Shown: piece after piece, positions 1 to 64,000 of the stretch
Position numbering within the stretch: the stretch's first letter is position 1
Layout: each line of letters starts with the position of its first letter
The notes under the pieces: generated by a model
Seen by the model: the letters and a program-made list of their open reading frames with translations, nothing else
The model's database searches: none
Told to the model about the DNA's origin: nothing
Position numbers and translations under genes: made by a program
Source of the DNA: Prorocentrum cordatum
Taxonomy: Eukaryota
Assembly: GCA_963575745.1 (NCBI GenBank)
Contig: CAUYUJ010000214.1
Span: forward strand, 372,001 to 436,000
Length of the DNA: 64,000 nt
Direction: 5' to 3'

Positions 1-480
1 GCAGCAGCGTTACGGATGCAGTAGAACCGCTCCTTGTGGGTCCTGACTCTGTCGGGCGTCTGCGCAAGGTGGGAGGGGGTCCAAGCAACACTTCAAGATC
101 CTACTCGATCACGAACCGACGCCCGAATGGCCTTCCACAGGTCCGCATCCTCTTCCGCTGGAAATTACAACGACCTCGAGATAACGCTGGATAGAGAGGC
201 AAGTGATCAGTAACATACATAATGTCATGCGGCAGGAGTTCTAAAGCAAGCGGAACGGCCCTCAATTCAGCCCGAGGTACCGTCTGACGGCGACCAGACA
301 AGGGAAGGGACGCTCCCCAGATGGGCCTCCACTGAGAGTTACTGCTGCCACGCGACTGCAAGACCACTATGCCAGCCCCACAGCGCCTTCTCCTAGGATC
401 ACTCGAAAACTTTCCCACAGAGCCGTCTCTGAACACCGTGTCCTGGGCTCCAGGGGGGCTCTGAAGGTTACGGATCCCCG
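1..480 (-). pseudogene. RNase H domain remnant of a non-LTR retrotransposon (frameshifted, runs off the window edge)
   Basis: Minus-strand translation gives FRDGS (D-G-S motif), QTVPRAELRA and YVTDH. After a frame change it continues VAWTPSH...IRNAAA. These are RNase H1 motifs in the correct order. Confidence 0.75.
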
Positions 481-489
481 AACAAGAGC

Positions 490-700
490 CAGGAGGGAGA
501 GAGGGAGGGAGGGAGGGAGGGAGGGAGGGATGAGGAGGGGAGGAGGAGGAGGAGGTGGATGGAGGAGGAGGAGGAGGGGAGGAGGGGAGGAGGGGGAGGA
601 GGAGGGGGAGGAGGAGGAGGGGAGGGAGGAGGGAGGAGGGAGGAGGGAGGAGGGAGGAGGAGGAGGAGGAGGAGGAGGATGAGGAGGAGGAGGAGGAACG
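490..700. repeat. (GGA/GAG)n-type purine microsatellite
   Basis: Directly visible; explains the poly-G/E/R ORFs. Confidence 0.95.
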
Positions 701-750
701 AGCCAGGGAGGGAGGGGCTTCGTTCTTCGAGGCTCGGGCTTCGGGGTCTC

Positions 751-905
751 TGGATCTTCCTGTGCCTCCTGGGGGTTCGAAGATCGGGGCTCGAGGATCG
801 GGGCTCGAGACGTTTGGATCTTCCTGTGCCTCCTGGGGGTTCGAAGATCGGGGCCCGAGGATCGGGGTTCGAGACGTTTGGATCTTCCTGTGCCTCCTGG
901 GGGTT
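751..905. repeat. 64-bp tandem repeat, ~2.4 copies
   Basis: TGGATCTTCCTGTGCCTCCTGGGGGTTC recurs at 751, 815 and 879. Confidence 0.9.
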
Positions 906-1442
906 CCCTGGCGCCGCGGCCGAGTCCGGCTCGGAAAACTCTGGCCAGAGCGCGCCCCAGAAGAGGTTACCGAGACCTGGGCGTCACAGTTTCTCCCGAA
1001 AGCAGCCGGTCTATGAGGGTCTCACAGGGCCTTCTTCTGCTGTGTTGGGGCCGTCTTGGGGGCCTTTGGGGCCGTCGTGGAGCGACCTTGAAGGCTTCGT
1101 GGGCAGGCTTGGAGGGTCTCCTGGGGACCTTGTTGGGGGCCTTTGTTGGGGAGGGGCCGTGATCCGGAATCGGTGGGGCGCCGTGGTCTGCCGTGGTCTC
1201 CCGTGGTCTGCCGTTGTTTCCAGTTGTCGACCTGATCACGCTCTGGATGTCTCCGAGCATGCCCCGCTCTCCGCGCCGCGGTGTCAAGCTGTTCAGAGGG
1301 TCTTCGGCCGCAGGGGTGTCGTTCATGTCGCAGCGGGCGTTTTGGCCCGGCTCCGGGGGCCCCGGGACTAGGGCAGAACGGTCTGGCGGGAAGAGATGCC
1401 GCAGAAAGGCAAGGGCCAGGGCTCCAGTCGTGATTCGTCGCG

Positions 1443-4400
1443 GTGTTGCAATCGCTGCTCGGCTTGGCCGGAGGAGGGTGTTCAGATCCCCGGCGATGTG
1501 TTTTGTCAACCGTCGGTCGGCCCTCGGGGGCCGTTCTACGCGTCCTCGGATACAATCCAATGTGGGCATCAGGCGACAGACTGGCGGAGATACTGAGTGA
1601 ATCTCGAAATTATGACCTCGTTTTATTGGCAGGCACTCATGTAGGCGACAGATTACGTGGAGCACAGGTTTTGCAGCGTCGGCTTGATGGGCGCATGGTG
1701 TTCGAAGTACCTCACTCTCCTGCTCCTTTTAGCAATCGTAGTTGTGGGGTACTGATCGCCCTTGGTCCTCGCTATGGTGTCAGGGAAGTGCATCAGGTAT
1801 GGGGTAGTCCAGAGGGGGCAGCAGGGAGAGCGATGGCATTGAGATTAAAGCACAGCACCATGGACGTCTGCGCAATTAGCCTGTATTTCCCCCCCAAGCC
1901 AGTCAAGAACAACCAGAAACCTTCCTACTTTGGAACAGTTAAGGTGTTGTGTGAATGGCTGGACAGACTACTGAGTTCTCTCCCTACACGCTGTGTTCCT
2001 GTACTTTATAGTGATATCAACGATGGTCTGGGGGAGGAGTGGAGGGATGGAAGGTGGCAACGTGTTACTACTAACGTCGTGGGGGCCCCGACCCGTGAGC
2101 GCCTCGTGGGAGGGGCAGGGCATCGGCTTCGACAGATCCTTGAGAAGCATCACATGATGGCTGCGAATGCGCGCACGCATGTGGAGCACACCTTTTTCGG
2201 GGAGAAGGGCACATCCAGTCGCATCGACTACCTATGTGTCCCCATGGGTATGGCTGGACTCTTGCACGCTTGTAATCCCTTGAGGGGCCTGGGCGCGAAG
2301 TGGCAGCCAGTGCGCGGTGCTGCGCCGAGAGATCATCTACCCATCAATCTGAGCATGATCATGAACAAGGGAGGCCCTGTGCTTCCCCAGGAGGAGAGGA
2401 CGAGGTGGGACCAGGACAGGATGATGGAGGCGTTACGTACGGGTAAAGGGAGGTGGGCTTTCCTGGAGACGGTGGCGGAGGAAATGAGGAGTATCCAGCC
2501 TATTTACCAGAGGGATTGGGCGTCTCCAGATACGATTTTTGAAACTTTGGAGCAATGCATTGTTTCTGCTGGAAAAAAGCATTTCTTGGGAAGGGCACCT
2601 GTTCGGGAGGGCTACAGAGAAGACTGCGAACGCCGTCGGGAGTTACTTCGTCGTCGGGTTTCTCTACGAGGCAGTAAGTGCGAGGCCACAGAGTCGGAGG
2701 CCCATGAGATTGACCTCGAACTCCGCTCTCTTTCCCACCAGCTACAGCTCGACCGTCGTCGAGCCTTGCGCCGCCATCGTGACCGCTTGATGACAGAGGC
2801 GTCTGAGTGTTGGGAGCGTCGGCGTACAGCCGAAGCGATGCGTGCATCGAGGAGGGCGGCCCGTTGTCGTTACGGACCCAAGAAGCGGGACGCCCGACTC
2901 GCAGGTTGTACGTTACCTTCTGCAGACGAATGGATGAGAGTCTGGCGAGAACCAGGGGCGCAGGGAGGGATGTTGGTGGAGGAAGTGGATTGGGATCAGT
3001 TGCGGGCTTCTCGGGAGGAAGAGTCTTATGCTTATGAGTCGGAGGATCCTGAATTGACGGCAATCGTGAAGGAGGATGTGAAGGCCCTTCGTAGGTACTT
3101 CTGTTTTGCCCCCAAAAGAAAGCAAGTACCCGAACATACAGCACCAGTAGAATTATGGCACATGTTATTGTTTCCGAAGTGGAGGGTCCAGAATCGTGCA
3201 CTAGGATTAGGAGCAGGAGATGAAGCACCCAAAGTTGAGACTTTCTGGTGGATGCTACATGTTGGATTGCGTAAGATTCGTCTTCATCAGTTGGCCCCCC
3301 TCTACTGGCACCGCAGTCAAGGAGCTGCATTGGTAAAGAACCACCAGGCTGGACCCCTAGGACGCCGAGTAGTGCATGTGCTAGCTGCAATCGGCAAAGG
3401 ATGGTTTGCTAAACGATTACGCCCTTCCCCAACTACCTCGGACCATGGATTTGTGACCGGCCGTCGGCGTGAAAACGCTGTTATGATATCACTAAATACA
3501 TCATGGCGCCTCCGTGCCGCACAGAGGACACATGCAGTCTGCTTGAAGGACATGAGCAACGCATTTGGCAGCAGCAGCTTCGAGTCTATGAAAATCTCTG
3601 TCGCTCTACATGCGTCTGACCCCGACGTCGACCTGTGCGAACAGCGTTTCTTGGATTCGACGATCTTGCTCCCGACGAATACAGGAGGAGTACTAGTTAA
3701 ACCACGTCAGGGAGGTACAATGGGCGATCCTTTTATAGTATCGATGTTCGTTTCGACCTTTAAGAGACCAGTGATGAATTGGGAATATGACTTGCTTCAG
3801 TGGGATCCTACTTATCGTGATCTGAAGGCTAGCTGGGGGGAGTTACAGTCAGACCTCTCTCTCCTCAAGTACGCCGACGACATTAACAAAATTGTGCTAG
3901 CAGATCTGGACAGTACCCTTGGAGAATTTCTAGACAAAATTAAGCGCGTGGATGTCTCTCTAAATTCAAAGTTACAACCCTTCGGGTACGGCCAGAATAT
4001 GTCCAAGCAGGAGTTTCTGTTTCACTTCAGTGCGAGTGCACATTCGTGTAAGCAGTATTTGCGTGACCATCCCCAGTGTCTGGAGGGCCGTGTGCGAGAC
4101 GACGCACGTTACTTAGGACCCCGCATCGTACTCAGGGACAGTGCAGCAAGCGAGGTGGGTCGTCGTCTGGCTTCGTCTCGTGCCTCTTTTCACAGTTTGG
4201 GGGGAATATGGTCCCTGGACCTGCCGTACCGATGGAAAAGAGTCTTGTTTATTGGATTTGCTCAGAACTCTATCTTGAGTGGCATGGAGTCGTGGGTCCT
4301 CAGGGGTCACGACTACGACAGGTTGGATCGAGGACTGGCAGCTCTAGGCCGAATTGCGATGCAGGGAAAGGCTTCGACAGCATCGACGGTGCAGGAGGGT

Positions 4401-6287
4401 GATCACGTCAGATGTCTAACTACTCGGCAGGTCTTATCTTTCTGGAAGTTGGCCCCTAGTGCTGTCGAGCTCCGAGTTCGACGCGTTCGGTTATACCAGA
4501 GCTGGGCAAAGAAACCCAAGGAGAACGCACAAATATTATGTAGTTTGTTTGGGAGCACTTTGATGGACAATCACCGACCCCAACTTCGATACGGCCAACC
4601 TACGAAATTTGCCTCACCCTGGGTATTACAAGTGAAACGGGATTTGGAGGAGGTGGCGAGGGCATTGGACAGCGAGGTGGTGGAGGAGGTGGCGAGGGAC
4701 CTTACCATTCTTAAGGATGAGGAGAGGAGTTCGGATTTCGTGGCACTCGACGTTACGGAGCTTCGGGCACGTATGTTCACGGTCAGCATCCCTCCCCCTG
4801 GGAATTGGAGCTCTGGAGGCGGTTTACAGGAAGAAGAGGAGGAGGAGGAGAAGGTGGAGCGCCCTTATGTTTGTGGTCTCACAACAGATGAGGGAGTATG
4901 TACGTCCGCCTTCACGACAAGAAGGGAGCTCATGAATCATCTCAGGCGGGTGCACCACCTGCGCAACCAGTGCTATGTCCTCACGCCTACAAATGTATGC
5001 ATCAATTGCAAGCAGGTCTTCGGGTGTAAAAGCACAGCGGCACGGCATTTGCAGGGATCATTGTCCAGGGGCCACTGTGTGACGAGGGGCCCGTCGAATC
5101 TGAGAGCCACCCCCGACATCCCGAACACGTTCGCCTGTTTGCTCTGTGACTTTATCGGATCAAATCTGCTGAGCCTGTGTGAGCACTTGTGCGGACACCT
5201 CCCCTTTCGGCTCCCACCGTATACAGGACAACCGACTTCTGTAGGTGATGCCACCAGCGGCCTCAAGCATGTCAGTCGAAGCTCCACAGATGCCTTCGTG
5301 GTTCAACGAGGGTATCAAGCGGAAGGCCGACGGGGAGGAGGAGGGGGAGCTAGAGGGCAAGGACAAGAAGGGCAAGGGGGGCAGCGGGGGCGGCAGCGGC
5401 AGCAGCAGCGGGTTGGAGAAGAAGGTCGACACCGTCATTCGTCTCGTGCTCACCAATTCACGCGAGATAGCCGATTTGGGCGCCAGCGTGTTCCTTCGTT
5501 ACCTGCTCGCGGTGTCTACCCCCCTCGTGGCCGCCATTCTCGCAGCAGGGAAAGATTACGACCGCAAGTCACAGGAGATGAAAGAAAAGGCAAAGGGGGG
5601 GGAGAAGGTGGACTTCAAGAATCGTCCCTCCCCTCACGTGTGTATACTCACGGCAGCCGTACACTACGGCGCGACCAAGGCAGTCCAGGAGGGCAATATG
5701 AAAGCAAGGGACGAGAAGAACAAGGAGTTAATGAACCAGTTTTGGACAGAGAGGTTCGTGAATCTCGACTGGAGGGAGATCGGCAGGGCATGTGGGCACT
5801 TTCGCATCAAGACTCACCGCAAGGAGGAGGGGGCAGTGCAGACGTGCACGCTGTATATGCAATTCCACACGCGGGATCCGATCGCAGACGTCCTTTGCGG
5901 GTTGATGGAGGAGTTGGTGAAAGTGGAGGGGGGACTCTTCATGGTGGGAGCAGCGCCTCGGGGCCCCTTCGAGCGCGAGCTGTCCAAACAAGTAGGAGTG
6001 AGCAGCAAGTGAGGGCCTTTGCGACCAGCGTCAGATATCAGCAGCTTTTAGACAGAGGTTTGATAGTTGCGCCAGCTGCACAGCAGGTAATACAGACGTA
6101 TGCGCATGAGAATCTCCCCACTGTTCCAGTCGTAGTTTTACCCCAGCCGAAGAGCATGGGAAGAGGGAGGGGTGGGTCTCGGGGTGGGGGTCGTGGTCAG
6201 GCGTCGTCGGTTGGGAGGGGGGAAGGAGTGAGCAGCGGAGCGACGGAGCGTGAGGGCGCCCGCGCGCCCGCCTCCCTCCCGCCGTGA
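1443..6287 (+). CDS. LINE pol: APE/EEP endonuclease + reverse transcriptase + C-terminal C2H2-type zinc fingers (true start uncertain; the part after ~5240 is low complexity)
   Basis: EEP motifs: GYNP, DLVLLAGTH, LYSDIND, SRIDYL, RDHLPI. RT motifs: KDMSNAFGS, QGGTMGDP, KYADD (3870-3881), RYLG. Cys/His clusters: CGL..VCTSAF..MNHLRRVH, CINC..ARH, CLLC..EHLCGH. Confidence 0.93.
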   Translation: MLQSLLGLAGGGCSDPRRCVLSTVGRPSGAVLRVLGYNPMWASGDRLAEILSESRNYDLVLLAGTHVGDRLRGAQVLQRRLDGRMVFEVPHSPAPFSNRSCGVLIALGPRYGVREVHQVWGSPEGAAGRAMALRLKHSTMDVCAISLYFPPKPVKNNQKPSYFGTVKVLCEWLDRLLSSLPTRCVPVLYSDINDGLGEEWRDGRWQRVTTNVVGAPTRERLVGGAGHRLRQILEKHHMMAANARTHVEHTFFGEKGTSSRIDYLCVPMGMAGLLHACNPLRGLGAKWQPVRGAAPRDHLPINLSMIMNKGGPVLPQEERTRWDQDRMMEALRTGKGRWAFLETVAEEMRSIQPIYQRDWASPDTIFETLEQCIVSAGKKHFLGRAPVREGYREDCERRRELLRRRVSLRGSKCEATESEAHEIDLELRSLSHQLQLDRRRALRRHRDRLMTEASECWERRRTAEAMRASRRAARCRYGPKKRDARLAGCTLPSADEWMRVWREPGAQGGMLVEEVDWDQLRASREEESYAYESEDPELTAIVKEDVKALRRYFCFAPKRKQVPEHTAPVELWHMLLFPKWRVQNRALGLGAGDEAPKVETFWWMLHVGLRKIRLHQLAPLYWHRSQGAALVKNHQAGPLGRRVVHVLAAIGKGWFAKRLRPSPTTSDHGFVTGRRRENAVMISLNTSWRLRAAQRTHAVCLKDMSNAFGSSSFESMKISVALHASDPDVDLCEQRFLDSTILLPTNTGGVLVKPRQGGTMGDPFIVSMFVSTFKRPVMNWEYDLLQWDPTYRDLKASWGELQSDLSLLKYADDINKIVLADLDSTLGEFLDKIKRVDVSLNSKLQPFGYGQNMSKQEFLFHFSASAHSCKQYLRDHPQCLEGRVRDDARYLGPRIVLRDSAASEVGRRLASSRASFHSLGGIWSLDLPYRWKRVLFIGFAQNSILSGMESWVLRGHDYDRLDRGLAALGRIAMQGKASTASTVQEGDHVRCLTTRQVLSFWKLAPSAVELRVRRVRLYQSWAKKPKENAQILCSLFGSTLMDNHRPQLRYGQPTKFASPWVLQVKRDLEEVARALDSEVVEEVARDLTILKDEERSSDFVALDVTELRARMFTVSIPPPGNWSSGGGLQEEEEEEEKVERPYVCGLTTDEGVCTSAFTTRRELMNHLRRVHHLRNQCYVLTPTNVCINCKQVFGCKSTAARHLQGSLSRGHCVTRGPSNLRATPDIPNTFACLLCDFIGSNLLSLCEHLCGHLPFRLPPYTGQPTSVGDATSGLKHVSRSSTDAFVVQRGYQAEGRRGGGGGARGQGQEGQGGQRGRQRQQQRVGEEGRHRHSSRAHQFTRDSRFGRQRVPSLPARGVYPPRGRHSRSRERLRPQVTGDERKGKGGGEGGLQESSLPSRVYTHGSRTLRRDQGSPGGQYESKGREEQGVNEPVLDREVRESRLEGDRQGMWALSHQDSPQGGGGSADVHAVYAIPHAGSDRRRPLRVDGGVGESGGGTLHGGSSASGPLRARAVQTSRSEQQVRAFATSVRYQQLLDRGLIVAPAAQQVIQTYAHENLPTVPVVVLPQPKSMGRGRGGSRGGGRGQASSVGRGEGVSSGATEREGARAPASLPP
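5269..6012 (+). CDS. Second LINE-associated ORF (~247 aa), downstream of and overlapping pol in the +1 frame; function unknown
   Basis: Protein-like composition: charged KRKADGEEEG/KGKGG head, amphipathic helices (KKVDTVIRLVLTNSREIADL), RPSPH, terminal GAAPRGPFERELSK. The overlapping pol frame over this span is R/G-rich and unstructured-looking. Confidence 0.65.
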   Translation: MSVEAPQMPSWFNEGIKRKADGEEEGELEGKDKKGKGGSGGGSGSSSGLEKKVDTVIRLVLTNSREIADLGASVFLRYLLAVSTPLVAAILAAGKDYDRKSQEMKEKAKGGEKVDFKNRPSPHVCILTAAVHYGATKAVQEGNMKARDEKNKELMNQFWTERFVNLDWREIGRACGHFRIKTHRKEEGAVQTCTLYMQFHTRDPIADVLCGLMEELVKVEGGLFMVGAAPRGPFERELSKQVGVSSK

Positions 6288-6519
6288 GAGAGTGGTTTGG
6301 AGTCCGCGGAGTTCCACACAGGACCTCGCGCCGTGCGTGCCCGCGCCTCGAGCCCTCTGCGTGGGGGCCAAACGGCTGCGGGCCGGCCAGTGCTGCCTAG
6401 CGCAGAGTGCAGCACTTGGCCAATCGTTGCAAGGAAGAGGTTTTGCAAAGCCTTTCTCAGAATCCTTTAGGAGGCACTCTGGAGCGAATTTTTGTAAGTA
6501 TTCTGGCTTCTCTAAGCGA

Positions 6520-6717
6520 TCTCCTCCTCCTCCTCCTCTCCTCCTCTCCCCCCTCCTCCTCTCCCCCTCCTCCTCCTCCTCCTCCTCTCTCCCTCCTCCT
6601 CTCCTCTCTCCTCTCCTCCTCTCTCCTCCTCTCTCCTCCTCTCTCCTCCTCCTCTCCTCCTCTCTCCTCTCTCCTCCTCCTCCTCCTCCTCCTCCTCCTC
6701 CTCCTCCTCCTCCTCCT
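6520..6717. repeat. (CCT)n microsatellite at the LINE 3' end
   Basis: Directly visible. Confidence 0.95.
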
Positions 6718-7327
6718 TGGGGTGGAGGGGGGGCGTCCAGGAAGAGGAGGATCCCTGGGCTTCCTCGTGGAGGCCAGGCTTTGCCGGGGACGCTTTCGCA
6801 AACCCGACGATCACGAGTGCGTGCGTCAATTCGACGCAGCGGTGTCCTTTGGATGTGGATGCGTTGTCTGTGAACTGACAGCCCTCTTAGTCGAGCGACA
6901 GTGGGGAGGTGGGGGAGGAAGAGCAGGAGCAGCAAGAGCAGGAGGAGCAGGAGGGGATTGAGAGAGGGAGAGGCAGAGGGAGAAACAGCTGGAGCAGGAG
7001 GAGGAGGAGGAGGAGGAGGAGGAGGAGGAGGAGGGTTGGTCACTTGTGTAGCAGAGCGTGGCCGGAGCAGGAGAAGATATCCTTGCCGGTTGTGCCGTCC
7101 CAGTCCGCGCTGGCCAAGGAGACGGGGGCCAAACCAACCGCGCATGGCATGCGCTTTGCCGTACGTGCCAGAGGCCACTGTTATCCCTCCGGGCTCTCTC
7201 GACCGCCGCACTCCATCCTCCCTCCCTACCTCCCCTCCCTCCCGCTCTGCTCGTCGCTCGTTCCCTCCATCTCCTCCCCCTCCCTTCTCGTCCACCCCCG
7301 CCCCGTCGTCTTCGTCCTCCTGATCAA

Positions 7328-7404
<77 letters not shown>

Positions 7405-8388
7405 GCGTCGTCATCCCTCATCCCTTCCCCCCCCCGGCGGTCCCGCGGCGCGCGGGTCGCCAGGTGCGCCCAGGAATATAATGGCAGGGAGCTGCATGCA
7501 TACCACATCGGTCGTTGCACGCAGATATTTTTGCGGTCCCAGGTCCAGATCTACTGCAAGGGCCTTCCCACTTCAATCACCGACCTCTTTTTCATATGTC
7601 CTCTTCTTCTTCTTTTTTTTCTTCTTCTTCTTCTTCTTCTTCAGGGGGCGGGCGGAAGCCCAATCTACAGTCAACCATGATAGTAAGGATTGGACAACTT
7701 TCCAAGGCTACCCTTGCATCCTTGCCCCGTCGGCATTCCGCATCCTTCGGCATTCTGCTGCGCCCCGCACGGAAAGCGCCAACGTGGCGTTCCAAGGCCC
7801 CTGCATCCTTACCGCGCATCCTGCCTGTCCTGGCCGAGCCTACTTCCAGCGCCTTCCTGCTGCACGGCTCGGCCCGCTCCCTCCGACCGCAGGGCACCCC
7901 GAGCTCAGCCCTCCCGCCCGCCGCGCCGCCCGCGCCGGCCGGCGCGCCTGGTAAGGACCGCGCGCCTCCACCCAGGGCGCCCCTTGCGTCCCTGCCCCCG
8001 CGGCCCGTCCTCTGCCGTCACCGCGGGCCGAAGCCAGAACGGCTACGAGGAGGAGGAGGAGGAGGAGGAGGAGGAGGAGGAGGAGGAGGAGGAGGAGGAC
8101 GAGGAGGAGGAGGAGGAGGAGCAGGAGGAGGAGGACCCCTCCCCCTCCAACTTGTCGTGGTGGTGGTGGAAGACATGCCCAGCAGCAAAAGGGGCCTCGG
8201 GTCCGCGGAGGTCCCTGACGCCCGTCGCCGCCCGCGCGCCCCGAAGCCGGGGAGGGAAGACGCGCACCCAGACCAGACAGTCGGCGCTCACCTGCACGGC
8301 TCACGGGCGTGTGCTGCACGGCCCGGCCCCGTTCGCGTCCCTCCCCGGGTGCGCTTGCCGCTTCGCTTGTCGGGGTGGTTCTTATGCC

Positions 8389-8558
8389 ACCACCCACCAA
8401 ACCACCCCAACCCACCCCGAAGGCTCAGATCTACCCTCGATTTCTAGTGGGGGGGGGGGGTCGGGAAACGTCGAACAAAAACACGCGTGGAACCCTTGCC
8501 CCCCCCCCAACCCGAAATTCGGGTCTTCGGGTTGGGTTGGGGTGGTCTGGTAGGTAGT
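8389..8558. mobile_element. MITE-like element with ~33-bp imperfect terminal inverted repeats
   Basis: Left CCACCCACCAAACCACCCCAACCCACCCCGAAG; right CTTCGGGTTGGGTTGGGGTGGTCTGGTAGGTAG. Confidence 0.65.
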
Positions 8559-8682
8559 CATTATGGGGGGGGGATGTCCTGCCGTCCTCCTCCTCCTCCT
8601 CCTCTTCGTCCTCCTCCTCCTCCTCCTCCTCCTCCTCCTCCTCCTCCTCCGCCTTCTCCTCTGCCTCCTCCTCCTCCTCCTC

Positions 8683-8714
<32 letters not shown>

Positions 8715-8872
8715 GGCAGGGACCGCGCGCGCCTTCACCTCGGGGTGCCCCTGCGCCCTGGCCCCCGCGGCCTGTCCCCTCTGCCGCTCCCGCGGGCCGC
8801 CCGTCGCCCGAAAGAGGTCCCAGCTGCGGCCTCCAAGGGGCCCTTGCGTCCTTCAGGAAAGGGGGAAACACA

Positions 8873-9076
8873 TTGGAAGCTTGGAAATTGGCACCAACAC
8901 CAACATCATGGGTTGCCTCCACGGGAGGAAGATGATCCTGGATTTTGGTGTTGGTGGTAATCTTTCGGCCACCTAGAAAGCCTGAATATTACCACCATCA
9001 CCTGGATCGGGATCATCTTCCCTCGGTGGAAGCACGCCGCCGATATTGGTATTGGTGTCAACCTCCAGGCCTCCCA
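8873..9076 (-). mobile_element. 204-bp palindromic MITE (Introner family), inverted copy of 44336-44539, 5-bp TSD ACACA
   Basis: Aligns end to end with the reverse complement of 44336-44539. ACACA is at 8868-8872 and 9077-9081. It is inserted in another repeat whose uninterrupted relative lies at ~60650-60804. Confidence 0.88.
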
Positions 9077-9329
9077 ACACAGACACAAGTCATCGTCGAT
9101 TCCCCTGAAAATATGGGAAACTATGGGAAGTGGGGGGGGGGGAGACAGAAACCCAGAAAATATTGGGAAACTATGGGGAAGCCTGTGATTTGTGTGTATT
9201 AATTTTTGTGTGTCCCAGGGTCCCTTCAGTCCTTACCACCCGTCCTGAGTACACGTTTGGACTGCACGCCTCAGCGCCCGCGGTCTGCGGAGCGGGGCTG
9301 GGTGGCGATGCCGTCTCCGAGGCGGGCAC

Positions 9330-9870
9330 TTATCCCGGAAGAGGAGATGGTGCCCATAGCGCTACCTTTCCGTCGATTTCCCTTTTCGGGCCTCCTGGGA
9401 GGCCGTCGTCGCCACCGCTGGATTACTCGGAGTCTGGTCAGAACGCACCTCGGGAGATGTCCGCGGCGCAGCGGTATCGTTTTTTTTGGTTTCCCCATAA
9501 CCGCCGCCTGGGGAATCGATCTTCGGGGACCTCGGCAGGCGGTGGATATGGATGTGTCTGTTCCCCCCCGGGGCCCGAATGGATCCGCCTGCCGAGGGAC
9601 CCTGAAGAACGATCCCCCGGGCGATGGCGATAGAGATGTCCTGGCCTCGCAGGGTTGGACTCGTGCCGCCCGGTGCCTCGGCCTTGTTCCCGTGGTCGCT
9701 AACCAGGGCAGTCCTGCACAATCCCGCTTCCTCTCAATCCCGCTGCCAATCTCGCTGAATACGGTTTCGTCCTGGGCTCAGTGCGGCCCGATTCGGCTTC
9801 GTGGCCGCCTATTTTGATGATGTAGCCGCTCATGTTTCCCACGAGGACCTCCCAAGAAGTTGCTTCCTGA
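9330..9870 (+). pseudogene. Highly degenerate reverse-transcriptase fragment
   Basis: Motif-like segments occur in RT order across frames: VPIALPFRRF (RPIA..RR-like), GIDLRG, NQGSP, and FVAAYFDDV (YxDD). Confidence 0.45.
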
Positions 9871-10029
9871 GGCTGGGGGGCAGTGCCGCTGGTGCCGCCC
9901 ACTGTGCCTCGGCCTTGATCCCCCTCCCCCGGATCTGCGGCGGGGCGTCGGTGCCTCTGTTTCCGCGCTCGGCCGCGCTCCGCGGCGTCGGGGTTAGGAG
10001 AAGCGAGAGGCCACGACCACGTCAATGCC

Positions 10030-10975
<946 letters not shown>

Positions 10976-11319
10976 AAATTCCGAGATGTCCCAGGTCTCT
11001 ATACTTTCTTGTCCCGCACACGCTCCACAGACGAGGGCCGCTAGATACTCTGGGGCTCCTGGAACGCATCCTCGGCTAATTGCATCTTGACGTTTATTTC
11101 CGTTTGTGGCACGAGCTTTGAGTGGGCGCGCGTTGGCGGAAAGTTTGGCCGGGCCTCGAGATGTTAGAGCTGGCGTCTGGAGGTAGCGCGCTCGTGTCGG
11201 CCAGTCCTGAGGCCCGTGAGTGGAGACCGATTTCCCGCCGATGTCCCTGCGAAAGCCGCCAGCGTCTATCCGTTGCCGATCTCCTCCGCGTAAGTCGATT
11301 CCGTTGCGTATCGGTGGAG

Positions 11320-11740
11320 TTTTGTTTCATCCGCTTTTGTTTCGTCCGATTTTGTTTCGTCCGCTTTTGATTCATCCGCTGTTGTTTCATCCGCTTTTGT
11401 TTCGTCCGTCTTTGTGTTCGTCCGCTTTTGTTTCGTCCGCTTTTATTTCGTCCGCTTCGGTTTCGTCCGCTGTGTTTTGCGTGATTCATGTGGAAGTTTG
11501 TGGGATGAAAACCGGATGAATTTAAACTGGCCGAATTAGAACCGGATGAGTTTCAGACGAATTAAAACCGGATGAATTTACACCGGACGAATTCAGACCG
11601 GATTAATTTAAACGGGCGGATGAAAACCGGATGAATTCAAACCGGACAGAGTAAAATCGGATGAATTTTAATAGGACGATATCAAACCGGATGAGTTTAA
11701 ACCAGACGAATTTAAACCGGATGAATTTAGACCGGGCACG
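11320..11740. repeat. ~15-bp satellite (AAACCGGATGAATTT-like) in two oppositely oriented blocks
   Basis: TTTC(A/G)TCCGCTTTTG units at 11320-11470, then AAACCGGATGAATTT units at 11508-11735. Confidence 0.85.
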
Positions 11741-12534
11741 TAAAAACACATGGATCCAGCTATGGGCAACCATGTTAGATACCCCCTGGGTGACCTGGAT
11801 ACGTAAAAACACATGCTGCTGGCCAGGTGGCCTGGACACTTCAACCATGTCAGGTACCTCCCTGGATGGCCTGGACACGTAAAAACACGTGGTGCCAGCT
11901 TGGGACAACCATGTTAGATACACCCCTGAGTGGCCTGGACACATTAAAACATGCGGTCCTTGCTCGGGACAATCATGTTAGATAATCCCCTGGGTGGCCT
12001 GGACACGTAGAAGCACGTGGTTCCAGTTTGGGGCAATCATGTTAAATACCCCATTGGGCGGCCTGGACACGTACAAACACATGGTTTCGGCTCGGGACAA
12101 CCATGTGAGATACCCCTTTGGATGTCCTGGGACCTCGTGGGGCCTCCTGGAGAGGGCCAATCTACAGGAACGCATTTAAAAACACACGGATTCGTGCCCC
12201 TGGAGAGGGCCAATCTATGGGAACACATGAAAAACACACGGATTCGTGCCCCTTGCCCAACTCTGTCCCGCACTTTGTGATTTTTCGATCGGGATTTCAA
12301 ACGCGAGCGTTTCGCCAGGGACATCCTCAATTGTTCCCTGCCGAATGGGACTTCAACTTGTTATTAATAGCCGATAATTCGCCGGCCGAAGCCGGGGGAA
12401 ACATAACGGTACTAGACGAGAACCTTGGGACCGCGCCCTTTCCGGGAACATGATCGACCCACGAACGCGGAAAGGAATGTAGAAATATATGGCATGGCGA
12501 CGTTTCAATACATGTGATTAGGCGACGGGCACAA

Positions 12535-13140
12535 GCAATGTTGAGTCGATCGATTTTGATGTACCGTGCCGAGAGCTGTGCTGTGCTGCGCCGTGCTGAA
12601 CTGTGATGTGCCATGCCGCGATTGTGCTCTATAGCGTTGTGGATCGCGTCTTCGTTTGCATCCGAGTCCTGACCGAATTGATCTGGATCTTAAGCTCGAG
12701 CTGCCTGAGCACATAGTAGCTGCACCAGAGCTAATTGACAGGGGGACATGCAAGGAGGACGCGCCGCGGCACGTCCCATTGGACGTGCAAGCGACGTCAG
12801 GGGGCGTGCCAGGGGGACGCACCGCGGGACGTGCCAAGGGAACGTGCTACGGAACGTGGCAATGGACGTGCCACGGGACGTGCGCGACGTGCCAGGGGGA
12901 TTCGCCACGGGACGTGCCACGGAACGTGCCAAGGAACGTACCAGGTTGCATTGTTGAGTGTATCGGTATTGATGTACCGTTCTGAGGGCTGTGCTGTGCT
13001 CCGCCGTACTGAACTGCGATGTGCCATGCCGCGATTGTGTTCTATAGTAGTGCTTTGGGTCGATTCCTCCTTTGCATCCGAGTCCTGACCGAACTGATTT
13101 GGATCTTGAGCTCGAGCTGCCTGAGCAGATAGTAGCTGCC
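12535..13140. repeat. Two ~186-bp direct repeats flanking a 12-bp (CCACGGGACGTG)-type array
   Basis: 12539-12724 and 12952-13140 are clearly homologous. Confidence 0.8.
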
Positions 13141-13638
13141 CCGGGTGTGAACCCATGTGAACCCATGTGTGTTCATGCTTGCCCCGCCCTGGGGCGTTAG
13201 GAACCATGTATTTTCAAGCTTGCTCCGCCATGGGGCGTTAGGAACCCATGTGTTTTCACGTATCTCCCGCCCTGGGGCATTCGGAACCCATGTGTTTTCA
13301 AGTTTGTCCCGCCCTGGGGCGAAAGAACCCATGTGTTTTCGCGCTTCCCCTGCCCAGGGGCGTTAGGAGCCCATATGTTTTCATGCTTGTCCCGCCCTGG
13401 GGCGTTAGGAGCCAGCTTCTCGGGCCTCCTGGGGCCTCCTGGGGGCTGGAGGGAAGCGAAAAGCCCTCCCCGAGCACATGTTCCAATACAGAACAGGATG
13501 CCCATGTTGGATATCCCCATGTGGGGCCTGGGCACGTTAAAGCACCTGGCTCCGCCATGCCAAATACCCCCTGTGCGGCCTGGACACGAAACCACGTGGT
13601 TCCAACTCGGGACAATCATATTAGAGAGAGCGTGATCC

Positions 13639-14415
13639 ACCGCCGCTTTACTGTGGAAAATTGCCGCCCTTTTCCTCCGGAACCGGGGGTTCCCCCCCCC
13701 CCCCCCCTCCGAAATCCCCCCCCCTGCTGGACCCCCCCCCCCCCCCCTTCCCCCGGCAAAACCCTCCCCCCCCTCCCCCTACCACCCCCCCCTCGAACTC
13801 GAAAACCGGAGGGGGGTCACTACCGGTTCGAACCCCCCCCCTCTCGAAAACCGGAGGGGGGGGTCACTACCGGTTCGAACCACTGAGCTGTCCCACTGTT
13901 CCCACCACTGTCCCCCTGTCCCTACCACTGTCCCCACTGTACCTCTGTCCATTGTCCCACCGCCGTCCTCGCCACCGCCTTCACCACTGTCCCCACCACC
14001 ACTGTACCCTCCACTGTCCTACTGTTTCCACCACATTCCCACTGTCCCCACACCACTGTCCCCACCACCACCGTCCCCACCACTGTCCCACTGTCCCCAC
14101 TGTCCCCACCATTGTCCTCACCATTGTCCCCACCACTACCGCCCCCACCACTGTCCCACTGTCCCCACCACTGTCCCGCTGTCCCCTCACCACTGTCCCC
14201 ACCACCACCGTCCCCACCACTGTCCGCACCCCCCCTCGGTTTTCGAGGGGGCGGGGGGGGGGGTTCGAACCGGTAGTGACCCCCCCCGGTTTTCGAGCTC
14301 GAGGGGGGGGGGGGGTTCGAACCGGTAGTGACCCCCCCCCTTTTCATGATGAATTGGGGGGGGGGGAGGGGTTCGAACCGGTAGTGACCCCCCCCTGTTT
14401 TCCGCCAGCAGCGGT
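13639..14415. mobile_element. Foldback/MITE-like insertion with internal (CACTGTCCC)-type minisatellite
   Basis: GGGGGTCACTACCGGTTCGAACC occurs twice on the left and its reverse complement three times on the right. Termini are ACCGCCGC..GGAAAA and TTTTCCGCCAGCAGCGGT. Confidence 0.7.
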
Positions 14416-17176
14416 AGAACATGCTCTTTCTCATATTAGATACCCCCTCTGGGTGGCCTGGACACGTGAGAACACGTGGGACCAGCTCTGGGCAACCATG
14501 TTAGATACACCCCTGGGTGGCCTGGACATGTTAAAACACGTGGCCCTTGTTCGGGACAACCATGTTGGATATCCCCCTGTGTGGCCAAGACACGTGAAAC
14601 ACTTGGTGCCAGCTCGGGACAACCATGTTAGGTACACCCGGGGGTAGCCTGGACACGTTAAAACACGTGATACTTGTTCAGGACAATCATGTTACCCCCG
14701 TGTGTGGCCTGGAGACGTGAGAACACGTGGTTCAAGCTCGGGACGACCAAATTAGATATCCCCTTGGGTGGCTTGGACACTTACAGAAACATTGTTCCAG
14801 CTCGGGACAACCATATTAGATACCCCCCTGGGTCCCAGCTCGGGGCAACCATGTTAGATATTTCCCTAGGTGGCCTGGACACGTAGAAACACGTGTTTCC
14901 AGCTCAGGACAACCAGTTCGGGAACACCATGTCAGATACACCCATGTGGCCTGGACACGTTCAAAATGCATGGTACTAGTTCGGTACCACCATGTTAGAT
15001 ACCCACCTGGGTTGCCTGGACACGTGAAAACACGTGGTTCCAGCTCGGGGCCACCATGTGAACTACCCCACCTGTGTTACCTGGACACACCAAAGCACGT
15101 GGTTCCATCTCGGGACCACCATGTTAGATACCCCCCTGGGTGGCCTGGACATGTGAACACACATGGCTCCAGCTCGCACGGGATGCACTTTTTCGACCAA
15201 CATGTGCCCCGCACCTTGTGATTTACCGATCGGGATTTCAAAACCAAGCGTTTCGCTAGGGACATCCTCAATTGTTCCACGCCGAATGGGACTGAACCTC
15301 GTTATTTATCGCAACTGGTATCGCTGGCCGAAATCGAAGGGGAACACTACTAAAAGAGAATCCTGGGCCCACGCCCTTTCCGGGAAAAACACGTGGTTCA
15401 AGTTCGGGACAACCATGTCAGATATCCCTTTGGGTGGCCTGGACATGTAAAAACAGATGGTTCCATCTCGGGACAACCATGTTAGATACCCCCTGGGTAG
15501 CCTGGACATGCGAAAACGCGTGCTGCCAGCTCGGGGCAACCTTGGTAGATATCCCTTTGGGTGGCCTGGACATGTACAAACACATGGTTCCAGCTTGGGA
15601 CAAGCATGTTAGATACCCCCCTGCGTGGCTTGGATACGCAATGTCTTCCCTGGAGAGGCCCCTTCAAGCGCCAACCCCTGTCCAGAACAAGAAAACCTCA
15701 CTCTTTCCGTATTGGCATCTGTGTTCGGGTAGCGCTTTGGGCCCCCCAGGCGTTTCCTGATAATTCTGCCCGACGCCATGTTAGATACCCCCTTGGGTGG
15801 CCTGGACACGGAAAAACACGTGGTTCCAGTTCGGGGCAATCATGTGAGATACCCCATTGGGTGGCCTGGACACGTAAACTCATTTGGATCCATCTCTGGG
15901 CAACCATGTTAGATACACCCCTGGTTGGCCTGGACACGTTAAAACACGTGGTCCTTACCCGGGACAACCATATTAGATACCCCAATGTGTGGCCTGGACA
16001 CGTAATAACACATGGTGCCACCTCGGGAAAATCATGTTAGATACACCCTTGCGTGGACTGGAAACGTTCAAACACGTGGTCGCTGCTCGGGACAAACATG
16101 TTAGATACCCCCATGTGTGGCCTGGACACGTTAAAACACGTGGTCCGTGCTCGGGGCAACCATGTTAGATACCCCAATGTGTGGCCTGGACGCGTAAAAA
16201 CACATGGTGCCACCTCGGGAAACCCATGTTAGATACACCCCTGCGTGGACTGGAAGCGTTCAAACACGTGGTCTTTGCTCGGGACAAACATGTTAGATAC
16301 CCCATGTGTGGCTTGGACACGTAAAAACTCATGGTGCCAGCTCGGGACAACCATGTTAGATACATTCTGGAGTGGCCTGGACAGTTGAAACACGCGGTCG
16401 TTGCTCGGGACAATGGTGTTAGATAATTGCCTGGGTGGCCTGAACACGTAAAAACGCAAAGTTCCAGTTCGGGGCAATCATGTTAGATACCCCACTTGGT
16501 GGCCTGGACAAGTAACAACACGTGGTTCCAGCTCGGGACAACCATGGTGGATACCCCCAGGGTGACCTGGGACCTCCTGGGGCCTCCTGGAGAGGGCCAA
16601 TATATAGGAACATACGTAAAAACATACGGATTCATGCCCCTGACCCAACCGTGCGCCGCGCTTTGTGATTTATCGATCGGGATTTCAAAAACCATCGTCT
16701 CGCTAGGGGCATCCTCAAATTGTCCTCGCCGAGTGGTACTTTACCTCGTTATCTCTCGCACATATTTTTGCTGGTCGAAACCAGGGGGAAACAACACAAT
16801 ACTAAACGAGAACCCTGGGCCCGCGCCATTTCCGGGAATATCCGTGCTGTGCGAAATCGGAAAAACGGGAATTGCATGCCCACGAGGGGGGCGGTGGCGG
16901 GTGAGGAGGAGGATGACTGGGAAGAGGAGGATGAGGACGAACAGCAGCAACAGGAACAAAAGCGGAAGGATATAGGGGAATGAGGCGACCAGGGAAAGGC
17001 GGAGGAGGGGAAATGAGGGGAGCGACACTGATGACGACAATTCGGATTCAGAAACGTGGCCCGCGCTGAAGCGAGACGAGAAGCAGCAGCAACAGGAATT
17101 GGGGTGGAAGGAGCCGGACGAACAGGAGGACTAGGGAAAAGCGGACCGCAGCGGAGCGGAGCGGCGCCGATGTCGC

Positions 17177-19714
17177 CCAGAGTGAGATCGTCCCGTGTAG
17201 GGAACGGCTGGTGCGCCAGGGCGCCGCAATTCTGAACTCGGAACTCGACCGAAGTCGGAAAGTAGAGAGCTGAAGTCGGAAACGTGGGAGCTGAAGTCGG
17301 AATGACGGGCGCTGGATTCTGAAAGTTGGCAGCCGGAAGCGGGAAACTGAGAGACGGAGTCGGAGAGACGGGCGTCGGAGTCGGAAAATTGGGAGCTGGA
17401 CTCGGAGAGATGTAAACTGGACTCGGAAATTTGGTGAATCGCAACAGCCACTTCACCAAAGAAAACGAACAAAATATTGCGCAGCGCAATTGCTTAAAAC
17501 GCTTGTCACGCACACCTAATTGAATTCATCCGGTTTTAATTTGCCCAGTTTAAATTCATCCGGTTTTAATTCGCCCGGTTTAAGTTCAGGATTGGACTTG
17601 AGGAGGTTTTCTTCCCAGGGGTCTAGGGATGCATGTTGTGCGGGGGTGTTTTAATATCAAATTTGAACCGATGTTCTCGGGGCTCTTCAGTTCAGACACT
17701 TCAGCCGCCTGAAATACACGAGTGCTGTTGTCAGTTATGGTCATCCCACATGGGGTTCTAGCTGATGGGGTCGGGAGATCGCAACGAATCGCCGACGCAT
17801 CGCCGACGCACGCGCGACGCATAGGCGATGCACGCGCGAAGTAAAACATGATGAATTTAACCCGGGCGAGTGAACACCGGACGAATCGAAACTTGAAGAA
17901 CAAATCCGAAGAGACACCGAAAGGCAGCCAAGAGGCCTTTGGCCTTTGTGTTCGCTCTGCCCCCCCTCATCCTCCTTCTCTTCCTTTTCTGGTTGTTCCT
18001 CCTCCCTTTTCTCCCTCCACAGTCAAACAATAAGGGTGCTGTTCTCCTTCCTCCGCCGAAGTTTTGCGGAAGGTCTCCCACCCCACCAAGTGTGTTTTAC
18101 ACGGGAGATATCAACAACTGATGCTGTCTTACATCTTGTTGTACAATCCGATTGTTTCCGGCGTTTCAAAATGGTGCTGCCGCTACAGCGTGGGCCTCTT
18201 TCTCGGATCGGCGCTGTGCTCCCGTCGTCCAAAATGGCGCTTATTGTGGTCCCCCTTATCATTTCCAATTCTAAACGCTTCACGTATCCACCAGCCCGTC
18301 CAGAAATGAGCCCAAGGGGAGTGGAGGTAATGAGGGAAGCGGGGGAGCATGCAGAATAACAAAGGGCGGGGTAAGCCGCCATGTATCCCAAGAGGGGGAG
18401 GATGTAGGAGGAGTCGTCGTCGTCGGAGTAGGAGGAGGAAGAGGAGGAGCAGAAGGAGGAGCAGGAGGAGGAGGGGGAGGAGGAGGAGGAGGAGGAGGAG
18501 GCAGATGAGGAGGAGGAGATGGAGGAGGGTGAGGACGTGGAGGAGGAGGAGGAGGAGGAGGAGGAGAAGGAGAAGGAGAAGGAGGAGGAGGAGGAGGAGG
18601 AGGAGGAGGAGGAGGAGGAGGAGGAGAGGGAGGGGGAGGAGGGAGGAGGAAGAAAAGAGGAGGAGAAGGAGGAGGAGGAGGAGGAGGAGGAGGACAATGG
18701 CGAGCTTGGGGGCCTCTTGGGCCGTCTTTGGGGCCTCTTGGCGGTCCGGGGGGCCTCTTGAGTATCTCGGGGAGCCTCTTGGGGCCTCTTGGGGGTCTCT
18801 TGAGGCCTCTTGGGGGTCTCTTGGGGGCCTCCTGGGGGCCTCTTGGGGCATCTTAGGGCCATCTTGGGACTTTTTGGGGCCATCTTGGAGGAGATCTATC
18901 AAAGAAAGGGGGGGGGGGGAATTAGCGTCGCCCCCCCAGGAGGCCAAAATGGGGCCAAAACCTTTGTAAAATCAATGATTTGGGCTTCCTCGCCGAGGCC
19001 ATCTTGGACGCTCTGCCGACCAGCGGCCCCCCCCGCCCAGGTCCAGGGGAGGCGGTAGGGGGAGGGGTAAACCCCTCCCCGAAGGGGAAGGAGGGGTGGC
19101 AGAGGAAACTTTCTAAACCACCTACGCCCAGAGTGCTGGTGGGATTCCCAGTTTGCCATCCTCCGCTCAAAATTTTCTGACTCCAACCCCGAACTTTCCG
19201 ACTCCGGCGCTCGTCTCCCCGACTCCGGCTCCCAACCGATGCCAGCTCCCATCTCTCCGACTCCGGTTCCCAACTCTCCGACTCAGTCTCCTCATTTTTC
19301 GACTCCGACACCCAACTTTCCGAGTCCAACTCCCATCTCTCCGAATCCATTTCCCAATTTTCCGACTCCGACGCCCGTCTTCCCGACTCCGGCTCCCAAC
19401 CGATTCCAGCTCTCATCTCTCCGACTCCGGTTCCGAATTGTCCGATTAAATTTCCGATTTTTTCGACTCCGACACCCAATTTTCCGACCCCAATTCTCAT
19501 CTCTCCGAGTTCAGCTCCCAATTTTCCGACTCCGACGCCCGTCTCTCTGGCTCTGTCTCCCAGTTTACCGCTTCCGGCTGCCCCCGTCATTTCGACTCCA
19601 GCTCCCGCGTTCCCGTCTCCAGCCCCCTATTTTCCGATTTCGGCCGAGTTCCGAGTTCAGAATTGAGGCGTTCTGGCGCACACGCCGTTTCCTACACGGG
19701 ACGCCCTCTGGGAG
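17177..19714. mobile_element. Foldback-like composite: long inverted arms (17177-17440 and ~19150-19714) built of CCGACTCC subrepeats
   Basis: Left CCCAGAG..CGTCCCGTGTAGG.AACGGC..GTGCGCCAG..CGCC.CAATTCTGAACTCGGAACTCG is the reverse complement of 19643-19712. Confidence 0.6.
18700..19146 (+). repeat. Dispersed repeat: GGGGCCTCTTGG array plus conserved ~290-bp tail
   Basis: The tail GGCCATCTTGGAGGAGATC...AAAATCAATGATTTGGGCTTCCTCGCCGAGGCC...GCTGGTGGGATT recurs at 41483-41680 plus 42213-42294, where it is split by an insertion. Confidence 0.8.
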
Positions 19715-19729
19715 AATTTCACACCAGGC

Positions 19730-20435
19730 GAATTAAAATGGGATTAATTCAAACCGGGCGAAGTAAAATTGGATGAATTTAAACCGGACGAAATATAACC
19801 GGAGGAATTTATACCGGGCGAATTCAAGCTGAATTTAAACCGGACGAATTAGAACCGGATGAATTTCATCTGGGCGAGTTAAAACCGGATGAATTTAAAC
19901 CGAACGAATGAAAACCATATGAATTGAATGTGATCGATTAAAACCGGATGTTTTTTCTTGGCGAATTTAAACCGGACGTGTTTATAAACGGAATGGACCA
20001 AATAGACAACGCAAGCCACACAGTGGCACGCAGAGAACATTAGAACCGGATGATTTTAAATTAGACGGATTAAAACCGGATGAATTTAAATTGGGGGGAA
20101 TTCAAACCGGATGGATTTAAATTTGGGCGAATTTGAACCGGATGCATTTGAACCGGATGAAATGAAACGGATGACATTAAATTGATGAGATTGAACGGAT
20201 GCAGTTTAACTGATGTAATTGAATTCGAGTGAAACAACGGTGAATCCGTTTTGCGCCCCCTCATCCTCCTTCTATTCCCTTTCTGATTGTCCCTCCTTCT
20301 TTTTCATCCCTCCACAATCAAACAGTATGGGTGCTATTCTCTTTCCTCCATCGAAGTTTTGCGTAATGTCGATCTCCCACCCCGCGAAGTGTTTTTTACA
20401 CAGACGATGTCAACAACTGTTGTTTTACTTTTTTT
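19730..20435 (+). repeat. 15-bp satellite array with embedded unique spacer, followed by a dispersed repeat
   Basis: A homologous block lies at 24475-25090 with the shared spacer GAATGGA.CAAATAGACA....GCCACACAGTGGC. 20250-20435 matches 17950-18135. Confidence 0.8.
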
Positions 20436-20848
20436 TGATGCTGCAGACCAGACGAATTGGGGAAAAAACGATTCTTGTTCGCTTAAGAGTTTGCCTTCAC
20501 AGCCTGACCACACCAGGCACAAGTAGCGGTTGCGGCGGAACCTGTGGATTACCTTACAGGGTCAACGCCAACATCAAAGGCCTCAAATCGAGGGAAGGCC
20601 GGTACAGCCAAAGAGACGGCAACGAGCGGCAGCACGCAACGAAAGTGTCACGAAGTATGGTCCGCAAGTGCAGAAGGAGGAGGGAGGAGGACAGAAGGAA
20701 GGAGAGGAGGAGGAGGAGGAGGAGGAGGAGGAGGAGGAGGAGGAGGAGGGAGGAGGAGGAGCGAGGAGAGGAGGAGGAGGAGGAGGAGGAGGAGGAGAGG
20801 AGGAGGAGGAGGAGGAGGAGGGAGGAGGAGGGAGGAGGAGGGAGGAGG

Positions 20849-23800
20849 GCGTGGAATGCAAGCGACGTTCGAGTTGAGCTACCTTCCTTCGGCCTTCCAG
20901 AGGGAAGGATTCCAGTGACGGAGCGTGTAGCTCCAGAAGCTTTGCGGCACATCAGTTCCCGTTTTAAGAGACAGACATGTACCCCTGATGGGTTTCATCC
21001 AAGACATTACTCATTGTTATCAGATGGTGCGCTTCTTGCCCTTTCGTGGTTGTATCACTTGATCGATGTTCTGGGTCAGGGACCATCCAGGACTCAGCGA
21101 CTCATAGTATTTCTTATGAGTAAACCAGTGAAAGGGCGCCGACCTATTGGGCACTACTGTGGGTTTGCGAGGCTCCACGGCAAGACTCACAGAAATCCAT
21201 GTAGATCCTGGGAATCAAAAGTCGGGTTGGGCCCTGAGTTCTCCATGGGACAGGGCCGCAGCGCCCTCGACACGGTGTGGCGTCAGTCAGTGACGGCAGA
21301 GTTATATGCGGGACAGAAGATCCACTACGGGGCCCTCATGTGGGATTTGCTGCAATTCTACGAGCACATTTGCCATGAAGAGCTCCTCCAGCAAAGTATC
21401 TTGTCCGAGTTCCCGTTGTACATACTTTTATATACTATGTCGACGTATCGTTGGAAGAGAATTCTCCTTCTTGATGGGGCATATGGTGAACCCCTGTTCC
21501 CTTGCCGAGGGATCGTAGCGGGGTCCACGTCAGCCACCTACGAGGCCAAGTCGTTCCTCCTCCCCACCATTGTTGCACACAGGGGGCACGATTGTACGGG
21601 TTTGAGCTTACATGTCGATGATCTCTCTGTGCACGCATGGCATCAAAATGTAGATGATTGCGTTCAGCAATTACGAGACCTTGCGACCAGCTTGGCCTTT
21701 ATCATTTCGCAGAGATTGCGGGTGCCCCTAGCAGAGAAGAAGATGTTTGCCACTGCCAACAGCTCGACTCTCTTGGCCATGATCAAAGACAAGCTAGGGA
21801 CACTCGCAGGACAGGGTACTGTTGCACCAGCCAACCTTGGAGTGGATTTCGCAGGTGGGAAGCACCAGCTGCGGCCGTTCGCCCGCCTTGTCATGAAGAA
21901 GAGGGCCAAGAAATTCAAGTTTCGGATCTCTAAGCTCTCGGGTCTCAAGGTATCCACGAAGCTCAAGAAAAGGCTCTTCAAGGCTGGGATCCTCCCTACT
22001 GTCTCCTATGGGCTCGACATCCAGGGTGTGTCTCCAAGGGAACTTCTTTCTATTCGAAGGTCTGCTGGGCGAGTCTGTGGGATCAGTAAGAAAGGTTGCA
22101 ATTTGGACCTCCTGTGGGCCATCGAGGGCAAAGGCGACCCCATCATGCTGGCAGGCGGTTGTGTACGGAGATACTGCTGGGAATGGTGGCACAGTTCTGA
22201 AGTGAGTAGGCACGGGAGCCCTAGGCATCAAGATGCGCTATCTCCAGGTGTTTTAAGCAAAGCGTTTCACTCGAGTGTCGAAGTCTTCCAAGGGACTCGG
22301 GGAAAACCCTGGTTTTTTCGGACCCGTGGGCCGATGTCGGCCATGCTTCTCTGGCTCGAAGCTGGAGGATGGACCTGGGAGGGTCCCGCTGTGTTTCTGG
22401 TTCGGTCTGGACGGCGCTGGACTTTGACTGAATCCCCCCCGTCTCAGATTGGGGAAAAGTTTGTGGCCGATCTGGCCCAAGTGTTCCTGGACAAGTTTTT
22501 TACCAAGGGTCTTGAGATCCACTCGCATCCTGGCAACCAGGACTTGATTGATCGTGGGGTCTGGCTTCCCCTCTTGCAGCGCGTTGCCAGGAATTTAAGT
22601 AGTCAAGCGAAGCACTTGTATCTTCAGGTATTATCAGGTGCTTTACCGACTGGTGAGTCCCTCAGGAGATGGGGCTACGAAGTTGACGCCTCTTGTCCGA
22701 TGTGTGGAGCTGGACAGGACACCCTGAAGCACAGGTGTTGGGAATGTCAGCACCCTGATATTGTACGTCGTCGAGCTGAGCATTTCGGACCCGATCTTGT
22801 TCAGCAGGCTTTGGAATGTGATGAAAATATTCTCATTTTTTCCAGGCTGTGGCCGGCGTATCCTGATGTGCCCCCGCCAAGCAAGGACTGGTGTTTGAAG
22901 TTTTTCGGGGCCCAGGGCGAGCCTGTCGATGCGTTTGTGTTCGGGCCCGAAGCTGGCCTTTTCACGGACGGCTCCTGTTTCCACAACACTCGGCCCGAAA
23001 TCGCCAAGGCTGGGGTCTCTGTTGTCGAGATGGAAGACGACGGGACCTGCAGGAGGGGGGTCTATAGCCCTCTTCCCAGTGAATATGCCCAGACCCCTGG
23101 GGATGCAGAGCATGCTGCCCTGGCCTTAGCTGTGCTGAGGCAAGAACGTGCCGTCGAACCTCCCCCCAAGGCCATCTCCGTGGTCTGTTCGGCGTTGTTT
23201 GTGGGTGTGAGGTCTCCTGGCAGGGCCCTGGGGGGAGGTTCTCGTAGCAGCTTTTTCTGGAGGTCCATAGCTAGAGACATCGGAACTAGCAGTTGGATCT
23301 CTCTTCGCAAGGTAGCCGCCCACCGCAAGCTCCAAGACGCGGTGGACGAAAGCGATGCGCGGGACATTCAAGGATCTACGGCCGCCGACCACTGGGCGAA
23401 GTTAGGGGCTCGGGCCCACGACATTTCGCCTCAGGAGTTAGCCGACTTCGAAAATGCGGAGGGCGAGTATGGATCTTTAGTCGTAGGTGTCCTCGACATT
23501 TTATGTGGGTTCCCACCCTGTGAAGCCCAATTTGGGAAGCTGAAGCGGCCCCCTCGGGCCAAGAAGCCTCCCCGTTTAAAATCTGACCACGTACCAGTTT
23601 GGCACGGGAATATCCAGCGGTGTAAACGCTGTTTGCGTCAGGTGTCCTCGAAGACCCAGACCCCTTGCGGTGCCCTGAACCCTGCTCTGTCGGACCTCCT
23701 CTGTGGAGGCGGGGGCTCGGGGCATCACCTGCATTGGGCCCGAGTCGAAGAGAGTGATATGCCTGTTATTTATTGCGTCTCTTGTGGAGGATTTGCCACC

Positions 23801-24022
23801 AGCCGTGGCAGCGCTCTCCTCAGCAAATCGTGTGAGCCCCCTCGCAAGAGCTCGGAGCGTTCCAAGCTGTTACGGGGGCTCCACCCTGGGACCAAACACA
23901 GACTGGGCCAGTCGTTTCCCCTTTCCTCCCTTCCCTTTTTTCCTCTTCCTCCCCCCCTGCCCGCCCCTGCCTCGTCCTCCACGGCTGGTCCCAGTTCTGT
24001 TGGTCCCCCCTTTTCGTTGTAG
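20849..24022 (+). CDS. Reverse transcriptase-RNase H polyprotein, N-terminally truncated (the track start at 20219 is read-through of repeats)
   Basis: TPDGF, KPVKGRRPIG, WDLLQFYEHI, RGIVAGS, LHVDD (21611-21622), NLGVD. Zinc motif CPMCGAGQDTLKHRCWEC. RNase H: LFTDGS, QTPGDAEHAA, KVAAH, AADHWAK. Terminal CKRC and YCVSCG..C..HP. Confidence 0.9.
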   Translation, partial: AWNASDVRVELPSFGLPEGRIPVTERVAPEALRHISSRFKRQTCTPDGFHPRHYSLLSDGALLALSWLYHLIDVLGQGPSRTQRLIVFLMSKPVKGRRPIGHYCGFARLHGKTHRNPCRSWESKVGLGPEFSMGQGRSALDTVWRQSVTAELYAGQKIHYGALMWDLLQFYEHICHEELLQQSILSEFPLYILLYTMSTYRWKRILLLDGAYGEPLFPCRGIVAGSTSATYEAKSFLLPTIVAHRGHDCTGLSLHVDDLSVHAWHQNVDDCVQQLRDLATSLAFIISQRLRVPLAEKKMFATANSSTLLAMIKDKLGTLAGQGTVAPANLGVDFAGGKHQLRPFARLVMKKRAKKFKFRISKLSGLKVSTKLKKRLFKAGILPTVSYGLDIQGVSPRELLSIRRSAGRVCGISKKGCNLDLLWAIEGKGDPIMLAGGCVRRYCWEWWHSSEVSRHGSPRHQDALSPGVLSKAFHSSVEVFQGTRGKPWFFRTRGPMSAMLLWLEAGGWTWEGPAVFLVRSGRRWTLTESPPSQIGEKFVADLAQVFLDKFFTKGLEIHSHPGNQDLIDRGVWLPLLQRVARNLSSQAKHLYLQVLSGALPTGESLRRWGYEVDASCPMCGAGQDTLKHRCWECQHPDIVRRRAEHFGPDLVQQALECDENILIFSRLWPAYPDVPPPSKDWCLKFFGAQGEPVDAFVFGPEAGLFTDGSCFHNTRPEIAKAGVSVVEMEDDGTCRRGVYSPLPSEYAQTPGDAEHAALALAVLRQERAVEPPPKAISVVCSALFVGVRSPGRALGGGSRSSFFWRSIARDIGTSSWISLRKVAAHRKLQDAVDESDARDIQGSTAADHWAKLGARAHDISPQELADFENAEGEYGSLVVGVLDILCGFPPCEAQFGKLKRPPRAKKPPRLKSDHVPVWHGNIQRCKRCLRQVSSKTQTPCGALNPALSDLLCGGGGSGHHLHWARVEESDMPVIYCVSCGGFATSRGSALLSKSCEPPRKSSERSKLLRGLHPGTKHRLGQSFPLSSLPFFPLPPPLPAPASSSTAGPSSVGPPFSL

Positions 24023-24075
24023 TCGGGCGTCGGCCGCTCATGAGTGACCAGACGTTGCGGAGTCTTGGAGTCTTG
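20850..24075 (+). mobile_element. 5'-truncated non-LTR retrotransposon (RT + zf-RVT-like + RNase H + Cys/His tail), flanked on both sides by (GAG)n
   Basis: Domain motifs as in the CDS entry below. The 3' end GGAGTCTTGGAGTCTTGGAGGAGG runs into (GGA)n. No endonuclease domain is present. Confidence 0.88.
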
Positions 24076-24474
24076 GAGGAGGAGGAGGAGGAGGAGGAGG
24101 AGGAGGAGGAGGAGCGAGGAAAGAGAAGCCAGTCAAAAGCCAGGAGCAGCGTTCCGGCCAAGTTGCAAATAGGCGAGCCGCCGCGCGCACCCGGGGACTG
24201 GAGCAGCGGACAGTAGCGCTGGCCTAAAGACCGCGGAGCTTTGTGGTGCTATCCGATAGTTTCCGGCGTTTCACAGTGGTGCTCCCGCTGCAGCGTGGGC
24301 CTCTTTCTCGGATCGGCGCTGCGCTCCCGTCGTTCAAACTGGAGAGCTTTTTGTGGTCCTCCTTCTTTCCTGTCTCATCCTCCGTTCGCAAGGTTTGTGA
24401 TTCCAGCCCGCAGTTTTCCGACTCCGGCACTCGTCTCCCCGACTCCGGCTCCCAACCGATTCCAGCTCCAGGGC

Positions 24475-25090
24475 GATTTACAGCCGGATGGATTCAAACC
24501 GGACGAATTAAAACAGGATGAATTTATACCAGACGGAATAATATCGGATGAATTATTTTAAACCGGCGAATTAACACCGGACGATCTCAAACAGACGAAA
24601 TTCAAAAAAAACTGATGCATTTAAACCAGACGAATTACAACCGGATGAATTTAAACCGGACGATGTATAACCGGATGAATTTGAACCGGACGAGTTAAAA
24701 CCGGATGAATTTAAACCGGACGAATTAAAGCCGGATGAATTTAAACCGGACGAGTTTGAACCGGATGAATTTGAACCGGCGAATCAACACAGGATGATTT
24801 TAAAACGGACGAATTAAAACGGGAGGAGCTTTGAATGGATCAAATAGACACCCGGGGCCACACAGTGGCCCACAGAGGAAATTCAAACTGGATGAGTTTA
24901 AACCGGACGAGCTAAAGCCGGATGATTTTTTTGACCGGACGAATTAAAATTGGAATGCAAACGCGGGAGAATTTAAACCGGATGAAATTAAACCGGGTGA
25001 AGCTACACGGATGAGATTAATCGGATGAAATTAACCGGATGAAATTAAACGGATGAAATTGAATTCGGATGAAACAAAAGTGAACCCCTT
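24475..25090 (+). repeat. 15-bp satellite (AAACCGGA(T/C)GAATT) array
   Basis: Directly visible. Confidence 0.9.
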
Positions 25091-27096
25091 CTTCCCCCCC
25101 TGCTTGTGCGAGCCCAGGCATCCTCGCGTCTTTTTTACGGAGGTTTGTTTTCGACGTTTTCGGCCTTTTCAGAGGCCCGAGGGCGCTCAACAAAAGAGCA
25201 CTCAGGACAAAAAGCCAGTCCCCGGAAAGGGGTCGGGACCGCTGCCGACGCCACGCGCCGCGACAAAGTGCAAGACGGGTTCGCAGACCAGCGCGGGCAA
25301 GGACGCGTCCGTTCGCGGAGGGGGGTTAGGTCCGGCGAGGGGTAGGGGAGGCGGGGAAGGGGTGGGGAGCGAGATGGGAGTGGAGGGGGATTGGGAAGGG
25401 GTGGAGGGGGCAGGGCTTTGAGATGGGAGGTGCGCGGGCGGGCGGGGGTATCAAGAGGCCTCGGCGCCACGCACTTGGCACGGCGCCGGCAGAGGAGTCG
25501 CCGCGGTCCACGACGCAGCCCAGCGAGGAGGGGATGACTCGCTCGGTGGACGAGCTCAGCGCGCCCGGCAGAGAGGCCACGCCCAGACTGTGAGCTGCAA
25601 GTGGGAAGATGGGGAAACGGAGGAGCAGGAGGAAGAGAAGGAGGAGGAAGAGGTGGTGGAGGAGGAGGAGGAGGATGAGGAGGAGGCAGCAGCATGAATA
25701 CAAGGCAACGACGAACACATCCCATAAAGTTTTCACTTTCGGGGCTCCAACGGGCTCCTCCTCCTTCCTCCTCCTCCTCCTCCTCTCCTCCTCCTCCTCC
25801 CCCTCCTTCTCCTCCTCCTCCTCCTCCTCCTCCTCCTCCTCCCTCCTCCTCCCTCCTCCTCCTCCTCCCTCCTCCCTCCCTCCTCCTCCTCCCTCCTCCT
25901 CCTCCCTCCTCCTCCCTCCCTCCTCCTTCCTCCCTCCTCCCCCCTCTCCCCCCGATGCACGCCTCCTGCAGCCCCTGCGGCCCCACAGCCCTCCCGTCAC
26001 CGCCCGCTCCATCCGTGCGCCCCCGCGCCCGGCACGGGCCGCGGGGGCCCGCCGCCCAGCGCTGACCGCTGGCTGCGCGGGCCCCGCCATGGGCCCGCGG
26101 GGTGCCGCCTGCGCCCTATGCGCCGTGGTCGGCCGGCCGTTTCGCCCCAGAGGCGGGTGTACATCAGAGCGTGAATGACCTGCCCCGCTTTCGCTTCCAG
26201 GCAAAACCAAGTCGTACCACGCGCCTCCTCGTCGAGCGGCCTGACCAGTACAGGCCGTCGTTTGGCATCGCTTGGCATCTCTTGGAAGCGAGGGTGGTCC
26301 AAAGCGAGGGGGGCATGTTTGCCCACTGGTACAGTCGGGGCCCTGAGGAAGGAACCCTTCTCGTTGGGGAGGGGCTCGGTGCTCCTCGATTGTTTTCAGA
26401 GTTTGCCTCGGGTTTCCCCGAGGTTTTCCACAGGAGATCGAAGGTTTGCCATATGGGAAAGAGGGGCCTCGCTCCTCATTCAGGGTTCCTTAGGTCAACG
26501 CCCCGACTGTAGCCAGGACCCCGGGTAAGGGGACCCGGTTAGTGGCAGGGCCCGGGGGGCCGCCCTCCCTCCCTTCCCCCACTCCTTACTCCCTCCCTCC
26601 CCCCCTCCGCCTCCTCCAGATCGCCGCGCAGGTTTCCCTCGCACTTCGCTGGCACAAAGAATCTAGAACGACCTCTCCGAGGCACCGCGCAGCTGTTCAC
26701 TTGCATGCGCCTGCACGCCACCGCAAATGTACACTGCGAGTTGCCGAATCATTTGCCGATGCGCCGTCTAGGCGCGGCCTTTGCCTTTTCCTGGGGCCCC
26801 TCAATTGGCCAGATTCACTAAACCAGGTTTGCCGTAGCTGGTGTTCTTCGGGTGACGGCAGTTCCGGTTGGTGGAAATGTGACGGGGGGGCGCTCCCGGC
26901 ACAAATCACCAAACAGGTTCCACTAAACCCAGTTCTGCCAACGCCCGACAGAGAGCCGACGCCCCCCCAAAAGCAAGCAGTGGCGAAGCGTCCTGGCGTG
27001 CCCATACACACTGTTCACTTCTGAACTGTTCGAGAGTTCTTGGATTTTTTTTGGGGGGGGGGCCAGGATCCTTGCAGTTCTCACTGCTATATTCTA

Positions 27097-27318
27097 GGCC
27101 TCCTAGATGGGGTCGGAGCAGATGGGGTCGGAGGATTGCGCCGCATCGCCGATGCATCGCCGATGCGGCTCGATGTGGAGCCCGATTTGCCTCACGCGGA
27201 CGGCGCCGATGCATCGCCGATGCATCGCCGATGCATCGCCGGTGCATCGGCGATGCATCGCCGAGGCATCGCCGATGCGGCGCGCCCTCCGACCCATCTA
27301 CTCCGACCCCATCTAGGA
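27097..27318. mobile_element. MITE with TIR CCTAGATGGGGTCGGAG.AGATGGG and internal (GCATCGCCGAT)n
   Basis: The right end CCTCCGACCCATCTACTCCGACCCCATCTAGG is the inverse of the left. A second copy is at 54879-55078 and a partial one at ~17755-17830. Confidence 0.85.
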
Positions 27319-27320
27319 CC

Positions 27321-27360
<40 letters not shown>

Positions 27361-30194
27361 GGTCGCCCCCCCCCCCAGCACCCCCAAACCACCAAAACCA
27401 CAAAATCTTCACTGATCGTTTCTCCTCGTCGCTCTCCTCCTCAAACCACAAAATCTTCACTGATCGTTTCTCCTCGTCGCTCTCCTCCTCCTCCTCCTCC
27501 TCCTCCTCTCCTCCTCGTCCTCCTCCTCCTCCTCCTCCTCCTCCTCCTCCTCCTCCTCCTCCTCCTCCTCCTCCTCTGGGGGACGCCCGAGACAGGCCCG
27601 ACTGAAGGTTTCCATCCGCTGCGCCTCGCCGAGGGCGCCCCGGGTGGCGCCAGCAGCGTCCCGCCACGGCCGCTCGAGGCCCGCCAGCCAGGGCCCGCGG
27701 GCCACGAGGAGGGCCCCCGGCTCCTGCGGGAGGCATCGGGCCTCCCACCTCCTCAATTCTCCTCCTCCTCCTCCTCCCCCCCCCTCCCCCCTCCTCTCCT
27801 CCTCCTCCTCCCTCCTCTCCCTCCTCCTCCTCCTCCTCCTCCTCCTCCTCCTCCTCCTCCTCCTCCTCCTCCTCCCCCTCCCCCTCCCCCTCCTCCTCGT
27901 CCTCCTGGGGTCCGAGCACGGTCCCGACAGCTTGCTTGGCGTGTCGCGTCGTCGGTTCCGGTCCACCACGCCTCGGCGCGACACGCTCGCCGCGTCCCAG
28001 TCCCCAAGCGTCAGCTTCCCGACCTTCTCCCAGCCGCCCGCCACGCGGAGCGGAGCGACATGCTATCGCATGCAGGGCACAGCGCGTCGCTGGGGCCTCC
28101 TCCCCCCTCCTCCCCCTCCTCCCCCTCTCCTCCTCCTCCTCCTCCTCCTCCTCCTCCTCCTCCTCCTCCTCCTCCTCCCCCTCCCCCTCCTCCTCCTCCT
28201 CCTCCTCCTCCTCCTCCTCCTCCTCCTCCTCCTCCTCCCTTCCTCCTCCACAATTACTCAATATGAATACTACTCTCCCTCTTCCCCTGATGACGTCTTG
28301 GGTCCCCCCCCCCGCGTACTGTTTTTTTACACACAGGTTTCCCTGGAGTTGGGTTTTCGTTTGCATTTTTGTCCAACATGCTGTTCTCGCTGAAGCGCCG
28401 GCCTCATTTTCGGGCCCCGCTCGTTCCGAATCATGCTCCCGCTGCAGCGCTGACATCATTTCCGCCAGCGCCCGGGCTGCACGCCCGAGCCGTCGCCCGG
28501 GCCGGCGCTCGAGCCGGGTCCGGAGCCGGTTCCGGCCGGCGCCGGAAAATCGAGTTCCGAGGCGGCGCCGAAAAAAGGCCATTCCAACACAATTGTTTTT
28601 GAAAATGCTGAGTTTCTGCTTCTGGCGCCCGGGAAGCCTTCCCCGGAGTTAGGTTTTCGCCGGCATTTTTTCCCAAAATGCTGCTCTCGCTGAGGCGCCG
28701 GCCTCATTTTCGGGCCCCGCTCGTTCCGAATCGTGCTCTCGCTGCAGCGCTGGCCTCATTTCCGTGCTTCCGCTCGTTCCGACTCGTGACGAGTCGAAAC
28801 GAGCGGCAGCGCTGGCGTCATTTCCCGTGCCATGCCACGGCATGCAATGCAATGCTCGGTTGATACTACGCTTCGCGGTGCTCTTCTACGCCATACCATG
28901 CCGTGCTCTACAATGCATCGCGTACCCTTTCGGGATCATCGCCCTGCTTGACATCCGACTGTGCGAGTAGAGAGGGGATCTGCGCCATGGTAAGGGATGG
29001 GAGGGATGGGTAGGATGTCAGATATGACGCGAGCGCACCTAGCTTGTCCTCCCCCCTCCCCCTCCCCCTCCTCCTCCTCCTCCTCCTCCTCCTCCTCCTC
29101 CTCCTCCTCCCCCTCCCCTCCTCCTCCGCCGCCGCGACACGCGTAGCAAAAGTTCCCGACCGCAGATGGGATCGGATGATCGCACCGCGCTGCCGATGCC
29201 CTGCGATGTGGCGCAATGTGGCTCCCCTTTTTCTCGACGTCGACGGTGGCGGAGCATCGCCAACGTCGCCAATGCACAGGGGATGCATCGGCGAGCTTCC
29301 CCCTGGAGAGTGTGTCCGATCGCTCCGGGTCCCTCGGGGTTGGCAGTCCGACCACGGTCCCATGGTTTGCTTGTTGCTTTGCGGCCAGCACCGCGCTATC
29401 CCCCTCGTCTCGGGTGTTGCTAGAAGTGCTCCTGGCCCAAGGTGCCACCAGGATTTCCAAGGAGGTCCCCACGGCCTCCAGAGCACCCCTCACGAGGCCA
29501 AGAGGGCCCCAGGAGCTTCAACATTAGGCGAAAAGCTGTGGGCACATTGAGCCAGGGGCACTTTGAGCAACCCCCGATCGTCTGGTGCGCCCAGATCTCG
29601 TCAACAATCGGATAGGATTCCGAAAAATATTTGGGTGACAGGCCAGTGGAAGGCGGGCTCGCAGGAGGTTCGGGCTCCCGCAAAGGGTGTGTGTGCGCCG
29701 GGGTATGTGTGAGTTCGATCGGTTTTTGCACCGAACCACCCCAGACAGATGCCCCCCAGCCGCCCGCAGCTCCCGATAGTTTCGGATAGGTGGGGCATGT
29801 GGGGGGCATCTGTTTTCAGCAGTTCGGCGCACCAACGGATCGAACTCATGCCCCCGTCAGGGTCCCCCCCGCCCGTTTTGGCCGATCCCGACAGGTGAAG
29901 GATCAGATTGCGAAGAATATTGGAGACCAGACGGTGGAGCATAGAACCGAGATCTTCCGGGCGCAGATTCAAGCGTATTATGCCAAGTGGGTGCCAATTG
30001 GCTCCAACATACGCTATCTTTCGGTGGCACATCCTGGGAGCCTGGCATGCCCTCTGAGTCTCCGTCTTTAGCGTTGGCTAGCGTCGGGGAGTCGAAGATA
30101 TAGCGCCGATGTGGCGTCGGTTAGCGTCGAACTAGCGTCGATTAGCGTCGACTCGGGTTGATTAGCGTCGAGTCGCAAGAGCCGACAAGATGGT

Positions 30195-30995
30195 ATGGGA
30201 GGCTCCCATGAGATGCCACCGAACTGTCTAACAGATGAGGATATGGACGACTCGGTTCGCAAGATCTCCATGTTACTGGCAGCGAAAGGCATCACAGATG
30301 TGGATAAAGCCTATTTCAATCTCCGTCCAGGTGCATTCCGAGCTGATGTTTGGAGGCTCATGCAGCTATGGGCTGAAGGCGGTGTATACTTGGACGCAAA
30401 CATAAACCTCACGCATGAACTAACCTATTGGATCGATTTCTCCAACGATGAGCTAGTAGTCGTTAGGGACACAGGCGTGAAAGATGGCATTTGGAATGCG
30501 ATGATGGCGGCTGAGCAAGGTAACCAGTACCTTCAGAATGCACTTGCGGACATCACTAGCCATATCCTCACACATTATTACGGGACAAATCCATTGGCAA
30601 TTACAGGTCCGATTGCGTTGGGCTCATCATTCATGAAAGATCACAGATACCCCAATGGCTTACGCCGCGAACTTGAATGGAAAGGCGGAAAAGTTAACAA
30701 CACAAAGACGGCAGAGGTTGTGGCGCAAAAAGATGAAAAGTTGCACGACAAGGACCCGAGCAAGCACTACGATCCGATGTGGCGCCACCACCAGGTGTAC
30801 TGCGACCAGAAGGGGCCTACACCCGACAACGGCAAGTGCCCAGAGGGATCCTGGAAGAACGCGGACGGGAGCGTCAAGTACGTCGACCATGTGGTTCATC
30901 ACAGCACCGTCGCGAGCCATGCGGGACATCAGGCCGCAAGCCACGGCTACGAGACCCGACGGCGCAGATTCACCCGCCACATGACGACACGATGA
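30195..30995 (+). CDS. Glycosyltransferase family 32-like (DxD sugar-binding, OCH1/SUR1-like) segment; N-terminus missing or in upstream exons
   Basis: Motifs TDEDM, AFRADVWRLMQLWAEGGVYLDAN, IWNAMMAA and AITGPIALG match the GT32 pattern D..R...L...GG.Y.D.D/N...TGP. Confidence 0.8.
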   Translation: MGGSHEMPPNCLTDEDMDDSVRKISMLLAAKGITDVDKAYFNLRPGAFRADVWRLMQLWAEGGVYLDANINLTHELTYWIDFSNDELVVVRDTGVKDGIWNAMMAAEQGNQYLQNALADITSHILTHYYGTNPLAITGPIALGSSFMKDHRYPNGLRRELEWKGGKVNNTKTAEVVAQKDEKLHDKDPSKHYDPMWRHHQVYCDQKGPTPDNGKCPEGSWKNADGSVKYVDHVVHHSTVASHAGHQAASHGYETRRRRFTRHMTTR

Positions 30996-31319
30996 GCCGA
31001 CCTGCTCGGCCTGCCGCGCGGGCGGGGCCCGCCGCCCTGGGCCGGCCTCGCATGGACGACCCCCTCGTTGCCCCGTGCGCGGCGTCTCGTGCGATGCCGA
31101 GGCTGTCTCCAACTCCAGGGCAGGAACACGATTGCCATGACCAAGATGTCGCGGCAATCTGTCGACGCCGACCTTGGTCCTGGCGCATGCCGGCCGTCGC
31201 CGATGTTCGAGGATGACCCACGGATTGACGATGACCGAAGGAGGACGATGATCAATACCAGTCTTGGTCATGGTCCTCTCAGGGGCGACGACAGGGAGGG
31301 ATAGGCATAGGGAGGGATG

Positions 31320-31450
31320 CATCGACCCCCGATCGCCCATCGATCGCCGATAGGGGTCTGATAGCCCCAACCTGCCCGGGAGCATGCGGATTCACCATCG
31401 GAGGCCCCTCGCCGCTCTATCGGCGATATACCGCCGATTCCAGCTCGATG
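31320..31450. mobile_element. ~130-bp MITE-like dispersed repeat (CATCGA...TCGATG ends)
   Basis: Homologous copy at 52467-52595. Confidence 0.65.
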
Positions 31451-31530
31451 GCCCTCCCTCGTGCCAGTCCCCCTTCTCGTTGCCCCCCGTCCTTGTTCTC
31501 TTGCCCTCCGTTCCATCGGCAACACCCCAA

Positions 31531-31714
31531 CATACTTATACTATATGTGCGTCGCCCCCCCAGGGGCGACGCGCGCACCGAGAAATCTTATAGTATATGC
31601 GTCGTGGCGGGCGCTTTCTGGCCACACCGCTCGGGAAACGATATACTACAAGGTGGGTATACTATATGTTCGGGTCGGACGCGCGCCTCTAAGGAGGACA
31701 CATAGTATTAGTAT
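31531..31714. mobile_element. MITE-like element with TIR CATACTTATACTAT..GTG / CACATAGTATTAGTATG
   Basis: Imperfect ~18-bp inverted termini; single copy in the window. Confidence 0.6.
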
Positions 31715-33300
31715 GTCCATGTGCGTCCCATTCCAGTCTTATCGTTGCCCCTCGTCCTCGCTCTCGTGCCCTCCGCTCCAATCGCGCCGGGCTCGTGCCG
31801 CGTCCGACGCGGCAGCGCCCCTTCTGGTGCGGGCGCCCCTGGCTCCGAGCGGCGCCCGCGCCCCGGTTGTCGGCCGACGTCGAGCGATCCGCGCTGTCGG
31901 AGGCCGGGGGCGGAAAAGAGGGGGGGGGGGGAATATCATGGCGGGGGCCATGATATTTCCCCAGATGTCATGGCGCCTCTCCTTGTTTCATTGCGTCCCT
32001 GGCCCTCCCGCTGGGCCGCGCACACGCCGCCGGTCATGATTTGCACCCCCCCCCCTCTCGGACACCCCCCTCTTGGCCGCTCCCGAGGAGGCATGCGATC
32101 GCTCAAGGCTGAAGTCCGGCGTGCCCCCCTTCACTACAGGAGGAATATTCACGATGGGCAAGAGATAGTCGGGAGACGATTGTTCGAGCATTTGTTGACC
32201 ATGCTTGAGTATTCTTTGACTATTTCTTTTTCGTCCAAGATCCGCCTGTCGGGGGACATGCCCGACCTAATGGAGGATGACGATTCATAAATGACCGGGG
32301 GTCGTGTTCACGCGGCGGCGCCCGGGATGACGATTAGAAAAAACCGGCCGCGGGCTGGGCAACTACTCTTTAATCGTTCTCATCCAGTGAGAAAATTATG
32401 CAGAAATAGCAGAAAACTATGTTTTTCATTGTTCTCTCCAATTTGTTTAATTAATCGTCATCCCGCATGAACTCAAGGCCGAGCGATCCGCGCGGTGCCA
32501 GAGGCCAGGGCCGCAGCCGTCACGGCACGGCACGAGCCGGCCGCAGGCGCGCGCGCTGGCGCTTGGGGCGCCCGCTGGAAGCGCAGGCGGCTCCGTGGAA
32601 ATGGCGCGGCGCCTCCTCCTCCGCCTCCTCCGCCGCCTCCTCCGCCTCCTCCGCCTCCTCCGCCTCCTCCTCCGCCCCCTCGATTTCCTCGTCCTCCCCC
32701 TCCTCCTCCTCCTCCTCCTCCTCCTCGTCCTCCTCCTCCTCCTCCACCCCCTCCTCCTCCTCCTCCTCCTCCTCCTCCTCCTTCTTCTCCTCCTCCTCCT
32801 CCTCCTCCTCCTCCTCCTCCTCCTCCTCCTCCTCCTCCTCCTCCCCCTCCTCCTCCCCCTCCTCGTCCTCCTCCTCGTCCTCCTCCTCTTTTTTTTGCCA
32901 TCAACCGCGATGCCTCCGAAGAAAGCTGCACCCCGATGGCCACGCCGAACAGCACGACGATGAAAACGAACCGCACGATGCGCCAAACCAGTGCAGCGAA
33001 TACAAGAGAATGCGAGACACCACCCCCTTGCACCACGAGAAGATATTGACGGGATACACAGCCTTGCCGAAATTCGAGAGGAAATTGACCACTGCCAAAA
33101 CAGGCGTCACAATGAAGTGAGAACGAGGAAGTAACCACATTCAGAACCGCAAGCCACCGCAGTGGCGAAGGCACCAGTAAGCCCTGCCACGTAGAAAGGA
33201 TGCCATCACACCAAAGATCCGTCCGAATGAGCCGAAGAATTTGCACCAGAATGCCGAGCGATACAGCAATGAATATCCCAAGAAAATTGAATAGTGAAGG

Positions 33301-34203
33301 CTAAAGTCCCAGGTAATCGTCGATATCGGAAGGATCGAAGATACTCCCGTCGTCGAAGCCGTCGCACCACGAAGAAGTGACCGAAGGACCTCGAGGAAAT
33401 GGTACTTCGCCTTGCCCACCAGAGAACAAAAGACCCTCACCAGGATCGTGAGGGAGATCCACAGGAGCCCAGCTCTGAGAAAGATCCCGAGGAACCCGTG
33501 CAGGCGGAGCACCCACAGGCTCAGGAACGGAATCTGCGACCTCGCGAGACTGCTCCTCTGGGGAGGGGGTCACGGCGCGGAGGCCCTCCAGCTCCACCAA
33601 CGCGGCCGAGGAGAAGACGACTGCTCCACAAGTGCAACGAACCCCACGATCTCCACAACGTTCGCGCCGAACACCAGAGGCGAGACCCGCGGGCGGCGCC
33701 CCCACCAGCGGCTCCCAAGTCCCCGCTTCCGGGATGAAGACCTGCTCCTTCACCTCCTCAGCGGCCCTGGGAACGAGGGCAGGGGCCTCGGCCCGCAACT
33801 CGCCGTGGCGCTCCCGCCTCGCCTCGAGCCGCAAGGACTTCTGGAAGTGCTTCAGCTCGGGCACCGTGGCGGCCACAAGAGAGCGGCCTTGCGCATCTGC
33901 GTGGAGCGCCACGTTACGGCGGAGGATGTCCTCCTGCTGAGGCGAGGCGCCTCGGAGGAGTGCAGCCAGGGCGGGAACCAACGCGAGGACACGGTCGGCA
34001 AGCTCGGCGTCGCCCAGGATCAGGCTAACGGAGTCCACGACCGAGGTATAGCGCTCCTGCAGAGCGGCAGCCTCGTTCTGGAGACGCCGTACCAGAGCAT
34101 CGGCCGACTGCCGTGCATGAGCGCGAGCACGTGACCTCCGCGAAGAACTCGAAGAAAATCTGGCGCCACCGTCCGGGGCGCCTCCCGCAGCCACCTGTGC
34201 CAT
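33301..34203 (-). CDS. Hypothetical 300-aa protein (MAQVAAGG...; helical N-half with LRRNVALHA, CTCG motif)
   Basis: First ATG after the innermost SL relic; uninterrupted ORF with non-repetitive composition. Confidence 0.55.
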   Translation of the reverse strand: MAQVAAGGAPDGGARFSSSSSRRSRARAHARQSADALVRRLQNEAAALQERYTSVVDSVSLILGDAELADRVLALVPALAALLRGASPQQEDILRRNVALHADAQGRSLVAATVPELKHFQKSLRLEARRERHGELRAEAPALVPRAAEEVKEQVFIPEAGTWEPLVGAPPAGLASGVRRERCGDRGVRCTCGAVVFSSAALVELEGLRAVTPSPEEQSREVADSVPEPVGAPPARVPRDLSQSWAPVDLPHDPGEGLLFSGGQGEVPFPRGPSVTSSWCDGFDDGSIFDPSDIDDYLGL

Positions 34204-34213
34204 CCCCTGCCGG

Positions 34214-34297
34214 CTTGAGCCCAAATGGCGGAGCCACCGGGCTCTGAACCAAACGGCAATGGGCCAGGCACCTGGCATGAGCCAAAATGGCTACGGA
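34214..34297 (-). other. Stacked dinoflagellate spliced-leader (DinoSL) sequences
   Basis: Full SL at 34297-34276 (1 mismatch). Degenerate GCCGTTTGGTTCAGA at 34257-34243. Relic GCCATTTGGGCTCAAG at 34229-34214 (15/16). Confidence 0.88.
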
Positions 34298-35269
34298 TCC
34301 TCCTCCTCCTCCTCCTCCTCCTCCTCCTCCTCCTCCTCCTCCTCCTCCTCCTCCAGATGGGGTCCGCCTCCTCGATTTCCTCGTCCTCCACCTCGTTCGC
34401 CTCCTCGATACCCCTCGTCCTTCTCCTCCTTCGCCTCCTTCTCCTCCTCCTTCTCCTCCTCGTCCCTCGGAGAGAAGAAAGCGACACCTCGCGAGCGGCG
34501 AACATGTCCGTATCGGCGCCCTCACGGACTGGATTTTGGGGCGCGATCCAGCGGATGCGTGGTTTCGCGGATGCGCGCGCGGGTCATCCGCGAAGAAACG
34601 CCCCGCCTCCGCGGGGTTCGCGGCCCACGGGCCTGGCCCAGGAGGCCGCGGCTACGGGCAAGTTGTCCGCGCGCGAGCGCCGCTGCCGCCGGGGGTGCCA
34701 CCGCCAGCGAAGGATGCCTCCCCGAGTTGGGGATGGGGGAGTCTCGAGCGAGACAGGGGGCCACGCCACCAGGCAGACCCCCCCCCCACTGGCTCCTCGC
34801 TGCTGCTTCAGTGTTCCCTGTGGTGGCACGATGGCTCCATCGGCTACGGCGGAGAAGCCGGCCGCTGTCACGTCGCTGTCCTCGGGATCGGCCAGCGTTC
34901 TGGGAGCTGCCGCCGCGCGCCGTGCTTCGGCCAGATGTCTGTTGGCCCTGGGAGGGGCCCGAAGCCCTTGCGTACAGTGGGCACGCGAGATCAGAGAACG
35001 GCCTGCCAGCAGGTAAAGTGGGCACGCGAGATCAGAAACCGGCCTGCCCCGCTCGAGTTCTGGAGGCGTTCAGCGAGGCCCGAGGTCCCCCGAACGACTT
35101 GCCCTGAGAACTCTTACGGTCGGGCAAAGGTATGAGATCGAGGTCGGCTCGGGGAAGGTTGCCTGATGTTTTTCGTGTTTGTTGGATGTTTTCTTGTGCA
35201 TCCCGGTGGAGGGTGCGCTCGAGTGATCTTTATGGTTTGGAGTGGTTTGGCCGGCGGAGTGTCTCATTC

Positions 35270-36362
35270 CCAATCATCCTGTGGTGTTGGGTCCTCGTTT
35301 TGCAAAGACGGTGCCCCGCGTTCCTTCCTCCTTCCCGCCCTTCCGCCTCCTCTTCTTCCTCCTCCTTCTCCTCCTCCTTCCTCCTCCCCCTCCTTCCTTC
35401 TCCCAGTCCTTGTCCCTGCCTTCATAATGGCTCTGTTTCGGTACACTTCTCACACGTTTCGCGGCCCCATAGGGAGCCCCACCTCAGGTCGCAGTGGCGC
35501 AGTTCGCATGGCGCCGCCGCTCCATTTTGGCACACCCCTCACACGTTTCGTGGCCCCACAGGGAGCTCCACCTAAGGTCCCAGTGGCGCAGCTCGCATGG
35601 CCCCGCCGCCCCATGTTTGGCACACCCCTCACACGTTTCGTGGCCACATAGTGAGCTCCACCTAAGGTCGCAGTGTCGCAGTTCGCATGGCGCCGCCGCC
35701 CCATTGTGGCACACCTCTCACACGCTTCGTGGCCCCATAGGGGAGCTCCACCTAAGGTCCCAGTGGCGCAGTTCGCATGACGCCGCCGCCCCATGTCAGC
35801 ACACCCCTCACACGTTTCGTGGCCCCATGGGGAGCTCCACCTCAGGTCGCAGTGGCGCCGTTTGCATGGCACACACCCCTCACACGTTTCGTGGCCCCAC
35901 AGGGAGCTCCACCTAAGGTCCCAGTGGCGCGGTTTGCATGGCACCGCCGCTTCATTTTGGCACCCCTCACACGTTTCGTGGCCCCACAGGGCGCTTCACC
36001 TAAGGTCCCAATGACGCAGTTCGCATGGCGCCGCCGCCCCATTTTGGGACATCTCTAACACGTTTCGTGGCCCCACAGGGGGCTCCACCTAAGGTCCCAG
36101 TGGCGCAGCTCGCGTGGCCCCGCCGCCCCATTTTGGCAGACCCCTCAAACGTTTCGTGGCCCCATGGGGAGCTCCACCTAAGGTCGCAGTGGCGCACTTC
36201 GTATGGCGCCGCCACCCCACTTGGGCACACCCCTCACACGTTCCGTGGCCCCAGAGGGAGCTCCACCTAAGGTCCCAGTGGCGCAGTTCGCATGGCGCCG
36301 CCGCCCCATGCTGGCACACACCCCTCACACGTTTCGTGGCCCCAGAGGGAGCTCCACTTAAT
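35270..36362. repeat. ~85-bp satellite array preceded by a conserved ~60-bp terminal sequence
   Basis: Unit is CACACCCCTCACACGTTTCGTGGCCCCATAGGGAGCTCCACCTAAGGTCCCAGTGGCGCAGTTCGCATGGCGCCGCCGCCCCATTTTGG. The same head and array recur at 38722-39510. Confidence 0.92.
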
Positions 36363-36990
36363 GTCGCAATCTGCCACGCGCACGAAGCGGTGCAGGAGGG
36401 AGGCGGCGGCCCTCGCCAGGGAGCTGAGCTTCACCGAGTTTATTCGCGAGGCTTGACCTGAGGAGCGGCCCGCCCGAGTCTTGCCGCCTTCCGACGGTCT
36501 GACTGTTTGGCCTCGCGCCGCGGGCGACCCGCGCGCGTCGCTGGGACCCTCTCGGGGCGACCAGCGCGCGTCGCGGGAATTCCGCGCCGCGCTCTGCCCA
36601 GAGCCTCGCTCGCCCCCTTCGTCGCTCTGCCCAGCGGCCGCAGCCTTGCCCGCCTTCAGCCAGCCAGTTAGCTTTCTCTGCTCCGCGCAGCGGACGACCC
36701 GCGCGCGTCGCCGGGACCGTTCCGGGGCGACCAACGCGCGTCGCGGGGATTCCGCGCGGCGCCTTGCCCGCAGCCTTGGACATGGGCGCGCACGGGCAAA
36801 GAGGGAGAAAATGAACGGGAAGGAAACGGGCGCGATCCCCGTGAGGAGCGTGCCGACATGGGCGTCGCGGTGTGCGGGCGCTGCTGTCGGGGTTCCAGGG
36901 CGAAGCTTCCTGCGGCGGCCACGCTCAGTGTCACGAGTACTCAGGGTCAGGCGTACGTGAACCATTGACATTCGTGTGTATATACATATA

Positions 36991-37742
36991 ACGGCGCACC
37001 GGGTCCGGGGGCCCGGGGCCGGGACCCCGACCACAAATGTGAGCCCCGGGGGGCCCGGAGGCTCGTCGGGGCTTGCCGGAGGCCTCCCCAGTCAGACAAG
37101 ACGGCCCAAGAAGCGCCCAAGACGGCCCAAGAAACTTCCAAGAGGCCTCCAAGAGGGCTCCAAGATGCTGAAGATGGCCTCCAGACGTCCAAGGACGCCC
37201 CCAAGACGCCCCAAGAAGCCTCCAACATGCGTCCCAAGAGGGCCCCTAGACGCAAACATTGGCCCATTCCCTTCGTAAAACGTACATTTTTCACAAAGTT
37301 GTTTTTTGGGCTTTCCGACGTTACAGGACGGCCCACGAGGCGCCCAAGACCGCCCCAAGACGGCCCAAGAAGCTTCCAAGAGGGCCCAAGGACAGCCCAA
37401 GAGGGCCCCAAGACGGCCCAAGAGGCGCCCAAGATGGCCCAAGAGGGCCCCAAGACGGACCCAAGAGGGGGCCCAGAGGGGGACCACGAACCGCACGCTC
37501 GAGCCTTCCGCCCCAAGAGGCCGCCAGGAGGCCCCAAGGAGGCCCCTCAAGAGGCCCCAGGAGACCCCCAAGAGGCCCAAAGGAGGCCCCGAGAAGCCCC
37601 AAATCGGCCCCACAAATGCTTCGAACCTGCTTCCAGGAGGCCCCCGACAGGTTCAGAGGCTCCCGAGAAGCTACGTCAAACTCCCAGCGAGAATGATCCG
37701 AGCTAGAACCTAAGCGCGCGCGAAGCGCGCGCGTGGTTCTAG
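36991..37742 (+). mobile_element. Putative non-autonomous Helitron-like element with CCCAAGA subrepeats
   Basis: 3' hairpin GCGCGCGC-GAA-GCGCGCGC (37714-37732) followed by GTGGTT-CTAG|T; flanked by TA-rich tracts. Confidence 0.5.
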
Positions 37743-37793
<51 letters not shown>

Positions 37794-38721
37794 CAGGCGT
37801 GGCCATGCTCGCATTCATGCAAATCTACTCACTCGCACGCAGACTCATTCACACCCAGACTCACTCGCGCTCAGACTCACCCGCGCTCAGTTTCTCGTAA
37901 TTAGACCTGCCGGCTTCGCTCGTGCGGGGTACCCCGCAACGCACTTCGGCGCACCCTTTCATACGGTTCGTGGCCCCATAAGGAGCGCCACCGAAGAAGA
38001 TATTCACAATTGCGGTATTCACAACTGCATACGGCGGGGTCCTTCGCCAGGCTAACGTTCTTGAGAAATTCTCTTTTGCCCTAGGTCCGACCGTACAGCA
38101 ATATGCCCCAGCGTGCGTATCTAGTATAACTCCTGGCAAGACCCTTCGGGACTTTTATAGGCCCACGGTCCCCCGAACAGTGTCCACTGCCAGATCTCCC
38201 AGCAAAATTCCTTGGCGTACGTGTCAGCTGGCGTGCTCCCAGTCTCCCCCCACCCGCACGCCGCCGACTTCGAGCATCTGCTCCTGGCGTCTCTTCCTCC
38301 GCCGGCAGTGTGGCACCACGGCCGCGACGAACAGCAACGGTCGCCACGCGGGAACACGATTCCTGAGGGAAGCGGTCCTCAGATTTTCTCTAGGAGAGCG
38401 GACTCTCGGGGCCCTCCACACGAGCCCCGGGGCTGTCCAAAAACAACTCAGGATGAAGGAGTGGTCCTATTGGGCCCAGGACCCGTTTCCTTCTGAATCT
38501 GTGGCTCCCATGCTAAAGCGGGTCATGTCGGTGCGGACTTCGAGGAACGGCTAACGGCAGAAACATAGGGTTTCGGAGTTCCGAGCGGGATTCTCGCATC
38601 GGTTCCCGCCCCCCCCCCGCCAGGCGTTGGTGCGGACTGCACCCAGCGTTGCGGGAGAAGCCAGCCGGCGTAGAAAGCGCCAGGAAAGCGCAGCCCCGTC
38701 CAAGGCGTGCAGAGGATTTTT

Positions 38722-38865
38722 CCCAACCGCCCTGTGGTGTTGGGTCTTCGTTTTGAAGAGGCGGTGCCCCGCGTTCCTTTTCTTCTCCTCTCCTCCTCCC
38801 CCTCCTCCCTGCAGCAGCATCAGCATCAGCATCAGCATCAGCATCAGCATCAGCATCAGCATCAG

Positions 38866-38927
<62 letters not shown>

Positions 38928-38934
38928 GCAGCAC

Positions 38935-38981
<47 letters not shown>

Positions 38982-39510
38982 CCATCATGGATTTCGGCAC
39001 CGCCCCAGTGTGGCATACTCCTCACACGCTTCGTGGCCCCATAGGAAGCTCCACCTAAGGCCCCAGTGGCGCAGTTCGCATGGCGCCGCCGCCCCATGTC
39101 AGCACACCCCTCTCGCGTTTCGTGGCCCCATAAGGGAGCTCCACCTAAGGTCACAGTGGCGCAGCTCGCATGGCGCCGCCGCCCCATTTGGGCACACCCC
39201 TCACACGTTTTGTGGCCCCATAGGGAGCTCCACCTAAGGTCCCAGTGGCGCAGCTCGCATGGCGCCGCCGCCCCATTTTGGCACACCCCTCACACGTTTC
39301 GTGGCCCTTTCGGGATTTCGAACTAAGGTCCCAGTGGCGCGGCTCGCATGGCGCCGCCACCCCACTTGGGCACACCCCTCACACGCTTCGTGGCCCCATG
39401 GGGAGCTCCATCGAAGGCCCCAGTGGCGCAGCTCGCATGGCGCCGCCGCCACACTTTGGCACACCCCTCACACGTTTCGTGGCCCCAGGCAGCTCGCATG
39501 GCGCCGCCGG
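38722..39510. repeat. Second copy of head + microsatellite + ~85-bp satellite unit
   Basis: Homologous to 35270-36362. Confidence 0.9.
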
Positions 39511-39989
39511 CTTATGGGCGGGGGGGGCGCCTGGGGGGCTGTCCGTCGCCTGGGGGGTCTTCCGCGGCGGGGGGGGGGTCTGCTGCGCTTTGAGGCGGGG
39601 CTGTGCGGTGCGACCAGCCCCCTGCCCTCGTGGCGGGGTCGGCTTCGGTGGGGCCATGGCCGCTGCCCCCGATCACGATCCCCCTCACGGCGTGGCTTGC
39701 CCCGCCCCTCGGCCCTCCCTCTCCCTCTTCGGGCGGCGCACGGCCCCACCCCCGTGGCCCCCTGCCCCGAAGGCCCCCCCCGTCGGCCCAGGGGAAGGGC
39801 ACGGCCCCAACTGGGCAGGAGTGGCCGTGCAGGTCCGTTCTGTCCCGAGGCGAGGCCCCCGGCCCATCCTCGACAGGGCCGGCGCGGCCGTGTAGGTCCG
39901 ACACGGCCCTGGGCCTGCGTGCCCTTTGTGAGCAGCCCGTTGTCAGTTGGTCCATACTTTCTGTCGGCTTTGCCTCGGTTGCAACGCTC

Positions 39990-40090
39990 GCGCACACACG
40001 CGCGCACGCCCGCACGCACGCGCGCGCACACACGTACGCATTCACCCACGCACACACACACACGCACGCACACACACACACACACACACA

Positions 40091-40146
<56 letters not shown>

Positions 40147-40175
40147 CACACACAGACACACACACAGACACACAG

Positions 40176-40206
<31 letters not shown>

Positions 40207-40325
40207 CGAACTCGAACACAATCACAAACACGCACACACACGCTCACACACGCTCACACACGCTCACACGCTCACACGCTCACACGCTCACGCCCACGCT
40301 CACGTACGCACGCACGCGCACACAC
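39990..40325. repeat. (CA)n/(CACG)n microsatellite
   Basis: Directly visible. Confidence 0.95.
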
Positions 40326-41815
40326 TTTTTACGTCGGCAGCCAGGCAAAAGATCAACGTTGGCAGATAGGGCGTTGGTGGGACAAACGCACGCGAATTAG
40401 GCCGCGATGCGTAGAAGCGCAGGCGCACACAGGCACACACGCACGCGCACACTGCTTGTTGTTGCGTTTCGGTGGTCTGCACACAGCAGGTAACGTACCA
40501 GCACCCTTGCCATCATTGTCAAAAGCGAGCGCAGCATGTACTTTGTACTGTTCGTTGCAAGGGGTGGTTTGTTGGGGTGTTGGCCTTGCGCGCGGCAGGC
40601 GATATGCTGCCCCCCCCACCCCAGCTCCCTCTACTCTTCCCCGCTGGCGATGCTGACCACGCCAGCTGGTTCCCCCCCACTCAGAGGCCTCGCATTGCCG
40701 GCACGCGCTGCGTGGCTCACAGTCGCTCGGTTCCCCCTTGCGCTGTGGGGTGGTCTGACAGGGGCTGGCTTCGTTACGGAGTGGCACAGCCTTCCGCAGC
40801 AGGTACAGCCTTCCAGGCTCACCTTCAACTTTCCCCAGTTGCGTTGCACCACGGCTCACGACTGCTCAGCCTTTCTGGCTTGCTCAAGTCGTCAGGGCGT
40901 TTGGAGCCTGGCGCCCCACTGGCGACTCACTCCAATGGCCTCCCACTTGCCATCGCCCAGCATGACGGACTTCACCATCCTGGTTTACGTCTCTACTGTG
41001 TGGGTCGCGCCATGGCAAGCACCGAATTCCGAGACATTTTGTCCTGTGCACGTGCTCGAGCTCTCAGGATGCCGTCCGCCGTCAGCTCCCCCTTTCAGCT
41101 TCGCGGCTGCTGTGTGAATGGGCCGGCCGGCCTGTGCCTGTTGTAGCTAATTAGCTTAGCTCGCGTCCGGGACTTTGCTCTTGCCGCCTGACCGTCGTCT
41201 CGCGGCCGCGACCCCAAAAAATATATCCCCACCAGCCTTGCGCGGCCCGCTCGGACCTGACTCGCCGCTGGCGCCCTCGCCTGCGGTTGCGACAAAAAGT
41301 ATCCCCACAAGCCCATCCAGAAACGACGCCCAGGCGAGTAGAGGGCCGTCCTGAGGGGCTTTTCGGCGTCTTGGGTGCCTCGGGGGGGCCTCTTTGGGCC
41401 GCTTGGGATCCTTTTGGGGGCCTCCTGGGGGCCTCTGGGGGGCCTCTTGGGGCACTCTTAGGGCCTCCTGGGCGCTTCTTGGGGCCATCTTGGAGGAGAT
41501 CGATCACAGGAGGGGGGGGGGACACTAATTAGCATCCCCCCGTTTGGAGGCCAAAATGGGGCCAAAACCATGATAAAATCAATGATTTGGGCTTCCTCGC
41601 CGAGGCCGTTTCGGACGCCCTGACACATCCCCGCCCCTCCCGTCCAGGTCCACGGGGAGGGGGTCGGGTGAGGGGTCAAGACCCCCTCCCCGCCCGCAAG
41701 CCGTCTCGTTCACTCCCACCCGCCCTCCCAACACATACGTAGCACCCGAGTCTGGCCCGAACCTCAGCATATTCAGCAGTCGTCTTTGGATGGGCAGCTA
41801 CTGGGGACCAATCCC

Positions 41816-41850
<35 letters not shown>

Positions 41851-43352
41851 CCCCGCTGCCAAACCGCCGCCGCCGCCGCAGCCGCTGCCGCCACCGCTAC
41901 CGCCGCCGCCGCAGCCGCAGCCGCAGCCGCCGCCGCAGCCGCCGCCCCCGCCGCCGCCGCCGCCGCCGCAGCCGCCGCAGCCGCCGCCACCGCCGCCGCA
42001 GCCGCCGCCGCCGCCGCCGCCAAGTGTACTCTGTATTGTTTTTTGACAGGGATGGTGGGGGGGGCCGTATCGGGTTGGCTGCGCATGTTCCGAACTTGGA
42101 GGCAGAGTGTGTTTTGTAGTGTTTTTTACAAGGGATGGTGGGGGGTTGTCGGCATGGAGTCGGGTTGGCCCCCAGTCGCCTGGGGGAGGGGGTGTTTATC
42201 AATAGGGAACAGAAACCCCTCCCCGAAGGGGAAGAGGGATGGCTTTGAAGAGGAAACGCCCTAAACCACCGACGCCCAGAGGGCTGGTGGGATTCGCCGC
42301 CAGGGTGCCGAACTTACGAAATCCTGCGTGCTCGCCCACGAAACGCCCGAACCCAGAGACGGCGCCGCAGGGCCACAGGCAACCGAAAGACAGGCCCAAG
42401 AGGGGCGCAACAAAGCTTCCAAGAGAGGCCGGAACAGGCCTTCTGTATCATTCCAAAAGCCCAGAGGTCTGATATCGGTGGGAATCGCCTCGAAGGCCTT
42501 CTCGAAGCCCTTCCTCGGCCTTCTTGGGATTTTCCTTTGGCCCCAAAAACGACCCAGTGGGGCTCTTGACAGTTCCACGAGAGCTCCAAGAGGGGCCCAG
42601 AAAAAGAGCTCCCGTGAGTGGCCCCAAGAAGGGCCGCGGCCGATATAGTTTCGTAGCAAGGTCCCTGTTCTGATGTCGTTGGGGGACCTCTGGGGGGCCA
42701 GGCTGGGCCCTCTTGGGCCTCCTTGGAGCTTCTTGCCTCTGGCGCGGCGTGGCCCAAGGCAACTCCAAGAGAGCTCCAAGAATTGTTCCAGAGGGCCTTC
42801 AAGAGGAGCCCATAATGGCCCGTAGCGACACTATACGAACGGCCCGTGGTGTGAGACCGTCGTGGGCCGCTCCGGGGGCTTCCTGGGGACTTTCCGATGG
42901 CCCCAGGGATTGCCCGAGAGAGCCCCAGACAGCCCCAGGAAAGCTCAGAGAAGGGCCCCAAAGAGTTCCCCAAAGGGGAGCGAGAAGGCGCTCAACAATA
43001 TCGTACCAAGAGCACGTGGTACGATATATAGTTGGGGGGCCCTCTTGAGGGCCCTATTCCCTATTGGGCCTCTTGGGGCTGTCCTCTGGCATGAAAAACA
43101 GCCTAGGAGGGCTTCAGGTAGCTCCAGTTAAGCTCCAAGAGGGCGTAACGTTTTCTGATGCTGGACATACGTAGTTTCCACCACATCGTCTGGTTCACAC
43201 AGGTTGCACACACATCACACCAGAATTTCGTGTTCAGGGCAAGGGGGGCAGAAGAGGCCCGAGTGGACCACGCAGGATTGCAATATCGCCAACATTCACT
43301 TCTTCCGCGGCCCAGGGGAAAGAGCGGGGAGTACGAGGAGGGGGTCCGCAAC

Positions 43353-43369
43353 CAGCCGTTTCGGCTCAA
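43353..43369 (+). other. Relic spliced leader upstream of the kinase gene
   Basis: AGCCGTTTCGGCTCAAG versus SL 3' part AGCCATTTTGGCTCAAG (15/17), ending 77 nt before the ATG. Confidence 0.55.
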
Positions 43370-43446
43370 GAGGAGCCGTTCCGGTATATGGCCCTGCGCT
43401 GCCGCGGGGCAGCGCGAGTCTTCGCATCATCGCTGGGTCTTGAGCC

Positions 43447-45137
43447 ATGGGAACCAGGGAGCTGCGGCTGCCGCCGGCGTCCAGCCGAGCAGCTGTAGAG
43501 AGCTATGTCTCGCGCGTGGCCCCGCAGCTGCCCCCGGACGTTGCCTTTGCCACGCTGGTGCCGTGGAGCTCTCCGCAGCGACCGAGCAGGCTCGCCACAC
43601 CAGACTCTGCGGCTCAAGGCCGTTGGGACCCAGAGGGGATCGCGGACCTGGCGTCCGAGTGCACCAGCTTGCTGGTGCCATGCACGTTCGAAACGCGGTA
43701 CGAGAAGCGGTTGATGAAGAAGTTGTTGGAGCAGCTCGAGCCGCACCGTGACATCTGCGTGTACGTTCTGCAGCTCCTCGAGGTCGCGGGCCAGATCACC
43801 CGAGAGTACGTGCAGACGGTCATGGCGCGCCACGACGCGCTCCTGGCCGTCGGTGCCAACGCTGTGCTGCTGGATCCTACCGACAATCCAGATCGGCTGC
43901 TCCAGAATCTCGACCAAGAGCGGGCTTGGTTCGAAGCGAATGCGCTGCGTGCAAAATCGATGGTCGACTGCAACGACGACTATTTCCAGTCTGTGCTGGA
44001 CCATCACCACGAGCTGCTATGGGAGAGCGTCCCGAAAGCTCTGATGCGAAATTTCGACCCCATCGATCGCAACCTCGTGGAAACGGCCAACAGGGTGGGC
44101 GATTACAAGATGACCAATCGCTTCAGCTCGAGGAGCGGGAAAGACGTCCTGCTTGCCGAGCGGAGCGAATCCGAGAAGGTCGTCCTCAAGGTCTACAACA
44201 AGTGGGACCATCCGTCTGCCGGGGACCTGGAGTGCATCTACCGCGAGCTGCGGTTCCTGCGGGACGTGCTGCGGCACCCGCACATCGCCCGCTGCACCGA
44301 CATGAACCACAGCTTCTCTCGGGTGTACTTGGTTTTCGGAGTCCTAGAGATTGACACCAACACCAAGATCGGCGGTGTGCCTCCACCGAGGGAAGACGAT
44401 CCCGATCTCGGTGATGGTGGCAATATTCTGGCTCCCAAGGGGGCCGAAATATTGCCACCAGCACCGAAGTCTAAGATCATCATCTCCCTGTGGAGGCAAA
44501 CCCCTGTCCTGGTGTTGGTGCCAATTTCCAGGCCTCCCAGGTTTTCGAACTGGGGGGCATGCAGAATCTGCACCAGCGCCTCCTGGACCAGCCGGGGTAC
44601 CGCCTCGATCTGGAGGATGCCGTGGACTGCACGGTGCAGGTGGCAGGAGCGCTGGCCTACTGCCACTCGCGGGACATCGTGCACAGGCAGGTGTGTCTGG
44701 AGCACATCGTCGTGGAGGACCAGTCCGAGGCGCCTTTCTGCCGCCTGGTGGACTTCTACCAGGCGACGCGCTGCCCAGAGGCGACACCGCTGGCCACGAC
44801 GTGCGGGGACCTGCCGTGCATCGCTCCCGAGGTGGCCCTGGATGAGTCGTACGTCGCCAAGCCTGCGGACTGCTGGAGTCTCGGGGTGGTGCTCCTCGAG
44901 GCCGCCGGGGGCCTGGGCTCGATGCGGCAGGCGGTCGGCTGGCCGGAGGAGGCGGAGCTGGAGCCCACGGCCAGAAGGATCAAGAACTTCTTCTCCGGCG
45001 AGGGGAGCCACGCTCGCGCACTGGCGGTCATGGGCGGCGTGCGCAGCGAGGCCGTGCTGGCCAACCTGTCTGCACTCCTCGAGCCGACGCCCACGGCTCG
45101 GGCGAGCATGGACGCCATCGCACAGTTCTCCGCCTAG
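43447..45137 (+). CDS. Ser/Thr protein kinase-like (probable pseudokinase), 493 aa; exons 43447-44331 and 44541-45137
   Basis: VVLKVY, IYRELRFL..LRHPHI, then across the splice junction RVYL|VFELGG, LAYCHSRDIVHRQVCLEH, LVDFY, CGDLPCIAPE, ADCWSLGVVLLE, PTARAS. Removing GT..AG 44332-44540 joins track ORFs 43447 and 44490 in frame. Confidence 0.88.
44336..44539 (+). mobile_element. Introner: 204-bp palindromic MITE forming the phase-0 intron 44332-44540; 5-bp TSD GGTTT
   Basis: The whole element is an imperfect inverted repeat. GGTTT is at 44331-44335 and 44540-44544. The donor GT comes from the left TSD; the acceptor CAG is the terminal CA plus the first G of the right TSD. Confidence 0.9.
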
Positions 45138-45465
45138 CTTCGCGGCGCCTCGGCAGGCCCTGAGGGCTGGAGCGAGGAAGAGCACCGCGGCCTGTGCTCG
45201 GCTTCTCCTTGCGCTTGGTGTGATCCGTGGAGTTTCGTTCTCCAAGCAACGTGGGCGTCTTGGCACTGATTTCGGTAGATTCGAGCAGAGCGTGCCCACC
45301 TCATCCGGCCTGCGACGGGGACAGAGCCTTGTTAAGGATCTCCCACCCAAGAGTGGTTTAACCTTTCCGAGGTGATTGCATCGTGCTCAGGCTTGACCTG
45401 GTCCCCACAGCCCTGCCACCACCACTCCTCCTCCTCCTCCTCCTCCTCCTCCTCCTCCTTCGATC

Positions 45466-47547
<2,082 letters not shown>

Positions 47548-48769
47548 CCTCCTCCTCCTCCTCCTCATCCTCCTACTCCGCCTCCTCTTCTCCTTCTTCT
47601 CCTCCTCCTCCTCCAGCTCTCCCTCCTATTGCTCGGCATCATCCTCTCCCCTCCACCTCCTCATAGGCATCCTTCTGTTTATCGTCCTCATCCGTCTCTT
47701 CCTCCTGCTCTCCTCCTTCACCTCCTTCAATGGCTGCATCTGGCGAGTTGGCGAGCTGAAGGCGTCATGATCCGTCGGATGCCGCACTTCCCTCACAGCG
47801 CCAGTCGGCCTTGAATGGGCGTACTGATGAATATCCCTACAATGGGTGTGCTGACTTTTTCGCGGGATGGGCTGCGCTGGCCTGCGTTCTGCCTGAAGCT
47901 TCTGTTAGACAAGTCCTCGAGCAGGACTCCTTGGCCCATTCCGTCGTGTGTAGGCTCTTGGCAGAGGTACACTGCACTCACATCTATACCCCTGGGTGGG
48001 TGTATGTGCGGCCGTTTTTGCGCTGTCATGTGCGCGCATGTGCGCGGCATGTGCCAGTCATGTGCCAGGCCTGTGCGGTCCTTCTTGGATGGACTTCCTA
48101 CTGTGCACGTCGTGCCCGGGCATGTGCGGGGGCATGTGCGCTGTGTTTTGATGTATCCATCATACGCACATGCACGCACAGTCCGACGCACATGCGCGCA
48201 CATGCCTGCACATGCGGGAGGTGTTCGAGAATCGCAGATCTGTCATCGGCACATGCACGCACATGCCTGTGCAACCTCTCTTCGGGAGGCCGCGCGGGCC
48301 CGCACATGCACGCACATGCGGTGAAGCGCGCGGGCGCACATGCGTGCACATCCCAATGCACATGCACGCTCATGCCCTAGGAGCTGTCTGGGACCCCTGT
48401 GCCTCCAATGTTTCCTGGCCTTCGCAGAGCTAACCTGGGGCGCGCCAGGGCTTCCTGAAAGAGTTTGTTGTGCGTTTAGACTCGCCCGCTGCTGGCGACG
48501 GCGGTTCTTCGCCCGGTTCGTGAGCTGGCGGTGGCGCGCCCGCCTAATAAAACACTCTCCCGCGCGCCTTCTCAGCTCGGCCGGAGAAACAGGGACGGGG
48601 GGGGGGAGGTGGAAGGGGGGGGAGGAGGGGGGGGCGGAGGAGGCGGGCGCCCCCGGCTCGGCCGGCCCGCCTGCCTGTTCGGCTCGGCCAGAGGAGAAGG
48701 AGGAGGAGGAGGAGGAGGAGGAGGAGGAGGAGGAGGAAGAGGAGGAGGAGGAGGAGGAGGAGGAGGAGG

Positions 48770-49945
48770 TGAGAGTTGCGAGGATGTCTCAGGCGAAAGT
48801 GGCTTGACGGCCCGAGCTCAGGGAATCTCGGAATCGCTGGCCTGGCTCGGCCACCGGCGAGCTCGGCCTGTGCGAATACTGTGCGTACCTGTGCAGTGCA
48901 TGTGCGGGACGTGCAAGAATGCCGGGGCCGGCGTTCGTCTCCGGACGCCGGCGCGTTCGCATCCGGCCAGTTCCGCGTGAGACGTCGTCGGCAATCTGGA
49001 GGCCGACGTGCTTTGACATAGAGTGATCTGGCCACCTTCGCCTGAGACATCCTCGCAACTCTGGTCTCGGAGATGCCCTGCCCCATGGTGGCCTGGCCAC
49101 TTTCGCTTGAGACATCCTCGGGACTCTGAGTTTCGAGACGCCCTGAGCTGAGGTGGTTAGACCACTTTCGCCTGAGACATCCTCGCAACTCTGACCTCAG
49201 AGATCTCCTGCCCCATGCTGGTCAGGCCACGGTCGCCTGAGACATCCTCGCAAGTCTCGATTCCGATATGCCCCGAGCTGAGGTGGTCAGCCACTGTCGC
49301 CTGAGACATCCTCGCAACCCTGATCTCAATGATGCCCTGCTCGATAGTGTCTCGGCCCCTTTCGCCTGAGACATCCTCGGAACTCTGGGTTCCGAGACGC
49401 CCTGAGTTGAGGTGGTTAGACCACTTTCGCTTTAGACATCCTCGCCCGAGATGCCCTGAGTTGAGCTGTTCAGGCCACTTTTGCCTGAGACATCCTCGCA
49501 ACTCTGACCTCAATGATGCCCTGCTCCATAGTGTCTCGGCCTTTTTCGCCTGAGACCCTCGCAACTCTGGGTTCTGAGATGCCCTGAGCAGGTGGTCAGG
49601 CCAGTCCTGCCTGAGACATCCTCGCAACTCTGGGCTCCGAGATGCCCTGGGCTGAGGTGGTCAGACCACTCTCCCCAGAGACATCCTCGCAACTCTGACC
49701 TCAGAGATCTTTTGCCCCATGGTGGTCAGGCCACTTTCGCTTGAGACATCCTCACAACTCAGACCTCGGAGGTGTCCTGCCCCATGGTCGTCTGGTCACC
49801 TTGACCAGCGACATCCTCGCCACTCTGGTTTCCAAGATGCCCTGCCCCATGGTGATCCGGCCACGCTTGCCTGAGACATCCTCGGAACTCTGGGTTGCGA
49901 AATGCCCCGAGCTCAGGTGGTCAGGCCACTATCGCCTGCGACATC
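48770..49945. repeat. ~60-bp satellite (CTGAGACATCCTCGCAACTCTG...GAGATGCCCTG...GGCCACTTTCGC)
   Basis: About 15 tandem units at 49030-49945 and one inverted unit at 48770-48825. Confidence 0.9.
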
Positions 49946-51184
49946 TCTGCGGCATGTGCGGGCATGTGCGTCTATGCTTTCAGAGTTTTGCTTGACCGTG
50001 CATTCGACTGTGCGTCGGACGGTGTGGCATGTGCGCGCATGTGCGGCAATGCTGTTGAGGCTTTTGTAAATTTGCATGGGCATGTGCATGCGACTGTGCG
50101 GCATGTGCCTGCATGTGCGGCCCCTTCCGGACCACAATTTCAAAGTGAGCACTATAGAAGTGAGCGCTATAGAAGTGAGTCCGGTGTATGGAGGTTGCCA
50201 CGGCGTGCAGGAGGATTCGATGCTCGTTTCGGGGACCTTCCTGGAGCCCACCTAACGGATCTGTTCGACCCCAGTTCGACTCAAGTTCGACTCAAGTTCG
50301 ACTCAGGTTCGACTCAGGTTCGACTCAGGGTCGACCCAACTCGACTGACGTTCGACGCAGCTTCGACGCACGAGTGGAGCGAGTGGCTCCAGGAAGGTCC
50401 CCAGAACGAGCATCCAAGGAGGAGAGCTGTTATCAGGTGCGCGCGTCCGCCAGACCAGTGCTTGTGCTGTGCCGCCCGTGCTGCTGGTCACTCCTGCAAT
50501 TAAGTTTGAATGTGCAGTCGGCGTTTCCGGATGAGGAGTCTTTTAGGGCACCTTGTTGTGGTGCGCGTGTTTTGATCCCAGTCTTTTGTGTGCCAGCGCC
50601 GGAAAAAGCATATCGTCGTAGATCCTGGAAGTCGACGACGGCCTCGACGGCGACTGGGGGGGGAAAAAGTACCGATGCCGCTACCCCACGGACCTCTCCT
50701 GGGTTGCGTTCACCCTATTGCTTCGATGAGAATCCAGCCATGGTGGCGAGGACTCTCCAGGACGAGCGGCGGTGTCGGTACTTTTCCAAGCTTCTTCCCC
50801 CTCTGAGCGGCGGCGACGGCGACGGCAACGACGACGACGGCGACGGCGACGACGACGAAGGCCCCCCTCTGAGCGACGACGACGATGACGACGAAGGCCC
50901 CCCTCTGAGCGACGACGGCGACGACAGGCAGAGAATAGCCCCCTGCTGACGCCGCGCAGCCCGGCGGCCGCCTCGGGGCGGCGGCAGTCGCACGGCAGCC
51001 CCGCGCTGACGCCGCGCAGCTCGGTGTCGCTCTTCGAGGCGGCGGGCTCCAAGGACGCGTCGCCGTGGGGGCACGGGAGGTGGTCCTGCGGCCAGGGGCA
51101 GCGATGCAGGGGGTGTTCGCCGTCGGAGGAGCGCGAGGAGTAAGAGTAGGAGGAGGAGGAGGCGGAGGAGGAGGAGGAGGGCCA

Positions 51185-52070
51185 GTGGAAGCCCAAGAGA
51201 CATCAACGATGTTGGAGTAAAACCTCTCTCCAAGCTCCCTCGTCATAGCCTCTACAGCGGTTTATCTCCGTTGAAGGAACGGCCTCCTTGGAAGACAACT
51301 TTTTGAAGACCCTGAAAGACATGTCAAAACAGTGTTCTCGGGATTCGAACGCCACGGATCAACTTGACTGTTGCGTCTTAACAATCCTGAATCGTGCCAG
51401 AATACAGTTCCTGGGACTTCAACAAAGCGAATCAACATAGCTGATGCACCCGCATAATTCTGAATCCTTTCAGAACACCATTCTTGACACACGTTGATGA
51501 TGGGAATCCGCGAAACCCTCTTGGATTTTTTGTTGAAAACGAATGTGCGCCGCGCTAAGTCGAGAGCCACATTTTGAAAATGATCCGCCCTCAATCCGTG
51601 AAGCTCTTGCAAATTGTTACAGCGAATGTGCGCCGCGCAAAGGCGAGAGCCACATCTTGTAAACTACCCGCCCTCAACCCGTGAAGCTCTTGCAATTGTT
51701 TACAACGAATGTGCGCCGCGCTGAGGCAAGAGCCACATGTTGAAAGTCACCCGCCCTCAATCCGTGAAGCTTTTGCACATTTGTTACAGCGAATGTGCTC
51801 GGCGCTAAGGCGAGAGCCACATTTTGAAAACCACCCGCCCTCAATCTGTGAAGCTCACGCAATTGTTTAAAAGCGAGTGTGCGCCGCGCTACGGCGAGAG
51901 CCACATTTTGAAAACCACCCGCGCTCCATTTGTGAAGCTGTTGCCACTTTTCGAGCGTCAGAGTCATAATTGGTGAGGAAGTCTCAGGCGAAATGCTAGG
52001 CCCGCCCTAAAAACTGGCCTCGGGGTGCGACAGGGAAAAGTTTTGAATAAGGAAAAGGAATGGATGGAGA
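51185..52070 (+). mobile_element. ~900-bp dispersed element with internal ~80-bp tandem units, bounded by (GAG)n
   Basis: Direct copy at 52900-53895. Shared head CCCAAGAG.CATCAACGATGTTGGA and tail GAAGTCTCAGGCGAAA..GGCCCGCCCTAAAAACTGGCCT..TGCGACAGGGA. A degenerate inverted relative lies at ~55350-55720. Confidence 0.8.
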
Positions 52071-52899
52071 GGAGGAGGAGGAGGAGAAGTTGAAGGAGAG
52101 GATGAGGAGGAAGAGGAGGAGGAGGAGGAGGATGAGGAGGAGGAGAGGAGGAGGAGGAGGAGGGGGAAGAGGAGGAGGAGGAGGAGGCGCTCTTCGATAC
52201 GGCCAGTCCTAAGGACTGTGACCATGGAGGAGCAAGGACACCCACGAGGGCGCGAAATTAGTCGCGATTCCTCATCCTCATCCTCATCCTCATCCTCATT
52301 ATCCTCTGCTTCCAAGGGGGGGCGGCGCGACAGCGCAAACTTGTTCGCGCTTCGCGAAGCGCGAAGCGCGGGCACAGCTGGCGGGAGTGCCCAGATCGTT
52401 CCGAACTGCTGGTTGCCCGAGTCATGACCCGAAAACAGACCGGAGGCTGTGCTCAGAGCGGGAAAGCATCGACCCCGAATTGCCCATTCATCGCCGATAG
52501 TGACCTGATAGCCCACCCGCCCAGGAACACGCGGTTTCGCTATGGGGGGCGTATCGCCGATCCATCGGCGATGCATCAGCGATTCCAGGTCGATGTTTCC
52601 ACCCCGAGGCAGTCCCCCCTAACGTTCCTCTTCAGGGTACGTTGTATCTACGGAGACATTGTCTGTCCTGTGAACCGTTTTTTTTCTTGCATCCGACGCG
52701 GGTTCGACGTGGACCTGCCGTGTATTGGGCGCTGATTCGACGCGGATTCGACACTTGCAGCGCCGCGATGGGACTGACAAGGCCCCAAGAAGAGGCGTCG
52801 CAACGGAGGTATTTCGGCCGCGCCTCATCACCTTCTGGACGCAAGGGGAGGAGGAGGAGGAGGAGGAGGAGGAGGAGGAGGAGGAGGAGGAGGAGGACC

Positions 52900-53895
52900 G
52901 GTGTAAACCCAAGAGGCATCAACGATGTTGGAATAAACCCTCCCTCCAAGCTCCCTCTTCATAGGCCCCTATAACGGTTCATGTTACTGAGAGGACTGCT
53001 TCGTTGGAAGACAATTGTTCAAAGACCCTGAAGCATGCCAAAACATTGTTTTCGGGATTCCACCGCTACGGATCAACCTTACCGTTGCGCCTTGGCGATC
53101 CTGAATCGTGCTAGCACGCCATTCCTGGGATTCGAACACCGCCAACCAACATAACTTGTGCACCCTTAAAAGCATGAATCCTTCCAAAGCGCCGTTTCTG
53201 GCACGTTGATCATGGGAGTCAGGGAAGGTCCTGCATAGGTTTAACACGAATGTGCGCGGCGCTAAGGCGAGAGCCACATTTTGAAAACCACCCGCCCTCA
53301 ATATGTGAAGCTCATGCAGTTGTTCAAAAGCGAGTGTGCGCCGCGCTACGGCGAGAGCCACACTTTGAAAACGACTTGCCCTCAAACCATGGAATTCTAG
53401 CAAATCTTTAGGACGAATGTGCGCGGCGCTAAGGCGAGAGCCACATTTTGAAAAAAGGATGCGCTTTCAATCCGTGAAACTCTTAGAATGGTTTGAAATG
53501 AATGTGCTCGGCGCTCAGGCGAGAGCCACATTTTGAAAAGGAACCGCGCTCAATCCGTGAAGCTCTTACAAGTTGTTTAAACGAATATGCGCGACGCTGA
53601 GGCGAGAGCCATATTTTGATAAGGAACCGCAATCAATCCGTGAAACCCTTGCAATTGTTTTACAACGAGTGCGCGCGGCGCTAAGGCGAGAGCCACATGT
53701 TGAAAACGACCCGCCCTCCATCTGTGAAACTGTTGCCAGTTTTGAAGATTCAGAAGCATAAGTGGTAAGGAAGTCTCAGGCGAAACGCCCGGCCCGCCCT
53801 AAAAACTGGCCTGAGGCCAGTTTTTAGGGCGGGCCGGGCGCACCCCGAGGGCCTCGGGTTGCGACAGGGAGAAGTTATCTACAAGGAGAAGAAAT
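52900..53895 (+). mobile_element. Second copy of the ~900-bp GAG-bounded element, containing a perfect palindrome with 27-bp arms
   Basis: See 51185-52070; palindrome at 53786-53840. Confidence 0.8.
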
Positions 53896-54670
53896 GGAGG
53901 AGGAGGAGGACGAGGAGGAGGAGGAGGGAGTGCACGAGCTCGCGGGAGGCGAACGCTGCTGGGAGTGCGAGCGCGGCCGGGCCTTTGCTGGCCCAGGCTC
54001 GTGCCGAGATCGGCGCGCTCCTCCAAGAGATGCCAGCTCGCTCCCCCTCCCCCTCCCCCTCCTCCTTCTCCTCCTCCTCCTCCTCCTCCTCCTCCTCCTC
54101 CCCCTCCTTCCCCTCCTCCCCCTCCTCCTCCTTTTCCTCCTCCTCCCCCTCCTCCTCCTTCTCCTCCTTCTCCTCCTCCTCCTTCTCCTCCTCCTCCTCC
54201 TTTTTCCTCCTCCTTCTCCTCCTCCTCCTCCTCCTCCTCCTCCACTCCTCCTCCTCCTCCTTCTCCTCCTCGTCCTCCTCCTCCTCCTCCTTCTCCTCCA
54301 CCTCCTCCTCCTCCTCCTCCTGATCTTCCTCCTCCTCATCCTCCTCCCACTGCCTCCCTCCTCCTCCTCCTCCCTCCTCCTCCTCCTCCTCCTCCCCTCC
54401 TCCTCCTCCTCCTCCTCCTCCTCTCCTCCTCCTCCTCCTGATCCTCCTGATCCTCCTGATCCTTCTCCTCCTCCTCCTCCTCCTCCCCTTCCTCCTCCTC
54501 CTCCTCCTCCTCCTCCTCCTCCGTGGGAACAGGGGGTCCCGAGGCGCGTCGCCGTGTCTGGTCTCCCGGGGCCCCGCCACCGCTCCCGGGGCCGTCAGGG
54601 AACGGCTCGGGAGGGAGAGCTGGTCTTCGGGGCAAGCCCCAGGGAGCAGGACCCGTGCTCCTCTGGCGCG

Positions 54671-54712
<42 letters not shown>

Positions 54713-54878
54713 GGAGGAGGAGGAGGAGGAGGAGGAGGAGGAGGAGGAGGAGGAGGAGGAGGAGGAGGCGGGGGAGGAGGAGGCGGGGGAGGAGGAGGAG
54801 GAGGAGGAGGAGGAGGAGGAGGAGGAGGAGGAGCAGGACCCTTTTGCTGCATGACCAAGGGGGGATTGAGGAGATCTG

Positions 54879-55078
54879 GGCCTCCTAGATGGGGTCCGAG
54901 TATGCATCGCCGATGCGGCTCGATGTGCGGCCCGACTTGCTTCACGTCGACGTCGCCGATGCATCGCCGACGTCGGCATCGCCGGTGCATCACCGATGCG
55001 TCGCGGATGCATCGCCGATGTATCGGCGATGCGGCGCGATCCTCCGACCCCATCTACTCCGACCCCATTTAGGAGGCC
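54879..55078. mobile_element. MITE, same family as 27097-27318
   Basis: GGCCTCCTAGATGGGGTC ... GACCCCATTTAGGAGGCC termini; same internal sequence. Confidence 0.85.
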
Positions 55079-55969
55079 TCTAGGAGGGGAGGAGGCCTCT
55101 AGGAGGCTTCCCTCGCATCTCCTTTGGCTGGAGCTGCATCTGCTTCACCCCTCCCGCTTGTGTTCTCATCGAGGATCTTTTTTGGACTGCCTGACCTGAC
55201 GTGAACTCATGACCCTCGTCCATCCCTTCTGGATTACTCCTCCCCGTTGCACCCCCAGACGTGCCAGTGGGGCGTGCCGGCGGGTTCGCCTTAGTTTTCC
55301 TCACCAGTTGTGGTCCTGAAGCTGGAAAGCGGCAACAGTTACGAGGATTGACAACCAGGCTTTCTCATAATGGGGCTCTCGTGCTGGCGCCGCGCACCTT
55401 TGCCGTGTAAGAGCTTGCTTCAGTGTGGCGGATGGAGCACTGGTGGTTTTCAGAATGAGCTCTCGCCTCAGCGCCGCGCATATTCGTCTTGTGTTGCAAC
55501 AGCTGCAAGGATGGAGGGGGCTGGTGTTCAAAATGCGCTCTTGCCCCAGCGCTGCGCGCTGCCGTGTGAAGCTTGCAGCCATTACAAGGATGGAGGGCGG
55601 TCCTTTTCAAATTGGCGCTTTCGCTGTAGCGCCGCGCACATTCGCTTTAAACTTTTGCAACACATACAGAGGTGGATGATTATTCCTTCTTCAACATGTG
55701 GCTTTCGCATGTGGCATCCTTGAAATTAAGAGCCAAAGCCTTGAACAGCCATAGCAGCTGCACGGATGGAGGACGATCATGTTCTGAAATGGTGTTCCCG
55801 CGTAAGAGTTCGTCTAACAAGTCCATGGCAAGAAATGTGTAACCAGGAAAGATCGCTTCCGTGTAATAGCACGTAGTGACATCCTCCGTGAACTTCCGAC
55901 GTTTGTTGCCATTTGGGCTCAGGCGTTTGGCCGTTTCGAACAAAAGGTTGGGCGCCGATGTTGGGCCGT

Positions 55970-57840
55970 GCGCCCTCGACGCCATGCAGCGTCGGGTCAG
56001 CGGGATGCTGCATTGCTGCGGCCTCCTCGGCATGCGCCTGGCGCTCTGGCGGTCGAGCAGGTGGCGGCGGCCGCGGGCCTCAGCGTGGAGGAAGCCCGTT
56101 CGCCGCAGGGAACTGTAGCCCAGGCGGTGGACGAGAATCCGCTCCAGAAGCGGCTGCGGGCGCTTAGCGGACGCCCCGAGAAGGCCATGGTGGATGACGC
56201 CGTGGCGGCGAGCATCGTGGCCGCGCGCGCGCTGGAGAGGCGAGACCATCCCGCCGACAGGGGCGGCGCTGGCGGGGACCCGTTGCGCGCGAAAGCGCCG
56301 CGCCGCCGCCGAGGAGACGCGTGGCGAGCTGGAAGCCCTTGGGTGGGCCCGCTGGAGGCCGCGCCTACTCCAGCTGTTCGGCGAGATGAAGGTGTCCTCG
56401 CTTGAAGCGGCGCGGTCCTGCATGGAGGCAGGGCGGGCGCTGGGCGGCATAACGGGCCGCGCGCGCTTCAACGCGGTGAGGTCGTACGTGCGCGCGGGCG
56501 AGACGCTGCGCCGGTGGCTCCTGCGCGCACAGTGTCTCGTTGCCGAAGACGGTCGTGCACTTCGTCGGCTACATGAACGCCCGGGCGGCCTAGCCTTACG
56601 GGCCGACGGTGCCCAACCAGGCCCTCCGCGCCCTGGCCTGGGCCAAGCGCGCGGCGGTTGTCGACCCGAGCGTCTGGCAATCCGTTCGGCCGAAGGCCCA
56701 GCATGTCGTCGCGAACACGGAAGGTGCCCTTCGGCATTGGCAACGGTCCCACGATAAGGGCGGCCCATTTCGCTAGTGCGTTCATCGGGGCATTGGAGCA
56801 GTTGGTCGCGGGCGGCCTCACGAAGTACTTGCGCGGGGGCCGTAGCTCCGCCTCGTCAAGGCTGGGGCGGCGTTGCGCTGCGACGACCACGGCCGGCTGC
56901 CACCTCGGCGCCTCGCCTTCGCGCGCGGTGGCTCGACGGCCGCGCCGGCGCGGGCGAAGACCAGCGGCGCGGGGCGCAAGGTGCTAGAGCTGCCGCTGGC
57001 GGTGGCCCGCGAGGGCCAGATGAGGGCCCCGTCGCGGATCGAGACGGGCTCCTGCCCGTGGCAGGAGATCGCGGACTTCGAGCGGGCCCATTGCCTGCAG
57101 CGGCGCGGCGGCGCTGGCCAGGAGGCGGCCCGCAAGCGCGCCGAGGCGGCGGCGGCGGCGGACCCAAGGGGGTGCCCCAGAGAATGCTGGCGCCAGACTT
57201 GACGGGCGAGACCGCGGAGCCCCTCCGCCCCGCGGAGGTCGCGGGATTCTGGGCGGAGCTGCCGGGGTGGGCGACGACCCCGCGAGGGCCTCCGCCTCAG
57301 CGCCGGACGGGCGCCCGCCGCGCCCAGAGGTGATGGGCAGATAGGGGGCTGTGGAAGGCGGCGGCGACGGCGACACCGGAGGCTGCCGTCGAGGGCGCGA
57401 AGGAGGAGGTCGCCCAGCCGACGGAGATCGCGTCGCCCCCGAAGGGCGAGCAGGAGGCCCTGCGCGAACGCGACAGCGCCATGCGCGCGCTAGAGGCGGA
57501 GCTCGGCTTCGACGGCGGCGGATGGCAGGGCTCCCGGATCGGGGGCGGGGCGCGGCAGCCCCCGCCCGGGAGCGCGGGCCTCGAGGAGGCCAGCTGCGCG
57601 CGAAGAAGCGCAGGGTGGCCGGGCTGCGCGAGTTTGGCGGCCATGGCTGGGCTTCTCGCAGGACGCCGCTGGATGCGGCTTACTTCGGCGAGGTCTGGGG
57701 CCCGGCATCGTGCGACGCGGTCGGTCGGCACAGGGTGCCAGTGCCACTCCGCAAACTGATCGCAGTGGCAGCCTCCGAGAGCGGAGGCGAGGGCTCGGAG
57801 AGTTCGCCGAGCTCGGCGAGTTCTGGGGCGCCCGATGAGA
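55970..57840 (+). pseudogene. Decayed tyrosine-recombinase ORF (DIRS/Crypton-like element)
   Basis: Frameshifted segments in order: GRARFNAVRSYVRAGETLRRWL, GALEQLVAG..KYLR, LRCDDHGRLPP (catalytic-R box), RAKTSGAGRK (catalytic K), GFWAEL.G.A (H-x-x-R box position) and an acidic/Ser tail. Recognised by eye only. Confidence 0.55.
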
Positions 57841-58039
57841 AAGACCAGGCCGCGAGGGCCGATGGGGGGCGCCAGCCGAGGGGGCGGCTGCCCCGCGAGG
57901 CGGCCCGGGAGGTGGTCTGGCACGGAGATGTGGCACAAGCTATTTTAATTGTAGAGAAACAGCGCGCACCATTGCATCCAACACGCAGAACGGGCGCGCA
58001 CGCGTTTCCGTCGCAGTAAGAGAACGCGCGAAACCCACG

Positions 58040-59250
58040 TGGACGACACTCGAACTAAATGGACTGCACCCGAACCGCATTCGACCCACACCCGAATTTT
58101 ATGTGAATCGCATTCGGGCTAGACTTGCAGTACACCTGGGCCAGACTTGACAGTGCACTTGGATTTCACTTGGACCGCACTTGCAATGCACGGACTGCGC
58201 ATGCACCCTGCTTGAGCTACACTTGAATTTCTTTCGAACCGCATGGGAATTACATTCGAACCCACTTAAACCACACGCGAACTAGTCCTGCACCTCGCGT
58301 GAACTACGCATAAATCGCAAGGGGTACGCCTGCGCCGCATTTGCACTACACCTGAACGGCACTTAAAAACAAAACACACGCTTAAACGACACGTGATCCA
58401 CACTTGAACTACACTCGGACGACACTTGGATTACACTTGAACTAGACTTGAGCTGCACGGGGCACACCCTCATACATACTTGAATTGCACTTGAATTTCA
58501 CTTGACTTAGACTACACTTGGAATACACGCGGGCTTCACACGAACTACGCCTGGCAAACGCACTTGAACTACACTTGAACTACGCCTGAACCACACTTGA
58601 AACGCACCTGCACCAGACCCGGACAATACTTGAACTTCACTTGCACCACACTTGAGCTACAGTTGAACTGCATTTGAACTACAAGGGCATCGCTTGTACC
58701 ACACTTGAGCTACACCTGGTTCGCACTTGCGTCGCACTTGAACTACGCTGGAATTACGCTTGAGCTGCGCTCGAAATACACTTGAACCACGCGTGGACTA
58801 GAAGTGATACGCCTGTACCACACTGAATTATGGCCGAGTTAGATTTAACTCCCATATGGGCTACACTGGAAACGTGCGTGGACTACACTTGAACTCTACT
58901 TTGGTGTTCTTTGCGCTACACTTGAACTATCAGGACTACCCTCCGCCACAGTTGAGTGACACCTGGCCTACACTTGAACCCCGCTGGAACTTCCCCTTGA
59001 ACCCCTGAGCAGACACTTGAACTCTACAATTGAACAAGATCTGACCTATACTTGCATTACATTTGAAATACAAGGACTACACCTGCTACGCACTTGAATT
59101 ACACCTGGACTTCATCTGAGACGCACCTGAACTATACTTGAACAACACTTCGGCTACGTTTGAACGACATTGGAACTAGACTTGAACTAGATGGGCTACA
59201 CCTGAACTGCTGCACTTGAAGTGCGCCCGGGCTACAGTTGAAGCGCACTT
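58040..59250. repeat. Degenerate 11-bp satellite (CACTTGAACTA)
   Basis: Recurrent ACACTTGAACT variants; no ORFs. Confidence 0.88.
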
Positions 59251-60648
59251 GCGCACGCAAGCGGGCGACGCTTGAGCGCGTGAGCCAAAACCCAGGGTTG
59301 CGCCCGGATTTCCCGTGCTGCGTGCGCGCTCCACGCGCGGGCGCCCGAGGCTGCGACGCTTCCTGCGCCGCCGCGACGCGCGAGCCCCAGCGCTTCGTCG
59401 CCGCCCGCAAATAGCGGCTAAGCTGGCAAAGCAACGCAGAACCAATGCGCACCCGAAGTTGCGATCCCGTAGCAAGTAAACGCGCGCGATGCTTGTCATT
59501 ACTTCGGCAGTCACACGCTCGATTTTCCAGCCGCCCCCCAGACTGCCCTGCAGTTTCTGCAGGGCCAGCCAGTGCGCGCGCGCCCGCGCCCCACGGGCGC
59601 TGCGCGCAACGTGCCACTTGCGGGTGCGACCAGAGATGGCAAGCGCCTGATCGCATGCATCACAGGCGCTCTGAGTTGCTTGTGCCATGTGGGGTAGCGG
59701 CGATGTCGGCCGTTGGAGATGACCGCTGCGTTGTGCAACGTGGAAGAACCATTCCGTATTATACGAGCATCGGGTGTGTGGTTGCTTCTCTGTGACACAG
59801 CCTGTTGTGTGAGGGCGGTTTGTGCAATCCTTCGGTTTGCAGGCTGAAGTGCCGCATCTCCGCGCCTGCCCACCGTGAGGCCGCGCCCGCCGCGCGCGCC
59901 TCGAGCCGCGGCAGCGGTCCCGCTCGCGGCGCACCTCTGGGATCGTCTTTCGGGACCGCTCCCTCGTAGCCCTGCTTGCATGCTTGCGCGCGCGCGGTTG
60001 GCGGGGGCGGCGCCGTGAAATGGGGAGGGCGGGGAGAGGCGACGTGGGCCGCCCCCCTCGGCACGGGCGTTTCCCAGTTCCCCTGGCTGCCTGCTTGGGG
60101 CGGGCGGCCCTCCCCGCGGGGATCGGGCAGAGGGAAAGCACCCAGGCCAACGTGCCCCCGATGCTCGCAGCGTCCTGGAGGGGGTGGGGGGGGGGGCTTG
60201 GGATGCTCCTCTCACCCCGAGGTCTCCGCCTCCCTCCTCGGCGCCGCTCTTCTCGCGCGGGGGGGGGGGGCATCGAGCCCTCGGGGGCAGCAGGGGCCCG
60301 CGTTTGAAAATCCGGCGGCGCCGCCTGAAAAAGGCATGCCAGCGCCAACGCAATCACACCGTCAACGCGGCGCTATCTGGAACCATCGAGGATGTGACAA
60401 CACGTAGGTGTACGATCCTCAAATATCTTTCGACGTCCGTTGCAATGTGGGTTCAGGCTTTCGGCCGCTTCAGAAAAAGAAAGCCACCCTGGGGCATCAA
60501 ACCCTCGGGATTGGTGGGGGCCCGCGCTTGGGCCCCTGGCGCCGCCGCCCGAAAAGGAGTGTCACCGTCACCGCTATTGCACTGCCACCGCGCCGCTATG
60601 AGGAACCATTGAGGATATGGTTAGCGCGTCGCGCCGATTGTTTTTTTT

Positions 60649-60802
60649 CTGGACGGGAAAAAGACACACACAGACACAATGAATCGTCGATTCCCCCCAA
60701 AGTACGGGAAACTATGGGAAGTGGGGGGGGGACAATAACCCAGAAAATATGGGAAATATGGGGAATCCTTTTATCTGTGTGTATTTACTAGTGTGTCCCA
60801 GG
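60649..60802. mobile_element. MITE-like dispersed repeat (host of the Introner copy at 8873)
   Basis: Matches 8855-8872 joined to 9082-9219; a third degenerate copy is at ~61716-61860. Confidence 0.65.
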
Positions 60803-61423
60803 GCCCCCACCGAGGAGGAAGAATGGAAGGAGGAGGAGGAATGGGAGGAGGAGGAGGAGGAGGAGGAGGAGGAGGAGGACGAGGAGGACGAGGACGAGGA
60901 GGACGAGGAGGACGAGGAGGACGAGCTGGCCCACCGCGCTTCGGCGCGACGCGCCCGCCACGTCCAAGGTTCCCCGAGCAGCAGCGCCCAGAGGTTTCCC
61001 AGCCTCCCGCTTCGCAGAAGGGAGCGTTGCGGTGCCCCCTTGCAGGGCGCAGCGCTCCTCCTCCTCCCTCCCTCTTCCTCCCTCCTCCCTCCTCCCTCCT
61101 CCCTCTTCCTCCTCCTCCTCCTCCTCCTCCTCCTCCTCCTCCTCCTCCTTCTCCTCTTTCGCCTTCTCCTCCTCCTCCTCCTCCTCCTTCTCCTCTTTCG
61201 CCTTCTCCTCCTCCTCCTCCTCCTCCTCCTCCTCCTCCTCCTCCTCCTCCTCCCATCACCCCACCCTGGGCCCCGTCTCCTTCGCGCCGAGCAAGGACTT
61301 GTCGGTGGTGCCCTTCCTGGAGTTCGAGAAGGCGCGTCCGGCGCTGGGCGGCGCCGGAGGCTCCCGCGTGCCTCGAACGCTGCTGCTCCATCCCCCCCCA
61401 TCCTCGCTGGGGCTGCTTTTTTT

Positions 61424-61463
<40 letters not shown>

Positions 61464-61861
61464 GGCGTCGGTTTGAGCGGGCTGCGACTGGGGAGGAGAG
61501 GGGAAAGAAGGGAGGGCCCTCCTCATCCCCCCCCCCCCTTCCTCCCCCCCCCCCCGATCCTGTTTTCCTTCGCCGCCCTCCGCCCTCGCCGCCTGCTTCC
61601 CTCTGCCCGCCGCCCGCCTCTGCTGCTGCTGCTGCATCCCGAGCCGTCGCTCGACGGCCGCGAGGCCCAGCGAGGGCACCACCAGGCCGAGCACAAGAGC
61701 AGCAGGAGGAGCACAAAAACACACACACAGGCACGAGGAATCGCCGACTCCCCCAGGAAGAGATCTAGGGAAAGATGGGCAGAGGGGGGGGGGGACGACG
61801 AACGCCCAGAAAAGCATGGGGAACCATGGGGACTCCTGGGCTTTGTGTGTGTGTGTGTTTT

Positions 61862-61893
<32 letters not shown>

Positions 61894-62566
61894 AGTGTGT
61901 GTGTGTGTGTGTCCTACGGCCCCTTCAAACAGCAGAGCAACAGCAGCAGGCAGCGTCCGTCCAGCTCCTGCGCCTCGAGGCGCCGGGCATGCCGCCGGGA
62001 GCGCCTCGGCCCGCCGGCCCCCCGAGGCGAGGCGGCGACGGCCAGAGGTCTCCAGCCAGAGGCCGGCCGGCCACCAGCGGGGGGAGCTGTGGTGTCCTTG
62101 CCCCCCCCCGGGGGACTCCTCGATTTCGACGCCCCTCTCAGGAGCTCGTCGAGGCGATGGGCTCCCCCACGGGGGGGGCCAGGCGATGGGCTCCCCCACG
62201 GGGGGGGCGAGTCAATTTTTTCGAGCTGGGCGTTTTCGCCTTTTTTCGGGCCCCGGGGCCCTCACAGCTCGATCCGGCTCGAAAAAGGACGCAGAAAGAT
62301 GGGGTCTGGGGCTCTGGGCGCGGACTTTCCCGGTGCTGCCATTGTTTCGCTACGTCGGATCTCAGGGGAGTTGTGGTCCCTTGCCCCCCCCGGGGGGCCC
62401 CTCGATTTCGGCGCCCCTCTCGGGAGCTCGTCGAGGCGATGGGCTCCCCCGCGGGGGGGGCAAGGGCCATCAGTTCCCCCAGCTGTGGCTGGTCGGAGAG
62501 GCCCCCAGAGAGAGGGCCGAGGACGCCGCCCGCCGCCGTCGCCATCATCTGCGTCGTGGTCGTCCG

Positions 62567-62567
<1 letters not shown>

Positions 62568-62627
<60 letters not shown>

Positions 62628-62645
62628 GAGCACCATCACCATCAC

Positions 62646-62701
<56 letters not shown>

Positions 62702-62708
62702 CCACCAC

Positions 62709-62780
<72 letters not shown>

Positions 62781-62842
62781 CATCCTCATCCTCATCATCA
62801 TCCTCATCCTCATCCGCATCATCATCATCATCAGCAACATCG

Positions 62843-62877
<35 letters not shown>

Positions 62878-63540
62878 GTAGTCAGTGTTATCATCATCAT
62901 CATAATCATCATCACCATAATCGTCATCATCATCATCATCGTCATCATCTGAATCATTAGCATTATCCGTATCATCAGCATCGATCTCATGCTCGTCATG
63001 CTCGCCATCACCATCACCACGATCAGCATCATCATCATCATCGTCGTCATCGTCATCATCATCAGTATGATCACCATCATCATCAGTAGCATCGGCATCA
63101 TCATCATCATCATCATCATCGTAGTCAGTATCATCAGCATCATCAGCATCATCATCATCACCATCATCGTCATCTTCATCTGCATCATTAGCATTCTCAG
63201 TATCATCAGCATCGATTTTTATCCTCGTCATGCTCGTCATCACCATCATCACCACGATCCACATCATCATCATCGTCATCATTATCAGGATCATGATAAT
63301 CATCATCATCAGCAGTATCACCATCATCATAATATCCATCAACATCATCATCATCAGCAACAACAGCATCATCATTGTCATTAGCATTAGCACCGTCATC
63401 CTTATACTCATCCAAGCCTCTTCCTCATCATCAACATCATCATCATCACATTCATGATCATCATCACCACCATCATCACCATCGTCATCATCATACCATC
63501 ATCATCGTCATCATCAGCAGCATCATCAGCACCATCATCA
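62568..63540. repeat. (CGT)n followed by degenerate (CAT)n microsatellite with ~240-bp internal duplication
   Basis: Directly visible; CATTAGCATT.TC.GTATCATCAGCATCGAT recurs at ~62955 and ~63186. Confidence 0.93.
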
Positions 63541-64000
63541 ACTTTCTTCGTCACTCGTCGTCGCCCGTCGTCGCCGTCATCATATGCCTGGTCGTCGCTG
63601 GTCGTTGTCGGTTGTCGTCGGTCGTCCTCGTTCGTTGTCGTCGGTCAACCGTCGTCGCTTGTCGTCGTTCGTCGTCCGCCGTCCGTCGTCCTCGTCGTCG
63701 TCGGTCGTCTTCGTCGTCCTCGTCGTTCGTCGTCCGCCGTCGTCGTCCACCACCGTCCATCGTCGCCGCCTCCCGTTACCCTTCCTCGTCGTCGTCGTTC
63801 GTCGTCGGCCGGTCGTCGTCGGTTCTCGTCGTCGTTCGTCGTCGGCCGTCGCCCGTCGCCAGCGGCGGCGGCGGCGAGCCGCCCTCCGCCGCGGCGGCCG
63901 CGCCAGGCGAGCCCGCGGCCCCTGCGGCTGGCAGCGCCGACGGCGGCGGGGGCTCGGCGGCTGGCAGCCCGCGGCCCCCGGGCTTCTCGCCGGCGTCGGG

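Follow-up and report, generated by a model that had tools for sequence, protein, structure and literature searches.

A putative LINE-like element of Prorocentrum cordatum with a separate protein-coding gene 3' of its polymerase

A 64,000-nucleotide stretch of the Prorocentrum cordatum genome (hereafter the window) carries, directly behind the zinc fingers of a LINE-like polymerase (pol), an open reading frame at 5245-6012 (the 3' ORF) which is a real protein-coding gene of a large unnamed family. The locus is probably a LINE-like element without an ORF1, in which an accessory gene with a translation start of its own lies 3' of pol. The accessory protein of LINEs, where present, is encoded in front of pol, and the making of both proteins and their assembly on the element's own RNA are central to LINE copying. 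If the proposed layout is true, an ORF1-less lineage whose conserved accessory gene lies behind pol and has its own start would be a new way of achieving this, and would pose a concrete question of expression in an organism whose mRNAs receive their caps through spliced-leader trans-splicing. A large 'uncharacterised' family of dinoflagellates and marine metagenomes, whose confidently predicted fold matches nothing solved, would also gain a name and a context, and many dinoflagellate 'genes' of ~250 aa would be flagged as likely 3' remnants of retroelements.

The polymerase and its surroundings

The core of the pol frame was located by an open-frame scan at 1434..5243 on the forward strand, on which all features described here lie. 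It has 1270 codons and comprises an endonuclease part, a reverse transcriptase (RT) part and three C-terminal C2H2-like zinc fingers. The EEP/APE-like endonuclease region (1536..2345) was recognised by eye from LRVLGYNPM, YSDINDG, SRIDYL and RDHLPI, so that the motifs N-P-M, SDIND, SRIDY and RDH are present; the usual Glu of the 'QET' motif was not seen, AGT standing in its place in DLVLLAGTH. We take these motifs to be of the APE type by comparison with L1 endonuclease motifs, together with an ESM Atlas match and not with an HMM match. The RT motifs (3546..4127), namely KDMSNAF, QGGTMGDPF, KYADDI (3867-3884, with the YADD core) and YLGPRI (with YLG), were also read by eye and follow each other in the expected order; they are presumably those of non-LTR RTs, an assignment made by comparison with motifs of that class and supported by the ESM Atlas match. 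The three fingers at the pol end (4866..5198) were found as C-x2-4-C...H-x3-8-H patterns at 4866-4958, 4998-5078 and 5130-5198, and were matched weakly by Pfam zf-C2H2 (E=0.15).

When pol residues 30-1275 were used for a feature search of the ESM Atlas, the top cluster scored 0.96 with 195 features in common. Its members carry RVT_1 (100%), zf-C2H2 (52%) and Exo_endo_phos (37%), the last being present in 37-86% of members across the clusters matched, and the ten best family-bearing matches all belong to the same family or clan as the best one, which carries RVT_1. Pfam gave neither an RVT_1 nor an endonuclease match for the whole pol, and RVT_1 was also absent for its pieces and for the sibling models. 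PDB sequence searches returned no match for the RT or the endonuclease, a search for pol relatives among proteins of 889-2830 aa returned none, and hhalign gave no match between pol and a second LINE-like ORF in the window; the single-sequence AF2 model of pol was unusable (pLDDT 34.8). From the motifs and the language-model match, rather than from an HMM, we infer that pol belongs to a divergent APE-type LINE without ORF1.

The earlier note on this DNA had stated that no ORF1 is evident upstream of pol. Within the window this statement holds, because positions 1-1433 contain only low-complexity ORFs and simple repeats and because no pol-frame ATG precedes the endonuclease-like start in the window's copy, the first Met being at 1560. 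Simple repeats flank the element region, around which no element boundaries, A-rich tail, target-site duplication or flanking long repeats were found. A second copy of the element was not detected in the 64-kb window by blastn and tblastn self-comparison or by the family HMM over six frames. Rfam matches on 1-8000 were confined to a simple repeat, with nothing relevant among them.

The 3' ORF and its protein family

The 3' ORF (5245..6012, open-frame scan) has 255 codons, which are read in the +1 frame with respect to pol. Its frame opens at 5245 after a TAG at 5242-5244, is closed by the TGA at 6010-6012, and includes ATG codons at 5248, 5269 and 5290. The opening lies ~15 codons beyond the last C2H2-like finger, whose end is at 5198, with neither a pol-frame stop nor an untranslated spacer in between. 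The pol frame itself continues over the whole 3' ORF and 91 codons past it (5244..6287), and is thus without a stop from 1434 to the TGA at 6285-6287, a total of 1617 codons. An ORF of ~250 aa in the +1 frame right after the last zinc finger, and a pol frame free of stops to 6287, had both been described previously, and both descriptions were confirmed.

Relatives of the 3' ORF product are numerous. An exhaustive HMMER search returned 121 cluster representatives (50%-cluster level) at E<=1e-3, 35 at E<=1e-10 and 7 at E<=1e-30, and within the window the family HMM matched only the place of the 3' ORF. Most relatives are stand-alone models of ~230-270 aa with a Met few residues ahead of a P-x-W-F motif. 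Sequences beginning with Met make up 113 of the 121, and among the 45 members bearing the N-terminal motif, the motif lies within 20 residues of the N-terminus in 30 and a Met is found at most 13 residues upstream of it in 39. Of the representatives, 30 were traced to their sources: Prorocentrum cordatum records account for 11 and metagenome or assembly records for 17, and the other 2 come as peptides from a single EukProt transcriptome, which contributes a third peptide to the cluster members. The transcriptome peptide P0008 is 96% identical to the 3' ORF product and has the same MSVEAP start; other close relatives, which are protein records, are P0011 (71% identity) and P0005 (60%). Codon usage also fits a gene in this frame, the codon-position GC agreeing with the ORF frame and GC3 being 0.76 in the ORF frame vs 0.56 in pol.

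Several searches gave nothing to add to the family. No siblings were found on viral and prokaryote genome contigs by locus scans, the ESM Atlas held no usable match for the 3' ORF, and a word-indexed search of proteins of near length gave no match, longer lengths yielding only P0003. The latter is the window's own gene model of 999 aa, which starts with the ATG at 5290 and leaves the ORF by a splice behind VKVE; the remainder of the model after this splice was regarded as spurious. In model P0004 the domain stands behind an unrelated stretch of 465 aa, and relative P0039 sits on an 11.6-kb metagenome contig. Two further similarities were rejected: an in-frame zinc-finger remnant in P0128 was unsupported (z=0.7), and the upstream ORF-frame read of P0126 against the sibling locus described below was weak (z=3.2) and came partly from the ORF's own N-terminus.

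Members of the family share a plan of ~250 aa, in which a short N-terminal peptide (P-x-W/F-hydrophobic...K/R) is joined by a disordered linker rich in Gly and Lys to a basic alpha/beta domain of ~200 aa. In the 3' ORF product the N-terminal peptide reads P-S-W-F...KRK, the linker is of the same disordered, Gly/Lys-rich kind, and the basic alpha/beta domain spans ~54-255. The AF2 model built from 43 sequences (pLDDT 87.2, pTM 0.76) is disordered at the N-terminus and ordered at 54-255. The net charge of the domain averages +4.7 over the 43 members, with a median pI of 9.1. Pfam assigned no family to the 3' ORF, and no Pfam family was common to more than one of the 43 members. A PDB profile search with the 3' ORF gave no match at E<=10, and Foldseek matched the domain model to nothing in PDB or BFVD at E<=0.001. 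The best result of a wide VIA-align search (Z 6.4 over ~56 residues) consisted only of helix hairpins, and no RRM or coiled-coil match to the predicted domain was obtained in the fold searches. Prediction of a homodimer of the domain scored 0.00, a value which carries no verdict. Structure prediction, one of the checks put forward in the earlier note, thus yielded a confident fold for which Pfam, PDB and BFVD offered no match. As judged by its sequence, the product appears to fall outside the known ORF1p families.

Inheritance and expression of the layout

The link between pol and the 3' ORF was followed in a sibling locus, L001, a metagenome contig of 1326 bases which was the single locus returned by an alignment-based scan. 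In L001 the pol zinc fingers are followed by the ORF in the +1 frame, and no pol-frame stop occurs up to the contig end. Between L001 and the window, 59 of 110 residues are identical in the zinc-finger region (54%) and 91 of 238 in the ORF (38%). The order from pol to ORF is therefore found in 2/2 DNA loci, a linkage which at the DNA level rests on these two loci, most family members being known as proteins only. Chimeric gene models with pol-like pieces provide five further representatives, and in 5/5 of them the pieces lie N-terminal of the ORF part. Since L001, at 38% ORF identity, has the identical +1 offset and an open pol frame, the pol-then-ORF layout appears to be inherited and not a private indel. 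The suggestion of an ORF1-like gene behind pol, made before these comparisons, can accordingly be divided: the position behind pol is borne out by the two loci and the five chimeras, and the likeness to ORF1 is not, the searches having given no similarity of the product to ORF1p types or known folds.

According to the reading we favour, the 3' ORF would be an integral second cistron of the element lineage, with its gene behind pol. Translation of its protein would begin at an AUG of its own, given the conserved Met adjoining the N-terminal motif, and would use an RNA distinct from the full-length pol message, either a processed or subgenomic RNA, which in a dinoflagellate could plausibly arise by spliced-leader trans-splicing near 5244, or alternatively the transcripts of 5'-truncated copies; the stand-alone models of the 3' ORF fit such truncated copies and do not prove them. 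A DinoSL-like match (GGCCTCAAG) just 5' of the ATG at 5269 was rejected as not significant, 13% of 30-base windows scoring equally, and a single good DinoSL relic was detected in the window, at a place away from the 3' ORF. Judged from charge and position alone, the protein may be a basic accessory which binds nucleic acid or the RNP, RNA binding being a candidate function. The pol frame would be open mainly by composition, through T-poor third positions, avoidance of T before purines and genome-wide avoidance of off-frame stops, and a pol made from full-length RNA would bear an Arg/Gly-rich tail of ~345 aa by default, whether selected or not.

A possible, if unlikely, alternative is nested dual coding, in which pol runs to 6287, selection keeps its frame open, and the whole ORF lies within pol in the +1 frame. 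Pol would then gain a linker rich in Arg and Gly as well as a small segment at its C-terminus (YQQLLDRGLIVAP... and an RGG-like run). Both frames are in fact open in 2/2 DNA loci. Synonymous-codon shuffles predicted 7.4 pol-frame stops in the window's copy (0 observed, P<1/5000) and 3.6 in L001 (0 observed), and the stop depletion of the former had P=0.024 when compared with other purine-start codon contexts. Third-position T was absent before stop-making codons in the two loci (0/79 and 0/75) vs 6/94 and 5/106 before other purine-start codons (pooled Fisher P=0.0017), and of the 247-codon windows in four control ORFs (n=2431) none was stop-free in the corresponding frame. The pol frame also remains open for the 91 codons past the ORF stop (P=0.044), where a more ordinary stretch (RAFATSVRYQQLLDRGLIVAP...) is followed by the RGG-like run; the codon-position composition of 6013-6150 resembles that of pol, and the sibling transcriptome peptide P0118, which reads the pol frame past the ORF stop, is locally similar there (SERFQQLVAR vs SVRYQQLLDR here).

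However, the control genes are depleted likewise. Three of them in the window have off-frame stop-context depletion ratios of 0.27-0.61, and the expected stops are therefore only 1.4-3.1 in the window's copy (P(0) ~0.05-0.25) and 1.0-2.2 in L001 (P(0) ~0.12-0.38). In a kinase-like control ORF 221 consecutive codons are free of stops, other ORFs of the window also show 0 stops vs 5.6-7 expected, and long ORFs in several frames are common, 9% of codons in the rest of the window lying in stop-free runs of at least 345 codons. Over the 3' ORF the pol-frame peptide is rich in Arg, Gly, Ser and Gln, and the abundance of Arg and Gly is accounted for by the codon positions of the ORF, of which the first is G-rich and the third C/G-rich. 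Moreover, the pol-frame peptide is conserved between the window and L001 no more than in 1000 synonymous shuffles (P=0.33 for score, 0.53 for identity), a comparison of one distant pair with low power. The open pol frame is thus only weakly beyond chance and is probably largely compositional, and the weight which the earlier note had put on it was too strong, much of the openness following from composition as in the control genes and the other ORFs of the window. The controls also teach that long open second frames arise easily in these GC-rich genomes and alone are no sign of dual coding.

A fuller form of the nested arrangement can be imagined, in which pol is read through the 255 ORF codons (-1 frame), giving an Arg/Gly-rich linker which selection keeps stop-free, and the nested gene with its new fold is expressed from a spliced-leader-capped subgenomic RNA starting at ~5245. 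We regard this as rather doubtful, and the same doubt attaches to its corollary that 6013-6287 would encode the end of pol, with a short conserved segment and a box of the RGG type.

It seems improbable that the 3' ORF is a multi-copy cellular gene in its own right, or belongs to a different kind of element, and is a mere neighbour of the LINE owing to 3' transduction, to capture or to a targeted insertion upstream of the gene. Such an origin would suit the prevalence of stand-alone relatives of ~250 aa among the 121, the domain arrangement of P0004 and the difference in GC3 between ORF and pol, and it would suit L001, whose ORF is intact and whose pol has an in-frame TGA, for which reason L001 may be a dead copy. 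On the other hand, in both loci no stop, untranslated region or tail separates the last finger from the ORF, and the ORF starts inside the pol frame. The two parts have diverged together between the loci, all five chimeric models run from pol to ORF, and 5'-truncated LINE copies would yield stand-alone models as well.

Programmed +1 ribosomal frameshifting between 5245 and ~5285, by which some ribosomes translating pol would make a pol-ORF fusion, is still less to be expected. The ORF frame does open exactly where the functional part of pol ends, no pol-frame stop intervenes, the +1 offset is equal in both loci, and relative P0031 reads as a fusion, a single polypeptide passing from the zinc-finger frame into the ORF frame. 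Nevertheless, no shift-prone heptamer, rare-codon site or stop-codon stall site is common to the two junctions (read by eye, n=2), and the ATGs directly ahead of the N-terminal motif, which a fusion would not need, are conserved. P0031 has lost the finger cysteines and for this reason was taken for a decayed copy whose fusion reflects an indel or an intron call. RNA folding of 6010-6300, a stretch apart from the junction, was unremarkable (z=-0.38). The frameshift fusion considered in the earlier note thus lost ground, and so did its other proposal, a single indel in a once-fused protein: that the domain was formerly the in-frame C-terminus of pol and was shifted by one mutation private to the window's copy is largely refuted and very improbable, the lack of a pol-frame stop before the ORF and the one-frame reading of P0031 being outweighed by the +1 offset, which a check of siblings proposed at the outset found kept in L001 as the one DNA sibling, by the conserved start codons of family proteins which stand alone, and by the MSVEAP start of the near-identical P0008.

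Comparison with known systems

The literature consulted, subscription journals and Repbase lying outside its scope, contained no LINE with a conserved gene 3' of pol and no mention of the 3' ORF family. Extra genes 3' of pol are familiar from LTR retrotransposons and retroviruses, in the form of ORF3 or env-like genes. In retroviruses the gene 3' of pol is expressed from a subgenomic (spliced) RNA. In hepadnaviruses the envelope gene is nested in the polymerase gene in another frame (P/S). The fuller nested arrangement would combine a hepadnavirus-like overlap with a retrovirus-like subgenomic message in a non-LTR element, a combination in which we place little confidence. The 3' ORF resembles ORF3 and env-like genes in position, although those belong to LTR elements. 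It has been noted that an ORF3 in this downstream position is not necessarily env (PMC5718144).

A second gene in another frame, inside or overlapping the RT gene, is a feature which the present locus shares with hepadnavirus P/S and with ORF2 and ORF3 of DIRS-1, which are overlapping genes of the polymerase region (PMC5006619). In hepadnaviruses selection on both frames is established, whereas here the pol-frame peptide is not conserved above shuffle.

With the L1Tc/ingi-type LINEs of trypanosomatids the element would share the lack of an ORF1 before pol, an AP-endonuclease-type N-terminus, the RT and the 3' C2H2 fingers. It has been reported that the nucleic-acid chaperone function of L1Tc is at the carboxy end and not at the amino end (PMC5814959, PMC2805920). 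L1Tc differs in having a single ORF whose chaperone is the C2H2 region, whereas here a separate gene of 255 codons follows in another frame. The RNase H domain, 2A peptide and Pr77/ribozyme of L1Tc were not seen here (Rfam on 1-8000). With bicistronic LINEs of the L1 type the element would have in common two cistrons, one for the polymerase and one for a small, basic, non-enzymatic candidate RNA-binding partner; it differs from them in that the gene order is inverted, the cistrons overlap without a spacer, and no ORF1p features were seen in the protein. For the accessory role proposed for the 3' ORF product, the analogy would be with ORF1p in L1 and with the C-terminal C2H2 domain in L1Tc.

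Layout of the element

The pol frame on the forward strand was found to be stop-free from 1434 to a TGA at 6285-6287 (1617 codons), with the polymerase-like part in the first 1270 codons. This part has an endonuclease-like N-terminus (1536-2345, +; motifs LRVLGYNPM, YSDINDG, SRIDYL and RDHLPI), reverse-transcriptase-like motifs (3546-4127, +; KDMSNAF, QGGTMGDPF, KYADDI and YLGPRI) and three C2H2-like fingers recognized by pattern (4866-5198, +). An ORF of 255 codons follows on the same strand, from 5245 to a TGA at 6010-6012, in the +1 frame relative to pol; it is preceded by a TAG at 5242-5244, and ATGs in its frame were located at 5248, 5269 and 5290. A scan for ORFs and repeats 5' of pol found nothing beyond simple repeats and low-complexity frames. 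Since the recomputed frames, the motifs and the upstream scan all agree with it, the earlier note was correct in describing an ORF behind the last finger that is overlapped throughout by an open pol frame. The pol of the window copy has no start codon, and this copy of the element may be inactive.

The motif order in pol, by eye, fits a LINE. Pfam gave no reverse transcriptase or endonuclease match to the whole pol, four pieces of it, a 266-residue reverse transcriptase piece or sibling models, the sole match to pol being zf-C2H2 (E=0.15). PDB sequence searches with pol had no match either, and a single-sequence AF2 model of pol had a pLDDT of 34.8. In an ESM Atlas feature search with pol residues 30-1275, the top cluster (score 0.96, 195 shared features) carried RVT_1 in 100% of its members, zf-C2H2 in 52% and Exo_endo_phos in 37%, and the best ten family-bearing matches all belonged to the same family or clan as the best, RVT_1-bearing one; according to the tool, about 1 in 100 shuffled proteins reaches a score of at least 0.95. 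Given the ESM Atlas match and the motif order, the element can be called LINE-like on good but not formal support. A second LINE-like ORF in the window (20219-24019, +; 1267 codons) matched zf-RVT in Pfam (E=1.1e-6) and has an HVDD motif and, by eye, an RNase H-like tail (TDGS...). The endonuclease part is absent from this ORF, which is thus probably 5'-truncated, and no similarity to pol (1434-5243) was found, including by hhalign.

Several repeats were observed around the element. Simple repeats lie on either side of it, (GGA)n at 492-697 upstream and (CTC)n at 6521-6717 downstream, which are roughly mutual complements, and a 64-base unit is present in 2.4 copies at 751-906. An exact 13-base direct repeat, AGGAGTGAGCAGC, occurs just 5' of the ORF stop (5994-6006, +) and again shortly before the open pol frame ends (6224-6236, +), and may be due to chance.

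Inheritance of the layout and the ORF family

The only sibling available as DNA was L001, a metagenome contig of 1326 bases, and the comparison therefore covers two junctions, those of the window and of L001. The fingers in the L001 pol frame have 59 of 110 residues identical to the window pol, and the L001 ORF, which opens in the +1 frame about 15 codons past the last His, has 91 of 238 residues identical; pol and ORF have diverged together. The +1 offset is equal in both loci, and at either junction pol passes into the ORF with no intervening stop, untranslated region or tail. An in-frame TGA is present in the finger region of the L001 pol (268-270), and the L001 ORF is intact. The equal offset, the joint divergence and the uninterrupted junctions argue against a chance neighbour or a 3' transduction, and against a private indel in a once-fused protein, which the earlier note had considered and for which it had proposed the check on sibling frame offset. 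The comparison indicates that the pol-to-ORF layout is inherited.

An exhaustive HMMER search with the ORF returned 121 cluster representatives at E<=1e-3, 35 of them at <=1e-10 and seven at <=1e-30; a word-indexed protein search found no relative of similar length. Most representatives were stand-alone proteins of 200-270 aa whose alignment to the query spans roughly residues 15-250; an initial Met was present in 113 of the 121. P0039 is encoded on an 11.6-kb metagenome contig and P0005 on a contig of 3.2 kb. Their N-terminus carries a P-x-W/F-hydrophobic motif followed by K/R and then a Gly/Lys-rich linker, and the domain ends with G-x-A-P-R-G-P-L-E-R-E. A Met was found at most 13 residues upstream of the N-terminal motif in 39 of 45 motif-bearing members, and the motif lay within 20 residues of the N-terminus in 30 of the 45; several chimeric models keep the motif-proximal Met although the model begins far upstream. 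Judged from these sequences, the ORF is a genuine gene and belongs to a large protein family that has no name. Pieces alignable to the window pol were present in five of the 121 representatives, all chimeric gene models (P0047, P0031, P0048, P0061 and P0086), and in all five they lay N-terminal of the ORF part. P0031 passes from the finger frame to the ORF frame in one polypeptide; because its finger cysteines are lost, it was interpreted, from the protein sequence only, as a decayed copy or the product of an intron call.

The 30 representatives whose sources were looked up comprised 11 from P. cordatum, 17 metagenome or assembly records and two EukProt peptides sharing one transcriptome; a third transcriptome peptide was found among cluster members. 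Among relatives with a named source, those closest to the ORF were P. cordatum records; for this species a multi-omics data set that includes a proteome is described (PMC10666404). P0008, one of the transcriptome peptides, shares 96% identity with the window ORF over 73 residues and has the same MSVEAP start; therefore, a near-identical copy of the ORF exists in RNA-derived data. The transcriptome concerned, EP00959, is labelled as a green alga and holds P0008, P0118 and P0127, which share at least 90% identity with family members from P. cordatum or 96% with the window ORF, and this suggests that the data set contains dinoflagellate sequences. The assembly's own gene model P0003 (999 aa) begins at the ATG at 5290, exits the ORF after VKVE and then runs through low-complexity sequence far downstream; it is probably mis-spliced. 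In the P. cordatum record P0004, the ORF domain follows an unrelated 465-residue N-terminal part with a P-loop-like motif (GEPNFGKT) and no Pfam match, so pol is not the context of every family member; P0004 may represent another element or a merged gene model.

The structure prediction that the earlier note had suggested for the ORF product was carried out with AlphaFold2 on 43 sequences (pLDDT 87.2, pTM 0.76) and gave a disordered stretch (residues 1-53) and an alpha/beta domain (54-255). This domain is basic, with a net charge averaging +4.7 and a median pI of 9.1 across 43 members, and its most conserved residues are mostly Gly and Pro, together with Arg187, Arg244, Glu243, Tyr105 and Trp167. 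Charge and conserved residues suggest a role in binding rather than in catalysis. No Pfam family was found for the ORF, nor one common to the 43 members; a PDB profile search with the family had no match, Foldseek of the model against PDB and BFVD gave none at E<=0.001, and the ESM Atlas gave no usable match. VIA-align reached at best a Z of 6.4, over about 56 residues of a helix hairpin.

The open pol frame and expression of the ORF

Against shuffles of synonymous codons, the openness of the pol frame over the ORF looks exceptional, with no stops where 7.4 were expected in the window (P<1/5000) and 3.6 in L001 (P=0.01). In the window ORF, the frequency of third-position T varied strongly with the next codon: it was 20 of 80 where that codon starts with a pyrimidine, six of 94 where it starts with a purine but cannot make a stop, and none of 79 where it is an AA/AG/GA codon (Fisher P=0.024 against the six of 94). 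In L001 the last two classes had five of 106 and none of 75 (P=0.066), and the depletion in both loci pooled gave P=0.0017. Third-position T was likewise rarer ahead of AA/AG/GA codons than ahead of other codons with an initial purine in pol itself (1560-5243; 49/297 vs 104/384, ratio 0.61), in the L1-like ORF at 20219-24019 (40/306 vs 113/380, ratio 0.44) and in the kinase-like ORF at 43444-45372 (8/140 vs 42/198, ratio 0.27). These three control genes of one window point to a general avoidance of -1 frame stops in the P. cordatum genome. With the control ratios, our own arithmetic gives 1.4-3.1 expected stops in the window and 1.0-2.2 in L001, and a probability of zero stops of about 0.05-0.25 and 0.12-0.38, respectively. 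In the rest of the window outside the element, stop-free runs of at least 345 codons account for 9% of codons, and other ORFs of the window have no off-frame stops where 5.6-7 are expected.

It is unlikely that selection holds the pol frame open over the ORF, a reading under which the ORF would be nested inside pol. In its favour, no stop-free stretch was found in the equivalent frame among 2431 windows of 247 codons taken from four control ORFs (longest run 221 codons), the pol frame stays open for 91 codons beyond the ORF stop (P=0.044) with a pol-like codon-position pattern at 6013-6150, and P0118, a transcriptome peptide of a sibling, reads the pol frame beyond the ORF stop with local similarity. 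Against it stand the control genes, which are depleted in the same direction, and the pol-frame peptide, whose likeness between the window and L001 was not above synonymous shuffles (P=0.33 and 0.53) and whose Arg/Gly richness follows from the codon make-up of the ORF. The control depletion, the long open runs elsewhere and the unconserved peptide show that the synonymous-shuffle null is too generous, and the openness of the pol frame is probably mostly compositional.

Long ORFs with two or three frames open simultaneously were also seen at 60683-62957 (+) and elsewhere; there, 60792-62957 (722 codons) overlaps 61477-62949 (491 codons; no off-frame stops vs 7 expected), and neither ORF had a Pfam match. 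Several ORFs overlap on both strands at 33300-35100. A glycosyltransferase DXD region (30162-30992, +; Pfam E=1.4e-5) and the weak protein-kinase match at 43444-45372 (+; Pfam E=0.0023) are likely cellular gene fragments.

Since a pol-frame stop is absent at the junction, every ribosome that translates the full-length RNA extends pol by a tail of about 345 residues. The programmed frameshift fusion raised in the earlier note, by which a +1 shift would join pol to the ORF, is less likely, because the two junctions share no shift site and the conserved ATGs of the ORF would be needless for a fusion. The ORF has a conserved start region of its own, and its protein would be made from its own AUG, on an RNA other than the full-length pol message. 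The obvious candidate in a dinoflagellate would be a spliced-leader trans-spliced RNA; immediately 5' of 5245 there is a pyrimidine-rich tract with a terminal TAG, although AG dinucleotides are common. Transcripts of 5'-truncated copies could provide a second route. From its position, its charge and its lack of catalytic-looking residues, the protein is proposed to bind the RNA or RNP of the element. The host is a dinoflagellate: elsewhere in the window, a dinoflagellate spliced-leader relic with one mismatch (34276-34296, -; none expected by chance) is the mark of a retroposed gene.

Comparison with known elements

The earlier note had proposed an unusual LINE gene order; a gene behind pol stands in the window and in L001. 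The element was rated as LINE-like, with an unusual gene order and a putative new accessory protein family. The literature covered on LINE architecture described no LINE whose pol is followed by a conserved gene, and it did not mention the ORF protein family; most subscription journals and Repbase lay outside this scope, so this absence is not proof that the finding is unpublished. L1 also has two cistrons, but in the opposite order, and its ORF1p is the proposed counterpart of the 3' ORF protein in RNA or RNP binding. Overlapping pol genes are present in hepadnaviruses. They are also described for DIRS-1 (PMC5006619), and ORF3/env genes behind pol for LTR elements (PMC5718144). These layouts are the closest known ones together with that of L1Tc/ingi, which have no ORF1 and carry 3' C2H2 fingers as the present element does; in L1Tc, the role proposed here for the 3' ORF protein belongs to the C-terminal C2H2 region, located at the carboxy terminus of the element's one ORF (PMC5814959; PMC2805920).

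What the first reader, a model, noticed from the sequence alone, without database searches (positions are those of the whole stretch)
8868..9081. Second, non-exonic copy of the same element, with an in-window empty-site proxy
Seen: 8873-9076 is also 204 bp, is the inverse of 44336-44539, and has a different 5-bp TSD (ACACA). Seen: deleting it gives ...AAACACAGACACAAGTCATCGTCGATTCCCC, which matches the uninterrupted repeat at ~60665-60700 (ACACACAGACACAATGAATCGTCGATTCCCC). Inference: this independently fixes the element's ends and TSD length and shows that it is mobile. It also shows that insertion is not restricted to splice-competent sites.
Basis: seen in the sequence. Interest (0 to 1): 0.7.

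Follow-up and report, generated by a model that had tools for sequence, protein, structure and literature searches.

The report
Non-coding copy of an intron-making transposon
A 204-base hairpin-shaped jumping element sits in non-coding DNA of the red-tide alga Prorocentrum cordatum, while its twin 35 kb away forms the only intron of a kinase gene; this is a clean but ordinary example of the already known "introner" way of making introns.

Summary
8873-9076 is 204 bp and flanked by ACACA on both sides. It is the reverse complement of 44336-44539 (83% identical, no gaps; only 73% in direct orientation), and homology stops at the proposed ends. Each copy is a near full-length palindrome (DNA fold z -8.6 and -11.2). 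The other copy plus one 5-bp repeat is the single GT..AG intron of a kinase gene annotated in Prorocentrum cordatum. Copy 1 lies in sequence with no coding periodicity, about 21 nt inside a ~160-bp dispersed repeat. The 2 other window copies of that repeat both lack the 204 bp. RNA-type contigs from four runs match the element and diverge at about 8871 and 9072, so the family is multi-copy. One caveat: the site is a (CA)n tract, and keeping both ACACA aligns as well or better to the empty copies. The proxy shows an insertion but does not fix the TSD length, which could be 5 or 6 bp. I read it as a non-autonomous TIR transposon of the introner type, here in a site that cannot be spliced. The kind is known; this family is new. 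Interest is low to moderate.

The parts
8868..8872 (.). Left flanking direct repeat ACACA (putative TSD) of copy 1
   Evidence: Read. It lies in a CA-rich tract, so it may be partly pre-existing microsatellite.
8873..9076 (-). Copy 1 of the 204-bp palindromic TIR element. Strand is given relative to copy 2. Termini are TTGGAAGC... and ...GGCCTCCCA on the + strand.
   Evidence: 83% to the reverse complement of copy 2, no gaps. (DNA hairpin -54.3 kcal/mol, z -8.6). (contigs of other copies match 8871-9072 and then run on unlike).
9077..9081 (.). Right flanking direct repeat ACACA of copy 1
8852..8872 (+). Left stub of the interrupted host repeat, about 21 nt with weak homology
   Evidence: the local alignment to 60647 onward reaches back to 8852 when both ACACA are kept.
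9077..9224 (+). Right part of the interrupted host repeat. CA/TG-rich ends look like short inverted repeats.
   Evidence: (83% to 60668-60807; 72% to 61725-61872), and (inverted arms 9083-9092 and 9186-9195).
60647..60807 (+). Uninterrupted copy of the host repeat (paralogous empty site)
   Evidence: One search shows 20-nt inverted arms, 80% complementary.
61717..61872 (+). Second uninterrupted, more diverged copy of the host repeat
44336..44539 (+). Copy 2 of the element, inside the kinase gene
44332..44540 (+). 209-nt GT..AG intron, made of TSD bases 2-5, the element, and TSD base 1. It is the only intron of the gene.
   Evidence: protein P0001 (100% identical, 493 aa) maps to 43447-44331/7 and 44541-45134. 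Pkinase profile 16-75 ends at the exon 1 end, and 77-258 starts at residue 2 of exon 2. RNA fold -127.7 kcal/mol, z -13.5.
44331..44335 (.). Left TSD GGTTT of copy 2
44540..44544 (.). Right TSD GGTTT of copy 2
43447..44331 (+). Kinase exon 1
44541..45137 (+). Kinase exon 2 with stop codon

Best explanation
8873-9076 is a non-genic copy of a small non-autonomous DNA transposon (a MITE of the foldback type) in the dinoflagellate Prorocentrum cordatum. The element is 204 bp long and is an imperfect palindrome over almost its whole length. Its termini read 5'-TGGGAGGCC...GGCCTCCCA-3', and it is flanked by a 5-bp (possibly 6-bp) target-site duplication.

Copy 1 landed about 21 nt inside another small dispersed repeat, in sequence that does not look coding, and it simply sits there.

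Its twin landed in the coding exon of a kinase gene at a GGTTT target. There the duplicated target supplies the GT of the 5' splice site (TSD bases 2-3). The element's last A plus the first G of the downstream TSD makes the AG of the 3' splice site. Removing 209 nt therefore restores the original reading frame exactly. The family thus behaves as an 'introner'.

Shown here: the ends, the inverse orientation, the hairpin, absence from paralogous repeat copies, multi-copy status, and the exact intron in the gene model. Inferred: cut-and-paste mobilisation by a transposase encoded elsewhere; random insertion followed by survival in exons only where splice sites happen to form; and the lack of any function for copy 1.
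For: Two copies share 83% identity in inverse orientation without gaps, and homology ends at the element ends. Each copy folds as a hairpin far better than shuffles. Both copies are flanked by direct repeats of equal length, ACACA and GGTTT. In the window, 2 of 2 other copies of the host repeat lack the 204 bp.

Contigs from four runs were laid on 8720-10050: 44, 137, 32 and 27 contigs, of which 22, 76, 20 and 24 lay only partly on it. They match the element at 88-99%, with the greatest depth at its two ends. They carry loose ends at 8871 (6 contigs in 3 runs) and 9072 (3 contigs in 1 run), and the onward sequences disagree (agreement 0.59-0.72). A short derivative joins 8905 to 9054 in two runs.

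The kinase evidence is as follows. Exon 1's end aligns to Pkinase 16-75 and exon 2 to 77-258. A 100%-identical 493-aa protein named for Prorocentrum cordatum reads ...SRVYLVFELGG... across the junction and maps as two exons around the 209 nt. Six relatives fetched are contiguous at that site.

Copy 1's flanks show no GC3 periodicity: the phase spread is at most 0.22 over 8700-10000, against 0.36-0.68 in the kinase exons.

The kind is described in the literature. Dinoflagellate introner-like elements have TSDs of 3, 4, 5 or 8 nt, with splice sites taken from the TSD, the element, or spanning both (bioRxiv 10.1101/2020.10.14.339549, whole-text parts 1-2 read). Introner elements were reported in 2.4% of P. 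cordatum introns (PMC10666404 supplementary note, passages).
Against: Only two full copies could be read, and no other copy with its flanks could be fetched.

The ACACA repeat of copy 1 lies in a CA microsatellite. A model without any duplication aligns as well or better to the empty paralogues, so copy 1 alone does not prove a TSD.

TSD length is ambiguous between 5 and 6 bp, because a T follows the downstream repeat in both copies.

No transposase domain was found in 71 window ORFs scanned against Pfam, so the mobilising enzyme and superfamily are unknown.

The empty sites are paralogous. No orthologous presence/absence polymorphism was seen.
Confidence: 0.85

Rival explanations
1. Same transposon, but the ACACA pair at copy 1 is pre-existing (CA)n microsatellite rather than a target-site duplication. 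Alternatively the true TSD of the family is 6 bp with a 203-bp element. Either way, copy 1 adds no independent information on TSD length.
For: The empty paralogues carry (CA)4 and (CA)5 at the site. Keeping both ACACA scores 98 and 50, against 93 and 41 with one removed. In both copies the base after the downstream repeat is T, the same as the element's first base.
Against: Both copies show a direct repeat of the same length at the same distance from symmetric termini (T...A). A 5-bp partition keeps the inverted termini in register (TGGGAGGCC against TCGGAGTCC in copy 2). Microsatellite length varies between the paralogues anyway.
Confidence: 0.3
2. Copy 1 is not intergenic. It lies inside a long intron or untranslated region of an unannotated transcript, and is removed with it or through cryptic splice sites.
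For: Mean intron length in P. cordatum is 4.7 kb (PMC10666404 supplementary note, passage), so 1.3 kb of non-coding flank does not exclude an intron. On the minus strand a GT lies at TSD bases 2-3 and an AG lies 22 nt beyond the element (read).
Against: No exon-like periodicity within 8700-10000 apart from trinucleotide microsatellites.
Confidence: 0.2
3. The element spread as an intron through RNA, by reverse splicing or intron transposition, rather than as a DNA transposon.
For: One copy is an exact intron.
Against: The unit shared by the two copies is the 204 bp, not the 209-nt intron. Copy 1 carries neither the GTTT nor the final G of the intron, is in inverse orientation, has its own flanking repeat and sits in non-coding DNA.
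Confidence: 0.03
4. A local inverted segmental duplication or assembly artefact rather than a mobile element.
For: Only two copies are in the window, and they are in opposite orientation.
Against: Flanks are unrelated beyond the ends. Many contigs from four independent runs carry the element with differing flanks. The annotated protein splices around copy 2.
Confidence: 0.02

Closest known systems
Introner-like elements (ILEs) of Polarella glacialis and Symbiodinium (Roy et al., bioRxiv 10.1101/2020.10.14.339549; parts 1-2 of the text read)
   Same: Short non-autonomous elements with inverted ends and a TSD. [quoted passage not shown] Classes with 3, 4, 5 and 8 nt TSDs exist, and class 12 has 5 nt.
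   Different: Here the species is P. cordatum. The 5' GT comes from TSD bases 2-3, and the AG spans the element's last A and TSD base 1; I did not find that frame listed for the 5-nt class in the parts I read. The element is palindromic over nearly its whole 204 bp. Sequence relatedness to the Polarella classes was not tested, because I did not hold their sequences.
Introner elements as scanned for in P. cordatum (Dougan et al. 2023, PMC10666404 / bioRxiv 10.1101/2022.07.25.501386; passages and supplementary note) and Amoebophrya (Farhat et al. 2021, PMC7789003; passages)
   Same: These are defined as introns with 8-20 nt inverted repeats and 3-5 nt direct repeats near both ends, often forming hairpins. 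Copy 2 fits that definition. IEs were reported in 2.4% of P. cordatum introns.
   Different: Those scans looked only inside annotated introns and by pattern, not by family. A copy outside genes such as 8873-9076 would not have been counted. Amoebophrya IEs often use non-canonical splice sites, whereas copy 2 here uses GT..AG.
Intergenic copies of introner families (Gozashti et al. 2022, PMC9860276; passages)
   Same: Introner families have copies outside genes that can be recovered by consensus search. TSDs were seen in 49 of 130 families and TIRs in 72 of 177.
   Different: That work found introners enriched in genes in 161 of 175 genomes. With two copies here, nothing can be said about enrichment.
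MITEs and foldback elements (general class; recalled)
   Same: Small size, no coding capacity, inverted termini, TSD, many copies, and deletion derivatives that keep only the ends (joint 8905 to 9054).
   Different: No cognate autonomous element or superfamily was identified.
Transib superfamily (5-bp TSD; recalled, not from a call)
   Same: A 5-bp TSD, if 5 is the true length.
   Different: Transib termini, as I recall them, begin with CAC, whereas these begin with TGGGAGG. No transposase was found, so membership is not supported.

Membership tests
Non-autonomous TIR DNA transposon (MITE) | Terminal inverted repeats | tested here: met
   Each copy against its own reverse complement is 72% and 76% identical over about 202 nt. 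There are 74 consensus pairs. Hairpin z-scores are -8.6 and -11.2.
Non-autonomous TIR DNA transposon (MITE) | Flanking target-site duplication of constant length | tested here: inconclusive
   Both of 2 copies have 5-bp direct repeats. Copy 1's repeat lies in a (CA)n tract, and 6 bp also fits both copies.
Non-autonomous TIR DNA transposon (MITE) | Dispersed, multi-copy, with unrelated flanks | tested here: met
   Two copies lie 35 kb apart with unrelated flanks. Contigs in 4 of 4 runs match the element and run on unlike at its ends.
Non-autonomous TIR DNA transposon (MITE) | Empty sites lacking the element | tested here: met
   Paralogous sites only: 2 of 2 other host-repeat copies in the window lack it. 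Orthologous empty sites were not seen.
Non-autonomous TIR DNA transposon (MITE) | Cognate autonomous element with matching termini | not testable with these tools
   No genome is held. No transposase Pfam domain was found in 71 window ORFs.
Introner (intron-generating transposon) | A copy is removed exactly as a spliceosomal intron | tested here: met
   For copy 2: P0001 maps as two exons around 44332-44540, and the Pkinase profile is continuous across the join, 75 | 77.
Introner (intron-generating transposon) | Many introns in unrelated genes made by the same family | not tested
   Only one genic copy was seen. Whether the contigs come from introns cannot be told.
Introner (intron-generating transposon) | Splice sites supplied by the TSD and/or element end | tested here: met
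   Read: G|GTTT + element + ...CCCA|G.
Transib superfamily | 5-bp TSD together with CAC... termini and a Transib transposase (features recalled) | tested here: not met
   Termini are TGGGAGGCC / GGCCTCCCA. No transposase was found.

The most novel reading that the evidence does not exclude
The family may have a target preference of the form N-G-T-N-T(-T). In the element's own orientation both TSDs (TGTGT and GGTTT) carry GT at positions 2-3 and are followed by T. Under that preference every sense-strand insertion would bring its own 5' splice site, and only a G at TSD position 1 would decide whether an exon insertion is harmless. The near-perfect 95-bp RNA stem, which starts 6 nt after the GT and ends 3 nt before the AG, would hold the two splice sites together. 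That would make this a transposon whose integration chemistry is tuned to intron creation, belonging to a TIR superfamily not yet identified.
Probability: 0.12. Interest if true: 0.5.

Novelty: new member of a known kind. Interest (0 to 1): 0.25.

Why it matters
This is a tidy within-window pair. The same element occurs once as the sole, exact intron of an otherwise intronless kinase gene, and once as an inert insertion in non-coding repeat DNA. That illustrates the accepted model in which introners insert widely and persist in exons only where the target happens to complete the splice sites. It adds a sequence-defined family (204 bp, full-length palindrome, TSD of 5 or 6 bp) to P. cordatum, where introner elements have so far been reported only by pattern counts inside introns. 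It does not change the model.

Tried and rejected
1. Own genome search: no genome is held for this window, so genome-wide copy number, TSD logo and orientation bias could not be obtained.

2. Public collections.
- The same scan of viral contigs returned 4 stretches.
- None of the 123 loci held showed similarity to the element at E<=1e-3. The best relaxed hits were 16-36 nt, so these are chance matches.
- Two further viral scans gave 0 and 12 loci. All 12 matched only the 20-27 nt seed.
- No family member was found outside the window.

3. Read laying on 8720-10050.
- No contig of the four runs covered 8720-8854 or 9575-10050, and no contig bridged the insertion site. This says nothing firm about transcription or about an orthologous empty site.
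- All four runs were contigs of about 100-117 million letters and may all be RNA.

4. Share of words. PolyA RNA runs hold 0.81 of the words of 43800-45200, and the intron is 15% of that stretch.

5. Covariation in the hairpin. Only 2 of 74 pairs changed on both sides between the two copies, and 12 changed on one side and kept a wobble pair. With two sequences and a structure predicted from them, this shows nothing about selection on the stem.

6. Window scan for the terminal 13-mer with up to 2 mismatches. It gave 28 matches against 4.3 expected. Apart from the two known ends, 24 of the 28 fall in the 11.8-16.5 kb region that holds the 64-bp satellite, and the site at 27093 is not a copy.

7. 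Earlier notes of this scan. Nothing was found near the place or by sequence.

Full report
**What is there**

The window is 59.0% G+C and contains no N.

- At 8868-9081 the sequence reads ACACA, then 204 bp (8873-9076), then ACACA.
- At 44331-44544 it reads GGTTT, then 204 bp (44336-44539), then GGTTT.
- blastn of copy 1 against the window finds copy 2 on the opposite strand at 83.1% over 201 nt (E 8e-55). On the same strand it finds only 72.8% over 195 nt. No third copy is found.
- MAFFT aligns copy 2(+) with copy 1(-) over 204 columns without a gap.
- When 20-nt flanks are included, conservation stops at the element ends.

Each copy is 72-76% identical to its own reverse complement. As single-stranded DNA the copies fold to -54.3 and -62.6 kcal/mol, with z -8.6 and -11.2 and 0 of 200 shuffles as good.

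**The other copy is an exact intron, and the organism can be named**

- The frame after 44541 matches Pkinase profile positions 77-258 (E 5e-18).
- The last 62 residues before 44331 match positions 16-75 (E 0.003, below Pfam's cut-off when taken alone).
- A protein search with exon 2 returned a 493-aa protein, 100% identical, named by its source 'unnamed protein product [Prorocentrum cordatum]', from a 664-kb contig.
- Its sequence runs ...SRVYLVFELGG... across the site.
- tblastn places residues 1-295 on 43447-44331 and residues 296-493 on 44541-45134.

The gene therefore has one intron, 44332-44540. This is 209 nt: four bases of the left GGTTT, the element, and the G of the right GGTTT. The GT comes from TSD bases 2-3. 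The AG is the element's last A plus TSD base 1.

The six relatives I fetched are all contiguous at this position. As RNA the intron folds to -127.7 kcal/mol (z -13.5), and the stem starts 6 nt after the GT and ends 3 nt before the AG. Coding periodicity (GC at third positions 0.86-0.90) drops over the element and resumes in a shifted phase after it.

The window's G+C agrees with the 59.7% reported for P. cordatum (bioRxiv 10.1101/2022.07.25.501386, passages). An earlier unchecked note of this scan had named the same species.

**Copy 1 is in non-coding DNA**

Between 8700 and 10000 the spread of G+C among codon phases is at most 0.22. In the kinase exons it is 0.36-0.68. The periodic stretches nearby coincide with trinucleotide microsatellites. 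None of the ORFs that cross or flank the copy hit Pfam above its cut-off.

In copy 2's orientation, copy 1's flanking repeat is TGTGT.

**The empty-site proxy**

With the element removed, the right flank from the ACACA onward matches 60668-60807 (83% over 148 nt) and 61725-61872 (72% over 149 nt). All three copies are on the same strand, and each has CA-rich and TG-rich inverted ends. The 'host repeat' may therefore itself be a small TIR element.

Left of the insertion the homology is short, about 21 nt with 15 or so matches. Both other copies lack the 204 bp, which supports an insertion.

The proxy does not settle the duplication. The empty copies carry (CA)4 and (CA)5 at the site. A reconstruction keeping both ACACA aligns a little better (98 and 50) than one with a single ACACA (93 and 41). 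In addition, a T follows the downstream repeat in both copies, and T is also the element's first base. So 6 bp + 203 bp fits as well as 5 bp + 204 bp. The symmetric T...A termini, and the in-register inverted ends, favour 5 bp.

**Other copies**

No genome is held, so I laid contigs from four public runs on 8720-10050 at 88% or more likeness. One run is polyA RNA and three are of unstated kind; three carry distinct organism codes and the polyA run is labelled marine metagenome.

- 44, 137, 32 and 27 contigs were laid. Of these, 22, 76, 20 and 24 lay only partly on the stretch.
- Depth over the element is greatest in the two end bins (8855-8899 and 9035-9079) and lower in the middle.
- Loose ends are reported at 8871 (3, 2 and 1 contigs in three runs) and at 9072 (3 contigs in one run). 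The onward consensus has low agreement (0.59-0.72), meaning the flanks differ.
- Two runs hold a form that joins 8905 to 9054, a deletion derivative keeping only the termini.
- The table was truncated: 95 loose ends and 211 pieces are not shown.

This shows a multi-copy family whose homology ends within a few bases of the proposed ends. The same call shows that the start of the host repeat (9077-9138) and two short pieces (9380-9424 and 9495-9553) are also multi-copy.

**How it most likely works**

The anatomy is that of a non-autonomous cut-and-paste DNA transposon. It is small, has no coding capacity, has inverted ends and a flanking repeat, occurs in many copies, and has end-only derivatives. 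No transposase domain was found among the 71 window ORFs scanned, so mobilisation in trans is inferred rather than shown, and the superfamily is open.

Insertion appears indifferent to splicing. An exon copy survives where the target completes the splice sites. A copy in non-coding DNA needs nothing.

**Comparison with what is known**

- Roy et al. describe exactly this logic in Polarella and Symbiodinium, including a 5-nt TSD class and splice sites that span the element-TSD boundary.
- Dougan et al. report introner elements in 2.4% of P. cordatum introns. They used a pattern scan confined to introns, which follows Farhat et al..
- Gozashti et al. recover intergenic copies of introner families and find TSDs and TIRs in a share of them.
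- I did not find Prorocentrum in the main text of Gozashti et al. 2025 (0 occurrences). Its datasets were not read.

**Verdict**

The thing itself is a new, sequence-defined member of a known kind, so interest is modest.

Noticed in passing
window 9077-9224, 60647-60807, 61717-61872: The 'host repeat' is a ~150-nt dispersed repeat present three times on the same strand. Its CA-rich and TG-rich ends form 10-27 nt imperfect inverted repeats, so it may itself be a small TIR element and copy 1 a nested insertion. Contigs also match its first 50-60 nt.
   Followed up: partly
window 9380-9424 and 9495-9553: Two short pieces are highly multi-copy in the laid contigs (summed depth up to 2208), with sequence running on unlike at both sides. 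9392-9407 is a 7-bp-stem palindrome whose right arm equals the 9-nt terminus of the 204-bp element. I cannot tell whether that is chance or relatedness.
   Followed up: no
window 8905/9054 (form seen in runs X7 and X8): Contigs join 8905 to 9054 with one extra C. This is a roughly 56-nt deletion derivative of the element that keeps only the two termini.
   Followed up: no
window 43447-45137: The kinase gene has a single intron, the transposon. It belongs to a family of at least ten paralogues in P. cordatum at 65-89% identity over exon 2. Whether the paralogues carry the intron could not be checked.
   Followed up: partly
window 11778-16571: Arrays of a 64-bp tandem repeat. A 15/30-bp repeat lies at 11320-11737.
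   Followed up: no
window 20219-24019 (+): A 1267-aa open frame with a zf-RVT match (E 1e-6), probably a non-LTR retrotransposon. A 1617-aa open frame at 1434-6284 has no Pfam match.
   Followed up: no
window 7000-11000 and elsewhere: Very abundant trinucleotide microsatellites (GGA, GCT, GAG, TCC, and TGA up to 264 copies). They mimic coding periodicity and dominate repeat searches.
   Followed up: no
window 30162-30992 (+): An open frame with a Gly_transf_sug (DXD glycosyltransferase) match, E 1.4e-5, just above Pfam's cut-off.
   Followed up: no

Follow-up and report, generated by a model that had tools for sequence, protein, structure and literature searches.

The stretch of DNA analysed here (the window) comprises 64 kb of the Prorocentrum cordatum genome and has a G+C content of 59.0%, which agrees with the 59.7% reported for this species (10.1101/2022.07.25.501386). 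It carries a protein kinase gene with two coding exons on the forward strand. Exon 1 (43447–44331) encodes 295 aa from the ATG to the residues SRVYL, and exon 2 (44541–45137) encodes 198 aa and the stop codon, starts with VFELGG and represents the kinase C-lobe. Exon 2 alone matched the Pfam profile Pkinase with an E-value of 5.3e-18 (profile positions 77–258 of 263). For exon 1 alone no Pfam match was obtained at E ≤ 0.01; precomputed Pkinase domains are present in relatives of the full-length protein. Directly past the 3' end of the gene we noticed about 2.4 kb of trinucleotide-type simple repeats (45336–47770) with homopolymer-like runs in all frames.

Both exons are separated by 209 nt (44332–44540) beginning with GT and ending with AG, and excision of this segment joins ...SRVYL to VFELGG... 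in phase 0. A search with exon 1 returned 16 proteins. The best match, P0002, has 493 aa, is 100% identical over the query and is named in its source records as Prorocentrum cordatum unnamed protein product or protein kinase domain-containing protein. P0002 equals exon 1 plus exon 2 exactly (295 + 198 = 493), thus the public gene model already removes exactly 44332–44540 and contains no other intron in the coding sequence. The junction SRVYL/VFELGG (a slash marks the splice point throughout) is free of gaps in 10 of 10 aligned relatives, which are 34–83% identical to P0002. Insertion and splicing together therefore leave the kinase coding sequence unchanged, and the restored reading frame claimed in the initial annotation of this DNA is borne out by the translation, by P0002 and by the relatives.

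A palindromic element present twice in the window

Apart from 5 nt the intron consists of a 204-bp element, copy A (44336–44539, forward strand), with the sequence TCGGAGTCC...GGCCTCCCA. It is flanked by the direct repeat GGTTT upstream (44331–44335) and downstream (44540–44544), so that the local arrangement reads ...TACTTG GTTT / TCGGAGTCC...GGCCTCCCA / GGTTT TCGAA..., the slashes here marking the element's borders. Bases 2 and 3 of the upstream GGTTT (GT, 44332–44333) form the 5' splice site. The last A of the element (44539) and the first G of the downstream GGTTT (44540) form the 3' AG. The perfect direct repeat around copy A extends further and comprises 8 bp, GGTTTTCG (44331–44338 and 44540–44547).

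Inverted repeats (I1–I3) tile both halves of copy A along the whole length. When aligned to its own reverse complement, 156 of 202 positions match, making the element an imperfect palindrome. As RNA, 44332–44540 folds into one continuous long hairpin with a minimum free energy of -127.7 kcal/mol. The mean of dinucleotide-shuffled sequences is -66.4 (sd 4.5), corresponding to a z-score of -13.5, and none of 200 shuffles folded as well. The imperfect palindrome between GGTTT repeats, which had been noted from the sequence at first sight, is confirmed by these data. Across the intron one frame per strand is free of stop codons in copy A. Comparison of 44200–44700 with Rfam gave four weak matches at E ≤ 1, all far under the gathering scores (the best, MIR842, with 30.4 bits against a gathering score of 85 bits), which we read as generic hairpin resemblance.

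Using BLASTN with the element against the window we detected a second copy on the reverse strand (8867–9080, 81.9% identity over 215 nt). By alignment the limits of this copy B were set to 8873–9076, again 204 bp. It lies in low-complexity, apparently non-coding sequence, and of the two full copies in the window copy A alone is shown to be an intron. Copy A matches copy B at 169 of 203 positions (83.3%) when copy B is reversed and at 148 of 202 in the forward direction. Since the reversed match is the better one, the ancestor must already have been an imperfect palindrome whose two orientations could be told apart. Copy B is flanked by ACACA on both sides (8868–8872 and 9077–9081), in the same register as GGTTT around copy A. 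The chance of a 5-bp match in a fixed register is about 1 in 1,000.

The exact terminal motif occurs in the window at the two copies only. The search for terminal motifs gave 28 matches compared to 4.3 expected, 24 of them inside an unrelated 64-bp satellite at approximately 11.8–16.5 kb. This satellite array (11787–16508, unit ...CCTGGGTGGCCTGGACACGT...) has a core that resembles the element terminus by chance and inflates the motif counts. The window furthermore contains other imperfect or near-perfect palindromes of 45–218 nt at 27101–27318 (with the ends CTAGATGGGGTCGGAG.../...CTCCGACCCCATCTAG), 29710–29848, 28766–28810 and 53786–53840. They are unrelated in sequence to the element and may represent other MITE or foldback families.

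Splicing of the element in RNA-derived contigs

The 1,541-nt stretch 43600–45140 is contained in 20 listed public sequencing runs. The highest share of its sampled words found in any of these runs was 0.85, approximately the share expected from exons only. One run from each of four studies (X1, X4, X7 and X12) was aligned to 42100–45330 at 90% likeness; stretches upstream of 43354 that lack contig cover were left out of the evidence. All alignments were made with Logan contigs, not with reads. X4 is on record as polyA RNA, X1 was guessed to be RNA, and for X7 and X12 the records do not state the kind.

Each of the four runs includes one contig in which 44330 is joined directly to 44540, with 209 nt skipped. 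The shorter sides of these four contigs measure 43, 186, 43 and 240 letters. At the joint the alignment leaves 8 letters ambiguous, the same as the 8-bp repeat; once the cut is moved by +1 the ends become GT..AG and the intron 44332–44540 results. The predicted junction, TACTTG/GTTTTCGAA, is thus the one present in the RNA-derived contigs of all four runs aligned. The X1 contig spanning the joint (record 4, 499 nt) has no differences from the window on either side, compared to two in an X12 contig (record 11, 585 nt). Judging from these contigs, with X4 the only run on record as RNA, virtually the entire intron consists of the element, which is absent from the joined RNA form. Removal of the element plus one target-site duplication as a scarless GT..AG intron, as initially proposed, hence agrees with the contigs, P0002 and the 10 of 10 gap-free relatives. 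This confirms that a dinoflagellate protein kinase gene carries a 204-bp hairpin mobile element that is cut out exactly as an intron.

Contigs alone give neither the splicing efficiency nor a separation between splicing and transcripts of an insertion-free allele or identical paralogue. We therefore considered that the joined RNA might come from such an allele or from a near-identical kinase duplicate, the copy in the window being an unspliced, disrupted gene. The contigs show the existence of a joined form only, owing to the 8-bp overlap a spliced product looks the same as an empty site, and no DNA run is among the 20 runs containing 43600–45140. Dinoflagellate genes are also highly duplicated, and 16 relatives of the kinase were found. 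However, the flanks show 0 differences over 499 nt, while across the exon 1 query even the nearest paralogue reaches just 78% identity. Although the frame is shifted by the 209-nt insert, exon 2 retains an intact, conserved frame of 198 aa. The intron boundaries, which the public gene model uses as well, are canonical GT..AG. Moreover, copy A differs from the commonest contig variant of the element at several positions (44367, 44397 and 44421 among them) and diverges by 17% from copy B, which argues that the insertion is not brand new. Taking both sides together we regard an origin of the joined RNA from another allele or duplicate as very unlikely.

The RNA contigs also bear on the history of the kinase gene. 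At 43354–43370 (forward strand), 77 nt upstream of the kinase ATG, we found a sequence resembling a relict dinoflagellate spliced leader, AGCCGTTTCGGCTCAAG, and contigs of X4 and X12 start at 43354/43355. The spliced leader is reported as DCCGUAGCCAUUUUGGCUCAAG (PMC6050394), and AGCCGTTTCGGCTCAAG agrees with its 3' part at 15 of 17 positions. Compared to the 15-nt relict core, 43356–43370 shows 2 mismatches, which for one short motif is moderate support. The core was matched seven times in the window at ≤3 mismatches, with 1.67 expected, and 1 of 100 shuffles reached seven. Relict leaders of this kind mark genes retroposed from mRNA, which suggests that the kinase gene is a retrogene. The leader tag and the presence of just one intron within the coding sequence are in line with retroposition first and intron gain later. 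Since retrogenes bearing introns exist (PMC6050394), the case for this order of events is suggestive only. Further leader-like motifs with 1–2 mismatches are located at 34214–34228 and 34276–34290 on the reverse strand and at 55909–55923 on the forward strand; the reverse-strand pair is 62 nt apart, as expected of a twice-retroposed gene. In addition, a segment of about 80 nt upstream of the kinase gene (42213–42295) recurs with differing flanks in numerous RNA contigs, in every one of the four runs, and represents another repeated, transcribed element.

Mobility, target-site duplication and termini

Besides the joint-spanning contigs, the runs contain contigs that carry the element with unlike flanks. 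The loose ends begin at 44336 in three X7 contigs and at 44332 in one X1 contig, and stop at 44537 in three X7 contigs. A family variant with T instead of G at 44367 is found in 3, 6, 17 and 7 contigs of X4, X1, X7 and X12, respectively, and one X1 contig contains an internally deleted variant. Searching with the translated element we found three further P. cordatum proteins among 80 candidates. An exhaustive protein search gave 19 cluster representatives with translated copies at E ≤ 1e-3, seven of these at E ≤ 1e-10. In public P. cordatum gene models copies of the element are read as coding sequence (P0018, P0019, P0020, P0021 and P0033); such copies have either been exonised or are introns that were annotated wrongly. 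A scan of metagenomes with a degenerate pattern of the arms gave three loci and no further full copy or duplication. Two of them (L001, L003) contain a 53-nt arm fragment only (84.9% identity), and the third (L002) was rejected, being just a 22–26-nt match in unrelated, bacterial-looking sequence. The same pattern gave no loci in viral contigs.

With two 204-bp copies in the window, a variant present in up to 17 contigs of one run and 19 protein representatives, the element belongs to a repeated family. It is short (204 bp) and non-coding, has terminal inverted repeats and shows a 5-bp duplication around both full copies, as is characteristic of MITEs. The description as a multi-copy, palindromic, non-autonomous element is thus supported by copy B, by the contigs with unlike flanks and by the translated copies, and we conclude that the element is a transposon. 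An ordinary old intron that folds into a hairpin by chance, with no transposition involved, would account for the splicing of 44332–44540, the sole point in favour of this reading. It is contradicted by the second 204-bp copy with different flanks and a duplication of its own, by the many RNA contigs in which the element has other flanks, and by the translated copies in other P. cordatum proteins on other contigs, so that we consider its probability negligible.

The length of the duplication deserves a closer look, since the perfect repeat GGTTTTCG around copy A has 8 bp. If the element made 8-bp duplications, it would resemble hAT-like elements or, in Polarella glacialis, the GHN6 classes. 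In this case the duplication would begin with the 5' splice site, and the 3' AG would be internal to the element. Classes of GHN6 with 8 nt that work in both orientations have been described by Roy et al. (10.1101/2020.10.14.339549). Against this, the repeats of copy B in the same register agree at the first 5 of 8 positions only, followed by three consecutive mismatches. In addition, the symmetry of the inverted repeats extends in both copies as far as the terminal T and A (by manual count, 9 of the 12 terminal positions are complementary in each), and in the three X7 contigs mentioned above the likeness to copy A starts at 44336. An 8-bp duplication is accordingly unlikely. On the basis of the copy B match and the symmetry up to the terminal T and A we take the target-site duplication to be 5 bp, which is the probable length, the additional TCG at copy A then being due to chance; this is the better fit rather than a proof. 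Of the 5-bp flanking repeat initially described, the length is thus backed by copy B in the same register, while at copy A itself the repeat runs to 8 bp.

The four arm ends of the two copies are TCGGA, TGGGA, TTGGA and TGGGA. T...A termini are therefore found in all four arms and TG...CA in two. Consensus ends of TG...CA, as first suggested, hold for these two arms, but copy A starts with TC, not TG. Because the 5' GT lies wholly in the duplication and the 3' AG is made of the terminal A and the G of the duplication, the reverse orientation also ends in A plus G. Judging from the sequence, the element should accordingly work in either orientation, as anticipated, with T...A in four of four arms; among the copies at hand no reverse-oriented one is intronic.

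TG...CA ends and the 5-bp duplication had also been taken to indicate a mobiliser of the integrase type (LTR- or Ginger-like). Ginger and Gypsy elements have TGTNR termini (PMC2836005), whereas those of the element are TNGGR, with G at position 3 in four of four arms. Duplications of 4 or 5 bp, as found in 2 of 2 copies, are in line with such a mobiliser and are not specific to this superfamily. Of 133 long ORFs in the window, 39 (≥200 aa) were scanned against Pfam, and none of these contains an integrase or transposase domain. Likewise, no longer copy with the same termini that could represent the cognate autonomous element or encode an integrase is present within the 64-kb window. An integrase-type mobiliser is therefore not supported by our data. 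Ginger and LTR-integrase transposons resemble the element in duplication length (4–5 bp for Ginger2/TDD, 3–6 bp for LTR elements) and in TG...CA-like ends (PMC2836005, PMC10045372). They differ in the TGTNR ends as opposed to TNGGR, and in their integrase, for which no coding copy was found in the window. Targets differ as well: Ginger1 makes 4-bp CCGG duplications and Ginger2 duplications of 4 or 5 bp with a preference for AT-rich RTATAY targets (PMC2836005, PMC10045372), while the targets here are GGTTT and ACACA.

As to other ORFs of the window, a zf-RVT match in an ORF of 1267 aa (20219–24019, forward strand) points to a retroelement of the reverse-transcriptase type. An ORF of 1617 aa (1434–6284, forward strand) gave no Pfam match at E ≤ 1e-4, and the ORF at 30162–30992 contains a glycosyltransferase motif (Pfam).

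Proposed mechanism and relation to known introners

Taken together, the kinase intron very probably arose from a MITE-type introner, a 204-bp non-autonomous DNA transposon with terminal inverted repeats, that inserted into an exon of the P. cordatum kinase gene and is spliced scarlessly. The element would have inserted into the coding exon at the target GGTTT and duplicated it. The spliceosome would treat the element plus one duplication as an intron, using G/GT of the upstream duplication as 5' splice site and the terminal A of the element with the first G of the downstream duplication as 3' AG. Exactly 209 nt would thereby be removed and the original codons restored in phase 0 with no scar. 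Mobilisation presumably takes place in trans by a putative transposase making 5-bp staggered cuts. The long hairpin may bring the two splice sites together, and the T...A termini would allow either orientation to work. Intronic copies may be what selection leaves of insertions that have no strict target preference, as the ACACA around copy B would suggest.

A far-reaching version of this model postulates an uncatalogued introner lineage with 5-bp duplication and T...A termini that, whichever way it is oriented, gives rise to introns without a scar at any GG(T/C/A)NN and may have spread beyond Prorocentrum. We see only a slim chance that this holds. Of the ten protein representatives with translated copies that were looked up, seven (P0022–P0028) belong to a EukProt transcriptome whose label names the green alga Pyramimonas sp. 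CCMP1952. Their composition is rich in Arg, Ala and Pro, like high-GC Prorocentrum sequence, and contamination or mislabelling seems likelier than horizontal spread. Strain CCMP1952 was not mentioned in any paper found by our literature search. Were the label correct and contamination not the cause, an element that generates introns would have passed horizontally between a dinoflagellate and a prasinophyte.

Introners that generate introns in the manner of MITEs were reportedly described by Huff et al. in 2016 for Micromonas and Aureococcus, with one splice site in the element and the other one derived from the duplication. Some of these algal introners are said to work in both orientations. 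They reportedly differ from the kinase element in lineage and in duplication length, and some families are said to add codons. A generalisation of the introner mechanism across eukaryotes has been presented by Gozashti et al. (PMC9860276, PMC12130899). The word Prorocentrum does not occur in the main texts of these two papers or in 12 of the 14 supplementary files of PMC12130899.

For P. cordatum itself introner elements have been counted before. Farhat et al. defined introner elements in Amoebophrya by inverted repeats of 8–20 nt and direct repeats of 3–5 nt (PMC7789003). Dougan et al. applied this pattern to P. cordatum and found introner elements in 2.4% of introns, in 8,934 genes (PMC10666404, 10.1101/2022.07.25.501386). 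The kinase intron fits their description, with inverted repeats near both ends, border direct repeats of 3–5 nt and a predicted hairpin. Many of the Amoebophrya cases are non-canonical introns (PMC7789003), whereas the kinase intron is GT..AG. Both studies used a generic pattern search, and sequence families, duplication registers and evidence for individual copies are absent from the parts of these publications covered. We found no family-level description of Prorocentrum introners in the introner literature on dinoflagellates and Prorocentrum that we searched; the kinase gene may nonetheless be named among the genes of Additional File 3 (PMC10666404) or in the bioRxiv supplements.

The closest parallel are the introner-like elements described by Roy et al. 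for Symbiodinium and Polarella glacialis (10.1101/2020.10.14.339549), whose inverted repeats end at the 3' splice site and whose direct repeats provide the 5' site. In P. glacialis they form 15 classes with duplications of 3, 4, 5 or 8 nt, are active in single or double orientation, and have their splice sites in the duplication, in the element or across the border. Like the kinase element they are DNA transposons that are non-autonomous, end in inverted repeats and duplicate their target site. In both cases the duplication gives the 5' G/GH, the 3' AG is provided or completed by the end of the element, and no scar is left. The 3' splice site of their elements is followed by GH, and exon 2 of the kinase starts with GT. 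Unlike those elements, as judged from their description, the kinase element comes from another species and is a palindrome throughout. The register differs, too. Here it is 5 bp, G-GT-NN, with a terminal A contributed by the element, whereas in class 12, the only 5-nt class described by Roy et al., the 3' site lies inside the duplication (NAGGH or NNAGG).

The mechanism is thus already in print for dinoflagellates, introner elements have already been counted in P. cordatum, and the picture of how introners work is unchanged by our analysis. The kinase gene adds a clean example, at the level of a single copy, of intron gain by a transposon with an exact junction backed by RNA evidence. For P. 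cordatum, in which introners had previously been counted by a generic pattern only, it also defines a concrete sequence family together with its splice-site register.
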